A stretch of DNA of 64,000 nucleotides, taken from NCBI GenBank assembly GCA_949288175.1, contig CASEIV010000006.1, forward strand, positions 77 through 64,076, read 5' to 3'. This document shows positions 1 to 64,000 of the stretch, piece after piece. Source of the DNA: an uncultured Eubacteriales bacterium (lineage in GTDB: Bacteria; Bacillota; Clostridia; TANB77; CAG-508). The notes beneath the pieces were generated by a model that saw nothing but the letters and a program-made list of their open reading frames with translations, was not told where the DNA came from and did no database searches. The position numbers and the translations under genes are program-made. Each line of letters opens with the position of its first letter. The stretch's first letter is position 1.

Positions 1-3000
1 CCACTATATTCTTTGTATTTTCCGTCTTCTGCTTTACTTGCTTGTTCAAATCCACTAATGACTAATCTATATTTTTCTCCTACTTTTACATCTGCTCCCT
101 CTCTTGTTTCTGTAATATCTTCCACTTTTGTTAATGTCTTTGTGATGTTTTCTGGTACTGCATTAGTATCTAACATTTTTACAGTAATATTATCCTGATT
201 GGTTAATACTGTTGAAACATCATAATATTTGTCTGTTACTGAAAAGTCTACTGTTAGTGTTTTTTCTTCATAATTGATATCTGTTGATGAATAATTATAT
301 ACAAATTCTGGTTTGATAAAGTCTGCAAACATAACATCTTCTGTATTTTGGTCTACTTTTACTTTGTCTTGTACAATATTGTCTATTCTTGCTCCAAAAT
401 CTGATACAGCACCTGCTCCTGTTTCTGCTCCTGTATATGTGTCACTACTTGCAACTTCCATATTGCTATTTCCATACGTAGTATCTGATAAAGTTCCTTG
501 ATCATAAGTTCTTTGTGCGACTTCAATTCGAATATTTCCACTCCACTCTTTGTATGATTTTCCTATTCTTATTGTTGCCTCTTCAAAATTTGATAGTGTT
601 ACGACTTGCAATACATCTTTTGCACCTGTTCTAGCATTGTCTGTTTGTGTTGCACTTCCTACTTCTTTTGTCACAACATCTGTAATTTCTATATTATCTA
701 TAAATACTTTGATATCATTTGGTGTTAAGGAACTAGTCACATCACTAATATATTCATCTGGACTTACTTCTTGGTTGGTAGTTCCTCTTAATGTAATGTT
801 GATTTTGGGATTATTTGTTTCTGTTTCATCTAAACTTGCTTCTTCTTTTATCCATTCAGTTCTGTATTTGGGTTCAATCTTTCCTCTAGTAAATCCTATA
901 TACGGATCTCCATTCATTGAAAATACTTCGAAGTGTGTTTTGTCTATATAGATAGCTTCTGGTGCTTGGATGATAATAGATCCAGATTTACCTGTACCAC
1001 CAAATATATTTAAACTCATTGACGCTATATTTGTAAAAGCTGGTCCAAGATCTAGATTTGTCATTTCTTTTTCTCCTGTATAATTAAACATACTGCTCAT
1101 ATCTGTTACCTTATTTGTATTGAATTTATCTCCTAAATCTAAACTTCGCATGTTATTAGCACCTGTACCATAGAACATCCAAGTCATATATTCCACATTA
1201 CTAGTATCAAATTTATCTCCTAAATCTAAGTCAGTCATTACTTCTACACCTGTATTTGCAAACATATAACTCATGTCTGTTACTTTACTTGTATCAAATT
1301 TACTTCCTAAGGATAAAAATGATAATTTTTCATATCCCATATTGGCAAACATATTACTCATATTCGTTACATTACTGGTATCAAAATTACTTCCCATCGC
1401 AAAATTTGTCATTAACATTCTACCTGTTGCATTAAACATATAACTCATATCTGTTACATTACTGGTATCAAAATTACTTCCTAAATATAAACTTCTCATT
1501 GTTTCCGTACCAGCATACTCAAACATATGACTCATATTTTGCACATTTCCCGTATTTAATAATTCAATATTTGTTATGATTTCTAACGTCGTAAAATCTC
1601 GTGCACCTATCCAACTAAACAAATAGCTTGAATCTATATTTCCAAATATGTCATCATTACTTCCAATATATACTTTTACTATACCATCTCCTATATATCT
1701 ATCTTCATACCATGCAATAATCGAATGATCTCCCATTGCTGATACATCCCATGCTGTACTATTGGCTCCTGATGTATTTGATACAAATGTAACATTGGTT
1801 ATATTTTGTCTTTCAATATTTGTATTTCCTAAGAATCCACTATTAGCTTCTGTTTCTGTACTCGTACTTCTCAATGTATTAAACACAATAAAATCTTTTT
1901 CTTTATTCCCATTTCCTGATGTATCTAATAACGTACCTTCTGGTATTCTAACCTTTATTTGATTTACTGTTGTGTCAATTCCTGAAAGTGTTAATGTATA
2001 TTCCGTACCATATTGTGCAGTTGAATTTACTCCATCTACAACTCTTTGTTCATTTAGAACTGTACTTGTTAATTGTTTTTCTATGGTGGTGTTTACACTT
2101 CCATTTACAAGAACTTGTATATTTGAAGTTGTCAATGTACTATTTGTTAAATATTTATCTGTTACAACAAATTTCAGTGTTGCCGTTTTTTCTTTTACAT
2201 TTACTGATGAATCGATTTTCTCAATTTCTGGTTTTATAAAATCGACAATTTCTTCGTCTCCTGTGCCATCGGGTTCATCAATTCCCACTGTGATATTTTT
2301 TTGAACATTTGTATTTCCAGATTTATCACTTACCATTCCTGCTGGGAACACAATACTAACTGGTCCACTGTATTCTTTGTATTTTCCATTGTCAATACTT
2401 GCTTTTTCAAATCCACTAATAACGAATCTGTATTTTTCTCCTATTTTTACCTCTGTTCCATCTCTTGTTTCTGTAATATCTTGCACCTTTCTTAAAGTTT
2501 TGGTTAAGTTTTCAGGTACTACATTTGTATCTAACATTTTTACGGTTATGTTCTCTGCATTTGCTAACACTTCCGAACTTTCAAAATATTTATCTGTTAC
2601 TGAAAAATCTACCGTTAATGTTTTTTCTTCATGATTGATATCTGTTGATGAATACTGATATGTAAATTCTGGTTCTATGTAATCGATAAACATTGCATTT
2701 GTTGTATTTTTATCTACTTTTGTTGCATCTTCTATCTGGCTATCTGTTCTACTTCCATTTTTCTCTATGTCCATATTGCTATTACCATAGGTTGTATCTG
2801 TTAAAGTTCCTTGTTCTACTTCTATTCGAATATTTCCACTCCACTCTTTGTAGTCTTTTCCTGTTCTTCTCGTTGCTTCTTCAAAATTTGATAGAGTTAC
2901 AACTTGTAATACATCTTGTGCTCCTGTTCTTGTATTTGCTATTTGTGTTGCAGTTCCGACTTCTTTTGTAACAATATCGGTGATTTCTGTATCATCTATA

Positions 3001-6000
3001 TATACTTTGATATCATTTGTTGTTAATGAACTGGTGACATCACTAATATATTCATTACTTGCTACTTCTGTATTTGTGGTTCCTCTTAAGGTAATATTCA
3101 TTTTTGGATTATTTATATCTGTTTCATCTATTTGTGTTGATTCTTTCAACCATTCTGTTCTGTATTTTGGAGTAATATTTCCTTCCAAAAGCTTGATTGT
3201 TGTACTTGAATTAGCATTTAATTTAAAATTTGTATTATCACTATAGATAGTTTCTGGTGCTAATATAATAAAAATACCTGAATAATCGAATATCCCCGTG
3301 TTTATGTCCGCTATCTTTGTAAAAGCTGGTCCCAAATTTAAAGTTTTTATTCTTTGTTCAGAAGACGTAGAAAACATTGAAGTCATATCAGTCACATTAT
3401 CTGTGAAAAACTTATCTCCTAAAACTAAACTTATCATTTTTTGACTTCCTGTCATCTCGAACATATGACTCATATTGGTTACTTTGCTTGTGTCAAATTT
3501 TTCTCCTAAATCCAAACTCGTCATTGACTTATATCCTGTATAAGAAAACATATAACTCATATTGGTTACATTACTTGTATCAAAGTTTTCTCCCAGATTC
3601 AAACTCGTCATTGAATTATATCCTGTATAAGAAAACATATAACTCATATTGGTTACATTACTTGTATCAAATTTATCTCCTAAATCCAAACTCGTCATTG
3701 AATTATATCCTGTACCCATGAACATATAGCTCATATCTGTTACCTTACTTGTGTCGAATTTATCTCCTAAATATAAATCTATCTTCTCTGAACTAAATCC
3801 TGTTCTGTAAAACATATAGCTCATATTTGTTACGCTACTTGTATCAAATTTGTCTCCTAGTTCTAGACTATCCATTCTACCATATCCTGTAAATGAAAAC
3901 ATATTACTCATATCTGTTACATTACTTGTATCAAATTTATCCCCTAAATCTAAACTTGTCATATATGTAAGTCCTGTACTTTCAAACATATTACGCATAT
4001 CTGTTACATTACTTGTATCAAAATTATTTCCCAAATCCAACCTTGTCATGGATTTACTACCTGTCCCATAAAACATATGACTCATATTAGTTACTTTGCT
4101 TGTATTCAGTAATCCTATGTTGGTAATCGTTTCTGCTGCTCTACCTAAATATTCTCCTAGCCATGCAAACAAATAACTTGAATCCATATTTGCATATATT
4201 GTTTCATTACTACCTATATATACTTTTACACTTCCATTTTCATTTGTTTCATACCATGCTAATATTGACTTATTTTCCCCTGCTGTTACATCCCATGCTG
4301 TACTATTTATATATGTATCAGTTGAAGCATCATATACATCTTCTGGTATATAATCCATAAATGTGACGTTATCTACTTTTTCTCTTTGTATATTGGTATT
4401 TCCTAGAAAAGTACTTGTTTTATTTGTTTCTGTACTTGTACTTTTCAACATGTTTCGTAAAATGATTGTTCCTCTCGTAAATTCTATGGTTTCATTTGAG
4501 TTTGCATTCAACTTAAAATGTGTACTATTTTGGTAGATTTCTTCTGGAACTTGGATAACAATTTCTTTAGATTTACCTGTACTTAAAAACATGTTTATAT
4601 TGTCTTCTGATATTTTTGTAAAAGCTGACCCTAAATTTAAACTTGTCATTGCACTTGCACCCGTGCTACTAAACATATAGTTCATATTAGTTACATTACT
4701 CGTATCAAATTTTTCTCCTAAATCTAAAGTTTTCATCGATCTATACCCTGTATTGTCAAACATATTTTGCATATTTATTACATTTCTTGTATCAAATTTT
4801 TCTCCCAAGTCTAAACTAGTCATTGCACTGCTACCTGTTGAAAGGAACATATAACTCATATCTGTTACTTTACTTGTATTAAACTTTTCTCCTAAGTCTA
4901 AATTAGTCATTGAATAAAATCCAGTCCTCATAAACATATGATTCATATCTGTTACATTACTTGTATCGAAATTCCCCCCCAGGTCCAAGCTTGTCATTGC
5001 ACTTTCACCTGTACTAGAAAACATATAACTCATGTTCGTTACATGGCTAGTATCTAATAGTTCAATATTTGTTATTGTTTCTGTTGATTTACAATAAGAT
5101 GAGAACCCTATATATGAAAATAAATAACTTGAATCTGTATTAGCATAGATTTTTTCATTACTACCTATATACACCTTTACCGATCCATTACCATTATTTT
5201 CATACCACGCAATAATAGAATTATCTTCCTCTGCTGATACATCCCATGCTTTATTATTTATATAGGTATTTGTTGAAGCATCATATACATCTTCAGGTAT
5301 GTTATCTACAAATGTTACATTATCTATTTTTTCTCTTTGAATAGTTGTATTTCCTAAAAAAGTAGTACCATTTATTTCTGTACTTGTACTTCTTAACATA
5401 TTTCCATCAGTAATAGCCATTGTTTCTATTCCAGAACTACTTGGTATATCATTTTCTATTTCTTCATTTGGTAATTCATTTGGTTCTACTGCCAATATAT
5501 ATCTTATTGTTTGATTATTTTTTGAGAAAGTTGTATAGATGTATTCTTTATTCACTGTACTTTCCATTGCAACAATTTGGTTATCTTCTTGTATGGTGTA
5601 TATCGTTGCAAGTGTATTTTCTTCTGTATTTTTTGTTTTTATTACAATTGACTCATTATATATACTTGGATCATATTCCATTTTTTCTTCTTCAATGCGT
5701 GTTCCATCTTTTAGCATAATGGTTGTTATCGTTGTATTGTCTGGTGTCGTACCTTCTGTTATACTTTCTACATTTTCATTTTCTTTTGCATTTTTTGCAT
5801 TGATATCTTCTATAATGCTATTTTCTTGTATGTTTGTATTTTCATTTTCTGCAATTTCATTTCCTTCTGTTTCATTTTCTACTGCTGTATCTTCTTCCTC
5901 ATTGTTCGCTACATCACTTATTAAGTTTTGTGACATTACAGTTTTTTCTGATATAAGATTGCCATCTACATCAAAAGTTCTTCTAACAATTTGATATACA

Positions 6001-6808
6001 GATACTTCATATGCTTTTTGCATAGTTTGTGTATCACTTGGTAACTGAATTTCTGATAATGTTGATAAATCTATCTCTTTAATATCCACTTGTGCTTCTA
6101 GTGGCATATATCCTGTTACAATAACAGTGTCATCGAACTCTACTTTTTCTTCTGTTGTTTCACCTTCTGTTGTTTCATTTTCTGTTGTTTCATTTTGTAT
6201 TGTTTTGCTTTCTGTTAATTCGTTTTCCATTGTTTCGTTTTCCGTTGTTTCGTTTTCTGTTGTTTCGTTTTCTGTTATTTCATTTGTTGAATTTTGCTCT
6301 TTTGTTTCTTGATTTGTTTTCCCTTCCTCTGTTATTGTTTCTTCTGATGTTTCCTCTTCCGTTTTCTTTTCAGCTAATAATTCTTTGTTGTAAAGTGTAA
6401 TGATTTGACCATCTTCTGTCTCTATTTCTTTTTTATCATAATCTGTTTGTAATTGTACTTTTAAATCGTCCACTTCAGTTTGTGTTAATGTAAGTGTTTT
6501 ATCAGCATTTTCGTCATTCATTACCACTTCTGCACCATCAGTTGTATAATATTTCGTTACAATATTTCCATTTACTGCTGTTGGCAAATCAAGCAGATAG
6601 TTTCCATCTTGTGTTTCAGTAGCATCCACTGTTATTTTTTGTAGCTCTAATGTTTCACTTTTATCAGAAATTTCTAGTTCAACTTGTATGACATTTTCTG
6701 CTCGTGATCTTCTGACATATGTATATGTACCAATTAAAATAGCAATTGCCATAATGAATATAACGATATTTCTTATTTTTTTGACGATTAATTTATTTTT
6801 TAACATGT
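1..6808 (-). CDS. Giant repetitive cell-surface protein. The N-terminal signal/anchor, Thr/Glu/Asn-rich TENET low-complexity region and blocks of ~26-27-aa DUF285/BspA-like leucine-rich repeats are in the window. The 3' end is partial and continues beyond position 1.
   Basis: The reverse complement from 6808 reads GGAGG-N6-ATG MLKNKLIVKKIRNIVIFIMAIAILIGTY... with no minus-strand stop reported anywhere in 1..6808. The track lists only short plus-strand antisense ORFs in this region. Repeats translate as ...LDLGEKFDTSNVTNMSYMFSYTGY..., matching the DUF285/BspA-type LRR motif. Confidence 0.7.
1000..1560 (-). repeat. DUF285/BspA-like repeat block 1. Tandem ~78-81 bp coding repeats encode 'FDTSxVTNMSxMF' units.
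   Basis: Recurring 'ctcatat(c/t)tgttac(a/c)tt(a/g)ctggtatcaaa(a/t)tt' units are visible on the plus strand. Confidence 0.7.
3280..4130 (-). repeat. DUF285/BspA-like repeat block 2. It includes two almost identical consecutive 81-bp units at about 3540-3700.
   Basis: Near-identical tandem units are visible on the plus strand. Plus ORF 3488..3721 shows the duplicated peptide NSSLNYILYKKTYNSYWLHYLYQ. Confidence 0.75.
4560..5060 (-). repeat. DUF285/BspA-like repeat block 3
   Basis: Same repeat unit family as blocks 1 and 2. Confidence 0.65.
6150..6300 (-). repeat. 15-bp tandem coding repeat (unit tgtttcgttttctgt, about 8-9 copies). It encodes the (T)ENETT pentapeptide repeats of the giant protein.
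   Basis: Direct reading of repeated 15-mers. The translation is TENETTENETTENETMENELTE... Confidence 0.75.
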
Positions 6809-6965
6809 TTTTCCTCCGTTTTTTTCGTATATTTTTTTGTATTTCTCATGTTTATTTTTTATATTTTATTTATTTTTTTGCCTATTTTTTCCTCTTATAT
6901 TTATATCACAACATATGGTTTTTTTCAACAATTTTCGAGTTTTTTTGTTGATTTCTTTACAGTTT

Positions 6966-6993
6966 AAAAAGCGCTATTTTTAGCGCTTTTTTA
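6966..6993 (-). terminator. Rho-independent terminator-like hairpin (aaaaagcgct-attttt-agcgctttttt), bidirectional
   Basis: Perfect GC-containing palindrome flanked by A and T runs. Confidence 0.5.
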
Positions 6994-6997
6994 GACT

Positions 6998-7283
6998 TGT
7001 CGCATTAGGTTCGTTTGTCTATGCGACATTCCGACGTGCAACTTTGTTTTGTCGCATCAGGATCTGATCCCAATGCGACATTATCCCAATGCGACATTGG
7101 GTTCATTGAGACCTGGTCCTTCTTGGTCTTTTTGGTACAACGTTGTTTTTTCTATACAATAAAAAAGCTGAGACAGAAACTTTCACTGTTTTCCACCCCA
7201 ACTATTAGCATTCAATCATTTTGTCCCATTGAGTTCGTTTTGTCAATGCAATGTCGCATTAACAAACGAACCTAATGCGACAT
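6998..7283. repeat. REP-like palindromic repeat cluster, family 1 locus A. Several copies of the unit TGTCGCATTAGGTTCGTTTGTCTATGCGACATT and its partner AATGTCGCATTGACAAACGAACCTAATGCGACATT, plus a family-2-like GAGACCTGGTCC segment.
   Basis: The same about 33-nt hairpin unit (stem AATGTCGCAT/ATGCGACATT) recurs at 13454, 15706, 20020, 20850 and 36677. It creates spurious MSMRH ORFs. Confidence 0.75.
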
Positions 7284-8558
7284 TTAAAATTCCTGAACCC
7301 TATTTTTCTTATGAAGCATCGGTAAACTTTTGTATATAATCTTAAAACATGAGAATTTTTCTAATTCGTTGTCTTCCAAACAATCTAAATAAATGTCTAA
7401 TTCTTCCAAATTTTTACATGCAGATATGACTGCTGGATGTAAATTTGTTTCAAACATTAATTCAATCCCTAATAAAATAGCACTTCTTCTAGATTTTCCT
7501 TCTTTTTTATACATTAAGTTATAACCTTCTTTAAATCTAGCTCTAATGGCATTTTTATATTTATCTAATGGACATATATACTTTTCTTCTATCAAATCCG
7601 AAATTTTTGTACCTTTGTGTTCTAATATTTCGTTTTTTATTTCTGCTTTTGTGTATGGTAAATACACTTTACCATCTTCTTCTGAAATTATCAGTGTTTT
7701 ATTGTCTTCCAAGTTGTTTTCAATTACTTTTTCTTCATCAATAATAAAGTTTAATCCTTCTTCATTTGCGACAATTTCTGTTAAGTTAGTTAATTTAAAA
7801 TTCACGACATTATCTTTTCTTTCAAGATTATCAATCACATAATTAATTTTAAAATCTTGATTCGTAATAATTTCATAGTCTTGATGGTCTCTGTGTAATA
7901 CTAAATATACATCATCACTAATGACTCTAATTTCAGTATCTCTAACAATAATATAGGATGAACCACTATTTTTTGTATATAGGTTGTACTCTGTTTTTTG
8001 CATTTCAATTCTATATTGATTTTCTTCTAAAAAGACATCTGTAACGCCATCTTTTGCATTTATTTTAATTCCTTCATTAATATCTTTTGGTTCTTCTACT
8101 TTTTTTGTTCTTCTTTTTCTCGTTTTTGTTTCTTTTTTCAAAATTTCCGCAAAAACACTTGTATCTGTTTCTTCTTTAGCTTTTTTTCTAGTTTTTTTCT
8201 CCTTATTTTCGTCATCCTCGTTTAACGTTTCTATGTTCAATTCTGCATTTAATGCTTTCTTTTTGTCTTTTTTTATTTCTGTTTCTGTAAGTTCATTTAT
8301 GATTTTTTGACCTTGTTCTATTTTTTGTCTCATCGAATCTATGCTAGCAATCATTTCATTTTTTCTAGCATCATCAAATTCAAATGTTTTTTCTTCTTTT
8401 TTCTTTCTTCCTCTTTTGCTTTTTGGTGGGTGTTGGACTACATTTTCTTGTTCTTCCATTGGTTCAAAGTCAAATTTATAGATATCATCTTCCGAATTTT
8501 TTTGTGTTCTTTTTCTTGTTCGAACTTCTTTTGTGTCTTCTAATAATTTCCTTGCCAT
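7284..8558 (-). CDS. Hypothetical Lys-rich protein. Start reassigned to MARKLL (GGAGGG-N5-ATG).
   Basis: Long ORF with an RBS. There are no recognisable domains. N-terminal half is highly basic (K/E-rich). Confidence 0.55.
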   Translation of the reverse strand: MARKLLEDTKEVRTRKRTQKNSEDDIYKFDFEPMEEQENVVQHPPKSKRGRKKKEEKTFEFDDARKNEMIASIDSMRQKIEQGQKIINELTETEIKKDKKKALNAELNIETLNEDDENKEKKTRKKAKEETDTSVFAEILKKETKTRKRRTKKVEEPKDINEGIKINAKDGVTDVFLEENQYRIEMQKTEYNLYTKNSGSSYIIVRDTEIRVISDDVYLVLHRDHQDYEIITNQDFKINYVIDNLERKDNVVNFKLTNLTEIVANEEGLNFIIDEEKVIENNLEDNKTLIISEEDGKVYLPYTKAEIKNEILEHKGTKISDLIEEKYICPLDKYKNAIRARFKEGYNLMYKKEGKSRRSAILLGIELMFETNLHPAVISACKNLEELDIYLDCLEDNELEKFSCFKIIYKSLPMLHKKNRVQEF

Positions 8559-8693
8559 TTTACCCTCCAATCTTTCGTATTTTTAACTTTATATTTTATC
8601 CTAATTACATTAATGTTGTACATAATTTCATACAATTTACATATGTCATAAAACCTGTATATTTACAAGTTTTATGACATATTATTTGTTTTA

Positions 8694-9830
8694 TTAGTCA
8701 CCTGTTAATTCATGTGAGCCTTCTTCTGATCCTTTTACTAATCCTATATTGACTTTAACACCTCCACCATGTGAAGCATAGTTAATACAGTCAACATCTT
8801 GTCCTTCTAGCCATAAATATATTCTAATTCTAGAAATTTTATTTGGTGTAATTCCAAAATCTGTTGTACCATCAGTTGTACTTACTAGATTTTGAACACC
8901 TTCAGCAATTGAGTAATCTTCTGTTGATGTTTTTGTTGTTTGTAATACATTTTGTTTTTTTAGAAGATTCTCTGAACCATCCCATTTATATATATTTGCA
9001 ATAGATTGTCCTAGAGAATTATCTGCTAATACATAAGTATCCATTTGGGTTGTCGCATTAAAATTCGAACCTGGTCCTGTAATTTTATTGTTGTTTTGTA
9101 CAACATACTCTACGTGGTCATTAGAGTTTGGTTCCCAAATAGCAACATCAGTAATATATACTGGGCTACTTCCCACACCAATTCCTGCCGTTTCTTTTAA
9201 AATAGTTGCTTGGTCTGCCATAGTATCTGATGTTCCAGCATATTTTGCAAATGCAACTCTTGCTGTATTTTGTAATCCTGTTGCACTATTTTCTGTTTCC
9301 ATTATTTCTAATGAAGAATCATAATTTAACTGTAATATATCATCTATATCATCTTGTCTTGATGAGTTCTTTAAGAATACGTCAAACGCAAAATATCCTG
9401 GATATGTTGTAATCTCTGAATTGGTTTCCTCTTCATCCATTTGTTGAATATTATTTAGTTGAATAGAATTGTTAAGTGTTCCTCTAAGCATTAGTAAGTC
9501 TGTTCGATTTGAACCTACCAATCCTAATGTTGATACTGGTAACATTTCTGTAGGTTTTATATTATGATTTCCTTCATAAGCATCATCTATAATATCTAAT
9601 TGTCCTTCTTCTTCTCCTAATACCAAACCATTTGACCAGTTTTGAGCATCAAGTGAAATTTCCAACCCTTCTGCAACTTCTACTGTACCATTTAAGTTTG
9701 TAATAGATACATTTCTTTGCGTTGAAAACCATGCATAGGTTGATATAATAAATATTACTAAAGCGAATAATATGATAAAAAACATTGCATTCATCTCTGA
9801 TTTTTTCTTGTTTTTCTTACTTTTTCCCAT
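8694..9830 (-). CDS. Secreted protein with TasA/camelysin-like (SipW-cognate type) N-terminal signal region
   Basis: N-terminus is Lys-rich, then a TM segment, then STYAWFSTQRNVSITNLNGTVEV, resembling the GTYAYFSD...GTLDL motif of TasA/CalY family proteins. RBS AAAGGAG. Confidence 0.45.
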   Translation of the reverse strand: MGKSKKNKKKSEMNAMFFIILFALVIFIISTYAWFSTQRNVSITNLNGTVEVAEGLEISLDAQNWSNGLVLGEEEGQLDIIDDAYEGNHNIKPTEMLPVSTLGLVGSNRTDLLMLRGTLNNSIQLNNIQQMDEEETNSEITTYPGYFAFDVFLKNSSRQDDIDDILQLNYDSSLEIMETENSATGLQNTARVAFAKYAGTSDTMADQATILKETAGIGVGSSPVYITDVAIWEPNSNDHVEYVVQNNNKITGPGSNFNATTQMDTYVLADNSLGQSIANIYKWDGSENLLKKQNVLQTTKTSTEDYSIAEGVQNLVSTTDGTTDFGITPNKISRIRIYLWLEGQDVDCINYASHGGGVKVNIGLVKGSEEGSHELTGD

Positions 9831-10047
9831 TGTTTCTCCTTTACAACATTCACGATTATTATTAATTTTACTTTATTTTACTATCTAAAATTTTCATTGT
9901 CAACAATTTTTGACCATATTTATTTTACGTTTTTATTACATTTTTGTTACATTTTGTAAATTTTTATGAATGTATATTTTTTTCTTTTGAATTGTTATTT
10001 ACTTGTTACATTATCATTCTGTTTGTTGTTTCTCTATCTTTTTATTT

Positions 10048-10620
10048 TTAAATTTTTTCTTTCTCACTTATTTCTTCTTTTTCTTCTTTTTTTGCTTGTT
10101 TTTCCCCTTGTTTTGTTGTTTTTTTCTTTTCCCTTCCTAACTTATGACTATCTAATAAATTAACAAAAAGTTCTAGTTCTATGCTTAAAAATGCAATATA
10201 TGGAATGTGTTCTTCTAAAACATATTCTCTAAGTGTTTTTTCTGAAACCATATCTACCCTTGTTCTTTCTTGATATGTCGTATCATTTGTCATAACAATA
10301 TAAAATACAAATATGATGGCTATCATAATTAACAGTTTATTACTTTTCTTGTGTTTGATTTGCAATATAAATGTGATTACTGATGCAATTAATATGATAC
10401 TAGCAATTAGATTTAGTATCCTCGTATCACATTTTATCCAGAACCCTGGATTTCTTACATTCCATAAATATGACAAATATATCCACACAAATACATTGAT
10501 AAGCATACATATATTCAATATCTTATAATTTCTTTTTAGTAAATTTTCTATTAACATGATAAGTGGTAGTATAAGTATTGCTATGTTTACACTAATAATT
10601 AATATTTCTGTTAGATTCAT
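10048..10620 (-). CDS. Hypothetical membrane protein with a Lys/Glu-rich C-terminus
   Basis: ORF with RBS AAAGGGGAA and 4-5 predicted hydrophobic TM segments. Confidence 0.5.
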   Translation of the reverse strand: MNLTEILIISVNIAILILPLIMLIENLLKRNYKILNICMLINVFVWIYLSYLWNVRNPGFWIKCDTRILNLIASIILIASVITFILQIKHKKSNKLLIMIAIIFVFYIVMTNDTTYQERTRVDMVSEKTLREYVLEEHIPYIAFLSIELELFVNLLDSHKLGREKKKTTKQGEKQAKKEEKEEISEKEKI

Positions 10621-10847
10621 TTTCGTTCCCCTTTCTTTTGTTCAAGGTTTCGTATTACTCGTGATTATAATTTCCCAAATTTGTGTAACTGTTGGTATTA
10701 CTGTGATACGTGTTATTCATTTTTTGTATTTTTTCTTATTTCCTATGCATACTATACTATAAAGTGAATGAAATAACAAGTAAATTTTTAAAATTAAATG
10801 ATTTTTTAAGATTATATTTTCAGCGTATGGTTACGATTTTTTCTATT

Positions 10848-10878
10848 CAAAAAAAATACTCCTTTTTATAGGAGTATT
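10848..10878 (-). terminator. Terminator hairpin downstream of tRNA-Met (aaaatactcct-ttttat-aggagtatttt)
   Basis: Perfect 11-bp stem with flanking T run. Confidence 0.5.
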
Positions 10879-10881
10879 TTT

Positions 10882-10958
10882 TGGTAGCGAAGATGTGATT
10901 CGAACACATGACCCTTCGGGTATGAACCGAATGCTCTAGCCAACTGAGCTACTTCGCC
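10882..10958 (-). tRNA. tRNA-Met (CAT anticodon, elongator type), CCA encoded
   Basis: The reverse complement is GGCGAAGTAGCTCAGTTGGCTAGAGCATTCGGTTCATACCCGAAGGGTCATGTGTTCGAATCACATCTTCGCTACCA. It folds into a cloverleaf with anticodon loop TTCATAC, as in Bacillus elongator tRNA-Met. Confidence 0.85.
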
Positions 10959-11043
10959 ATATTTATATTTTATTTTGCTAACCTGTTTGCTAGTTAGCAA
11001 GTAATATTATACTGGTAGTTTTTCCTTTTGTCAAGTAAAAAAT

Positions 11044-11076
11044 ACAAGAATTTCAAAATTCTTGTATTTTTATGCC
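11044..11076 (-). terminator. Terminator hairpin (aaaatacaagaattt-tgaaattcttgtatttt) downstream of ORF 11122..11496
   Basis: 13-bp inverted repeat with T-run. Confidence 0.5.
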
Positions 11077-11121
11077 CTCTAATGATTATTTAATGCATTT
11101 TTTTGTTATTTTATGCCAATT

Positions 11122-11496
11122 TTATCTTTCTTCTCTTTCTTTACTTTCCTTTTTATTTGTTTGCCTTCTTGCTTTTTTTGGTCCTTTCTCTACATTTTGT
11201 GTTTTCATTTCTGCTTTTTTCATTTTTTGTCCTTTTTCTACTTTAAGTTTTCCATCTTTATATTCTTGCACAATCTTTTTGCTTGGTTTAACTTTTCCTG
11301 TCTTATATGAAGTCACCATTTCTGTTAATTTTTTAATATATTCTTCATCCTGGCTTTTTTCAACTTTTTTTACTCCTGCATTTATCTTACTCTGTTCTGC
11401 ATTCACAGGAGAACCACCTATTATACTAAATAAGGTAACTATTACATCTCTTATTCCTACACCATTTACTGGTTGTGTTCCTAAATTACTTTTCAT
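11122..11496 (-). CDS. Hypothetical Lys-rich small protein. The coding status is uncertain.
   Basis: ORF of 124 aa with weak RBS. N-terminal segment LFSIIGGSPVNAEQSK faintly resembles the GGxGGG...AQ motif at the end of AlaRS C-Ala domains. Confidence 0.3.
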   Translation of the reverse strand: MKSNLGTQPVNGVGIRDVIVTLFSIIGGSPVNAEQSKINAGVKKVEKSQDEEYIKKLTEMVTSYKTGKVKPSKKIVQEYKDGKLKVEKGQKMKKAEMKTQNVEKGPKKARRQTNKKESKEREER

Positions 11497-11574
11497 ATTC
11501 TAACTTAGAATCCTTTCTAAGATTTTCACCTCTTTTATTAAAAATAACTTTACAATTAATATTATAACATAAAA

Positions 11575-11599
11575 AGCCTTGTTAATCAAGGCTTTTTTA
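11575..11599. terminator. Bidirectional terminator hairpin aaaaagccttg-ttaat-caaggcttttttat downstream of alaS
   Basis: Perfect 8-bp GC-containing stem, with A-run and T-run flanks. Confidence 0.55.
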
Positions 11600-11675
11600 T
11601 CATTTTTCATTTTTTGCCATTTATTGGTATATTTTTCTTTATTTACCAATATATCTGAAACGCAAATGCTTCACA

Positions 11676-13433
11676 CTATTCCTTTATTAAAACAGCTTTA
11701 ATTCTTCTAATTCCTGAAGAACTTGATTCCTCTTTTTTAATCTTAAATCTTCCCATATCTCCTGTATGCGTTACGTGAGGTCCTCCACAAATTTCTTTAC
11801 TAAAATCACCAATGGTATATACCTTTACTTTGTCTCCATATTTATCTGTAAATAAACCAATAGCACCTAAATTTTTAGCATCTTCATAACTCATTTCTTC
11901 GCAAGTAACTTGTAAATCTCTTTGAATTTGTTCATTTACTAAATCTTCTACTTGTTGAATTTCTTCTTTTGTCATTTTTTGTGGATGTGTAAAGTCAAAA
12001 CGTAATCTTTCCTCTGTAATATTAGAACCACTTTGTTTTACATGGTCACCTAAAACTGTTCTTAATGCTTGATGTAATAAATGAGTTGCTGTATGATATG
12101 CAATCGTTTTTTCATTTTGGTCAGCAAGTCCACCTTTGAATTTTTGTGTACTTCCTTGTCTTGATTTTTCTTGATGTTCCTTAAATAATTTTTCAAATCC
12201 TTTTAAATCTACTGTCATATCATTTTCATCTGCCAATTCCTTTGTTACCTCTGGTGGGAATCCATAGGTGTCATATAATCTAAATACAACTTTTGCATCA
12301 ATTTCTGTGTTTCCGTTTTCTTTTGCTTTTTGCATTTCTTTTTGAAATTCTCTTTCTCCATGTGTTAATGTTTTTACAAACTTGTCTTTTTCTTCATTGA
12401 TGACATTTTTGATTGTTTCTCTATTTTGTTCTAGCTCTGGATACATTTCTTTTAAATTATCTACATTGATATCTATTAAATTTGATAATTCTGATAAATC
12501 AATTTGTAATTTATTCATATGTCTTATCATTCTACGAATTAATCTTCTTAAAACATATCCTCTATCAATATTACTTGGTCTTCCACCATCAGCAATAATC
12601 ATCATGCTTGAACGTAAGTGTTCTGCAATAATTCTTCTACTTTCTATATTATCTACTTTTTGTAGTTCTTGTACTTTTTCCATAACTGGTAAGAATAATT
12701 CTGTATCAAATGGTGTTTCTTTACCTTGTAATAACATGGTCATTCTTTCTAACCCTAAACCAGTATCGACATTTTGTTGTTTTAATTTAGAATATCCATT
12801 TTTATCTTTGTAATATTCCATAAACACATTATTCCAAATTTCTACATATTTACCACAATCGCAAGAAGGTTGGCAATCTGGTCCACATGCTGGCTTACCT
12901 GTATCATAGAACATTTCTGTATCTGGTCCACATGGTCCTTCTTCTCCTGCAATCCACCAGTTGTCATCTTTTCCATAAAAATAAATATGACCATCTAAGA
13001 TTCCAGCCTCTTTCCATACTTTTGCTGAAACCTCATCTCTTGGGCAATCCTCATCTCCTGCAAAACAAGTAACAGATAACTTTTCTACTGGTATTTGTAG
13101 CTCTTTCGTCAAAAACTCAAAACTCATTTTAATAGACTCTTCTTTGAAATAATCTCCTAAAGACCAATTTCCAAGCATCTCAAAATATGTTAAATGTCTA
13201 TTATCACCAACCTCATCAATATCATTTGTTCTTACACATTTTTGATAATCTGTTAATCTTGTACCCTCTGGGTGTTTCTCACCTAATAAATAAGGCACTA
13301 ATGGTTGCATACCAGCAGTTGTAAACAAAACAGATGGATCATTTTCTGGTATCAATGAAGCTGATGGAATAACTGCATGTCCATGCTTTTTAAAAAAATC
13401 TAAATATTTGTTTCTAATTTCAATTGCTTTCAT
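11676..13433 (-). CDS. alaS: Alanine--tRNA ligase, short form (585 aa). It has the catalytic and tRNA-recognition region plus a compact editing domain, but no C-Ala domain.
   Basis: MKAIEIRNKYLDFFKKHGH...FTTAGMQP...class II AlaRS motifs. Editing-domain HxxxH (HTATHLLH) and CGGPHV motifs are present. The ORF ends right after the editing domain. Confidence 0.85.
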   Translation of the reverse strand: MKAIEIRNKYLDFFKKHGHAVIPSASLIPENDPSVLFTTAGMQPLVPYLLGEKHPEGTRLTDYQKCVRTNDIDEVGDNRHLTYFEMLGNWSLGDYFKEESIKMSFEFLTKELQIPVEKLSVTCFAGDEDCPRDEVSAKVWKEAGILDGHIYFYGKDDNWWIAGEEGPCGPDTEMFYDTGKPACGPDCQPSCDCGKYVEIWNNVFMEYYKDKNGYSKLKQQNVDTGLGLERMTMLLQGKETPFDTELFLPVMEKVQELQKVDNIESRRIIAEHLRSSMMIIADGGRPSNIDRGYVLRRLIRRMIRHMNKLQIDLSELSNLIDINVDNLKEMYPELEQNRETIKNVINEEKDKFVKTLTHGEREFQKEMQKAKENGNTEIDAKVVFRLYDTYGFPPEVTKELADENDMTVDLKGFEKLFKEHQEKSRQGSTQKFKGGLADQNEKTIAYHTATHLLHQALRTVLGDHVKQSGSNITEERLRFDFTHPQKMTKEEIQQVEDLVNEQIQRDLQVTCEEMSYEDAKNLGAIGLFTDKYGDKVKVYTIGDFSKEICGGPHVTHTGDMGRFKIKKEESSSSGIRRIKAVLIKE

Positions 13434-13453
13434 TTAAAATTCTTCCCTTCTTT

Positions 13454-13526
13454 TGTCGCATTAGGTTCGTTTGTCTGTGCGACATTTTTGGTCATGTCGC
13501 ATTGGGTTCGTTTGTCTATGCGACAT
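13454..13526. repeat. REP-like family 1 locus B (two hairpin units), about 20 nt upstream of the alaS RBS
   Basis: TGTCGCATTAGGTTCGTTTGTCTGTGCGACATT and TGTCGCATTGGGTTCGTTTGTCTATGCGACATT. Confidence 0.7.
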
Positions 13527-13574
13527 TTTATATAATAACATTAGCATTATACTGTATTTATGAAAAAAAATCAA

Positions 13575-13612
13575 GGGTCCGTTGGGACCTAGTCCGTTTG
13601 GGTCTGTTTCAC
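13575..13612. repeat. Family 2 repeat (GGGTCCGTTGGGACCTAGTCCGTTTGGGTCTGTTTCAC). It is related to 30958..31045 and to 7100..7140.
   Basis: Sequence similarity among the three loci (GG-TCYRTTRGGACCTAGTCYGTTTRGGG). Confidence 0.5.
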
Positions 13613-13869
13613 ATTTCTACTAAAATTAAATCTTCTCCTATACATTTTACATTTTTCCACGGAATGGATATTTCATTATTCGTTTTAAATATATTCATTA
13701 ATTTTTTTCCTGATCCTGGAACAATAATATGTGTAATATTACCTGTTTCTAAATCTGCACATACATCTTGTACATATCCTAACCTTCTTCCATCAGTAAT
13801 ATTGATGACTTCTTTATGTTTAAAGTCTAATCCTTTTTCTTGCATTATGTACCTCCTTTTATCGGTCAA
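13609..13869 (-). CDS. ylmC: YlmC/YmxH family sporulation protein (PRC-barrel)
   Basis: MTDKRRYIMQEKGLDFKHKEVINITDGRRLGYVQDVCADLETGNITHIIVPG matches YlmC/YmxH. Confidence 0.7.
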   Translation of the reverse strand: MTDKRRYIMQEKGLDFKHKEVINITDGRRLGYVQDVCADLETGNITHIIVPGSGKKLMNIFKTNNEISIPWKNVKCIGEDLILVEM

Positions 13870-14113
13870 AATTTCATTATTTATAATAATATATTCATAA
13901 ATTTATAAAAATTGACATTGTATTTTCTTTCTTAGTTTATCTTTCGATATGGAGCCTCTTTAAATATTATTTCTAAAGTTCACTCTTAGAAAACCAAAAA
14001 GAAACAAACCATTCCTTTAGGTCTGTCCCTTTTGTTCAGTTTTTTAACATTGAGTAACATTGAGTGCAGGTAAAAACGTTCAATTTTTGAACGTTTTGGC
14101 CTGTCCCTATCGT

Positions 14114-14887
14114 TCACTTATATAATCTTTTGATGTGTTGTATAGCTGTTTTTTCTAGTCTTGATACTTGTGCTTGTGATATGCCGATTTCTTCTGCTAC
14201 TTCCATTTGGGTTCTACCGTCAAAAAATCGTTTATTGATAATCATTCTTTCTTTTTCATTTAATTTTTCCATTGCTCCTTTTATTGTAATTTTTTCTGCC
14301 CATAATTCATCCGTATTTTTACTATCTTTTACTTGGTCCATGATATAGATACTTTCTGAACCATCATTATATACTGGCTCTTGTAAAGAAACAGGGTCTT
14401 GTATGGCATCCAAACTAAAGGCAATATCTTCTTTTGTTACTTCCAATTCTTTGGCAATTTCCTCTACATTTGGCTCTTTTCCATGTTCTTTTGTATATCG
14501 TTCTTTAAATTGTATCACTTTATACGCTAAATCTCTTACTGATCTACTGACTCTTATACTATTATTGTCTCGTAAATATCGTTTTACTTCTCCAATAATC
14601 ATAGGTACTGCATATGTGCTAAATTGTACATTTTGACTTAAGTCAAAATTGTCAATTGCTTTAATCAATCCCACACATCCTACTTGAAATAAGTCATCTG
14701 CATTTTCTCCTCTTCCGTAAAATCTTTGTATGACGCTTAATACTAATCTTAAATTTCCATTGATAAATGTATTTCTTGCTTCTTCATCTCCTGCTTTTAT
14801 TTTTACAAAAAGTGCTTCCTTTTCTTCTTTACTTAGTAATGGTAAATTTGATGTATTTACTCCACAGATTTCAACTTTATTTAGCAA
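14114..14887 (-). CDS. sigG: RNA polymerase sporulation sigma factor SigG (TTG start after GGAGG)
   Basis: MLNKVEICGVNTSNLPLL... sigma-70 regions 2-4. Gene order spoIIGA-sigE-sigG. Confidence 0.85.
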   Translation of the reverse strand: MLNKVEICGVNTSNLPLLSKEEKEALFVKIKAGDEEARNTFINGNLRLVLSVIQRFYGRGENADDLFQVGCVGLIKAIDNFDLSQNVQFSTYAVPMIIGEVKRYLRDNNSIRVSRSVRDLAYKVIQFKERYTKEHGKEPNVEEIAKELEVTKEDIAFSLDAIQDPVSLQEPVYNDGSESIYIMDQVKDSKNTDELWAEKITIKGAMEKLNEKERMIINKRFFDGRTQMEVAEEIGISQAQVSRLEKTAIQHIKRLYK

Positions 14888-14950
14888 AAAGAAAACCTCC
14901 TTTTAAAAATACTTACTATCAGTATTTCCTAAAAAGAGATTTCTATTCGT

Positions 14951-15697
14951 TTATCCAATTTTACTCACAATATCTTTTTTCATCTTATTAATAATTTTCT
15001 TTTCTAATCTTGATATATAACTTTGCGAAATGCCAAGTTCATCTGCTACTTCTTTTTGCGTTTTTTCTTTACCTGTTTTAAATCCAAATCGCATTTCCAT
15101 GATATTTTTTTCTCTATCATTTAATTTTAAGACAGCTGCTCGAAGTAAAGTTTTATCTACTTCATCTTCTAAATTTCTAGATGTAATATCTGGCTCTGTT
15201 CCTAATATATCTGAAAGTAATAGCTCGTTTCCATCACCATCTTTATTTAATGGTTCATCTATAGAAATTTCACCTTTAATTTTATTGCTTTTTCTCAAAT
15301 GCATCAAAATTTCATTTTCTATACATCTAGAAGCATATGTTGCCAATTTTATTTTCTTTTCATTATTAAAGGTATTTACCCCTTTCATAAGGCCAATAGT
15401 TCCAATAGATATCAAATCTTCAATACCAATCCCTGTATTTTCAAATTTTTTGGCAATATATACAACCAATCTCAAATTTCTTTCCACTAACACCTGTCTT
15501 GCTTCTAAATTATTTTCTTCTGATAATTTTTTTATATAAAATTCTTCCTCTTCTAGTGGTAATGGTGGTGGGAGTGTTTGGCTACCTGCTATGTAAAATA
15601 TCGGCAAATATTCTATCTCATCATCATCATTCAAATATTTGGCACATATGGTATGGATACTATTTTTCACAAAATCAATTATTTTCATTTTAATCAA
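14951..15697 (-). CDS. sigE: Pro-sigma-E sporulation sigma factor
   Basis: [12 protein letters not shown]...[39 protein letters not shown] is nearly identical in pattern to B. subtilis SigE. Confidence 0.85.
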
Positions 15698-15705
15698 CTC
15701 CTTTT

Positions 15706-15827
15706 TGTCGCATTAGGTTCGTTTGTCTACGCGACATTTTTTGTCTCGTTGGGTTCGTTTGTCTACGCGACATTTTTGTTTTGTCACATTGATGTCGCAA
15801 ACAAAAACGAACCCAATGCGACACTAC
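15706..15827. repeat. REP-like family 1 locus C (three or four units) between the spoIIGA stop and the sigE start
   Basis: TGTCGCATTAGGTTCGTTTGTCTACGCGACATT x2 plus GATGTCGCAAACAAAAACGAACCCAATGCGACAC. Confidence 0.7.
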
Positions 15828-16711
15828 ATTAATTCAATTCCTAATAAAGCCCTATACTCTCCCCTTTTTGTTAATGATTTGTTATAAATCCCAATGATGA
15901 CATTTTCCTTTGTTTTCCTCTCTTCTTCATTCTCTATAACAACTTTCTCCGCTTTTATTCCTAGTAACATTCCATTTTGTTTTCCAAGTGATGAAAATGG
16001 AATCACTTTTAATTTGGGCATATATTCTTCTTTGATATTTTTAGGTATTTCACTGAAATCACCTCCTAAAATATTTTCTAGATGATTTAATATTTCTTTT
16101 GGTATACAATCATATAACAGTGTGTGTTCTACTACAATAACAGGTGTATTGGTAATTGGTTCTTTTAAAAAATTTCCTGTATCCATCATTGCTTTTGTTT
16201 CTATTTCTTTATGGTTTAATTTTATCTTGATATGGCAATACATATCTTTTGCAGATATTTTATTTTTTACCACCTTAAAACCAATAGTAATAATGACAAA
16301 TGCAATGATGGCTGATATAAAAATGACCTTCAAGGAATTAGCATTTAATACTAATCCATTATTTCTTAATATTTCTTGTGGCTTTACAATATAAATTAAC
16401 GCAAAAGCTGCTCCCCCAAAAACAAAAGAGGTTAAATAAAATATTAATGTAAATTTGAATAATTTTTTGACACTCTTCGGATTAAATGCTATGTAGATAA
16501 TCATCAGAGATAATACAAATTTTAAAAATATATTCGAATATATTTTTAAAGCTGAAATATAAGCAATAATGGTATATATTGCTCCTACTAGACTTGCTAA
16601 AATTAATCGTGTATGTTTTATTTGTATTTTTAAAATAACACCTGTAGCAAATAAAATAATATAATTCATTAACAAATTTTCTATGAATACAACATCTATA
16701 TATATTGTCAT
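15824..16711 (-). CDS. spoIIGA: Sigma-E processing peptidase SpoIIGA
   Basis: MTIYIDVVFIENLLMNYIILF... multi-TM N-terminus and the MDTGN aspartic protease motif. Confidence 0.8.
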   Translation of the reverse strand: MTIYIDVVFIENLLMNYIILFATGVILKIQIKHTRLILASLVGAIYTIIAYISALKIYSNIFLKFVLSLMIIYIAFNPKSVKKLFKFTLIFYLTSFVFGGAAFALIYIVKPQEILRNNGLVLNANSLKVIFISAIIAFVIITIGFKVVKNKISAKDMYCHIKIKLNHKEIETKAMMDTGNFLKEPITNTPVIVVEHTLLYDCIPKEILNHLENILGGDFSEIPKNIKEEYMPKLKVIPFSSLGKQNGMLLGIKAEKVVIENEEERKTKENVIIGIYNKSLTKRGEYRALLGIELM

Positions 16712-16853
16712 CTGTTAATCACCTGCTTATCTATTCTACTACCTATTTATTAAAAAAACTGTCCTTTCTTATTGTAAAAAAAAAGAAATAATCGATAAAT
16801 TTCGATTACTTCTTTATGTTTATAGAGTTTTTTCTGTATGATTTGATATTTCA

Positions 16854-17975
16854 TTACATATTTTTATTTTTATTCTTTCTCAAGAAAGATGGTATATCTA
16901 AATCATTTTGTGAATTGTTTACTTCTGAACTTGCTGGAATAGAATTAATTTTCTTTTCCCAAGTTTTTGATACAATATTATCTACTCCAATACTTGAGAT
17001 TGGTTCATTTTTTTCAAATCCTGTTGCAATAACGGTGATTTGAATTTCATCTTCCATTGTAGGATCTGTTACTGTACCAAAGATAATATTTGCTTCTGGG
17101 TCAACACTGCGTTGAACTAATTCTGCTGCTGTATTTACTTCATGTAATCCTAAGTCTTCTCCACCAGTAATATTGATGATAACACCTTTTGCTCCTTCAA
17201 TTGATGTTTCTAGTAATGGACTTTGGATAGCTTCTTTTGCTGCATCTTCTGCTCTGTTTTCTCCTCCTGCTCTACCAACACCCATATGTGCCATACCTTG
17301 ATTTAACATGATTGTTTTTACATCAGCAAAGTCTAAGTTTACAAGTCCTGGAATAGCGATTAAGTCTGATATACCTTGTACACCTTGTCTTAATACATCA
17401 TCAGCCATTTTGAATGCTTCTATGATTGATGTTTTTCTATCAATAATTTGTAATAGTTTATCATTTGGTATAACAACTAATGTATCTACTTTTCCTTTTA
17501 AACTTTCAATTCCTCTTTCTGCTTGTGAAAGTCTTTTCTTTCCTTCAAATGTAAATGGTTTTGTAACAACACCAATGGTTAAGATTCCCATTTCTTTTGC
17601 AGCTTGTGCAACAACTGGTGCAGCTCCTGTACCTGTTCCTCCACCCATTCCAGCTGTAACAAATACCATATCTGCTCCTCTTAATACTTCTGCTAATTCT
17701 CCTTTGCTTTCTTCTGCTGATTGTGCTCCAATATCAGGGTTTGCTCCTGCTCCTAATCCTCTTGTAATTTTTTCCCCTATTTGAATTTTTGTATTTGCTT
17801 TTGAAGTTTGAAGTGCTTGTCTATCTGTATTAACAGCAATAAAGTCTACTCCTTTAATTCCTGCATCTATCATTCTATTAACGGCATTGTTTCCTGCTCC
17901 TCCAACACCTATAACCTTTATTGTTGCTGTTCCATCCATCATTGTAATATTATTATCATCATTGTAATCCATCAT
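16854..17975 (-). CDS. ftsZ: Cell division GTPase FtsZ
   Basis: [17 protein letters not shown]...[17 protein letters not shown] tubulin/FtsZ signature. RBS GGGAGG. Confidence 0.9.
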
Positions 17976-18020
17976 TTAGTTTTTCCTCCCTTATCTTTTT
18001 TATATTTTAAAATTAATATC

Positions 18021-19250
18021 TTATGTATAAAAAAACTCTTTTATTTTTTCTAAAATCGTTTTAAATACATTTTCATTGTTTTGTGTATCTATACTGCTTG
18101 AAACAGTTTTTGCAAATGGTCTTGCTGCTATATATCTAACTAATGCATAACTTGTCCTATATGTTGGTTTTACAGTACTGATTGCTCTTCCTGTTGAAAT
18201 TTTGACTGGAATATTTAAATTGATTTTTCCTGCTACATCACTTTTATTGATATTAACAATGCCTTGTCCTGTTAAAACAACATTATTAATTTTATGTTTT
18301 AATCCATTATTGGTTATATCCTTATTAATAATTGAAAACATTTCTTCTATTCTTGCTTCAATAATTTCTATTAATTCAGAACTTTTGATAATCCTATTTT
18401 TGTTTTCATCTTTTGATGTATTTAATATAATGTCATTATCATTATCAATAAAAGATTTTAATGCCAATCCATATTGTCTTTTTAATTTGTCTGCTTCTTC
18501 TTCTGAAATATTTAATACGACTGCAATATCATTTGTGATATTGTCTCCTCCCAATGGGATGGAATTAGTGTATATAAAACTACTACCTTCAAAAACACCT
18601 ATATCAATATTCCCTGCACCTATATCTAATAACATGATGTTATCATGTAATTCATTACTATCTAATATTAAGTTTCTTTCTGCTAATGTGATTGGTACAA
18701 TTCCATCAATTTCTAAATCTGCTTTTTTAAATATATTGTGTAGTTGTCTTACATAATCTTTATCTGCTAATATAATTTGAGCACTAATGGTAAAACTTGA
18801 ACTTAAGTTTCCTACTGGATCTGTTACGACTGTTCCATTATCTAATGTAATTTTATCTGGAACAATATCAATTAATGTCTTTCCATCTGGTATTTCAATG
18901 TCTTTTACTTGCATAATGGCATTTTGTACATCTCTTACAGATACTCCAGAATACTTGTCCTTTACCTCTTTGGTTATCGAATTTTGGACAATTGTTACAT
19001 ATTTTCCTGGAATCGTTACATATGCTGAATTGATTTTTAAGTTGGTTTCTTCTTCAGCATCTTTTATTGTTTTGGCTATACTTAAGCTTATTTCGTCTTC
19101 ATTAATAATTTTGCATTTTTTTAGTCCACTACATTTATATGAGGTATTGCTAATAATCTCAATTTGACCAAAATTGTTGACTTCCCCTACAACGGTACAA
19201 ACCTTACTTGTGCCTATGTCAATACCTACTATGATATCACCGATTGCCAA
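18021..19250 (-). CDS. ftsA: Cell division protein FtsA (TTG start after GGAGG)
   Basis: (L)AIGDIIVGIDIGTSKVCTVVGE... actin-like ATPase motifs. The track ORF extends upstream without an RBS. Confidence 0.8.
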   Translation of the reverse strand: MAIGDIIVGIDIGTSKVCTVVGEVNNFGQIEIISNTSYKCSGLKKCKIINEDEISLSIAKTIKDAEEETNLKINSAYVTIPGKYVTIVQNSITKEVKDKYSGVSVRDVQNAIMQVKDIEIPDGKTLIDIVPDKITLDNGTVVTDPVGNLSSSFTISAQIILADKDYVRQLHNIFKKADLEIDGIVPITLAERNLILDSNELHDNIMLLDIGAGNIDIGVFEGSSFIYTNSIPLGGDNITNDIAVVLNISEEEADKLKRQYGLALKSFIDNDNDIILNTSKDENKNRIIKSSELIEIIEARIEEMFSIINKDITNNGLKHKINNVVLTGQGIVNINKSDVAGKINLNIPVKISTGRAISTVKPTYRTSYALVRYIAARPFAKTVSSSIDTQNNENVFKTILEKIKEFFYT

Positions 19251-19591
19251 GTTAATTCCTCCATTTATTAGTATATTTTTTCTAAGTGTATATATATTAC
19301 ATTTTAAAAAAAATGTCAATAGTAATTGTAATATTTTTGTAACATTTTTGCAATAATGTTGTAACACTTAAAAAAGTTATTTTTCTTTTCTTATTTTGTT
19401 TTTTTCCTGATTTTTATTGTATTTTTTCATTTAAATAAGAGTTAATCTTAACCCTCTTTTTATGGACCATATTGTTAATTTTAAGACAAACTCTTATTTA
19501 TTTTTATATTAACCTATGTTTTTCTGATTATAACACAATCTTCGCTTCTAGCTTCTATTTTTCCCTATATGGAGTTTTTTATATATCCATA

Positions 19592-20005
19592 TTAAGCTTC
19601 TTGTTTATCTTCTTTATTATCTTTTTCAGATGCTTTTTCCTTTTTAGATGCTTTTTCTTTTATCATATCTGACCATTTTTCTACATAATATCTTCTAATG
19701 GTTCCTAGATTCATAAACATTCTCCAAACAAAAACAACAATGGCAGCTAAATAAATATCCACATTTAATTTTTGACCTAAAATAGTCAATAATATAGCTA
19801 AAATTGCATTTCCAAAAAATCCTGATATGAATATTTTTAAATCAAAATTCTTTTTGATAACAGAAGCAATTCCTCCAAATACAGAATCCAATGCTGCTAT
19901 AATAGCAATCGCTAAATAACTTGAATACGTATAAGAAATTATTGGTGCATTTAGGCCTAAAATTGCTCCTAAAACACACCCTATTAATATTGCAATAAAT
20001 ATCAT
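19592..20005 (-). CDS. sbp: Small basic protein Sbp (DUF1290)
   Basis: 137-aa membrane protein in the conserved position between the DUF881 genes and ftsA, as in B. subtilis ylxW-ylxX-sbp-ftsA. Confidence 0.6.
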   Translation of the reverse strand: MIFIAILIGCVLGAILGLNAPIISYTYSSYLAIAIIAALDSVFGGIASVIKKNFDLKIFISGFFGNAILAILLTILGQKLNVDIYLAAIVVFVWRMFMNLGTIRRYYVEKWSDMIKEKASKKEKASEKDNKEDKQEA

Positions 20006-20019
20006 GTTCTTCCCATTCC

Positions 20020-20096
20020 TTTCTTTCTATGTCTCATTGGGATCGTTTGTCTATGCGACATTTTGGCTGTGAATGTCTCATTGACAAACGAACCTA
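20020..20096. repeat. REP-like family 1 locus D
   Basis: TGTCTCATTGGGATCGTTTGTCTATGCGACATT ... AATGTCTCATTGACAAACGAACCTAATGCGACATT. Confidence 0.7.
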
Positions 20097-20105
20097 ATGC
20101 GACAT

Positions 20106-20807
20106 TTATTCTATATATCTCGTTTCAATCTCTCCTTTATATTTTCCGATTGTTATATCATTATCTTTTTCAATGGTTACTGTATGTCCTAAAGTTTGTA
20201 ATTCTTCTACTTTACCTCCAGTTCCTGTTACTGCACTCTCCATATGAGATTGATTTCCTATCACTTTTATTACATAAGGTTCTAATATTCTTTGTCCATT
20301 GACTTTTATAAAAGAACCTGATGTAATATATACGATATCTGTTGTATTTACAATTCTTTCATCATTAATCGATATTGCCTCTGCTCCTGCAAATTTTAGT
20401 GCATTTACTATAACTAATAAATCATCAGCTGTAATAGATGCCATATTTTCACCACTTTTTAAAGTCATAATGATTCCTTCTCCATGCACATCTGTTAATC
20501 CTAACAATGTGTTGGTTTGTTCTAATTCTTCTTGCACTAATTGGCTGGCTTCATTACTTGATTTCTCATCATTTTTATATTCTTCAATTCTTTGTGTTAC
20601 TTCTTGATATTGTGCATCAATCTCTTCATATCTTGTTTTCCAATTTGCTAATTCTGTCTTTAATTCTGATTCCTGCATCTCTTCAATTGCAGTTATATCT
20701 GTCTCATTTACTACTTTAAACTGCATCATCATAACGGTTACTAATGCAAAACAGGCAATCCCTATTGTAATTGTCATAGCAATTTTACCTTTTTTCATCT
20801 TTTTCAT
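20106..20807 (-). CDS. DUF881 family protein (YlxW/YlxX-like). The start is reassigned to MKKMKKGK because the upstream MSMRH extension is repeat-derived.
   Basis: AGAEAISINDERI... DUF881 signature and an N-terminal TM. Confidence 0.7.
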   Translation of the reverse strand: MKKMKKGKIAMTITIGIACFALVTVMMMQFKVVNETDITAIEEMQESELKTELANWKTRYEEIDAQYQEVTQRIEEYKNDEKSSNEASQLVQEELEQTNTLLGLTDVHGEGIIMTLKSGENMASITADDLLVIVNALKFAGAEAISINDERIVNTTDIVYITSGSFIKVNGQRILEPYVIKVIGNQSHMESAVTGTGGKVEELQTLGHTVTIEKDNDITIGKYKGEIETRYIE

Positions 20808-20849
20808 TCCTTTCTTTAGTCCAAATTGGCTATCCAATTGAAGGACAAT

Positions 20850-20940
20850 TGAGCATTGACTTCGTTTTGTCCCATTGAGTTCGTTTGTCTGTGAGACATT
20901 TTGTGAATGTCGCATTGACAAACGAACCTAATGCGACATT
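20850..20940. repeat. REP-like family 1 locus E
   Basis: ...GTCCCATTGAGTTCGTTTGTCTGTGAGACATT TTGTG AATGTCGCATTGACAAACGAACCTAATGCGACATT is almost identical to the right half of locus A. Confidence 0.7.
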
Positions 20941-21644
20941 TGTAAATATTCAAAATGAATAACTCCTGAATATTTTGGTATCGTAATACTATTTGATTTT
21001 TCTAAATTAACACCTACTCCTTGACCTCTCATCAATTCTAAATATCCGCCTACTCTTTCTAATCCTGCTAAATATTCAGGAAGTCCTATTGCTTTTATAA
21101 CAAATGGTGCCCCTATTCGTTCTCCATTAATATCAATTGTATTTCCTCTACAAGAAATTGCAGTTGTGGATACCCATCTTTGGTCATTGATAGATATTGC
21201 TTCAGCTCCTGCATTAATCAATTCATTGACAACACTTAAAATATCTAAATCATGCACAATTAATTGACTTGGATTTAATGTAGATGTTGCAATTCCTGTT
21301 CCATCTGTTAATGTAATAATCACACCTGGTCCTGTTACTTCTGTCATTCCTGTTAATTTATTTCCTTCTATAATTTGTTGTTGTGCTTGTTCTAACTCCG
21401 AATTATTTTTAGTAGCTTCTTCTCTTTGTCTCTCCAGTTCTTTTTCTGCTTCTTCTAATTCTGCAAAACGATTGTCATATCGTTCTTTATATCTTAATAT
21501 TTCATCTCTTAATTCATTTGCTTCTTGATTCTGACTAATTGTAGAATTTGTACTTTGAATTGTTTTAACTTGTACAACAATTCCTAATGTTAAAGCAAAA
21601 CACATAACTCCTAAAATGATGCTAATTAACTTTTTATTTGGCAT
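20928..21644 (-). CDS. DUF881 family protein (YlxX/YlxW-like)
   Basis: GPGVIITLTDG...NAGAEAISINDQRW signature. It is a paralogue of 20106..20807. Confidence 0.7.
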   Translation of the reverse strand: MPNKKLISIILGVMCFALTLGIVVQVKTIQSTNSTISQNQEANELRDEILRYKERYDNRFAELEEAEKELERQREEATKNNSELEQAQQQIIEGNKLTGMTEVTGPGVIITLTDGTGIATSTLNPSQLIVHDLDILSVVNELINAGAEAISINDQRWVSTTAISCRGNTIDINGERIGAPFVIKAIGLPEYLAGLERVGGYLELMRGQGVGVNLEKSNSITIPKYSGVIHFEYLQMSH

Positions 21645-21723
21645 AGTAAATTTTCATTCCTTGTATACGATATTTAGGTTTTTTTATTAGGTTTTACCTA
21701 TAAACCTTGAATCTTTTTATGTA

Positions 21724-22755
21724 TTATACGTCTTCTCTAAAATATACTCTAAAGTCACTATTCAAGTCTCCATTTGCAAAAATTTCTCCTGCCACATCTT
21801 TTTCTTCTTCTAATATTGCCATAACATATAGCATTTTATTACTTAAATTTGAACCATCTCCCAAATGGATTGTTTTTCTCTCTTCTTGCATATATATAAT
21901 ATAATCATTTTTATTACTGATGTCAATACTTGTAACCTTTTCAGACAATCCAGAATCATTGATTGCATTCATGATTCTTAATATTGTTTCTAATGATGTT
22001 AAATCTACTTCTGCAATTCTATTTCCTACCACAATATTTTCTTCTGCTGTTTGTAATCCATATAGGATTGGTAAATTTAATTCATTCTGTGCAATTTCTA
22101 ATATATATCCTTGTGTGCTCATATATGCAAATTCCCCAAGTACTGGTATACTAAATTTAGGTTCTCTTTCTGTCACTTCTATTTGTACTTTATTTGGTAA
22201 TACTCTTCTAATCTTTGCATCTTCTATATATGCATTTTGTTTCATACTATTAATTGCTTTTGTTGCTATAAATCGAAATATATTCTCGTTCGTACTGATT
22301 CCTGACAAACTAATGACAGTATCACTAGATACTCTATTATTATTTAACACTTCTATGTCTGTTATATTAAAGATTGGTGAACATGTTGCAAACACAATTG
22401 CTCCTATAATAATGCCTAATAACAAAGTAAATTTTACAATTTTTTTGACTCTTTTTATTAAACGATTTCTTTTTCTTTGTTGTTTTGTAAATTCTTTTCT
22501 CTTTTGCTCTTCTTGCTTTATTTTATTTTTATTCGTCATTCCAATAACCGTTTCTGTATCAAAGTCAAACTTATCATCAAAATCTTGTTTCTTTCTTTCT
22601 TCTATTCTTTTTTCTCTTTCCTTTGCTTTTTTTCTTTTCATGTTGTCATCAATTGTTTCATTCTGTTCTTGTCCATTATCAAAATAATATAAATTTACTT
22701 CTTGTTCTTTCTTTACTTTTTGCTTTTTTGACAACTTGATACCTCCTTTTTTCAT
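21724..22755 (-). CDS. divIB: Cell division protein DivIB/FtsQ (POTRA). The start is reassigned to MKKGGIKLS.
   Basis: Lys-rich cytoplasmic tail, then a TM segment, then POTRA/FtsQ-like C-terminal region. The upstream MLRPQNH extension is encoded by the hairpin repeat. Confidence 0.7.
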   Translation of the reverse strand: MKKGGIKLSKKQKVKKEQEVNLYYFDNGQEQNETIDDNMKRKKAKEREKRIEERKKQDFDDKFDFDTETVIGMTNKNKIKQEEQKRKEFTKQQRKRNRLIKRVKKIVKFTLLLGIIIGAIVFATCSPIFNITDIEVLNNNRVSSDTVISLSGISTNENIFRFIATKAINSMKQNAYIEDAKIRRVLPNKVQIEVTEREPKFSIPVLGEFAYMSTQGYILEIAQNELNLPILYGLQTAEENIVVGNRIAEVDLTSLETILRIMNAINDSGLSEKVTSIDISNKNDYIIYMQEERKTIHLGDGSNLSNKMLYVMAILEEEKDVAGEIFANGDLNSDFRVYFREDV

Positions 22756-22774
22756 TTGTTTTTTGCTCCATTGG

Positions 22775-22888
22775 TGATTTTGGGGACGGAGCAAAAAATC
22801 ATCATTGGTGAAAATTAATTTATGATATAATTTTAAGAATTATAGAATATAGAATGATGATTTTTTGCTCCGTCCCCAAAATCATCAT
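22775..22888. repeat. Family 3 hairpin element. Inverted pair of the about 30-nt unit GATGATTTTGGGGACGGAGCAAAAAATCATCAT separated by an about 45-nt loop.
   Basis: Perfect about 31-bp inverted repeat. The same unit occurs in 47828..47970. Confidence 0.7.
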
Positions 22889-24147
22889 CCATTGTAATCT
22901 ATATGCCTTATCATATTTCCATTAATATTTTGTATTTTATTTTCAAAATTGTCATATCCTCTTAATATATACTCAATATTTTCCACTTTTGATTCCCCTT
23001 TTGTGGATAATGCTGCCATAACCAAGGCTGCTCCACCTCTTAAATCTGTTGCTTTTACATTTGCACTATATAGTCTTCTAACTCCTTTTATAATGGCAGT
23101 TCTTCCTTCTACTGTAATCTTAGCTCCCATTCGAACTAATTCTTGTGTATATTTATATCTATTTTCAAATATATTTTCTACAATGACTGATGTTCCTTTG
23201 GCAATCGTTAATGCTGTCGCAAATATAGATTGCATATCTGTTGGGAATCCTGGATATGGCATTGTTTTTATGTCGGTTGCTTTTAATCGCTTTGGTGCAT
23301 TTATCTCTAAGGTATTTTCCTGAACATCTATTTTACAACCGCATTCCTCCAATTTATTGACAATTGGCACAATATGAGAACTATTAATATTTTCTAAAAT
23401 TAAATTTCCATTTGTCATTGCTGCCATACATAAAAATGTGCCTGTTTCAATTCTGTCTGGCATAATGTTGTAACTAATATCTTTTAAATGTTTTACACCA
23501 ATTACTTCAATTTTATTAGATCCTGCTCCTCTTACTTTTGCTCCCATTTTATTTAAAAAGTTTTGTAAATCGATAATTTCTGGTTCTCTTGCTGCATTGG
23601 TAATGATGGTTATTCCTTCTCCTAAGCAACTTGCAAGTATCGCATTTTCAGTGGCTCCGACACTTGGAAATTCAAAGTCTATTTTTTCCCCGTTTATTTT
23701 ATCACAACTGCATGCTATTTTTCCATAGTTTTTGTCAATATTTATTCCTAATTTTTCAAATGCTTTTAAATGTAAGTCGATTGGTCGTGTTCCAATATCA
23801 CATCCCCCTGGATATGATAACGTGCATTTTCTATACTTTCCCAATAAGCTTCCTGCAAAAATCACAGAAGAGCGCATTTGTCTCATTAGTTCTTCTGGTA
23901 TTTCATATTTATGAATGTCTTTCGTGTTAATAATTACTTTATTCTTCTTTTTGGTTACTTTCCCTCCTATTTGTCTTAAGATTTCAAACATCATTTGTGT
24001 GTCATGAATATTAGGTACATTATATAATGTGGTTTCTCCTCCATTTAATATGGTTGCTGCTATAATTGGTAAACTAGAATTTTTCGAACCTGATATTTTT
24101 ACCGTTCCTTCTAGCTTATTTCCCCCTTGTATTATGTAGCTAGACAT
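22885..24147 (-). CDS. murA: UDP-N-acetylglucosamine 1-carboxyvinyltransferase
   Basis: MSSYIIQGGNKLEGTVKISGSKNSSLPIIAA... canonical MurA N-terminus. 420 aa. Confidence 0.9.
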   Translation of the reverse strand: MSSYIIQGGNKLEGTVKISGSKNSSLPIIAATILNGGETTLYNVPNIHDTQMMFEILRQIGGKVTKKKNKVIINTKDIHKYEIPEELMRQMRSSVIFAGSLLGKYRKCTLSYPGGCDIGTRPIDLHLKAFEKLGINIDKNYGKIACSCDKINGEKIDFEFPSVGATENAILASCLGEGITIITNAAREPEIIDLQNFLNKMGAKVRGAGSNKIEVIGVKHLKDISYNIMPDRIETGTFLCMAAMTNGNLILENINSSHIVPIVNKLEECGCKIDVQENTLEINAPKRLKATDIKTMPYPGFPTDMQSIFATALTIAKGTSVIVENIFENRYKYTQELVRMGAKITVEGRTAIIKGVRRLYSANVKATDLRGGAALVMAALSTKGESKVENIEYILRGYDNFENKIQNINGNMIRHIDYNG

Positions 24148-24225
24148 TTTCTTTCCTCCTTTTATGTTTTTGTTATATTTTATGTTTTCTTTACATAAAA
24201 GGTGTGCGTATATGTTCTATTTTTT

Positions 24226-24262
24226 ATGCAAAAAATAAGAATTAGGGTTCACCGCACCTAAT
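24226..24262 (-). terminator. Terminator hairpin (aagaattagg-gttcaccgca-cctaattctt) downstream of the toxin-antitoxin-like pair
   Basis: 10-bp stem followed by a T run on the minus strand. Confidence 0.5.
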
Positions 24263-24368
24263 TCTTAGTTTATATGATACTGCTGACTTAAACAGTACAT
24301 TTACTTTAAAGCTATTATTAGTATACTATATTATACAATCAAAATCAAATAATTTTTTATTTTTAATA

Positions 24369-24599
24369 TTATGCAACCTTTTCTTTATAATTTACAATTG
24401 TTACTTCTGTTGCTAATTGTTTTAATTGATTTACAATTTTTTCAATGTTTTCTGCTGTTTCATCATCAAAGTATTGTTCTCCACATTGAGTGCATACTTT
24501 TGCTGGAACTCCTTTAATAATAATGATTGTATCTTCTAAATCAACTACATAATTTACTTTCTTTTCTTTTAGATTTCCTTTACACATAAAACAATTCAT
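24369..24599 (-). CDS. YgiT-type zinc-finger protein (MqsA-like putative antitoxin). The start is reassigned to MNCFMCKG.
   Basis: CxxC...CxxC (CFMCKG ... CTQCGEQYF) zinc ribbon. The start ATG overlaps the stop of the upstream DUF4258 gene (TAATG). Confidence 0.6.
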   Translation of the reverse strand: MNCFMCKGNLKEKKVNYVVDLEDTIIIIKGVPAKVCTQCGEQYFDDETAENIEKIVNQLKQLATEVTIVNYKEKVA

Positions 24600-24925
24600 T
24601 ATTTTCCCCTCCTTGTTTTCATATCTTCTTCCCATTTATCTGTATTTGGATAATATGCCGTTATCATATGAACAGTGTCTTCACTTACTCCACATACTAT
24701 ATGTATTATCTTATTATTTGTATTATATCCTAATATCAAGCAACTTGGATATGGATAATCATCATAATAATATTCTATTATCTTTCCATTATTAATTGCA
24801 GTTTTCACATCAGATATTAAAATATTTCTTTGATTTAATCTGTTTAAGCAATGTTTTGTCCAATCTATTTTTCTTTTTGCTATATATTCTCTTATAATTT
24901 CAATATTTAACAATTCTTCGTTCAA
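24599..24925 (-). CDS. DUF4258 domain protein (putative toxin of the DUF4258/YgiT pair)
   Basis: WTKHCLNRLNQRNI...IIEYYYDDYPYPSCLILGY...IHIVCGV...ITAYYPNTDKWEE fits the DUF4258 profile. RBS AGGAGGAG. Confidence 0.65.
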   Translation of the reverse strand: MNEELLNIEIIREYIAKRKIDWTKHCLNRLNQRNILISDVKTAINNGKIIEYYYDDYPYPSCLILGYNTNNKIIHIVCGVSEDTVHMITAYYPNTDKWEEDMKTRRGK

Positions 24926-25039
24926 ATTTTCTCCTCCTAATTTATTTTAGCATAAAACACATGATTTATGCAATTATTTTTATTATATTTGTTAAAAACA
25001 TAAGCCCTTTGTAATGCTATTGATGGATCAAAAGTTTCA

Positions 25040-25240
25040 TCAACTTTTTCTTTTTCCTAAATGTGCTAACCATTGTTTTATTGGTTCAGCATTTTTTGAA
25101 GGAATTGATTCTATTATATGAAACATTCCTTCATTATCACATACATCTGTCATACGATATTTTCCATCTTGAGATTTTAATTTCAACTGTCCGATTTTTT
25201 CGGACACTTCAAATCCATCTTTTATTAAATTCTTTTTCAA
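25040..25240 (-). CDS. Possible Bro-N-like (phage antirepressor N-terminal) fragment
   Basis: ...RMTDVCDNEGMFHIIESIPSKNAEPIKQWLA weakly resembles the ...inEsGLYsLI.rSrkpeAk.FkkWv core of Bro-N domains. Only 66 aa. Confidence 0.3.
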   Translation of the reverse strand: MKKNLIKDGFEVSEKIGQLKLKSQDGKYRMTDVCDNEGMFHIIESIPSKNAEPIKQWLAHLGKRKS

Positions 25241-25329
25241 ATCACTCCAATACTTTCTTGGTCTTTTGCTTCCTGATATTACACCAACAATATCTACTAT
25301 ACTAATATAATATTTTTCTTCATCTTTAT

Positions 25330-25470
25330 CCTATATTGTTCTTATTGTTTCATTGTTTTCTGCTGTTTCATCGTCAAAGTATTGTTCTCCACATTGTGTG
25401 CATACTCTTGCTGGAACTCCTTTAATAATAATTGTATCTTCTGAATCTACTACATAATTTACTTTTTTCA
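25330..25470 (-). pseudogene. Degraded duplicate of the C-terminal part of the YgiT-type zinc-finger gene
   Basis: About 85% nucleotide identity to 24455..24570. The translation KKVNYVVDSEDTIIIKGVPARVCTQCGEQYFDDETAENNE is preceded by an in-frame stop, and the N-terminal CxxC region is missing. Confidence 0.55.
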
Positions 25471-25492
25471 ATATTAACTTTCGGCATTAACA

Positions 25493-26092
25493 TTATGTCA
25501 AAAAATTAATATTTACACTTTTTAAATGTGCATATATTTTATTCTTATACATATACACATCAATAGGTATATTTTCATTGAAATTAGTATCATAGTTCTT
25601 CCAATTTGTAGAATCTGATTTTCTATACTTTTTCATAAAATACTTTTCTAATAATCTATATGCATTGTTTGTTGCTAAATGTTCAATCTTATATGTTTTA
25701 TTCTCTACACTTATCAATAAGTAATTTTCTGGTATAAATCCTGTTTTGTAATAAGGCATTTGCCCTGTTGAAAATATATATCCTTGCTTTTTTTCCCCCA
25801 TTTTCATTATTTTATTATTTGCATTCTTTAAATACAAATTCATACAAAATAATATTACATAGAAAAATAATGCGATAATATTTATGCCAAAAAATAGTGT
25901 AATATTAAATAATAATGATTCTTTTGATAAGGATTTATCTAAATATCCAATTATGAGAAACATAACCAAAAGCAGTGTTGATATAATTAGAATGAATTTG
26001 CTACTAGCTTTAATATTGTTATTATTATCATTTACATATTCTAACATTTTAATTCTCCTATCTTTAATTATCTCTTTTTTCATTATTAGCAC
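25493..26092 (-). CDS. Hypothetical membrane protein (2 TM helices plus a cytoplasmic domain)
   Basis: ORF with hydrophobic helices. No recognisable domain. Confidence 0.45.
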   Translation of the reverse strand: MLIMKKEIIKDRRIKMLEYVNDNNNNIKASSKFILIISTLLLVMFLIIGYLDKSLSKESLLFNITLFFGINIIALFFYVILFCMNLYLKNANNKIMKMGEKKQGYIFSTGQMPYYKTGFIPENYLLISVENKTYKIEHLATNNAYRLLEKYFMKKYRKSDSTNWKNYDTNFNENIPIDVYMYKNKIYAHLKSVNINFLT

Positions 26093-26365
26093 CTATCATA
26101 ATTTATCCTCATTTTCATTTTTCAAATAGTTTTTTTGCTCTAAATATGTTATTAATTTATAAAAATGTCTATCACGTACATTTATCTATATCTTTTAATT
26201 ATCTCTCTTATTAATTCCAATTTTATCTCCAAATAATCCAGTATGGATATATTTCTGTATCTGCGATGATATTTTGCACTCAATAGGTCTCTTAATTAAA
26301 AATTTGTCCATTTCTATTTTCATATATATTTTAGCTAAATTTATACATTAATAATTTTACCACCT

Positions 26366-26878
26366 TTATATTTTTTCACTTTGTAACATTTGTTCTAAAT
26401 CGTACAAATCTTTTACTACTGGCATAGTTTTATTTTTTTCTTTATATTTTTTCATATCTGCATCTATAAATACATTCTCTAATGATGGCCATGCATCAGA
26501 TACTACTGCCATTTTATATTTATTTTTTAATCTAGGTATTACTTCTTTAACATCTTCATAAAAAACATATTTACTTGTATTATATATCATATCCTTAGCT
26601 AAATCTTCTATATTATTTATTTGTAATTCTGGCAAATTTTCTGAAACTAATTTGTAAAAATTAGAAAAGTGTATTAGCTCTTCTTCTCTATTTTTTATTA
26701 GTTTTTCATTAAATAAATATTTTTGTGCACTTGAAAAAGCATTATTGATTCTTTCTTTTTCTATTGATAAGAATTTTTCTTTATTAACATATTTAAAAAA
26801 ATTTGGAGATATAAACCAATGCCCTGTTAAAGGTCTATTTAATACCCTACCTGAATCAAATAATATTGATTTTATCAT
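26366..26878 (-). CDS. HAD-superfamily hydrolase
   Basis: N-terminal ILFDSGRVL (DxD-like motif I context) and AVVSDAWPSL motif. Confidence 0.5.
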   Translation of the reverse strand: MIKSILFDSGRVLNRPLTGHWFISPNFFKYVNKEKFLSIEKERINNAFSSAQKYLFNEKLIKNREEELIHFSNFYKLVSENLPELQINNIEDLAKDMIYNTSKYVFYEDVKEVIPRLKNKYKMAVVSDAWPSLENVFIDADMKKYKEKNKTMPVVKDLYDLEQMLQSEKI

Positions 26879-26902
26879 ATAATCATTTTCCTATTCTATT
26901 TC

Positions 26903-27820
26903 TTAATTTACAATCTTTTCTAATATTTCTACTTCACAATTTGTTGCATCTAATCTAATTTTTCCACCAATTGGAATCACTATGTCTTCACAATCATGTC
27001 CAAAATCATCACATTTTAATATCGGAAATTTGTATTCTTTTAAATTGTTCATAACAACATCTTCAAATTTTACAGTTTCTGTATCTCCATGATAATGTCC
27101 TATCCATAGTCCTTTTATTTTATCAAATACTTTATGATATTTTAAGACAGATACATAACAGTCCACTAATTCTAATGGTGTAGAACTAGCATATGCTTCT
27201 AAAAATAGAATTTTATTTGTTACATCTGGCATGTATTCTGTATTTAATAAATTCATTAATGATTTTAAATTTCCTCCAACAATAATTCCTTCCGTCGTAC
27301 CTTCTCTTATACACTTCCATTCAGAATTTTTATGTATCTTTCCTATTTCTCCATCAACTAATCTTCGTTTAAAATCTTGAAATTCAAAACTATTTTTATC
27401 TATAAAAGAAAAACTTTTTACATCTGATTGATGAAATGTAATTAGACCTGTTTTAGCATATATGGCATTTAGATAATTGGTTGCATCACTAATTCCATAG
27501 ACAATTTTGGGATTTTTCTTAATATTTTCATAATCAATTAATCCTAAGCAAGTAAAACTATTTTCTCCTCCTTTTGAAGAAAAAACACCTTTTATGTTTT
27601 TATCAGAGAACATATTATTTATATCTTCTGCTTTTTCCTCTTTCGTTGCAGAATATCCTAATGTGTTTTTATTAACATAGTTTCCTTTTATACTATTAAT
27701 TCCTATTTCTTTTAATAATTCTCTTCCTTTATTTAATGCTTGTTCTCTATCCTCCATAGTTGGTGTTGAAGGAGATACTATTCCTATGGTATCTCCTATT
27801 TTTAATTTATCTGGTATCAT
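26903..27820 (-). CDS. ldcA: LD-carboxypeptidase (peptidase S66, muramoyltetrapeptide carboxypeptidase/MccF-like)
   Basis: KLKIGDTIGIVSPS... and GGxNS-type motifs typical of S66. Confidence 0.65.
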   Translation of the reverse strand: MIPDKLKIGDTIGIVSPSTPTMEDREQALNKGRELLKEIGINSIKGNYVNKNTLGYSATKEEKAEDINNMFSDKNIKGVFSSKGGENSFTCLGLIDYENIKKNPKIVYGISDATNYLNAIYAKTGLITFHQSDVKSFSFIDKNSFEFQDFKRRLVDGEIGKIHKNSEWKCIREGTTEGIIVGGNLKSLMNLLNTEYMPDVTNKILFLEAYASSTPLELVDCYVSVLKYHKVFDKIKGLWIGHYHGDTETVKFEDVVMNNLKEYKFPILKCDDFGHDCEDIVIPIGGKIRLDATNCEVEILEKIVN

Positions 27821-27834
27821 ATAAGCCTCCTAAT

Positions 27835-28224
27835 TTATCTCTCATAATTTGCAACTTCTATCATATTCCCATCTAAATCTAACATCCCAAAACAACTATA
27901 TTTATATGGACTGTCTGGCACATAACTTGGTTCATATAAGATAGTAGCTCCTAAGATTTTGGCCTTTTCAAATGCTTTTTGGATATCTTCTGTATAAATT
28001 CCTAGCACAGCATTGTTTCCTACTACTATATTTTCATCTATTGCTTTTTTATTTAATAAACCAAAATACATACCATTTTGTCCTTCAATTTCAAAATCAG
28101 CCCATCTATCTCCTTCTCTATGTGTTGCCTTTGTATCTAAAAATGTTTCATAAAAATTAACTGCTTTTTCGATATCTTCCACAAAAAAATATATATGGTC
28201 CAATTCTATTTTCATCATTTTCAT
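27835..28224 (-). CDS. VOC/glyoxalase-bleomycin resistance family protein
   Basis: IELDHIYFFVEDIEKAVNFY... VOC fold pattern. Confidence 0.55.
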   Translation of the reverse strand: MKMMKIELDHIYFFVEDIEKAVNFYETFLDTKATHREGDRWADFEIEGQNGMYFGLLNKKAIDENIVVGNNAVLGIYTEDIQKAFEKAKILGATILYEPSYVPDSPYKYSCFGMLDLDGNMIEVANYER

Positions 28225-28240
28225 TCCTTTCTAGACAAAT

Positions 28241-28633
28241 TTATTGTTTCGTTATATACATCTCTGGTAACAATTCTTTTAACTTGCAAACTTTATCTTC
28301 TCTAACCATAACCTCTGTTTCTAGATTTTTATCATCCACCATACGAATCAATTCTCTACAACTTCCGCAAGGAGCATAGATAACACCCTTAGCTGAATAA
28401 GAAACAATCCTTTTTATTTCACTTTCATCATGTTTTATCATTTCAGCAATCGCTGCATATTCTGCACACTTTCCTAATCCACAATTTAAATCTAAACAAA
28501 TTCCTGTATAAATATTTCCTTTTGCTGTCATTAATGCACAACCCACATGACCACAAGATGCATATTCACTTAACTTTTTCTTTATAGCTATCTTCTTTGC
28601 TTCTTCTATCAATTTTTTAAAATCTTCATTCAT
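28241..28633 (-). CDS. cdd: Cytidine/deoxycytidylate deaminase family protein
   Basis: CAEYAAI and PCGSCRE zinc-binding motifs. Confidence 0.7.
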   Translation of the reverse strand: MNEDFKKLIEEAKKIAIKKKLSEYASCGHVGCALMTAKGNIYTGICLDLNCGLGKCAEYAAIAEMIKHDESEIKRIVSYSAKGVIYAPCGSCRELIRMVDDKNLETEVMVREDKVCKLKELLPEMYITKQ

Positions 28634-28635
28634 CC

Positions 28636-29457
28636 TTATTCTCCTCTCAAAATATACTTTTCAATGGCATTAGCAACACCATCATGATTATTAGAAGTTG
28701 TTACATCATTTGCAAAACTCTTTACATATTCATTTGCATTTTCCATTGCAATTCCTAACCCCGCAAACTCTAGCATTTCTACATCATTTTCTCCATCTCC
28801 TATTGCCATCACTTCTTCTTGTTTTATATGATATTTTTCCATAACCACTTTGATTGCTTCTGATTTTTTGATTCCTTTTTTTACAATTTCTATATATTCT
28901 GGAACACTACTCGTTATTTCATATTTTTCCACAATTTCTTTTGGAATTTCGTTTCTTTTTTCTATGATAATCTCTGGTTTATCAATAAAACAAATTTTAT
29001 AAATATGATTCTCTTTTTTATTAAAATTCAACTCACTAAAATTTATTATTTCCAAATGCATTCCTTTTAAATTCTTTGTGTTTTTTTGTACAACTTCTGG
29101 TACTTTTTCAACATACTGTGTATATTTCGCATATAACATGATTGGTAAATCTAATGATTTACCCAATTGTATTAATTCATTTACTTCTTGTACATCTAAA
29201 TTTTTAGAATATGCCATTTCTTTTGTTGTATTTTCTACAATCACTCCCCCATTAAAGCAAATGGTGCATTGATTTTCTTTTCTTAAATCTAATGCATCTA
29301 TATATTTCTCTAATCGATAAAATGACCTTCCACTTGAAATCATGATTTTTACACCTTTTTTTGAAGCTTCTTTAATCACTTCTATTGTTTTCTTTGTTAA
29401 TTCTTTTTCATCTGTCACCAATGTTCCATCAAAATCTATCGCTACTAATTTATACAT
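28636..29457 (-). CDS. Cof-type HAD-IIB phosphatase
   Basis: LVAIDFDGTLV...ISSGRS... and GDGENDVEML motifs. Confidence 0.75.
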   Translation of the reverse strand: MYKLVAIDFDGTLVTDEKELTKKTIEVIKEASKKGVKIMISSGRSFYRLEKYIDALDLRKENQCTICFNGGVIVENTTKEMAYSKNLDVQEVNELIQLGKSLDLPIMLYAKYTQYVEKVPEVVQKNTKNLKGMHLEIINFSELNFNKKENHIYKICFIDKPEIIIEKRNEIPKEIVEKYEITSSVPEYIEIVKKGIKKSEAIKVVMEKYHIKQEEVMAIGDGENDVEMLEFAGLGIAMENANEYVKSFANDVTTSNNHDGVANAIEKYILRGE

Positions 29458-29965
29458 TTTCTTTCTCTCCTTCTGCTATCTTTTCTAAAAAATATATACA
29501 CTCTTGTAAACAATCATAATGATAATCTAAAAATAAATTCTTTTCTCTCCAAGTTTTAATTTCTTCTAAACTCATCCATTTTACAGTTTCTACTTCTTCT
29601 TTTTCTAATTTCAAATTTAATATTTCTACCTCTTTTTTTGTATAATAGATATCTACAAAACAATCATATGCTCTTTTAGAAAATACAAATTCTATTTTTT
29701 CTTCTTCTAATTGTAAGCCTAATTCTTCTTGTACTTCTCTTAAAATGGCATGTACACTTTCTTCTCCTGAAATAACATGACCACCTGTTAAAGCCCATTT
29801 TCCATTTTTCTTTTGTGCTCTTTTTTGTATTAGAAATTCTTTTTTATGATTTTCCATACAGATAATAACAATTTGGATATATTTTCCTTCTGTTATCTTG
29901 CTTTCTTCTGTTGTTGTTTCTCCCATTGGTTTTCTGTTTTTGTCTACAAAGTCTCTTTCCTCCAT
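29450..29965 (-). CDS. NUDIX hydrolase. The start is reassigned to MEERDF (GGAGG RBS).
   Basis: NUDIX box GGHVISGEESVHAILREVQEELGL. Confidence 0.7.
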   Translation of the reverse strand: MEERDFVDKNRKPMGETTTEESKITEGKYIQIVIICMENHKKEFLIQKRAQKKNGKWALTGGHVISGEESVHAILREVQEELGLQLEEEKIEFVFSKRAYDCFVDIYYTKKEVEILNLKLEKEEVETVKWMSLEEIKTWREKNLFLDYHYDCLQECIYFLEKIAEGEKENV

Positions 29966-30008
29966 ATTTCCTCCAACTCTTGTTTTTTCACGCATTCTGC
30001 TAGTTTCT

Positions 30009-30875
30009 TTATTCATCAACCAATATTTTATTGGTTATCTCAGCAAAATCGTTTAATGTTAATTTTTCTGCTCTTACATTTTCATCTAACTGTAATTTTT
30101 TCAAAATTCTTAATCCTTCTTCTTTAGACATAAATACTTTTGTATTAGTTAATGCATTTAACAAAGTCTTTCTTCTTTGCATAAACGCACTTTTGATAAT
30201 CTTAAACATAACACCTCTGCTTTTTACTTCTACTGGTGGTTCTTTTCTTAATGTTAATTTGATTACTTTTGAAGTTACCTCTGGCTCTGGTATAAATGAA
30301 TCATTTGGTACTTCCATAATCCCTTCAGATGTTGCATAATAATATACAGAATAGGTAATTGCTCCAGTTTCCTTTTCTCCTGGAATTGCAATTAATCTAT
30401 CTGCTACTTCTTTTTGTATCATGACCGTGATACTTTCTAAATCTAATCTATCTTCTAATAATTTCATAATAATAGGTGTAGTTATATAATATGGTAAGTT
30501 TGCTACGATTTTAGCAGATTTAAAACCATTTTTTTCTTTTTCTTCTTTTATTATTTTATTTAATCTGATTTGTAATACATCTCCATGAATAACCTCAAAA
30601 TTTTCATATAGAGAAAATCTATCCGTTAATATTTTTATCATTTTTTTGTCAAGTTCAATGCAAATCACTTTTCTTGCTTTTTCTAACAATTCCTTTGTTA
30701 GCGTTCCCAATCCTGGTCCGATTTCAATGACTAAATCTTCCTTAGTAATATCACTACTTTCCACAATTTTATCCACTACATTTTGATTAATTAGAAAATT
30801 TTGTCCTAATGCTTTATTTGCTCGAATTTTATATTTTTTCATAATAAATTGGGTATCTTCTAAAATATCACTCAT
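30009..30875 (-). CDS. rsmA: 16S rRNA (adenine1518/1519-N6)-dimethyltransferase RsmA/KsgA. The start is reassigned to MSDILED.
   Basis: ALGQNFLINQNVVDKIV...EIGPGLGTLT motifs. Confidence 0.85.
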   Translation of the reverse strand: MSDILEDTQFIMKKYKIRANKALGQNFLINQNVVDKIVESSDITKEDLVIEIGPGLGTLTKELLEKARKVICIELDKKMIKILTDRFSLYENFEVIHGDVLQIRLNKIIKEEKEKNGFKSAKIVANLPYYITTPIIMKLLEDRLDLESITVMIQKEVADRLIAIPGEKETGAITYSVYYYATSEGIMEVPNDSFIPEPEVTSKVIKLTLRKEPPVEVKSRGVMFKIIKSAFMQRRKTLLNALTNTKVFMSKEEGLRILKKLQLDENVRAEKLTLNDFAEITNKILVDE

Positions 30876-30957
30876 CTTTTTATTTCCTTTCAATTTTTTA
30901 CAATACATATTATATGGTAAATCTCTATCTTTTTCAATCTTTTACATAAATTTCTTT

Positions 30958-31045
30958 GTTTAGGGCATTGGGTCTATTGGGGCTTGGTCCTAATGGACTC
31001 AAACGGGCACCCTAAACAGACTAGGTCCTAATAGACCTTTTTGTA
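30958..31045. repeat. Family 2 intergenic repeat (TAGGGCATTGGGTCTATTGGGG...GGTCCTAATGGACTCAAACGGGCACCCTAAACAGACTAGGTCCTAATAGACC)
   Basis: The reverse complement aligns with 13575..13612 (GGTCYRTTRGGACCTAGTCYGTTTRGGG). Confidence 0.5.
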
Positions 31046-31125
31046 AAATTTCTGTGTCTTTGTTGCTTTTTATCTGTTTTTAAGATACAATAAAATTGCA
31101 AATTTTTAACAAAAGAGGCGAAGCT

Positions 31126-33645
31126 ATGGATACAAATAAAAAAAATAAGACAAATAAGAAAAATAAAAAGAATAAGAACGATAGACAATACAAAAATATT
31201 TATATCGGTGTATCAACAAAAAATGATATAAAAAGCGGTAAAAACATGATAAAAAACAAAAAACATAAAGATAAAAATACAACAAATATCGAAAAAAATA
31301 AAAATATAGTTAAAAGTAATAACGAAAAAAACAAAAGTATGACCATCATCAAAAATGAAAAAGAAAAAAGTATGACCAAAATAAAAAAAGAAAAAGATTC
31401 AAATGTCATTAGTTTAAACCGTAAATTTGATTCTAAAAATCTGATTTATACACCAAAATTACGTAATACATTTATTGTCATTATTATCATTTTTATTTTA
31501 CTTTTGGGGAGAATTGGCTATTTACAATTTGTGGATGGTGCTTATTTAACAGAAATGGCTTATCAACAACAAGCCATTAACCAAATTCTTAGTCCTAAAA
31601 GAGGAAATATTTATGACTCTACTGGAAAGGCTCTAGCCATTAGTGCCCAAGTAGATACGATAACCATTAATCCTACTAGAATTGTTGGTGATACTGATGA
31701 AGAAACCAAAACTTTAAAAGAAACAGTTGCTAAAGGTCTTTCTGATATATTCGCATTAGATTACAATGAAACTTTAGAAAAAGTAAATAGCAACTCACAG
31801 GTAGAAACCATTATCAAAAAAGTAGAACAAGACAAAGTAGATGAATTAGAAACTTGGATGGATGAAAATGATATATCTGTGGGAATCAACATAGATGAAG
31901 ATACGAAGCGATATTATCCTTATGGTGAACTTGCTTCTAGTGTCATTGGTTTTTGTGGAAATGACAATCAAGGATTAAGTGGAATTGAATCTAAATGGGA
32001 TTCTGTTTTAACTGGTACTCCTGGAAAAATTGTTAGTTCACAAGATAGTAGTCAAAAGGAAATTCCAAACGCGGAAGAAACCTATATATCTGCTGAAAAT
32101 GGCAGTGATATTGCTTTGACAATTGATTTAAATATTCAATCTACTATTGAAAAATACTTAGAACAAGCTGTTGAAAAATATGAATGTGAAGATGGCGGAA
32201 ATGTTATTGTCATGAACCCACAAACTGGTGATATATTAGGAATGGCTTGTTATCCAGACTATGACTTAAATTCACCTTATACACCAAATTCCACATTAGC
32301 AAAAACATATGATTCTTTATCTACTGAAGAAAAAAATGAAGCTTTATACAAGATGTGGTCTAATAAATCTGTTTCAGAGAGTTACGAACCTGGTTCTACC
32401 TTTAAAATCATCACTGCTAGTGTTGCTTTAGAAGAAGGTATTACAACACCAAATAAGGCAGGAGATTTCTACTGTTCAGGCTCTCAAATTGTTGAAGACA
32501 GAGAAATCAAATGTTGGAGACATTATAATCCTCATGGCTCTCAAACCTTGACAAATGCTTTAGAAAATTCATGCAACCCTGCTTTTATCCAATTAGCACA
32601 AAGAATTGGGGCTTCTACTTTATATAAATATTACCAAGCTTTTGGATTATTTGAATCAACAAATTCTGGATTATATGGAGAACAAACCAGTATTTTCCAT
32701 GATTTAGATGAAGTTGGACCTGTTGAACTTGCAACATATGCATTTGGTCAAAGATTCCAAGTAACACCACTTCAAATGATAACCGCTATTTCTTGTGTTG
32801 CAAATGATGGTGTTTTGATGAAGCCAAACATTATTAAATCTATTACCAATACAGATACTGGTGCTATTACTGAAACTCAACCTACAGAAGTAAGACAAGT
32901 CTTATCTCAAAAAACAGCTTCAGAAGTAAAATCTATGATGGAATCTGTTGTATTAGAAGGAACTGGTAAAAATGTTCAAGTTTCTGGATATTCTATTGGA
33001 GGAAAATCTGGAACATCTGAACCTACAGAAGCAAATGTAGATGACGGATATGTTTCATCATTTGTTGCTATCTCTCCTATTGAAGATACACAAGTTGTCA
33101 TCTTACTTACTTTATATGATCCTCAAAACAAACAATATGGATATCAAGGTGGTTCTGTTGCCGCTCCTGTTGTCTCACAAATGTTATCTGAAATATTACC
33201 ATATTTAGGTGTTCCTTCTGATACAACAGAAGAAGATAATAGTTCTGAAAACTTGATTACTGTTCCTGATGTTAGAAATAAAACACTTACTGAAGCAAAA
33301 AAAGTGCTTACCGATGCTGGATTTGATTGTGAAATTGTTTCTTCTGGTGATGCAAATTCAACATTAGTTGCAGACCAAAATCCAAAACCAGGTGCTAAGT
33401 TAGCTGCTAATTCTATTATCATGTTATATGGCGAAGGTGATACAGTTGCTACCTCTGTTGAAGTTCCTGATTTATCTAATATGAATTTATCACAGGCAAC
33501 TAATGCTTTAAAAGCCAAAAACTTAAATATTAGTGTTACTGGCTCAGGAATTGTAACAACTCAAGACTATACAGCAGGTGAACTTGTCCAAGAAGGAACC
33601 ATTATTAGCGTAAACTTAAAACCAACTTTAACAGATGCTCATTAA
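31126..33645 (+). CDS. Penicillin-binding transpeptidase (PBP2B/SpoVD class) with two C-terminal PASTA domains and an about 120-aa Lys/Asn-rich N-terminal cytoplasmic extension
   Basis: Start at MDTNKK (AAAGAGG RBS). TM segment IIIIFILLLGRIGY. Transpeptidase motifs (STFK-like SGSTFKI, SxN, KSGT). PASTA repeats near the C-terminus. It is a paralogue of 51795..53786. Confidence 0.8.
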   Translation: MDTNKKNKTNKKNKKNKNDRQYKNIYIGVSTKNDIKSGKNMIKNKKHKDKNTTNIEKNKNIVKSNNEKNKSMTIIKNEKEKSMTKIKKEKDSNVISLNRKFDSKNLIYTPKLRNTFIVIIIIFILLLGRIGYLQFVDGAYLTEMAYQQQAINQILSPKRGNIYDSTGKALAISAQVDTITINPTRIVGDTDEETKTLKETVAKGLSDIFALDYNETLEKVNSNSQVETIIKKVEQDKVDELETWMDENDISVGINIDEDTKRYYPYGELASSVIGFCGNDNQGLSGIESKWDSVLTGTPGKIVSSQDSSQKEIPNAEETYISAENGSDIALTIDLNIQSTIEKYLEQAVEKYECEDGGNVIVMNPQTGDILGMACYPDYDLNSPYTPNSTLAKTYDSLSTEEKNEALYKMWSNKSVSESYEPGSTFKIITASVALEEGITTPNKAGDFYCSGSQIVEDREIKCWRHYNPHGSQTLTNALENSCNPAFIQLAQRIGASTLYKYYQAFGLFESTNSGLYGEQTSIFHDLDEVGPVELATYAFGQRFQVTPLQMITAISCVANDGVLMKPNIIKSITNTDTGAITETQPTEVRQVLSQKTASEVKSMMESVVLEGTGKNVQVSGYSIGGKSGTSEPTEANVDDGYVSSFVAISPIEDTQVVILLTLYDPQNKQYGYQGGSVAAPVVSQMLSEILPYLGVPSDTTEEDNSSENLITVPDVRNKTLTEAKKVLTDAGFDCEIVSSGDANSTLVADQNPKPGAKLAANSIIMLYGEGDTVATSVEVPDLSNMNLSQATNALKAKNLNISVTGSGIVTTQDYTAGELVQEGTIISVNLKPTLTDAH

Positions 33646-33654
33646 TATATGCAA

Positions 33655-33705
33655 AAACGTGCGTAAGCAAAATCAAAGATTTTGGCGCACGTTTTTTTAT
33701 TCCAT
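33655..33705. terminator. Bidirectional terminator (aaaacgtgcg...cgcacgttttttt)
   Basis: 10-bp GC-rich stem with a T run. It lies between the convergent PBP and Rpn-like genes. Confidence 0.5.
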
Positions 33706-34332
33706 TACCTCCTCCCTCCAATACTTTTCAAGTAGCTGATCTAATTTTTTAATCTTTTCACTTTTCTTGATAGCATCCTCTATATTTTCTCCTTTAAAAT
33801 AACTTATCCATGCTTGTTTCAATGTCATGTCTTTACTGTTTTCAATTTTAAATTTTGGTAATTGTAAAATATGAATTTCTGGATAATCATTGATAATGTT
33901 TGTCATGTTTTCTTCTTTCACTACCATTTTACTATGATAATCTAATTCTTTATTTAATACAAAATCTAATATATTAATCGTATTTGTTTTTACACATTCT
34001 CTATATTCATCATATTCTAATTGATTTGCATGAATTTGTACATAATACAATAGCATCTTTATTAAAACATGGTCTCCATCAATAATTTGTATACCTACAT
34101 TTCGCTCTTCATTCTCAGTTGTTTTGATTCTTAAATCTGCAATACCAAAATTTTCTTCAGCTGGTAAATGTTCTTTCATTTTTTCTAAGTATGGATTAAT
34201 TTTTGCTTCTTTTATTTCTAAATTTAGCATCACCTCTATAAATTCTTTCAATATATCTACATTTTCTTCTGTATTTAAAACTCTCCTTAGTACAAAATTA
34301 CTTTTTGACACAAATTTTCGATTCATATACAT
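33697..34332 (-). CDS. Rpn-family / PD-(D/E)XK nuclease-family putative transposase-like protein (short, 211 aa)
   Basis: The N-terminal pattern FVLRRVLNTEENVDILKEFIEVMLNLEIKE...GIADLRIK...VGIQIID resembles the YhgA/Rpn (TIGR01784) family signature (...D..v......iniEmQ). Confidence 0.4.
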   Translation of the reverse strand: MYMNRKFVSKSNFVLRRVLNTEENVDILKEFIEVMLNLEIKEAKINPYLEKMKEHLPAEENFGIADLRIKTTENEERNVGIQIIDGDHVLIKMLLYYVQIHANQLEYDEYRECVKTNTINILDFVLNKELDYHSKMVVKEENMTNIINDYPEIHILQLPKFKIENSKDMTLKQAWISYFKGENIEDAIKKSEKIKKLDQLLEKYWREEVME

Positions 34333-34638
34333 AATTTTAGTGCACTAAAATTAACCTCCTTTTCATATTTCTTTCGAAATTCGGGATTTTTGATTAATAT
34401 TTTTATGACCAATGATGGATTTTTATTGGATAAAAATTCAAACTTAATAAAATATAAGTAAAATTGATAATTGATAATTCATAAATTAACTGATAAATAG
34501 AAATTTCTATTGAATAAAAATTATATAATTTCTTCCAGTATACTGACAAAAAAAGAACTTGTCAACAAGTTCTTTCTATATTTTTTTACTTTTCATCGCA
34601 AAATTCGACAAATATCGTATTTCCTTATCACCTTACAG

Positions 34639-35499
34639 TTAAGGATAAGCTTTTTCTAGTTTTTCAACCACTTTTTTTATGCTTTCTTTTGGTGTTGAAG
34701 CTCCTGCCATAATCCCAACTCTATCGGTTGATTGAATTTTGCCAAACACTAATTCTGTTTCATTTTCTATTAATAAAACTGTTTTACAATATTGTTTTGC
34801 AATTTCATATAGTTTTTTAGTATTTGAACTACTTTTTCCTCCAATAACAATCATAGAATCTACTTTTTTGGCCATCTCCTCTGTTTCTTTTTGTCTGATT
34901 TCTGTTGCTTGGCATATGGTATTTTTTATAACTAATTCTATATCTCTTTGTATTTCATTTTTTATAATTTCTTCTATGATATAAAATTTTTCTAAACTAT
35001 ATGTCGTTTGTGAAATGACTAATAATTTTTTTATTTCTGACTTCTCAAGTGCTTCTAAAGCTTTTATTGTATAATCTTCTTTTTCTATAACAAATTTGTT
35101 TTCTCCACAATAACTTAGTGTTCCTATAATTTCTGGATGCTTTTTATTTCCTAAAAGGAAGATATAATATCCTTTATTGGCATATTCTTCTGCAATCTGA
35201 TGAATTTTCAATACCTTTGGACAAGTATAGTCCACTAATTCAATCTGTTTTTCTTTTGCTTTTTCATAAATCTCTTTTTGTATTCCATGTGCACGAATAA
35301 TTGTCTCTCCTTTAGCCTCTTCAATATTTTCAATAAATTGCATTCCCAAATTCTCTAATTCTTTAATTACTTCTAGATTATGCACAATTTCTCCTAAACC
35401 ATATATTGTTTCATCTTTCTTTAGTTCTTCCTTTGCACCGTCTACTGCTCTTTTTACACCATAACAAAATCCAGCTGTCTTTCCCACTATTAATTCCAT
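34639..35499 (-). CDS. ispH: 4-hydroxy-3-methylbut-2-enyl diphosphate reductase
   Basis: MELIVGKTAGFCYGVKRAV... and conserved Cys/His pattern. 286 aa. Confidence 0.85.
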   Translation of the reverse strand: MELIVGKTAGFCYGVKRAVDGAKEELKKDETIYGLGEIVHNLEVIKELENLGMQFIENIEEAKGETIIRAHGIQKEIYEKAKEKQIELVDYTCPKVLKIHQIAEEYANKGYYIFLLGNKKHPEIIGTLSYCGENKFVIEKEDYTIKALEALEKSEIKKLLVISQTTYSLEKFYIIEEIIKNEIQRDIELVIKNTICQATEIRQKETEEMAKKVDSMIVIGGKSSSNTKKLYEIAKQYCKTVLLIENETELVFGKIQSTDRVGIMAGASTPKESIKKVVEKLEKAYP

Positions 35500-35604
35500 A
35501 TTCTCTTTCTCTCCATTCTACGATATCTAGTTTATTGTATAGAAAAAATCGACTTTTATTTTAGCTTTATATAGATTTTTTCGTATGCAACAAGGTTAGT
35601 CCTC

Positions 35605-36660
35605 TTATTTTACCATCTCTAAAATTTCTTGTTTTAGCACTTCTACAATTTTTTCTTGTGGCACTTTTTTTATAATTTCACCTTTTTTAAATAATAGTCC
35701 TTCTTTTACACCACCTGCTATTCCAATATCTGATTCTCTTGCTTCTCCTGGTCCATTGACTGCACATCCCATGACAGCAACTGTAATATCTGATTCTATC
35801 GTACTTAAAAAATCCTCTACTTCTTTCGCTATTGGAATTAAATCAATCTGTGTTCTTCCACAAGTAGGACAAGCCACTAATGTTGGTACTTTATGATATA
35901 AATTACAATCTTTTAATATTTCTTTAGCTACTTTAATTTCTTTTACTGGGTCATCTGAAAGAGAAACTCTCATAGTATCTCCTATTCCATTTCTTAACAT
36001 ATAACCTAACCCAATACTAGATTTTACTGTTCCACTAAATTCTGTTCCACTTTCTGTAATTCCCAAATGTAATGGACAATCAAAAGATTTTGCTGCTTCT
36101 TCATAACTTTCTATACATAAATCTAAGTTAGAAGCTTTTAAAGAAATTAAATACTCTTTAAAATCTAATTTTTCTAATATTACTATATGTCTTCTTGCAC
36201 TTTCTACCATTGCCTTTGCTGTTGGCTTTCCATATTTCTCTAACAAATCTTTTTCTAGAGAGCCTGCATTTACACCAATTCTAATAGGAATATGCTGTTC
36301 CTTACATTGGTCTACAACAGCTTTTACTTTATCTTCACTTCCAATATTTCCTGGATTAATTCTAACTTTGTCAACACCAGCTTTTATCGCCTCTAGTGCA
36401 ATCTTATAATCAAAATGTATATCTGCAACAATTGGAATATGAATTTGTTTTTTAATCTCTTTTATAGCTTTCGCATCTTCCATATCTAATGCTGCAACTC
36501 TAATAATTTCACATCCTGCTTTTTCCAAATCTAATATTTGCTTTACAGTTGCATCTACATCTTTTGTTTTTGTATTACACATAGATTGAATAACCACTTT
36601 ATTCTGTCCACCTATTTGTACATTTCCTACCATAACTTTTTTTGTTTTTGTTCTATCCAT
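35605..36660 (-). CDS. ispG: 4-hydroxy-3-methylbut-2-en-1-yl diphosphate synthase (flavodoxin)
   Basis: [19 protein letters not shown]...RVA... and CPTCGR cluster motif. Confidence 0.85.
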
Positions 36661-36676
36661 TTTCTATTCCTTCCTT

Positions 36677-36751
36677 TTGTCGCATTAGGTTCGTTTGTCT
36701 ATGCGACATTTTCTTGTTTTTGTCGCATTGGGATCGTTTGTCTATGCGACA
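36677..36751. repeat. REP-like family 1 locus F (two units) between the ispG start and the response-regulator stop
   Basis: TGTCGCATTAGGTTCGTTTGTCTATGCGACATT and TGTCGCATTGGGATCGTTTGTCTATGCGACATT. Confidence 0.7.
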
Positions 36752-36809
36752 TTTTCTTTTGAGCCCAAAAAGGAAAACATGGATATTTCCAAGTTTTCCT
36801 TAAATTTCT

Positions 36810-37544
36810 TTATTTTGAAGCTATATAATATCCGACTCCTCTTTTGGTTATTAATATTTTTGGTGATGATGTATCTTTTTCAATTTTTTCTCTAATTCTT
36901 CTTACAGTTACATCTACTGTTCTAATGTCTCCATAATATTCATATCCCCAAACTTTTTCTAATAATGTTTCTCTTGTAATCACTTGTCCTGGTTGTGATG
37001 CTAAAAATTTAATAACCTCAAATTCTCTTACTGTTAAATCTATTATTTCTCCTCTAATTTTTACTTCAAATTTATCTAAGTCTAGCTCTAAGTCATTAAC
37101 AATAATCTTATTTTCTTTCTTTTTCGAATTATCATTATCCATTCTAGCTACTGCAAGATTTTCTACTTTTCTTAAATTTGCTTTTACTCTTGCAATTAAT
37201 TCTCTAACACTAAATGGTTTTGTGATATAGTCATCTGCACCTAATTCTAGTCCTAATATTTTATCAATTTCACTATCTTTTGCTGTTAACATTAAGATTG
37301 GTACATTATATGAATTTTTGATTCTTTTACATACAGATAATCCGTCCATTTTTGGAAGCATAATATCTAGTAAGATTAAGTCTGGGTATTGCTCTAAAGC
37401 AATATTTAGTGCTGTTACTCCATCACTTGCTTCAATGACATTATATCCTTCTTTTTTTAAATTATATACTAATATTTCTCTTATCGGTTGTTCATCATCA
37501 ACAATTAAAATTGTTTTTTGTTCTCTATCTATTTCTTCTTCCAC
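36810..37544 (-). CDS. OmpR-family response regulator (WalR/PhoP-like). There is no adjacent kinase.
   Basis: Receiver domain (LIVDDE...D...K) plus a winged-helix C-terminus ...RGVGY. Confidence 0.85.
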   Translation of the reverse strand: MEEEIDREQKTILIVDDEQPIREILVYNLKKEGYNVIEASDGVTALNIALEQYPDLILLDIMLPKMDGLSVCKRIKNSYNVPILMLTAKDSEIDKILGLELGADDYITKPFSVRELIARVKANLRKVENLAVARMDNDNSKKKENKIIVNDLELDLDKFEVKIRGEIIDLTVREFEVIKFLASQPGQVITRETLLEKVWGYEYYGDIRTVDVTVRRIREKIEKDTSSPKILITKRGVGYYIASK

Positions 37545-37654
37545 AAAAACTCCGCCTTTCTTCCTTAGCTTAATTTTTATACTATATTTATATCATAATT
37601 ATTTTCATTATACAAGTAATTTGTTAAAAATTCTTTGTTGGAGACATGCCAAAT

Positions 37655-37790
37655 CATTCCGAAAGTTGCCAAAGGGGACGTGCCTTTTTGGCAACTTTTC
37701 CGAAAAAATATTTTGAAATGAAAAACAAACTTTATTTAAAAAGTTGCCAAAAAGGCACGTCCCCAACGTTTCGCTTGTCCTTTTAGTCAA
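37655..37790. repeat. Large inverted repeat in the divergent RR/porC promoter region. Arms AAAGTTGCCAAAGGGGACGTGCCTTTTTGGCAAC / GTTGCCAAAAAGGCACGTCCCC.
   Basis: About 22-bp perfect inverted arms separated by about 45 nt. The loop motif GGGGACG is shared with the family 3 hairpins. Confidence 0.55.
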
Positions 37791-37862
37791 ATCTATTGAC
37801 ATTAAGAGTATTTAGGCATATACTAAAGTCGTAAAATTTTAATAAAAAGGAGGCAATTAAGA

Positions 37863-38444
37863 ATGGATAACATGATAGAAATTAGATGGCATGGTAGAGG
37901 TGGACAAGGTGCCAAAACAGCTTCTTTATTATTAGCTGATGCAGCTTTTAATACTGGCAAGTATATTCAAGGATTTCCTGAATATGGTCCTGAAAGAATG
38001 GGTGCCCCTATCACTGCATACAACAGAATTAGTGAAACACCTATCACAATTCATAGTAATATTTATGAACCTGATTATGTGGTAGTTGTCGATGACACGC
38101 TTTTAGAATCAGTTGATGTGACTTCTGGTTTAAAAGAAACAGGAGCTATTGTTATTAATACAACAAAATCCGCTGAATATCTAAAAAAAGCGTTAAAAGG
38201 ATATTCTGGTGAAATTTACACAATTGACGCTAGAAAAATTTCAGAGGAAGCTTTAGGAAAATATTTTCCAAACACCCCTATGTTAGCAGCAATTGTAAAA
38301 GTAAGTAAAATTATGACTGATGATGAATTATTAGAAGATATGAAAGGTTCTTTTAAACATAAATTTGCTAAAAAGCCTGAGGTTATAGACGGAAATATGA
38401 AGGCTTTAGAAATGGCTTTAAAGGAAGTTAAGAAAATTCAATAA
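37863..38444 (+). CDS. porC: Pyruvate/2-oxoacid:ferredoxin oxidoreductase gamma subunit
   Basis: IRWHGRGGQGAKTAS... signature. Confidence 0.85.
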   Translation: MDNMIEIRWHGRGGQGAKTASLLLADAAFNTGKYIQGFPEYGPERMGAPITAYNRISETPITIHSNIYEPDYVVVVDDTLLESVDVTSGLKETGAIVINTTKSAEYLKKALKGYSGEIYTIDARKISEEALGKYFPNTPMLAAIVKVSKIMTDDELLEDMKGSFKHKFAKKPEVIDGNMKALEMALKEVKKIQ

Positions 38445-38610
38445 TAATAAAACAATTACTAGATTACGATAGATTGGAAAAGAATTAAATTTTAGCACGA
38501 AAAAATTGATTTTAAAGACAAGGGCGCATACTTTTTGTATGTAACCGCGTTTAAAATGAATTTTGACAAAGCTAAAATTGTAATTATTTTTCAATCAATT
38601 TAAGAAAGGA

Positions 38611-38925
38611 ATGATGTTAAAAATGACAGATATAAATGCAAACACACCTATGGAGAAATTAACTCCTGGTGGAGATATTTATACTGCTGGAAATGCAAGA
38701 GATTTTAAGACAGGCGACTGGAGAAGTTCTTACCCTGTATTTTTATCTGATAAATGTAAACAATGTGGTTTATGCTTCCCAGTTTGCCCAGAAGATGCCA
38801 TTCCAGTAGGAAAAGAAGATTTAAAAAGAAAAGATTTCAATTATGATTACTGCAAAGGTTGTGGTGTATGTGCCAAAGTATGCCCTTTCGGTGCTATTGA
38901 AATGAGAGAGGAAGGTGTTGAATAA
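38611..38925 (+). CDS. porD: POR delta subunit (2x[4Fe-4S] ferredoxin-like)
   Basis: CKQCGLCFPVCP and CKGCGVCAKVCP motifs. Confidence 0.8.
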   Translation: MMLKMTDINANTPMEKLTPGGDIYTAGNARDFKTGDWRSSYPVFLSDKCKQCGLCFPVCPEDAIPVGKEDLKRKDFNYDYCKGCGVCAKVCPFGAIEMREEGVE

Positions 38926-38926
38926 T

Positions 38927-40120
38927 ATGAGTATTAGAGAAAGATTAAGTGGTAATGAAGCAGCAGCAACTGCTATGAAACAAATTAATCCAGATGTTGT
39001 CGCAGCCTTCCCTATTACACCTTCAACAGAAATTCCACAATACTTTTCAACTTTTGTTGATAATGGTCTTGTGGATACAGAATTTGTTGCTGTTGAAAGT
39101 GAACATAGTGCTATGAGTGCTTGTATTGGTGCAGAAGCTGCTGGAGCAAGAGCTATGACAGCTACATCTGCCAATGGATTATCTTTAATGTGGGAAATGA
39201 TCTATATCGCTTCTAGTTTACGTTTACCTATTGTTATGTCTTTAGTAAACAGAGCTGTATCAGGGCCTTTAAACATTCATAATGACCATTCAGATGCTAT
39301 GGGTGTTAGAGATGCTGGTTGGATTATGTTATTTTCAGAAAACAACCAAGAAGCTTATGATAACCTTTTAATGGCACATAAAATTGCAGAAAATAAAAAT
39401 GTTATGCTTCCATTAATGGTATGTCAAGATGGATTTATTACTTCTCATTCTATTGAAAATATAGAATTGGTTGAAGATGATAAAGTAAAAGAATTTGTTG
39501 GAACATATAAACCAGAACATTATTTATTAAATAAAAATGAACCAATTGCTGTTGGTCCATTAGATTTACAAGCTTATCTATTTGAACATAAGGCACAACA
39601 AGCAGAAGCTATGAAGAATGCAAAACAAGTGATTTTAGATGTAGCAAAAGATTTCGAAAAAATGACTGGTAGAAAATATAGTCTTTTTGAAGAATATAAA
39701 TTAGATGATGCAGAAATTGCGATTGTTTGTATGAACTCAACAGCTGGTACAACCAAATTTGTTGTTGACAAATTAAGAGAACAAGGTGTAAAAGCAGGTT
39801 TATTAAAACTTCGTGTATTTAGACCATTCCCTGTTGAAGAAATCGCAAAAGCATTATCACATCTAAAAGCCATTGCTGTATTAGATAAAGCAGATTCTTT
39901 AAATGCTGCTGGTGGTGCTTTGTTTGAAGATGTTACATCTGCTATGTATGTAAACAACATTCATGTACCTGCAGTTAACTATGTATATGGTATTGGTGGT
40001 AGAGATACAAAAGCTGATGACATCGAAAGTGTATATACAGATTTATCAGAAATCGTAAAAACTGGAAAAATAGATAATCCTTATCGTTATTTAGGATTAA
40101 GAAAGGAAGGTGACAAATAA
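38927..40120 (+). CDS. porA: POR alpha subunit
   Basis: MSIRERLSGNEAAATA... RBS GGAAGGTG. The track ORF starts 12 nt earlier at GTG. Confidence 0.85.
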   Translation: MSIRERLSGNEAAATAMKQINPDVVAAFPITPSTEIPQYFSTFVDNGLVDTEFVAVESEHSAMSACIGAEAAGARAMTATSANGLSLMWEMIYIASSLRLPIVMSLVNRAVSGPLNIHNDHSDAMGVRDAGWIMLFSENNQEAYDNLLMAHKIAENKNVMLPLMVCQDGFITSHSIENIELVEDDKVKEFVGTYKPEHYLLNKNEPIAVGPLDLQAYLFEHKAQQAEAMKNAKQVILDVAKDFEKMTGRKYSLFEEYKLDDAEIAIVCMNSTAGTTKFVVDKLREQGVKAGLLKLRVFRPFPVEEIAKALSHLKAIAVLDKADSLNAAGGALFEDVTSAMYVNNIHVPAVNYVYGIGGRDTKADDIESVYTDLSEIVKTGKIDNPYRYLGLRKEGDK

Positions 40121-41076
40121 TGCCTTATAATGTAAAAGAAATCGTTGCGAATAAACCTTCAAGATTTACTGCTGGACACAGAATGTGTGCTGGTTGTGGA
40201 GCTCCTCCTGTTGCAAGACATATTATGAGAGCTTTAAAACCAGAAGATCATGCAGTTGTTGCCAATGCCACTGGATGTATGGAAGTTTCTACTTTTATCT
40301 ATCCATATACTGCTTGGACAGATTCATTTATACATACAGCTTTTGAATGTGCAGGTGCTACACTTGCCGGAGCAGAAGCAGCTTATGTTTCTATGAAAAA
40401 ACAAGGAAAATTACCAGCTGATGGAGATACAAAATTCATCGCCTTTGGTGGAGATGGTGGAACATATGATATCGGTTTACAATCTTTATCAGGTGCTATG
40501 GAAAGAGGACATGATATGGTATATGTATGTTATGATAATGGTGCATACATGAATACAGGTATTCAACGTTCTTCTGCAACACCAAAATTTGCTGATACAA
40601 CTACCTCTCCTGCAGGAACCGTTATTCCTGGAAAAACACAATGTAGAAAAGATTTAAGTAAAATTATGGTGGGACATCACATTCCTTATGTTGGTCAAAC
40701 CATTGCCTATATGAATTTCAAAGATTTATATGAAAAAGCTGAAAAAGCAATTTATACAGAAGGACCTGCATTTTTAAATGTATTATCACCATGTCCTAGA
40801 GGCTGGGGATATCCAACTGAGGATTTGATGAAAATTAATAAACTTGCTGTTGAAACATGTTATTGGCCTTTATATGAAGTGGTTAATGGTGTATATCATA
40901 TTTCATATAAACCAGCTAAAAAATTACCAATTGAAGAATTCTTAAAACCACAAAAAAGATTTAGACATATGTTTAAACCTGGTAATGAGTGGATGATAGA
41001 AGATTTCCAAAGAATTGTTGATGAAAGATGGCAAGAATTATTAGACTTAGAAGAAGTCACAAATAAAAATAAATAA
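40120..41076 (+). CDS. porB: POR beta subunit (TPP-binding)
   Basis: CAGCGAP... and GDG(G)TYDIG TPP motif. ATG overlaps the porA stop (TAATG). Confidence 0.85.
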   Translation: MPYNVKEIVANKPSRFTAGHRMCAGCGAPPVARHIMRALKPEDHAVVANATGCMEVSTFIYPYTAWTDSFIHTAFECAGATLAGAEAAYVSMKKQGKLPADGDTKFIAFGGDGGTYDIGLQSLSGAMERGHDMVYVCYDNGAYMNTGIQRSSATPKFADTTTSPAGTVIPGKTQCRKDLSKIMVGHHIPYVGQTIAYMNFKDLYEKAEKAIYTEGPAFLNVLSPCPRGWGYPTEDLMKINKLAVETCYWPLYEVVNGVYHISYKPAKKLPIEEFLKPQKRFRHMFKPGNEWMIEDFQRIVDERWQELLDLEEVTNKNK

Positions 41077-41084
41077 TAAAAAAG

Positions 41085-41112
41085 GGATTTTGGGGACGGA
41101 CTCAAAATTCCC
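41085..41112. terminator. Bidirectional terminator hairpin AAAAAGGGATTTTGGGGACGGACTCAAAATTCCCTTTTTTT with family 3 loop motif
   Basis: Stem with A and T flanks between convergent porB and thiN. The loop carries GGGGACGGA. Confidence 0.55.
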
Positions 41113-41117
41113 TTTTT

Positions 41118-41766
41118 TTAATCTTTACTCTCTATCACAATCAAAATGCCTTTTTTCATCTCAATACGTGCTGTATCTGTTATGATTTCATTACTAATAC
41201 CTAAACTGGTTCCTATTGGTAAAGTATAATGATTTAAAGAATATTTAAAACCTGTTAAAGTTAATCCCTCTACTATGCTAGTCAAAGGAATTAAAGATAC
41301 GTATTTTCCATAAACTTTATTTTTCTCTAAAGTCATTTCTTTATTTATTAAGTAAATTCGATTATGCTCGTCCAAAATTTGACAAGGAATATTGGCCTCT
41401 AATGCATCTTTTAATATATGAATATTCGCTAGAGCATGGTCCATTCTCTTCCCTAACGCACCCATTATTGTAATCCTAGAACTTTTTAAACCAATGGCTA
41501 GTTGTAAAGCAATATCTGTATCTGTATTATCTTTTTCTGCATTAAATGTATGAAAAGTAATTTGAGATTGCTTTTTATAGAATTCTAGAATTTCAGCAGA
41601 AACAGAATCAAAATCTCCTACTACATGATTTGGTATTATTTTTAATTTATATAATGCCTCTAATCCTCTATCGCCTGCAATTATATTTTGACCGTACATG
41701 TTTTTCACAATATATTTTTAATTCTTCAATATGAATATCTCCACCTGATACGATTAATGTTTCCAT
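41118..41766 (-). pseudogene. thiN: Thiamine pyrophosphokinase (ThiN/TPK) interrupted by a 1-nt frameshift in an A5 run. The N-terminal 28 aa are in one frame (41766 down to about 41690) and the rest in another.
   Basis: The upstream frame encodes METLIVSGGDIHIEELKIYCEK... (GGAG RBS). The downstream frame encodes ...NMYGQNIIAGDRGLEALYKLKIIPNHVVGDFDSV.... Deleting one A of gaaaaac restores a continuous ThiN-like protein (compare B. subtilis MTINIVAGGPKN...GDFDSI). Confidence 0.6.
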
Positions 41767-41920
41767 TTTATTTCTCCTATCTCTATAACAATTTTTTCAT
41801 ATAAAAAACTCTACATTACATTGAAACATATATAAGCTGTTTCCTATATAATATAAAAGCCATGACAGATTCTATATAGGAATATATCATGGTTTTATAC
41901 TTTTTCTAGTATATGTAATC

Positions 41921-42091
41921 TTATTCTTCTTCTGGAGCTTCTACTGGGCAAACACCTGCACAAGTCCCACAGCTTATACAAGCTGATTGATCAATTACAA
42001 ATTTATCATCTCCTTGTGATATACATCCAACTGGACATTCAGCTGCACAAGCACCACATGATATACATTTATCTGTTATTTTATATGCCAT
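41921..42091 (-). CDS. fdx: Clostridial-type 2x[4Fe-4S] ferredoxin (56 aa). It is below the ORF-track size cutoff.
   Basis: MAYKITDKCISCGACAAECPVGCISQGDDKFVIDQSACISCGTCAGVCPVEAPEEE with RBS AAAGGAGGTG. Confidence 0.7.
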   Translation of the reverse strand: MAYKITDKCISCGACAAECPVGCISQGDDKFVIDQSACISCGTCAGVCPVEAPEEE

Positions 42092-42253
42092 TATATTCAC
42101 CTCCTTTAATTTATTACTTTATTATTTTTGTTTTTTATTGTATAGGAAACCATATGAAACTTTAAGTTACTTTGGCTCAAAGTGAAAATAAAAATTTCAT
42201 ATTTTATTTTCAAAAGAAAAATCCACTTTTATCTTGAGCATATATGAGATTTC

Positions 42254-43165
42254 TTATTTTTCTCTCATTCCTTCATCTTCTTTTTCCAATTTTTCTAATT
42301 CCTCTAATTCTTTTTGATGTTCAATTTCTTCTTGATCTAATCTTTCTTTTTCTGCATCTTTTATAACTTGAATATCTTTTACATCATATCTTCTATAAAT
42401 ATATGTATCTCCATCTTTAATTTTTACTCTTACTCTTTCTTTAAGAGTTTCAATAGAATCTACTTCTCCCTCTCCTTCTTCTGTTTTTACAATGGCTCCT
42501 ATATGTGGTAATTTTTTTAATTTTTCTTCATAAACTTCGCTCTCATATTTTAAACAACACATTAGTCTTCCACAATTACCTGATATTTTTGAAGGATTTA
42601 AAGAAATATTTTGTTCTTTTGCCATTTTAATAGATACAGCTTCGAAATCATTTAAAAATGTACAACAGCATAATTCTCTTCCACATACACCATTTCCACC
42701 AATTTTTCTAACTTCATCTCTTACACCAATTTGTCTTAGTTCTATTCTTGTTTTATATATAGCTGCTAAGTCTTTTACTAATTCTCTAAAGTCAATTCTT
42801 CCATCTGCTGTAAAATAGAATAAGATTTTACTATTATCAAATTTCACTTCTACATCTGTTAATGTCATTTCCAATCCATGTTCTTTTATTTTCTTTTTAC
42901 ATACTTCAAAAGCCTTCTTCTCTAATGCTTTACATTCGTCATAACGCTTATAATCTTTTCCATTGGCAATTCTAATAACCACCTTTAAAGGTTCTACAAT
43001 CTTATCCTCTGGAACAGCTCTATTCGGAATCATGACTTCTCCAAGTTCTTCTCCTTGTGCTGTTTCTACAATAACTTTATCTCCTTTTTTCAATCTCCAT
43101 TTTTTTGGGTTAAAGAAATAGATTTTTCCTAATTTTTTAAACCTAACTCCTACAATATCTTTCAA
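42254..43165 (-). CDS. ricT: PSP1-domain stage 0 sporulation protein YaaT/RicT (probable TTG start after GGGAGG, overlapping the holB stop)
   Basis: (M)KDIVGVRFKKLGKIYFF... and the C-rich motif GVCGRELCCC..GNCGRLMCCLKYE. The conserved holB-yaaT synteny is present. Confidence 0.75.
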   Translation of the reverse strand: MKDIVGVRFKKLGKIYFFNPKKWRLKKGDKVIVETAQGEELGEVMIPNRAVPEDKIVEPLKVVIRIANGKDYKRYDECKALEKKAFEVCKKKIKEHGLEMTLTDVEVKFDNSKILFYFTADGRIDFRELVKDLAAIYKTRIELRQIGVRDEVRKIGGNGVCGRELCCCTFLNDFEAVSIKMAKEQNISLNPSKISGNCGRLMCCLKYESEVYEEKLKKLPHIGAIVKTEEGEGEVDSIETLKERVRVKIKDGDTYIYRRYDVKDIQVIKDAEKERLDQEEIEHQKELEELEKLEKEDEGMREK

Positions 43166-44055
43166 TTTACTTCCTCCCACATATTAAATATCATGTTATC
43201 TATACACATATCATAATTTGCATTTTGATTCAATCTTTTTTTTGTATTTTCTATGATATCAATACAATTTGCATATTGTGCGTTTTCTTTTGATAATTTC
43301 AATAATATTATATTTATATAGTCTAATATATTTATAATTTCGTCTTTTGATTGATATAGTGGTTCCCCTAATTTTATTAATTCTGTCATATCTGTTTTAT
43401 CTAACTTTTCTATCATGTCTTCTATACTTTCATATTGTTCTTTTTTATCTTTTAATATGATAGCTTTTCCAATACTACCTTGAAAGGCATCTAACATATT
43501 TTGACTAATATTTGTCATTCCATATGTTTCTTCCATATATTGTTTTATATATTTTGTCTCAATCGGTTGAAATGAAATCTTCATACATCTTGATTTTATG
43601 GTATTTAAAAAAGCATTTTCATTACTACCTACCAATATAATTGTACTATATTCTGGTGGTTCTTCTAATGTTTTTAATAAACAGTTTTGTGCCTCAGCTG
43701 TCATTTTGTCAGCATCATTGATAATATATACTTTTTTATTTGAAATAATTGGCTTTTCTTGTATCTTTCTTTGTAAATATCGAATTTGTTCAATTTTTAT
43801 ACTACTTCCATCTGGCTCTAAGTATAAAAAATCCGGATGATTATGAGACATAAATTCAACACAAGATTTACATTGATGACATCCTTTTTCTTCTTCATTT
43901 GTACATAATACAATTTGAGCAAACTCTTTAGCTATCATTTGTTTTCCTATGCCTTCTTTTCCCACAAACATATAGCTATGTGATACCTTATTTTCATCAA
44001 CTGCTCTTTTCAATTCATTCTTTATTGGCTCATTTCCAATTATTTCATCGAACAT
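43162..44055 (-). CDS. holB: DNA polymerase III delta-prime subunit
   Basis: MFDEIIGNEPIKNELK...SHSYMFVGKEGIGK... and the zinc module CHQCKSC. Confidence 0.8.
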   Translation of the reverse strand: MFDEIIGNEPIKNELKRAVDENKVSHSYMFVGKEGIGKQMIAKEFAQIVLCTNEEEKGCHQCKSCVEFMSHNHPDFLYLEPDGSSIKIEQIRYLQRKIQEKPIISNKKVYIINDADKMTAEAQNCLLKTLEEPPEYSTIILVGSNENAFLNTIKSRCMKISFQPIETKYIKQYMEETYGMTNISQNMLDAFQGSIGKAIILKDKKEQYESIEDMIEKLDKTDMTELIKLGEPLYQSKDEIINILDYINIILLKLSKENAQYANCIDIIENTKKRLNQNANYDMCIDNMIFNMWEEVN

Positions 44056-44129
44056 TAATGCTTTCGCTCCTTTTCTCTACCTTTATTATTATATACTAAA
44101 ACAATTGATTTTTCAACAGAAAATATCTT

Positions 44130-44358
44130 AAGTTTCGGTTTTTTCAAGTTGAGGGGCGGGGATGTTTATATTTTTTAATGTATTGACGAATGTGCCATGG
44201 AATAGATGTATAAATTCTTAATTTTCAATAAATGAGGAAGCGCGAACAGCGAGAGGCTCGTTTATTGAAAATTTAGAAGTTATCATCTATGGAGCAAACC
44301 GAGGAAATCATAAAAAATATAAACATCCCCGCCCCTCAACTTGAAAAAATCGGAACTT
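44130..44358. mobile_element. About 230-bp element with about 37-bp perfect terminal inverted repeats (TTTTTTCAAGTTGAGGGGCGGGGATGTTTATATTTTT) and a nested internal palindrome. It is a MITE-like element or structured RNA candidate.
   Basis: The arms at 44139..44176 and 44312..44349 are perfect reverse complements. The GC-rich core GAGGGGCGGGG stands out in an AT-rich context. Confidence 0.5.
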
Positions 44359-44408
44359 GAATAATATGGATTTAAAAGCAAAAAATAGAGATCTAAAATC
44401 TCTATCTT

Positions 44409-45047
44409 TTAATCTACATGTCCCCATTTATCTAATGGCCATATTCTTATTGCCACTGTACTTTCTATTTTTTCTAAAGGTATACACCCAAAAGCTCTAC
44501 AATCTGTACTATGTGTTCTATTATCTCCCATAGCAAATACTGTATTTTCTGGAACGATAAAATCAGAAAAACCTGGTCCTTCAATATCTGTTACAACACC
44601 GTCTTGTAGATATGGTTCATCTAGTTCTTTACCATTTATATACACTTTTCCTTCTTTAATTTCTACATGTTCTCCTGGGAGTGCAATTACTCTTTTTATA
44701 TAACTTTCTTTTCCTATTTCTAAGACATATTTTACAAACTTACTAAATATATTGGTTGGTTCATTTTCATATTTAGCAACTGGGTTCTTTGTATCAATTT
44801 CTGAACTTGTAAAAAACTTTTTACTTGGTGCTTCAAATGTAATAATTTCTCCTCTTTCTGGTAAAGTTTTCGTAGTTCTAGACCATCTATTTAGCCATAA
44901 TCTCTGGCCCTCCTCTAATGTTGGCTTCATTGATACTTGCTGAACAATCGTTGGCGTTCCTATAAAATATCTAAATAATAATGCTAACACAATTGCTATA
45001 ATAATACAATATACCCATTCTAATATTTCTTTTATCTTTGGATTCAA
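44409..45047 (-). CDS. lepB: Signal peptidase I (S26, P-type)
   Basis: VQQVSMKPTL...YIKRVIALPGE...GDNRTHSTD motifs. Confidence 0.8.
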   Translation of the reverse strand: MNPKIKEILEWVYCIIIAIVLALLFRYFIGTPTIVQQVSMKPTLEEGQRLWLNRWSRTTKTLPERGEIITFEAPSKKFFTSSEIDTKNPVAKYENEPTNIFSKFVKYVLEIGKESYIKRVIALPGEHVEIKEGKVYINGKELDEPYLQDGVVTDIEGPGFSDFIVPENTVFAMGDNRTHSTDCRAFGCIPLEKIESTVAIRIWPLDKWGHVD

Positions 45048-45146
45048 CTTTCTCTCTCCTTTAACTTTTAAAAATCTAATTTATTATACATGAATTGCTT
45101 TTATTTTTCAATTCCAATTAGTATTTTTTTATAATTCTCTAGCAAA

Positions 45147-46628
45147 CTAATTTTTAGTTGGGATTCTTATGACTACTTCTGTACCTTGTCCTACTGTACT
45201 TTTAATATCAATGCTACCCCCATTTTTATCAAGTATTTCTTTTGCAATAGAAAGTCCTAGACCAGTTCCTCCCATTTCTCTTGTACGAGCTTTATCCACT
45301 CGATAAAATCTCTCAAATATTCTAGACAAATCTTCTTCTGGTATTCCAATTCCATTATCAAAGATTTTTATATAAGCATCATTATATACAAAACCTACAT
45401 ATATTTTAATTTCCCCACCTTCTGGTGTGTATTTAATACTATTTGTTAAAATATTTAAAATGACTCTTTCAATATCATCTTTATCTGCATAAACAGGTGG
45501 AACATCTGCCGTTACAAAAGAGTTTACTGTATGATTTTTCTTTTTAATTTCAATAGCCAATTTATCTTGACATTTTTTTACTAGTTCTCCTAAATCAAAT
45601 GATACTTTTTTCGCTCTATTTTTATTATTATCATATCTTGATAAAGTTAATAAGTCAGTAACAAGTCTTGCCATTCTTCGTGCTTCTGATGCAATTACAT
45701 TTAAGAACTTGTCCTGTGTTTCTTTATCATATTCTCCCTCTAGCAAAGTATCTGCATATCCCATAATAGATGTAATTGGGGTTTTTAATTCATGTGATAC
45801 ATCTGCCACAAATTCTTTTTGCATATTATCTAATTTCACATGTTCTGTTATATCTTGGATAACCGCTATCACACCATTTGGTCTATCTGATTCATTTTTA
45901 AAAGGAGCAAAAAATACATTCATATATTTATCTTCTACTTGAATCCTTTGTTCTGTTGATGTCCAGTTTTCTAGATAAATAATTTTCTCCATGTTAATTC
46001 CTAATTTAAATTTTGCAAAAATATCATCAAAAGTAATATCTTCTGGTCCAATACTTAAAAATTTTTTTGCAGCTGGATTGATTAAGATAATCTCTCCCTC
46101 CATATTAAAAGCAATAATTCCATCTGTCATATGTAAAAGAATCGTTTCTATTTGATTTTTTTGTGTAGAAACTTCACTTAATTTTTCTTTTAATTCTGTC
46201 GTCATAGCACCTAATACATTTTCTATATTAGACATATCTTTTTTGCCTTTAACTTTTTTTACTTCTTCTTTAGGTGAATTGGTTTTATCTTTTTTCTTTT
46301 CTTCTTCTGTTATCTTTTCTGCACTTTTGATTAATTTATTAATCGGATAAATAACAAATCTTGATAAAACAATAGCTATTAAAATACCACTTACTAAAAA
46401 TACGACTCCTGCTACAATTAATGCTGTAATATTGGTATTTCGCATTTGTTGTATAAATTGAGCTAATTCTTCTATATCCCCAATTTCTCTATTACTAAGA
46501 TTAATTTCCAAATTATTGATTGATTGTATATATACAAGTCCTAATCCTGTAATCACAATAATACCTATTAAAAAAAATACAATAATTATTTTTAGTTGAA
46601 TACTTCTAAACATTCTTTTCCCTCTCAT
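45147..46628 (-). CDS. Sensor histidine kinase (two TM segments, PAS domain, HisKA and HATPase_c)
   Basis: H-box VSHELKTPITSI. N, G1 and G2 boxes (NLLTNSIKYTPEGG..., DNGIGI, GGTGLGL). Confidence 0.8.
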   Translation of the reverse strand: MRGKRMFRSIQLKIIIVFFLIGIIVITGLGLVYIQSINNLEINLSNREIGDIEELAQFIQQMRNTNITALIVAGVVFLVSGILIAIVLSRFVIYPINKLIKSAEKITEEEKKKDKTNSPKEEVKKVKGKKDMSNIENVLGAMTTELKEKLSEVSTQKNQIETILLHMTDGIIAFNMEGEIILINPAAKKFLSIGPEDITFDDIFAKFKLGINMEKIIYLENWTSTEQRIQVEDKYMNVFFAPFKNESDRPNGVIAVIQDITEHVKLDNMQKEFVADVSHELKTPITSIMGYADTLLEGEYDKETQDKFLNVIASEARRMARLVTDLLTLSRYDNNKNRAKKVSFDLGELVKKCQDKLAIEIKKKNHTVNSFVTADVPPVYADKDDIERVILNILTNSIKYTPEGGEIKIYVGFVYNDAYIKIFDNGIGIPEEDLSRIFERFYRVDKARTREMGGTGLGLSIAKEILDKNGGSIDIKSTVGQGTEVVIRIPTKN

Positions 46629-46665
46629 CTATTTCTATTCTGTTATAGAAACATCTTCAAATATT

Positions 46666-47799
46666 TTAATCATGCTTCTGTTGTTCTCTTATGGTTTCCA
46701 CAATTTGTGCATATATTTTGTTTTCTACATCATCTGTTGCAACAGTTAACGCTTTTTCTCCCATACTTTTACACTTATCTTTGTCTAATACAATTTTTTC
46801 TATATTCTCATTTAATTTTTTTCCAGTCAATTCATTATCTAATATAATATCTGCTGCTCCAACATTTTGTAATACTTTTGCATTATATAATTGATGGTCA
46901 TGACTAACATTTGGTAATGGGACTAATATAGATGGTTTTCCTAAATTTGCAATTTCTGTAATGGTCATTGCTCCACTTCTTGCTACAATGACATCTACAA
47001 TATTCATAATTTCCTCCATATTATATATATATGGAAGAATTTTCATATTTTTTATATGGTTAATATTTTTATTCTCATTTTCTAATTCTTCTTTTACAAT
47101 ATCATACTGCTTTGGGCCTGTTGCCCAAATCATTTGATAATTTTCATTTAACTCTGATTTTATCATTTCCATGATTGCTTGATTAATTCTTCTTGCTCCT
47201 TGACTTCCTCCAAATACTAAAGCAATTGGCATCTGTTTATTTAATCCAACTTTTTTTATCATTTTCTCTTTTTGTTCTTCTGTATAATTTTGTTTTTTTA
47301 TTTTTACAGGTGTTCCTGTATATACAATTTTTTTTGCATGTTTTATTCTTCCCATTGCATCTTTAAAAGATACTAAAATCGTATCTGTTTTTTTGGCTAA
47401 CATTTTTACTGCTTTTCCAGGAAAAGCATTACTTTCATGTAATATTGTTGGAATTTTTAATCGATGTGCTGCTGAAATGGTTGCACCACAAATATATCCC
47501 CCAGTTCCTATAACAATGTCTGGATTGATTTCTTTTAATAATTTTTTTGCTTCTCCAAATCCTTTTAATGTTTTTATCATCTTTTTTATATTATCAATAG
47601 ATATTTTTTTACTTAATCCATATGCATCAATTGTTTTTAATTCATATCCAGCTCTTGGAACCAAATCATTTTCCAATCCTCTTGTTGTTCCTATAAAAAT
47701 GATTTTTGAATCTTTTTGTTCTTCTTGTATTTTTTTGGCTATGGCTAATCCTGGATTGATATGACCTGCTGTCCCTGCTGCTGCAATAACTACTTTCAT
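46666..47799 (-). CDS. murG: Undecaprenyldiphospho-muramoylpentapeptide beta-N-acetylglucosaminyltransferase
   Basis: MKVVIAAAGTAGHINPGLAIAKK... and GGSQGA motif. Confidence 0.85.
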   Translation of the reverse strand: MKVVIAAAGTAGHINPGLAIAKKIQEEQKDSKIIFIGTTRGLENDLVPRAGYELKTIDAYGLSKKISIDNIKKMIKTLKGFGEAKKLLKEINPDIVIGTGGYICGATISAAHRLKIPTILHESNAFPGKAVKMLAKKTDTILVSFKDAMGRIKHAKKIVYTGTPVKIKKQNYTEEQKEKMIKKVGLNKQMPIALVFGGSQGARRINQAIMEMIKSELNENYQMIWATGPKQYDIVKEELENENKNINHIKNMKILPYIYNMEEIMNIVDVIVARSGAMTITEIANLGKPSILVPLPNVSHDHQLYNAKVLQNVGAADIILDNELTGKKLNENIEKIVLDKDKCKSMGEKALTVATDDVENKIYAQIVETIREQQKHD

Positions 47800-47827
47800 C
47801 TTTTCTTCCTTTCTTAATTTCTATTTG

Positions 47828-47970
47828 CTTGCAAAAGGGGACGGGGTGATGATTTTGGGGACGGAGCAAAAAATCATCATATTGTTCTTCAAAAAATATT
47901 AAATGAAATATTTCTATAAATGATGATTTTTTGCTCCGTCCCCAAAATCATCACCCCGTCCCCTTTGGCA
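47828..47970. repeat. Family 3 hairpin element with about 47-bp perfect inverted arms (AAAGGGGACGGGGTGATGATTTTGGGGACGGAGCAAAAAATCATCAT) and a 40-nt loop
   Basis: Exact reverse-complement arms at 47834..47880 and 47921..47967. The inner 30-nt unit is identical to that of 22775..22888. Confidence 0.75.
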
Positions 47971-47974
47971 ACCT

Positions 47975-49108
47975 CTATTCCTTTTTGGCTCCTGCTTTTG
48001 AAATATTTAAGAGTATTCCCATCTCGCAGAGTAATATAAATAATGATGTTCCTCCATAACTAAAGAATGGTAATGGCATTCCTGTTGCTGGCATTGATGA
48101 AGTAACAACTGCTATATTGATAATCACTTGTATTGCTACTTGTGCTGTAATTCCTATCGCTATTAAACTTCCAAACATATCTGGTGATTTCATAGCAATT
48201 AAAATTCCTCTCCATATAAATATGGCAAATAATATGATAACTACTGCACATCCTATGAATCCTAATTCCTCTGCTAGTATTGAGAAAATAAAGTCATTAT
48301 GTGGTTCTGGAATATACAAATATTTCTGTTTACTTTCTCCTAATCCTGCTCCAAATAATCCTCCTGAACCAATCGCATATAAGCTTTGGATAACTTGCCA
48401 ACCTGTATCTGTTGCATCTTTCCATGGATCTAAAAATGTTGTAACCCTTTGCAAACGATATGGTGATGTTACAATTAATCCTATTCCTAATGGCACTCCC
48501 ACAACTGAACCTGTTACAAGAAAATGCCAGAATTTACATCCTGCAATAATCATCATAATTGCTACAATTCCAATAATTACTATTGATGCACTAAAATGTG
48601 GTTGTATTAATAATAAAACAATAATTGGTGCTATCATCATGATATGTTTTAAAAAGCCTTTTCCATATTTATCTAATTCATCTCTATTTTTTACTAACAT
48701 TCCTGCATAAAATAATATCATTAATAATTTTACGATTTCAGATGGTTGAAATGACAGAGATTCTGTAATATATATCCATCTTTTTGCACCATTTACTTCT
48801 CTACCTATAAGAGGTACTGCTAATAACAATAAAAAAGCTACAATATATGCTAATTTAGAATATTTTTGATAAAACCTATAATCAATGTTAGAAATTACCC
48901 ACATCATGAACAATCCTGCTACCGCAAAAATTGCCTGTCTAAAAAAATATGAGTAACTATTTCCACTTTCAGAAAGTGCTGATGGCGAACTTGCTGAAAG
49001 TACCATAATTAATCCTATTGACAACAACAATAATATGGTTATCAATAATGTAAAATCAATTGGGTTTTTTAGAAAGCTTGAAAAACTCTTACCTTTCTTT
49101 TTTGCCAT
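47975..49108 (-). CDS. ftsW: FtsW/SpoVE family peptidoglycan glycosyltransferase (SEDS)
   Basis: ...FLDPWKDATDTGWQVIQSLYAIGSGGLFGAGLG...PEPHNDFIF signature. Confidence 0.8.
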   Translation of the reverse strand: MAKKKGKSFSSFLKNPIDFTLLITILLLLSIGLIMVLSASSPSALSESGNSYSYFFRQAIFAVAGLFMMWVISNIDYRFYQKYSKLAYIVAFLLLLAVPLIGREVNGAKRWIYITESLSFQPSEIVKLLMILFYAGMLVKNRDELDKYGKGFLKHIMMIAPIIVLLLIQPHFSASIVIIGIVAIMMIIAGCKFWHFLVTGSVVGVPLGIGLIVTSPYRLQRVTTFLDPWKDATDTGWQVIQSLYAIGSGGLFGAGLGESKQKYLYIPEPHNDFIFSILAEELGFIGCAVVIILFAIFIWRGILIAMKSPDMFGSLIAIGITAQVAIQVIINIAVVTSSMPATGMPLPFFSYGGTSLFILLCEMGILLNISKAGAKKE

Positions 49109-49183
49109 TCTTTTTTATCATTCCTTTCTCAAGAAAAAAAGCTACATGATTAGAAATCTTCGATTTCGTTATGCATGCTTTCC

Positions 49184-50164
49184 TTATATTATCTTTAGTC
49201 CAATGATACATAATAATAATGTTGCTACACTAAATACAACCACTACTTTGTTTTCCTTCCAACCTGATAATTCAAAATGGTGATGTAATGGTGCCATTTT
49301 GAAAAAACGTTTTCCCGTCTTTTTAAAATATAACACTTGTATCATAACAGATATCGTTTCTACTACTGGTATTAATGCAATAACTAGTAATAATAATGGC
49401 ATTTCTAGGTATAACGCTAATCCTGATATAACGCCTCCTAACATAAGAGACCCTGTATCTCCCATAAACACTTTGGCTGGGTGAATATTAAACATTAAAA
49501 ATCCTAGAACTGCACCTATTACAATACTTGCAAATATAGATACTTCATATACTTGTAATCTAATTCCAATAATCGCTAAACAAGTAATAATAATTGCACA
49601 TACACTAGATGATAAGCCATCAATTCCATCTGTCAAATTGACTGCATTGGTTGCTCCTAGTATAACAACAATCGCAAATGGTATATAAATAAAAGCTGGC
49701 ATATCTATATATGTTTTTATAATTGGTATATATGTTTGTGTTTCAATTTTCAATCCATATACTAAATAAACGACATATGCTACTGAAATAATCAGTAATC
49801 CAATCATTTTATAACTTGGTTTCAAACCTTCTGTGTTTTTTAATACTAATTTTTTAAAATCATCTATAAATCCAATGAAACCAAATCCAATCGTTAATAA
49901 TAATATTGGCAGTAATTTATTGGCTAAATCTGTTTCTCCATTTATGGATAAATACGCATATGTTCCTATTACCACCAAAACCATGGTAATGATGATAATA
50001 ATTCCCCCCATTGTTGGAGTTCCTTGTTTTTTTAAATGAGATTGTGGTCCATCATCTCTTTCTATTTGACCTACTTTTCTTTTTTTCAATATTGGTATAA
50101 TGATAAATCCCATGATAATCGATATGATAAATGCGATTATCAATACTTTTGCCTCGAATATCAA
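49184..50164 (-). CDS. mraY: Phospho-N-acetylmuramoyl-pentapeptide transferase
   Basis: GTPTMGG...NAVNLTDGIDGL motifs. Confidence 0.9.
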   Translation of the reverse strand: MIFEAKVLIIAFIISIIMGFIIIPILKKRKVGQIERDDGPQSHLKKQGTPTMGGIIIIITMVLVVIGTYAYLSINGETDLANKLLPILLLTIGFGFIGFIDDFKKLVLKNTEGLKPSYKMIGLLIISVAYVVYLVYGLKIETQTYIPIIKTYIDMPAFIYIPFAIVVILGATNAVNLTDGIDGLSSSVCAIIITCLAIIGIRLQVYEVSIFASIVIGAVLGFLMFNIHPAKVFMGDTGSLMLGGVISGLALYLEMPLLLLVIALIPVVETISVMIQVLYFKKTGKRFFKMAPLHHHFELSGWKENKVVVVFSVATLLLCIIGLKII

Positions 50165-50187
50165 TTTAATCCAACCTTTCTTTTGTT

Positions 50188-59389: not shown

Positions 59390-62300
59390 TTACATATAAA
59401 CTTCAATATTACACACTCTATTACTTCCATCTAATTTAATCTTATTCTCAACCTCTTCTCCATTTAATAATACTTTTTCTACTCCTGTATTTTTTTGATT
59501 AGTATTGATAACTTTTATATTATAAATACTATCCTTCCATTTATATCTCATTAAATATTCCTTCCAATCTTTTGGAATGCATGGAGCTATCGTTAGATAT
59601 CCTTCTTTTACTTTTAGACCTAATATATATTCGATTCCTGCAGTATAATACCAACTACTTGAACCAGTATACCAAGTCCAACCTCCTCTTCCAGCTAAAT
59701 TACCAGCTCCATAAATATCTGCTGCAATGGCATATGGTTCTACCTTATATTTACTACTCGCATCTTTCGTTCTTGCATGTTCGATTGGATTAATCATTCG
59801 ATAAAATTCTAAGGATTTATCACCAAATCCTAATAATGCTTCTGCAATAATTGCCCAACAACTGCTATGTGTATATTGTCCTCCATTTTCTCTAACACCT
59901 GGTAAATAAGCTTTGATATATCCTGGCTCTAAATGGCCTTTTTCAAATGGTGGGTCTAATAATTTAATAATCCCATTTTCTTTATCGACTAAATGATTTT
60001 CTAAACTTTCCATCGAAATATATTTTTTATCATTATCTCCTGCTTTTGATATAATACTCCAACTTTGTGCAATACTATCAATTCTACATTCATCATTTTC
60101 CATACTTCCTAATACATTGCCATCATCCATAAAAGCCCTTTTATACCATCTGCCATCCCAACCATTTGTATTTAATGCTTTTTTTAGTTGAATTTTGATT
60201 TCTTTCCATTTTTTCACTCGACTTTTCTCTTCTTTATCATCATCTTTTTCGCCATATTTATCTCTATTTTCTATTTCTTCTTTGTGTATACTGTTAATTT
60301 GCCCTTTTCCTTCTGTCTCTTTTTCTTCCAAATTGATTTGTTTATTTACAAGATTGAATCCTTGCTGATTTTTCTCTAAATTAAGGTTTTCTGGTAAATG
60401 TTGTTCTTTTTTGGATTCCATCATTTCACATATAGGAATAAATTCATCTAAAATATTGTATAAGAAAAATCCTAACCAGACACTTTCTCCTCGTCCTTTA
60501 TTTCCTACTGTGCTAAATCCATCATTCCAATCTCCACTACCAATTTTCGGTAATCCATTTTCTCCAAAATTGAAACTCTTTTCTATTGCTCTAATACAAT
60601 GTAAATACATACTTTCTTGCTTTTCACTTTGTGGATATTGGTCATATCTTTCATCTACACCTTCTTCTAGTATAGCACCTTTTAAATATGGTGTTTCAAT
60701 TTCTAAAATACTAGTATCTCCTGTAAAATGGATATATTGTAGTACAAGATATGGTAACCATAATAAATCATCTGAAAATCTTGTTCGAATCCCTCTACCC
60801 GTTTCTTCATGCCACCAATGTTCTACATCTCCTTCTTCAAATTGATGTTTACTATGCTTGATAATTTGCTGTTTCAAAAATTCTGGTGAAATATATTTTA
60901 AAGCAATGGTATCTTGTAATTGATCTCTAAAACCAAAAGCACCTCCTGATTGATAATATCCACTTCTTCCTAAAAGTCTACTTTCTAATGTTTGATAAAT
61001 ACACCAACCATTTAGTAAAATATTGGTTGATTCTAATGGTGTATATATTTGAAGTTTTCCTAATAGGTCTTTCCAATAATTTTTTACACGTTCCAATTCT
61101 TGCCTACAATTCTGTAATTTACTATATTTATATGACATATTTTTACAATCAATATTGGTTTCTTCTGCGCCTAAAACAAAAGAAATTTCTTTATTTGAAA
61201 AACTTTCAATGTCTACTTCGATTTCTAATACAATACAGGCATCTCTACCAATTGCATTACTATTATTTAGTCTAATTTTTTTGATACCATCTGGATTGGA
61301 TAATCCATGTTTTCCTAAGAAGAATTTCTTATCTCCTGTATAGCTTTTTATTTTTTCACTAGCTGACACATATAATTTGGTATTCTCTATTTCACTAGCA
61401 TATACATTACATGCTGTTAATATATTACTATTTCTATCAAATTTGATACTAATATTGCCAGATGTTTTAAATTCATCTTCTCCCATCACTGGTTTGATAT
61501 AATAATATAATTTTAGATGTTTTCGATTTGGTGTTTTATTACTTAAATTTAAAATACCAATTTTACAACTATCTTCTCTTGGAACAAAGATTTCTAATTC
61601 TTGTTCCATTCCTAGATTGCTATGGATATATTTACAATAGCCAAAACCATAGATGACATTATAATTTCGATTATCTGGCATTGGGTTTAACCCTAAAGAC
61701 CAGCTTTTCTTTGTATCCATATCTTTTATATAGATAACTTCTGACGGAATATCAAAACTTGGATTATTATTCCAACTAGTTAATCGATTTAATCGACTAT
61801 TTTTATACCAACTATATCCTCCCATATTTTCTGTGACAATGGTTCCAAATTTTTCATTTGCCATAATATGTGACCATACTGTTGGCAATCGATTTTCTTT
61901 ATTGGTACGTATCCAATACTCTTTTCCATCTTCTGAAAAAGCCCCATATTCATTGTAGTATTTTAAATTTTCTGTATCTTTTAAAATATCCACATCTTCT
62001 GTATTTTCTTCAACAAATTGATTTACAGTTTCTTCTTCACTAATTTCTTTATAGTTTTCTAGATAGGTTTCTTCTATTTCTTTTAGATTATTTTCTAAAT
62101 TTCCTTTTGCACAGTCAATTGTGATAACAGATATAAATTCTAGAAATGTAATATCTTTTTTATCCATTTCTTCTTCATTTAAGATAAAAATGCCACCTTT
62201 TATATTTTTTAAATATCCCATATGTTGATTTAATATGGTAGAATCAATTTCTTCTCTTACATAATTTTCATAACTATATTTTTCTTCATCCATAATGACA

Positions 62301-64000
62301 ATTTCTGTTTCTACATTCTTGGTTCTAAAATATTCATAAGCCTTTAATACTTCTTTTAGACCTTGTACATCATTTGCATTTTTCATTTTTACCAAAATAA
62401 TTGGTAAGTCTCCTGATATTCCATATTTCCATAAATCACTTTGTTTATAAGTTTGTGTTTGATGGATTTTCTCTTTTTCTACACTTTTCATAGAATCATC
62501 AAATACAATATAAGATAACATCTTTTGATACATTTCAATGTCTTTTCCCTTCATATTTAAATATCGTGTTTCTGCTTCTACTCTTGCTTTTGACAATTCA
62601 AATTCATTTTTTACATTTTCAAATGATGTATATTTTTCTAAGTTTTGAATGGCTTGTTCTTTTTCTTCTTCTACAGATAATATAAAATCAATCACGACTT
62701 TTTCCTGTCTCTTTATTTTGATGGTTCTTTTCATGGCGATTACTGGTTCTGTCACCAGTCCTATTTTTTTAGAAAATGGCAAAGAATCTTTTACCATTTT
62801 GGGTATTGTTAAATTACCTCTTCCAATAAATTTTTCCTCTTCTATTTCATATTCTAAATCACCAATTCTATCTTCTCTACTTGCATGTAATGTGGTTGCT
62901 AAATAAACTTCTTTTACTCCCAATTCTCTTTTCTTTCTTTTGACAAGTAATGCTTCATTTTTTTCGTCATATCCATACACTAAAAATAGATTATTAAAGG
63001 ATGGGTGGGCATAATATTGCTCTTTTGGTGTTAAGATTGGTTCAAAATATCCTGTCAATTCTATAATTTCTTCTTCATTTCCCAAGTTTTCTATTATCAT
63101 TCTTCTTAATTCTACTGGTTCATTTGAAGCAACGGTTGTTTTTATCATTGCTTTTATATTTCCACTCACTATCTCTTGTTCATTTTTATCTGGCATAAAT
63201 CGAATTTGGTATTGATTTTCATTTTTGATATTTTGTGAATAACTAGAACTCATGATTTGTTTATTTTTGATACTTTTGATATAAAATATCATTCCTTGTG
63301 TATAGTCATCTGTACGTTTAAAATGATTGATATACATATTTTTATATTTGCTAACGCCTTCTCCTTTTTGATTCATCGCTATCATATAATTTTCATTAGA
63401 AATAACATTTCCCGTCATCAATCTTTCATCTATTTTGGTATATGTTCTTACAATATAATCTTCATAATCTTTATATTTTAATTTTTCTACCTTTTCCTTA
63501 TCTTCTTTTGTGATAATAGCTTTTTCTGGCATTGTCTCTTGAAGTAAGATAGTAACTGCTTGTATTTCTGGATTTTTCGTAAATCGTTTTTGCAAAATGA
63601 GTTGATTGATTAAATTATTGATTGCTAATAAAATTAATCCTTGATGATGTGCCATATAGGTTTTCACGACTTCTGCTTGTTTTCCTTTTTTCACTCTTTC
63701 TGGTGTAAAATCTAAAGATTCATAAAATCCATATTGGTTATACATACCATATTGTTCTAATACTTTTAAATTTTTCACCACTTCTTTTGGAATATCTGTA
63801 ATGGCTAAAATACTGCCATAAGAAGATACCACCATTTCATCTGCCAGTCCTCTTTTTAGTCCTAACCATGGGATTCCAAATGCTTTATATTGATAATTAG
63901 ATTGTAAATCTTTTAAATTAAATGCTGCTTCTGATACACCAAATGGTAAATGCATTTCTTCTGCATATTTCATTTGACTCATCATCATAAATTTACAAGA
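59390..64000 (-). CDS. Cyclic beta-1,2-glucan synthase-like / GH94 glycosyl phosphorylase-like giant protein. At least 1532 aa lie in the window. The N-terminus is probably beyond the window end.
   Basis: GH94 catalytic signatures GGAFGFRDQLQD and HWWHEETGRGIRTRFSDDLLWLP. The ORF runs to the window edge. Confidence 0.7.
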   Translation of the reverse strand, partial: SCKFMMMSQMKYAEEMHLPFGVSEAAFNLKDLQSNYQYKAFGIPWLGLKRGLADEMVVSSYGSILAITDIPKEVVKNLKVLEQYGMYNQYGFYESLDFTPERVKKGKQAEVVKTYMAHHQGLILLAINNLINQLILQKRFTKNPEIQAVTILLQETMPEKAIITKEDKEKVEKLKYKDYEDYIVRTYTKIDERLMTGNVISNENYMIAMNQKGEGVSKYKNMYINHFKRTDDYTQGMIFYIKSIKNKQIMSSSYSQNIKNENQYQIRFMPDKNEQEIVSGNIKAMIKTTVASNEPVELRRMIIENLGNEEEIIELTGYFEPILTPKEQYYAHPSFNNLFLVYGYDEKNEALLVKRKKRELGVKEVYLATTLHASREDRIGDLEYEIEEEKFIGRGNLTIPKMVKDSLPFSKKIGLVTEPVIAMKRTIKIKRQEKVVIDFILSVEEEKEQAIQNLEKYTSFENVKNEFELSKARVEAETRYLNMKGKDIEMYQKMLSYIVFDDSMKSVEKEKIHQTQTYKQSDLWKYGISGDLPIILVKMKNANDVQGLKEVLKAYEYFRTKNVETEIVIMDEEKYSYENYVREEIDSTILNQHMGYLKNIKGGIFILNEEEMDKKDITFLEFISVITIDCAKGNLENNLKEIEETYLENYKEISEEETVNQFVEENTEDVDILKDTENLKYYNEYGAFSEDGKEYWIRTNKENRLPTVWSHIMANEKFGTIVTENMGGYSWYKNSRLNRLTSWNNNPSFDIPSEVIYIKDMDTKKSWSLGLNPMPDNRNYNVIYGFGYCKYIHSNLGMEQELEIFVPREDSCKIGILNLSNKTPNRKHLKLYYYIKPVMGEDEFKTSGNISIKFDRNSNILTACNVYASEIENTKLYVSASEKIKSYTGDKKFFLGKHGLSNPDGIKKIRLNNSNAIGRDACIVLEIEVDIESFSNKEISFVLGAEETNIDCKNMSYKYSKLQNCRQELERVKNYWKDLLGKLQIYTPLESTNILLNGWCIYQTLESRLLGRSGYYQSGGAFGFRDQLQDTIALKYISPEFLKQQIIKHSKHQFEEGDVEHWWHEETGRGIRTRFSDDLLWLPYLVLQYIHFTGDTSILEIETPYLKGAILEEGVDERYDQYPQSEKQESMYLHCIRAIEKSFNFGENGLPKIGSGDWNDGFSTVGNKGRGESVWLGFFLYNILDEFIPICEMMESKKEQHLPENLNLEKNQQGFNLVNKQINLEEKETEGKGQINSIHKEEIENRDKYGEKDDDKEEKSRVKKWKEIKIQLKKALNTNGWDGRWYKRAFMDDGNVLGSMENDECRIDSIAQSWSIISKAGDNDKKYISMESLENHLVDKENGIIKLLDPPFEKGHLEPGYIKAYLPGVRENGGQYTHSSCWAIIAEALLGFGDKSLEFYRMINPIEHARTKDASSKYKVEPYAIAADIYGAGNLAGRGGWTWYTGSSSWYYTAGIEYILGLKVKEGYLTIAPCIPKDWKEYLMRYKWKDSIYNIKVINTNQKNTGVEKVLLNGEEVENKIKLDGSNRVCNIEVYM

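Follow-up and report, generated by a model that had tools for sequence, protein, structure and literature searches.

A REP-like family of 31-nt palindromic repeats at gene boundaries in one genus of uncultured, low-GC sporulating Clostridia

The window, by which we mean the whole 64-kb stretch of DNA analysed here, is a chromosome segment with a GC content of 29% and contains ftsQ, two DUF881 genes, a DUF1290 gene, ftsA, ftsZ, spoIIGA, sigE, sigG, a short alaS, ispG and ispH. Its host is a spore former. Within the first 37 kb, and only there, the window carries copies of a short palindromic repeat. A 33-nt motif describing it is matched ten times at up to three mismatches, compared to 0.00 matches expected from shuffled sequences, and its core, GACAAACGAACC, is found 12 times where 0.07 matches would be expected by chance. 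Moreover, a covariance model based on 48 distinct units, run unfiltered across all 64 kb, recovers 13 units scoring 44–64 bits, a loop variant that scores 28.6 bits (7046-7084) and a partial copy (7228-7247), and the next-ranked match reaches 10.8 bits. The window also contains several unit fragments. A first-pass annotation of this DNA had listed six loci (A to F), and the unfiltered run shows that this list is correct and complete for the window.

The unit is 31 nt long and has the form TGTCGCAT-N15-ATGCGACA, in which two 8-bp arms flank an asymmetric, conserved core of 15 nt, AGACAAACGAACCTA. The genes here are on the minus strand, and the commonest form of the unit in the mRNA sense is AAAA-TGTCGCAT-AGACAAACGAACCTA-ATGCGACA-AAAA. 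Sense (S, or type 1) units point in the direction of the flanking genes and have an A at position 9, A-rich flanks and a stem of 8 bp. Anti (A, or type 2) units usually have a T at position 9, and their AA...TT flanks extend the stem to 11 bp or longer. A second loop type, TGGGATCAGATCCTG, occurs in ten copies in the window and the related loci described below and gives a 14-bp hairpin. Judged from its sequence it equals an inverted A-S dimer minus its centre, and it looks like a collapsed dimer. Many full units are followed by half-units, which comprise the 3' 17–19 nt. The hexamer GACAAA is present at the start of the loop and again at the 3' end plus flank, and slippage between these direct repeats would explain the half-units.

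In what follows A units are on the plus strand, and S units, variant or partial units and the promoter are on the minus strand. Read in the direction of the genes, locus A starts with an A unit (7252-7282, 53.6 bits) 1 nt past the stop codon of the gene at 7284-8570. It continues with a 5'-truncated half-unit, TTGACAAAACGAACTCAATGGGACA (7216-7247; a partial match to model positions 11-29, 12.5 bits), a duplicated 5' arm fragment, AATGTCGCATTGGGAT (7085-7102), the loop-variant unit TGTCGCAT-TGGGATCAGATCCTG-ATGCGACA (7050-7080, 28.6 bits; −20 kcal/mol) and an S unit with the perfect consensus TGTCGCATAGACAAACGAACCTAATGCGACA (6998-7028, 55.8 bits). The locus is closed by a terminator-like hairpin, AAAAAAGCGCTAAAAATAGCGCTTTTT (6966-6990; −14 kcal/mol, z −3.95), which has hairpin and T-run on both strands and is conserved in the orthologous block L008 of the related metagenome-assembled genome (MAG) CASEIZ. 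The units of locus A lie between the stop codon and this hairpin, which corrects the earlier description of their placement. At locus B, 20 nt separate the end of a proximal S unit (13454-13484, 62.1 bits) from the alaS ATG and 4 nt separate it from the Shine-Dalgarno sequence (SD) AAGGGAAG. A distal S unit (13495-13525, 62.7 bits) also lies in the alaS 5' UTR, and a conserved sigma-70-like promoter, TTGATT-17-TATAAT (13546-13574), is found upstream of both. All six loci had initially been assigned to operon-internal spacers or 3' UTRs, an assignment that fails for locus B, which is a 5' UTR between a promoter and the alaS SD. Locus C consists of an A unit directly after the spoIIGA stop codon, TAG|TGTCGCAT (15793-15823, 46.0 bits), and two S units in tandem with a 36-nt period, one with four mismatches (15742-15772, 44.3 bits) and one that ends 17 nt before the sigE ATG (15706-15736, 60.5 bits). 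At locus D, an A unit 1 nt past the stop codon of a DUF881 gene (20074-20104, 53.2 bits) pairs in the predicted fold (−34.2 kcal/mol) with an S unit (20030-20060, 59.8 bits) ending 24 nt before the ATG of the DUF1290 gene. The A unit of locus E (20908-20938, 57.9 bits) overlaps the last codons and the stop of the DUF881 gene at 20928-21644 (distance −11) and supplies its stop codon. It is followed by an S unit with the TGTCTCAC...ATGGGACA variant (20868-20898, 58.1 bits) and a degenerate 3' half-unit, AAACGAAGTCAATGCTC... (20843-20867), which may be read as a slippage product given the GACAAA direct repeat and the partial duplication of this locus. Finally, locus F holds a distal S unit (36721-36751, 63.0 bits) and, at a 43-nt period, a perfect-consensus S unit (36678-36708, 63.6 bits) that ends 17 nt before the ispG ATG.

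As had been proposed, the units give rise to recurrent open reading frames (ORFs) that begin with MSMRH. We verified such starts at 7015, 36695 and 20921, where each corresponds to TTG-TCx-ATG-CGA-CAT, and the ORFs are by-products of the unit sequence. The units thereby create spurious MSMRH ORFs and mis-extended gene starts, and the DUF881 gene is over-called by 41 codons. The recurrence of these starts, together with the regular spacing and palindromic nature of the repeats, might point to an MSMRH peptide gene, a small-RNA gene or a degenerate CRISPR-like array, all of which we consider extremely improbable. The MSMRH ORFs diverge after five residues, and one is out of frame in its ortholog through 32-nt indels. 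In Rfam, the gathering threshold returns tRNA-Met as the sole match and leaves the unit without a family, and a search of 13300-21100 (loci B to E) at E-values of up to 5 gives sub-threshold miRNA-type noise on long hairpins only. As for CRISPR, which the first-pass annotation had already dismissed, gaps of 1–12 nt leave no room for the unique spacers of about 25–40 nt that separate CRISPR repeats, the units are self-complementary and dispersed over six loci inside operons, and there are no cas-like genes among the annotated neighbours.

When one genome from each GTDB species was scanned for exact pattern matches, the motif turned up beyond the window, in 35 blocks from six uncultured Clostridia/Eubacteriales MAGs, all of which belong to one genus (AAI 85–96%). 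A Hamming scan of the window and these 35 loci, which amount to 336 kb, recovers 122 units, all of them intergenic or overlapping gene ends, and 28 match the consensus exactly. The relatives differ in copy number. CASEIZ, whose contig CASEIZ010000050.1 is 92–95% identical to the window, contributes 75 of the 122 units in 21 blocks, and its copies are clustered: 17 of 37 exact matches are on a single 145-kb contig. The unit was not found in phage, plasmid and viral-contig collections. Searching a large metagenome collection with a 22-mer of the core yielded 13 stretches, among them one short contig (L036) with real units, and unit core sequences gave only chance primer matches in the searchable literature. 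The unit family is real, undescribed, REP-like and specific to one uncultured low-GC sporulating genus of the Clostridia.

Across the 122 units, the stem does not vary at five of its eight pairs. At the centre, 95 units have G-C, 15 have the mismatch G.A and 9 have C-G or T-A, and the stem is closed by T-A in 91 units and by C.A in 29. The 5' half of the loop (AGACAAACGA) is nearly invariant and its 3' half is variable at three positions, and the loop is conserved to an equal degree in the S and the A orientation. The 5' flank is A-rich, with A at each of positions −4 to −1 in 79–113 of the units. The TGTC stretch always reads TGTCGCA, TGTCTCA or TGTCCCA, and its TGTC is paired with GACA in every unit.

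The 0A box bound by Spo0A has the consensus TGTCGAA or TTTGTCRAA. The unit arm TTTGTCGCA agrees with eight of the nine positions of TTTGTCRAA; the host is a spore former, and its spoIIGA-sigE-sigG operon contains one of the loci. Moreover, the inverted repeat at locus B is located between promoter and SD, as would be expected of a CIRCE-like operator in a 5' UTR. That the units are boxes or operators of a known global regulator of either kind is nevertheless very improbable. The TGTCGAA core is not found in the units, and an invariant C occupies the critical position of the box. The unit loci are not sporulation-gene promoters, and at the spoIIG locus the unit is placed between spoIIGA and sigE, away from the promoter. 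A conserved 15-nt core and tandem arrays of up to four units are not known from 0A boxes or CIRCE, and the downstream genes are general housekeeping genes with neither a sporulation nor a stress theme. The consensus sequences of the cre and LexA boxes show half-site resemblance only.

The placement of the units follows strict rules. In the window and the 35 loci, 42 of 203 co-directional and 9 of 23 divergent spacers are occupied, and the single occupied spacer among 23 convergent ones holds a weak copy with seven mismatches. In all 42 co-directional spacers the order of the units is A*S* (A, AA, AS, ASS, AASS, S, SS and so on), and S is never found before A. Nine of these spacers hold inverted clusters with both types, which represent about six independent loci, and the calculated probability of the A-then-S order arising by chance is about 0.005. 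The first A unit starts 0–5 nt past the upstream stop codon (TAA|TGTCGCAT, TAG|TGTCGCAT) or overlaps it. The unit nearest to the SD is an S unit in every case and ends at a distance of 12–39 nt, most often 17 nt, from the start codon, and clusters consisting of A units only stay at least 84 nt away from the next start. The majority of clusters directly adjoin the downstream SD. Tandem arrays comprise up to four units at a period of 32–43 nt and with gaps of 1–12 nt, and head-to-tail neighbours outnumber inverted ones by 42 to 9. Three units lie beside minority-strand genes, and all three are in the sense orientation; otherwise gene orientation is confounded with replication orientation. The genes downstream of S units include alaS, sigE, ispG, ldh (L-LDH), yigZ (YigZ) and those for RNase R and an alpha-amylase. 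They share no functional theme, and we rejected the idea of a common regulon.

The SD-proximal S units are probably transcribed into 5' UTRs or intercistronic RNA, since the 12–39 nt that separate them from the start codon leave no room for a promoter. At locus B, the sequence conservation between the window and the orthologous block (L035) begins exactly at the TTGATT-17-TATAAT promoter. Some arrays, however, precede promoters or are enclosed by a terminator and a promoter (e.g., L010, positions 2773-2911), and transcription of the units is thus not universal. Scanning the units themselves for promoters gave weak junction matches only (TTGTCA-16-CAAAAT, TAGACA-18-AAAAAT), and promoter-like counts are not above those in shuffled sequences.

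The hairpin ascribed to the unit in the first-pass annotation is borne out by predicted folds of single units, which reach −10.6 kcal/mol (z −2.6) at 6995-7035 and −15.8 kcal/mol (z −4.9) at 7245-7290. The same is true for the complementary partner units, found in the window on the plus strand at 7252, 15793, 20074 and 20908: inverted neighbours co-fold into long, REPIN-like hairpins of −34 to −50 kcal/mol (z −6.4 to −7.7). The SD is left unpaired in the predicted folds. Intrinsic terminators have a GC-rich stem, a loop of 3–8 nt and a U-tract of at least 5; a terminator scan called none of the units and lends a terminator role no support. Terminal A units are followed by a mean of 4.1 T in the next 8 nt, compared to 2.5 if an S unit comes next, which is a weak trend, and the A-type hairpin (−15.8 kcal/mol) may cause weak attenuation. 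Covariation in the stem is weak: double changes occur in 4 cells, and 26 of 384 cells lack pairing. S units carry the C.A mismatch more often (17 of 79) than A units do (2 of 25), which is the opposite of what selection for a hairpin in the sense RNA predicts, and an asymmetry of G.U wobbles that would indicate the functional strand is unsupported and, if anything, reversed. An RNA-level regulatory role of the units would be plausible. A purely RNA-structural role is disfavoured, however, because covariation is weak, mismatches are tolerated and commoner in S units, the loop is equally conserved both ways and arrays occur outside obvious transcripts.

Comparing orthologous loci of the relatives shows both retention and change. 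In 27 pairs of orthologous units the identity is 94.4%, and four positions account for most of the differences. In a threshold-free comparison, unit nucleotides are 92.5% identical with 9% gaps, whereas the rest of the same spacers is 85.6% identical with 34% gaps, and identity at fourfold degenerate sites of the flanking genes is 62–84%. By these figures the units are retained above neutral expectation, for which selection or gene conversion could be responsible. Units do also decay, as exemplified by a copy in L011 that matches its L018 ortholog at 20 of 31 positions. At locus D, CASEIZ (L021) has one more tandem unit, which is identical; at locus E it has a duplication of a partial unit; and at the alaS locus (L035) it has additional units upstream of the promoter. 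Slippage between the internal GACAAA direct repeats would account for such changes in copy number. The largest difference concerns locus A, which spans 290 nt in the window and 3.4 kb in CASEIZ, where it contains two AAA_14/DUF4143 ATPase genes, each bounded by units. The breakpoints of this 2.9-kb indel fall within a shared 5' arm, ATGTCGCAT, and the duplicated arm fragment at 7085-7102 lies at its junction. By this sequence comparison, units can act as recombination breakpoints for the gain or loss of genes. None of the compared loci shows a unit newly and cleanly inserted where relatives have none, and the changes seen are local expansion, contraction and recombination at existing sites only. 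The mobility that had been proposed for the family, in the sense of transposition to new sites, is not demonstrated by these comparisons.

Equal conservation of the loop in both orientations is more easily reconciled with gene conversion or with recognition at the DNA level than with a single RNA-binding function. The units might accordingly be sites on double-stranded DNA to which a lineage-specific protein binds, for instance a site-specific recombinase, a roadblock repressor or a factor that organises the nucleoid or the chromosome, with the arms as half-sites, the core as an extra contact and the hairpin being incidental. It is the sequence rather than the pairing that is conserved, the core equally so in S and A units, and mismatched stems are tolerated. 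The regional clustering of the units, both on the single CASEIZ contig and in the first 37 kb of the window, the arrays outside obvious transcripts and the use of the arms as recombination breakpoints are likewise in line with such sites. For a binding site, however, orientation should not matter, yet A units are excluded from the vicinity of the SD and the order is always A before S. Moreover, compensatory C-G and T-A changes at the central pair are seen in 9 of the 122 units, the spacing of the half-sites, 23 bp from centre to centre, is unusual, the downstream genes are without a functional theme and no candidate binding protein was identified. We consider this explanation unlikely, albeit one that deserves attention.

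A RAYT-type transposase, the suggested partner of the repeat, was not detected: in the 336 kb, phmmer and tblastn searches with IS200, IS608 and RAYT queries, which constitute a weak test, gave no Y1/RAYT transposase. Multi-copy PDDEXK_2 (Rpn-like) genes show a possible link to the units, since four out of five have a unit within 500 nt upstream, compared to a baseline of 23% (P about 0.012 for a small, non-independent sample); this is suggestive only. These observations bear on the possibility that the units are selfish or neutral repeats that have no host function and are moved as single-stranded hairpins by a Y1 HUH enzyme (IS200/RAYT-like) or another nuclease acting in trans. Their conservation would then be due to gene conversion, and their orientation bias to a preference for the lagging-strand template. 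If genes are co-oriented with replication, the sense orientation does place the "top" strand on the lagging-strand template, an argument that is based on IS200/IS605 biology (PMC6006769). The 28 copies identical to the consensus, the collapsed dimers and half-units, which indicate hairpin or slippage processes at the DNA level, and the vicinity of the PDDEXK_2 "transposase" genes also speak in its favour. However, neither a Y1 transposase, in the weak test above, nor a GT[AG]G guide tetranucleotide was found, and unconstrained decay would not yield retention at orthologous sites in the face of 62–84% identity at fourfold degenerate sites. The abutment on stop codons and the exclusion of A units near the SD need either selection or an unrecognised target rule, and the units are depleted in convergent spacers, the safest place for junk DNA. 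A purely selfish or neutral origin is therefore also improbable in our view, though it merits consideration.

A bolder combination of these elements seems distinctly doubtful to us. It holds that the units are selected, orientation-specific punctuation of gene boundaries, in which A marks the 3' end at the stop codon and S the 5' end at the ribosome binding site (RBS), that an inverted pair switches between two hairpins and one long one, and that PD-(D/E)XK (PDDEXK_2) nucleases, rather than a Y1 RAYT, propagate or recombine the units. If true, Firmicutes would possess a REP-type system whose enzyme partner, PDDEXK_2, is new.

The reading that we favour, with a probability of roughly 0.55, is that the family spread as non-autonomous DNA by means of a trans-acting enzyme and was then kept in the form of mRNA hairpins at cistron boundaries. 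The putative enzyme would recognise the hairpin in the course of spreading. Once transcribed, hairpins would persist because they are tolerated or useful as cistron-boundary structures, which is the function that we infer for them. An A hairpin directly past a stop codon could serve as a 3' protector or weak attenuator of the upstream cistron, an S hairpin ahead of an open, A-rich RBS could stabilise or insulate the downstream cistron, and selection would purge anti copies that adjoin an SD.

Nearly all characterised REP-like repeats come from Proteobacteria and a small number of other phyla. The family described here indicates that a compact, AT-rich lineage of sporulating Clostridia also maintains palindromes of about 31 nt, under rules that differ from those of REPs: a large conserved loop, head-to-tail arrays, a grammar in which stop codon, anti unit, sense unit and SD follow each other, and above-neutral retention across species. 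If the grammar is functional, the units would offer a natural system in which to study how hairpins between cistrons adjust the expression of Gram-positive operons. If the grammar instead results from the mechanism of insertion, it points to a putative enzyme that recognises hairpins. The units also mark recombination breakpoints that alter gene content among close relatives.

How does the family compare to known repeat systems? The Correia elements of Neisseria and the pneumococcal BOX elements are small non-coding repeats near gene starts and ends, whose co-transcribed, stable RNA hairpins reportedly affect how mRNA is processed or how long it lasts, as well as the expression of adjacent genes. 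They are either 100–300 bp long and modular or have 26-bp terminal inverted repeats with a TA duplication. The unit shares their location near gene starts and ends, but it measures 31–39 bp, has no evident target duplication and obeys a strict orientation grammar. It resembles CIRCE, the HrcA operator, in being an inverted repeat with a fixed spacer that, at locus B, lies between promoter and SD; CIRCE, however, is confined to a few heat-shock operons, whereas the unit is found at dozens of unrelated genes, in both orientations and in tandem arrays. Its arms could count as the 8–11 bp terminal inverted repeats of a MITE, yet the unit is far smaller than known MITEs, and in the 336 kb we found neither a consistent target duplication beyond the A-rich flanks nor an insertion sequence with unit ends.

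The likeness to REP, BIME and REPIN sequences noted in the first-pass annotation holds insofar as this is a dispersed family of intergenic palindromes, of about 30–40 nt and in many copies, in which the units are single, clustered or arranged as inverted doublets (the predominant arrangement in the GTAG super-family) that form long hairpins. As in those systems, units are probably co-transcribed with genes, many of them abut stop codons, sub-families are defined by compensatory changes in the stem and copies persist at orthologous sites of related species. It does not hold for placement, tag and arrangement. REPs of the GTAG super-family carry a conserved GT[AG]G tetranucleotide 0–2 nt 5' of the foot of the hairpin (PMC6006769, PMC3733652), but neither GTAG nor GTGG is present in this position at either end of the 122 units. 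The loop of the unit is conserved, asymmetric and 15 nt long, in contrast to 2–5 nt in most REPs. Head-to-tail arrays are rare among REPs (PMC3733652) and dominant here, and whereas classical REPs prefer the 3' ends of genes and convergent spacers (PMC3733652), the Clostridia units prefer the 5' sides of genes in co-directional and divergent spacers and leave convergent ones nearly empty. RAYT-partnered REPs flank a cognate single-copy RAYT gene, of which a weak test gave no sign in the 336 kb examined, and the survey in PMC3733652 lists no REP family from Firmicutes. REPs of the CGTC type (Di Nocera et al. 2013, PMC3733652) have no transposase of their own and in some cases carry TGTC as their tag. 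They share with the unit stems of 8–9 bp, a terminal TGTC-like motif, the lack of an associated transposase gene and a lineage-restricted distribution. However, their tag is unpaired, their loop is 4–5 nt long and they rarely cluster, whereas in the Clostridia unit TGTC lies within the stem, the loop has 15 nt and clusters are frequent. The family is thus REP-like in its behaviour and stands outside both the GTAG/RAYT and the CGTC families of REPs.

Units of the 31-nt repeat affect the called start of one gene and form the end of another. For the minus-strand DUF881 gene at 20106-20921, the longest-ORF call is about 41 codons too long and runs through two units; translation from the ATG that follows an SD would yield a protein of about 230 aa. 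In the adjoining DUF881 gene (20928-21644), the final codons and the stop are supplied by a unit.

Units also lie near most copies of one multi-copy gene and at a gene indel. The PD-(D/E)XK 'transposase' genes (Pfam PDDEXK_2, Rpn-like) are multi-copy, with one copy in the window (33697-34332, minus) and others in unit-bearing blocks from related uncultured Clostridia MAGs, namely L010 (451-1077 and 1831-2664), L032 (7232-7765) and L019 (5708-6502). Four of these five genes have units at most 500 nt upstream, the window copy being the exception. Moreover, two genes for AAA_14/DUF4143 ATPases of 426 and 434 aa are present in L008 (1137-4516), the counterpart of locus A in the same-genus MAG CASEIZ, but missing from the window at 6998-7283. 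Each is bordered by units, and the indel breakpoints lie inside unit arms.

A giant minus-strand ORF (1-6806; >2268 aa) continues past the window start. Its repeats, at 999-5144 and 6126-6310, comprise tandem units of 87 nt (29 aa) and, near its 5' end, a run of 15-nt repeats, and large paralogs are found in CASEIZ and in CALXEX, another MAG of this genus (L008, L010, L014, L029). Window 11676-13433 (minus) encodes the short form of alanyl-tRNA synthetase, of 585 aa (NCBIfam PRK01584). A single isolated tRNA-Met gene (10882-10958, minus) lies downstream of a promoter that matches the consensus perfectly (TTGACA-17-TATAAT, 11034-11006).

Several short repeat families are present in the spacers of this genus. 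A second intergenic inverted-repeat family, unrelated to the 31-nt unit, is built on GGGGACG(G) and occurs at 22772-22890, 37674-37764, 41082-41115 and 47829-47971, with a further copy in L023, upstream of locus F. Its arms measure 35-52 nt, are 83-98% complementary and 9-46 nt apart, and every arm itself forms a small hairpin (TGATGATTTT-GGGGACGGAGC-AAAATCATCA). In CASEIZ, the stretch that precedes the ispG repeat units has been replaced by a member of this family. Directly upstream of the alaS promoter lies a GACCC/GGTCC-rich motif, GACCCAAACGGACTAGGTCCCAACGGACCC (13576-13605, minus); related (G)GACC motifs, together with CTGTCCCYAACGTTCAAT repeats, are found in other spacers (locus A; L016). 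Near a DUF4258 gene, an 89-nt segment is present in two copies (24436-24524 and 25344-25432) that are 94% identical and lie 908 nt apart; this may be a small gene that has been duplicated, or a toxin-antitoxin-like module. Finally, an intergenic 48-nt inverted repeat (44130-44358), 96% complementary and with a GAGGGGCGGGGA core, surrounds a 133-nt spacer and looks MITE-like.
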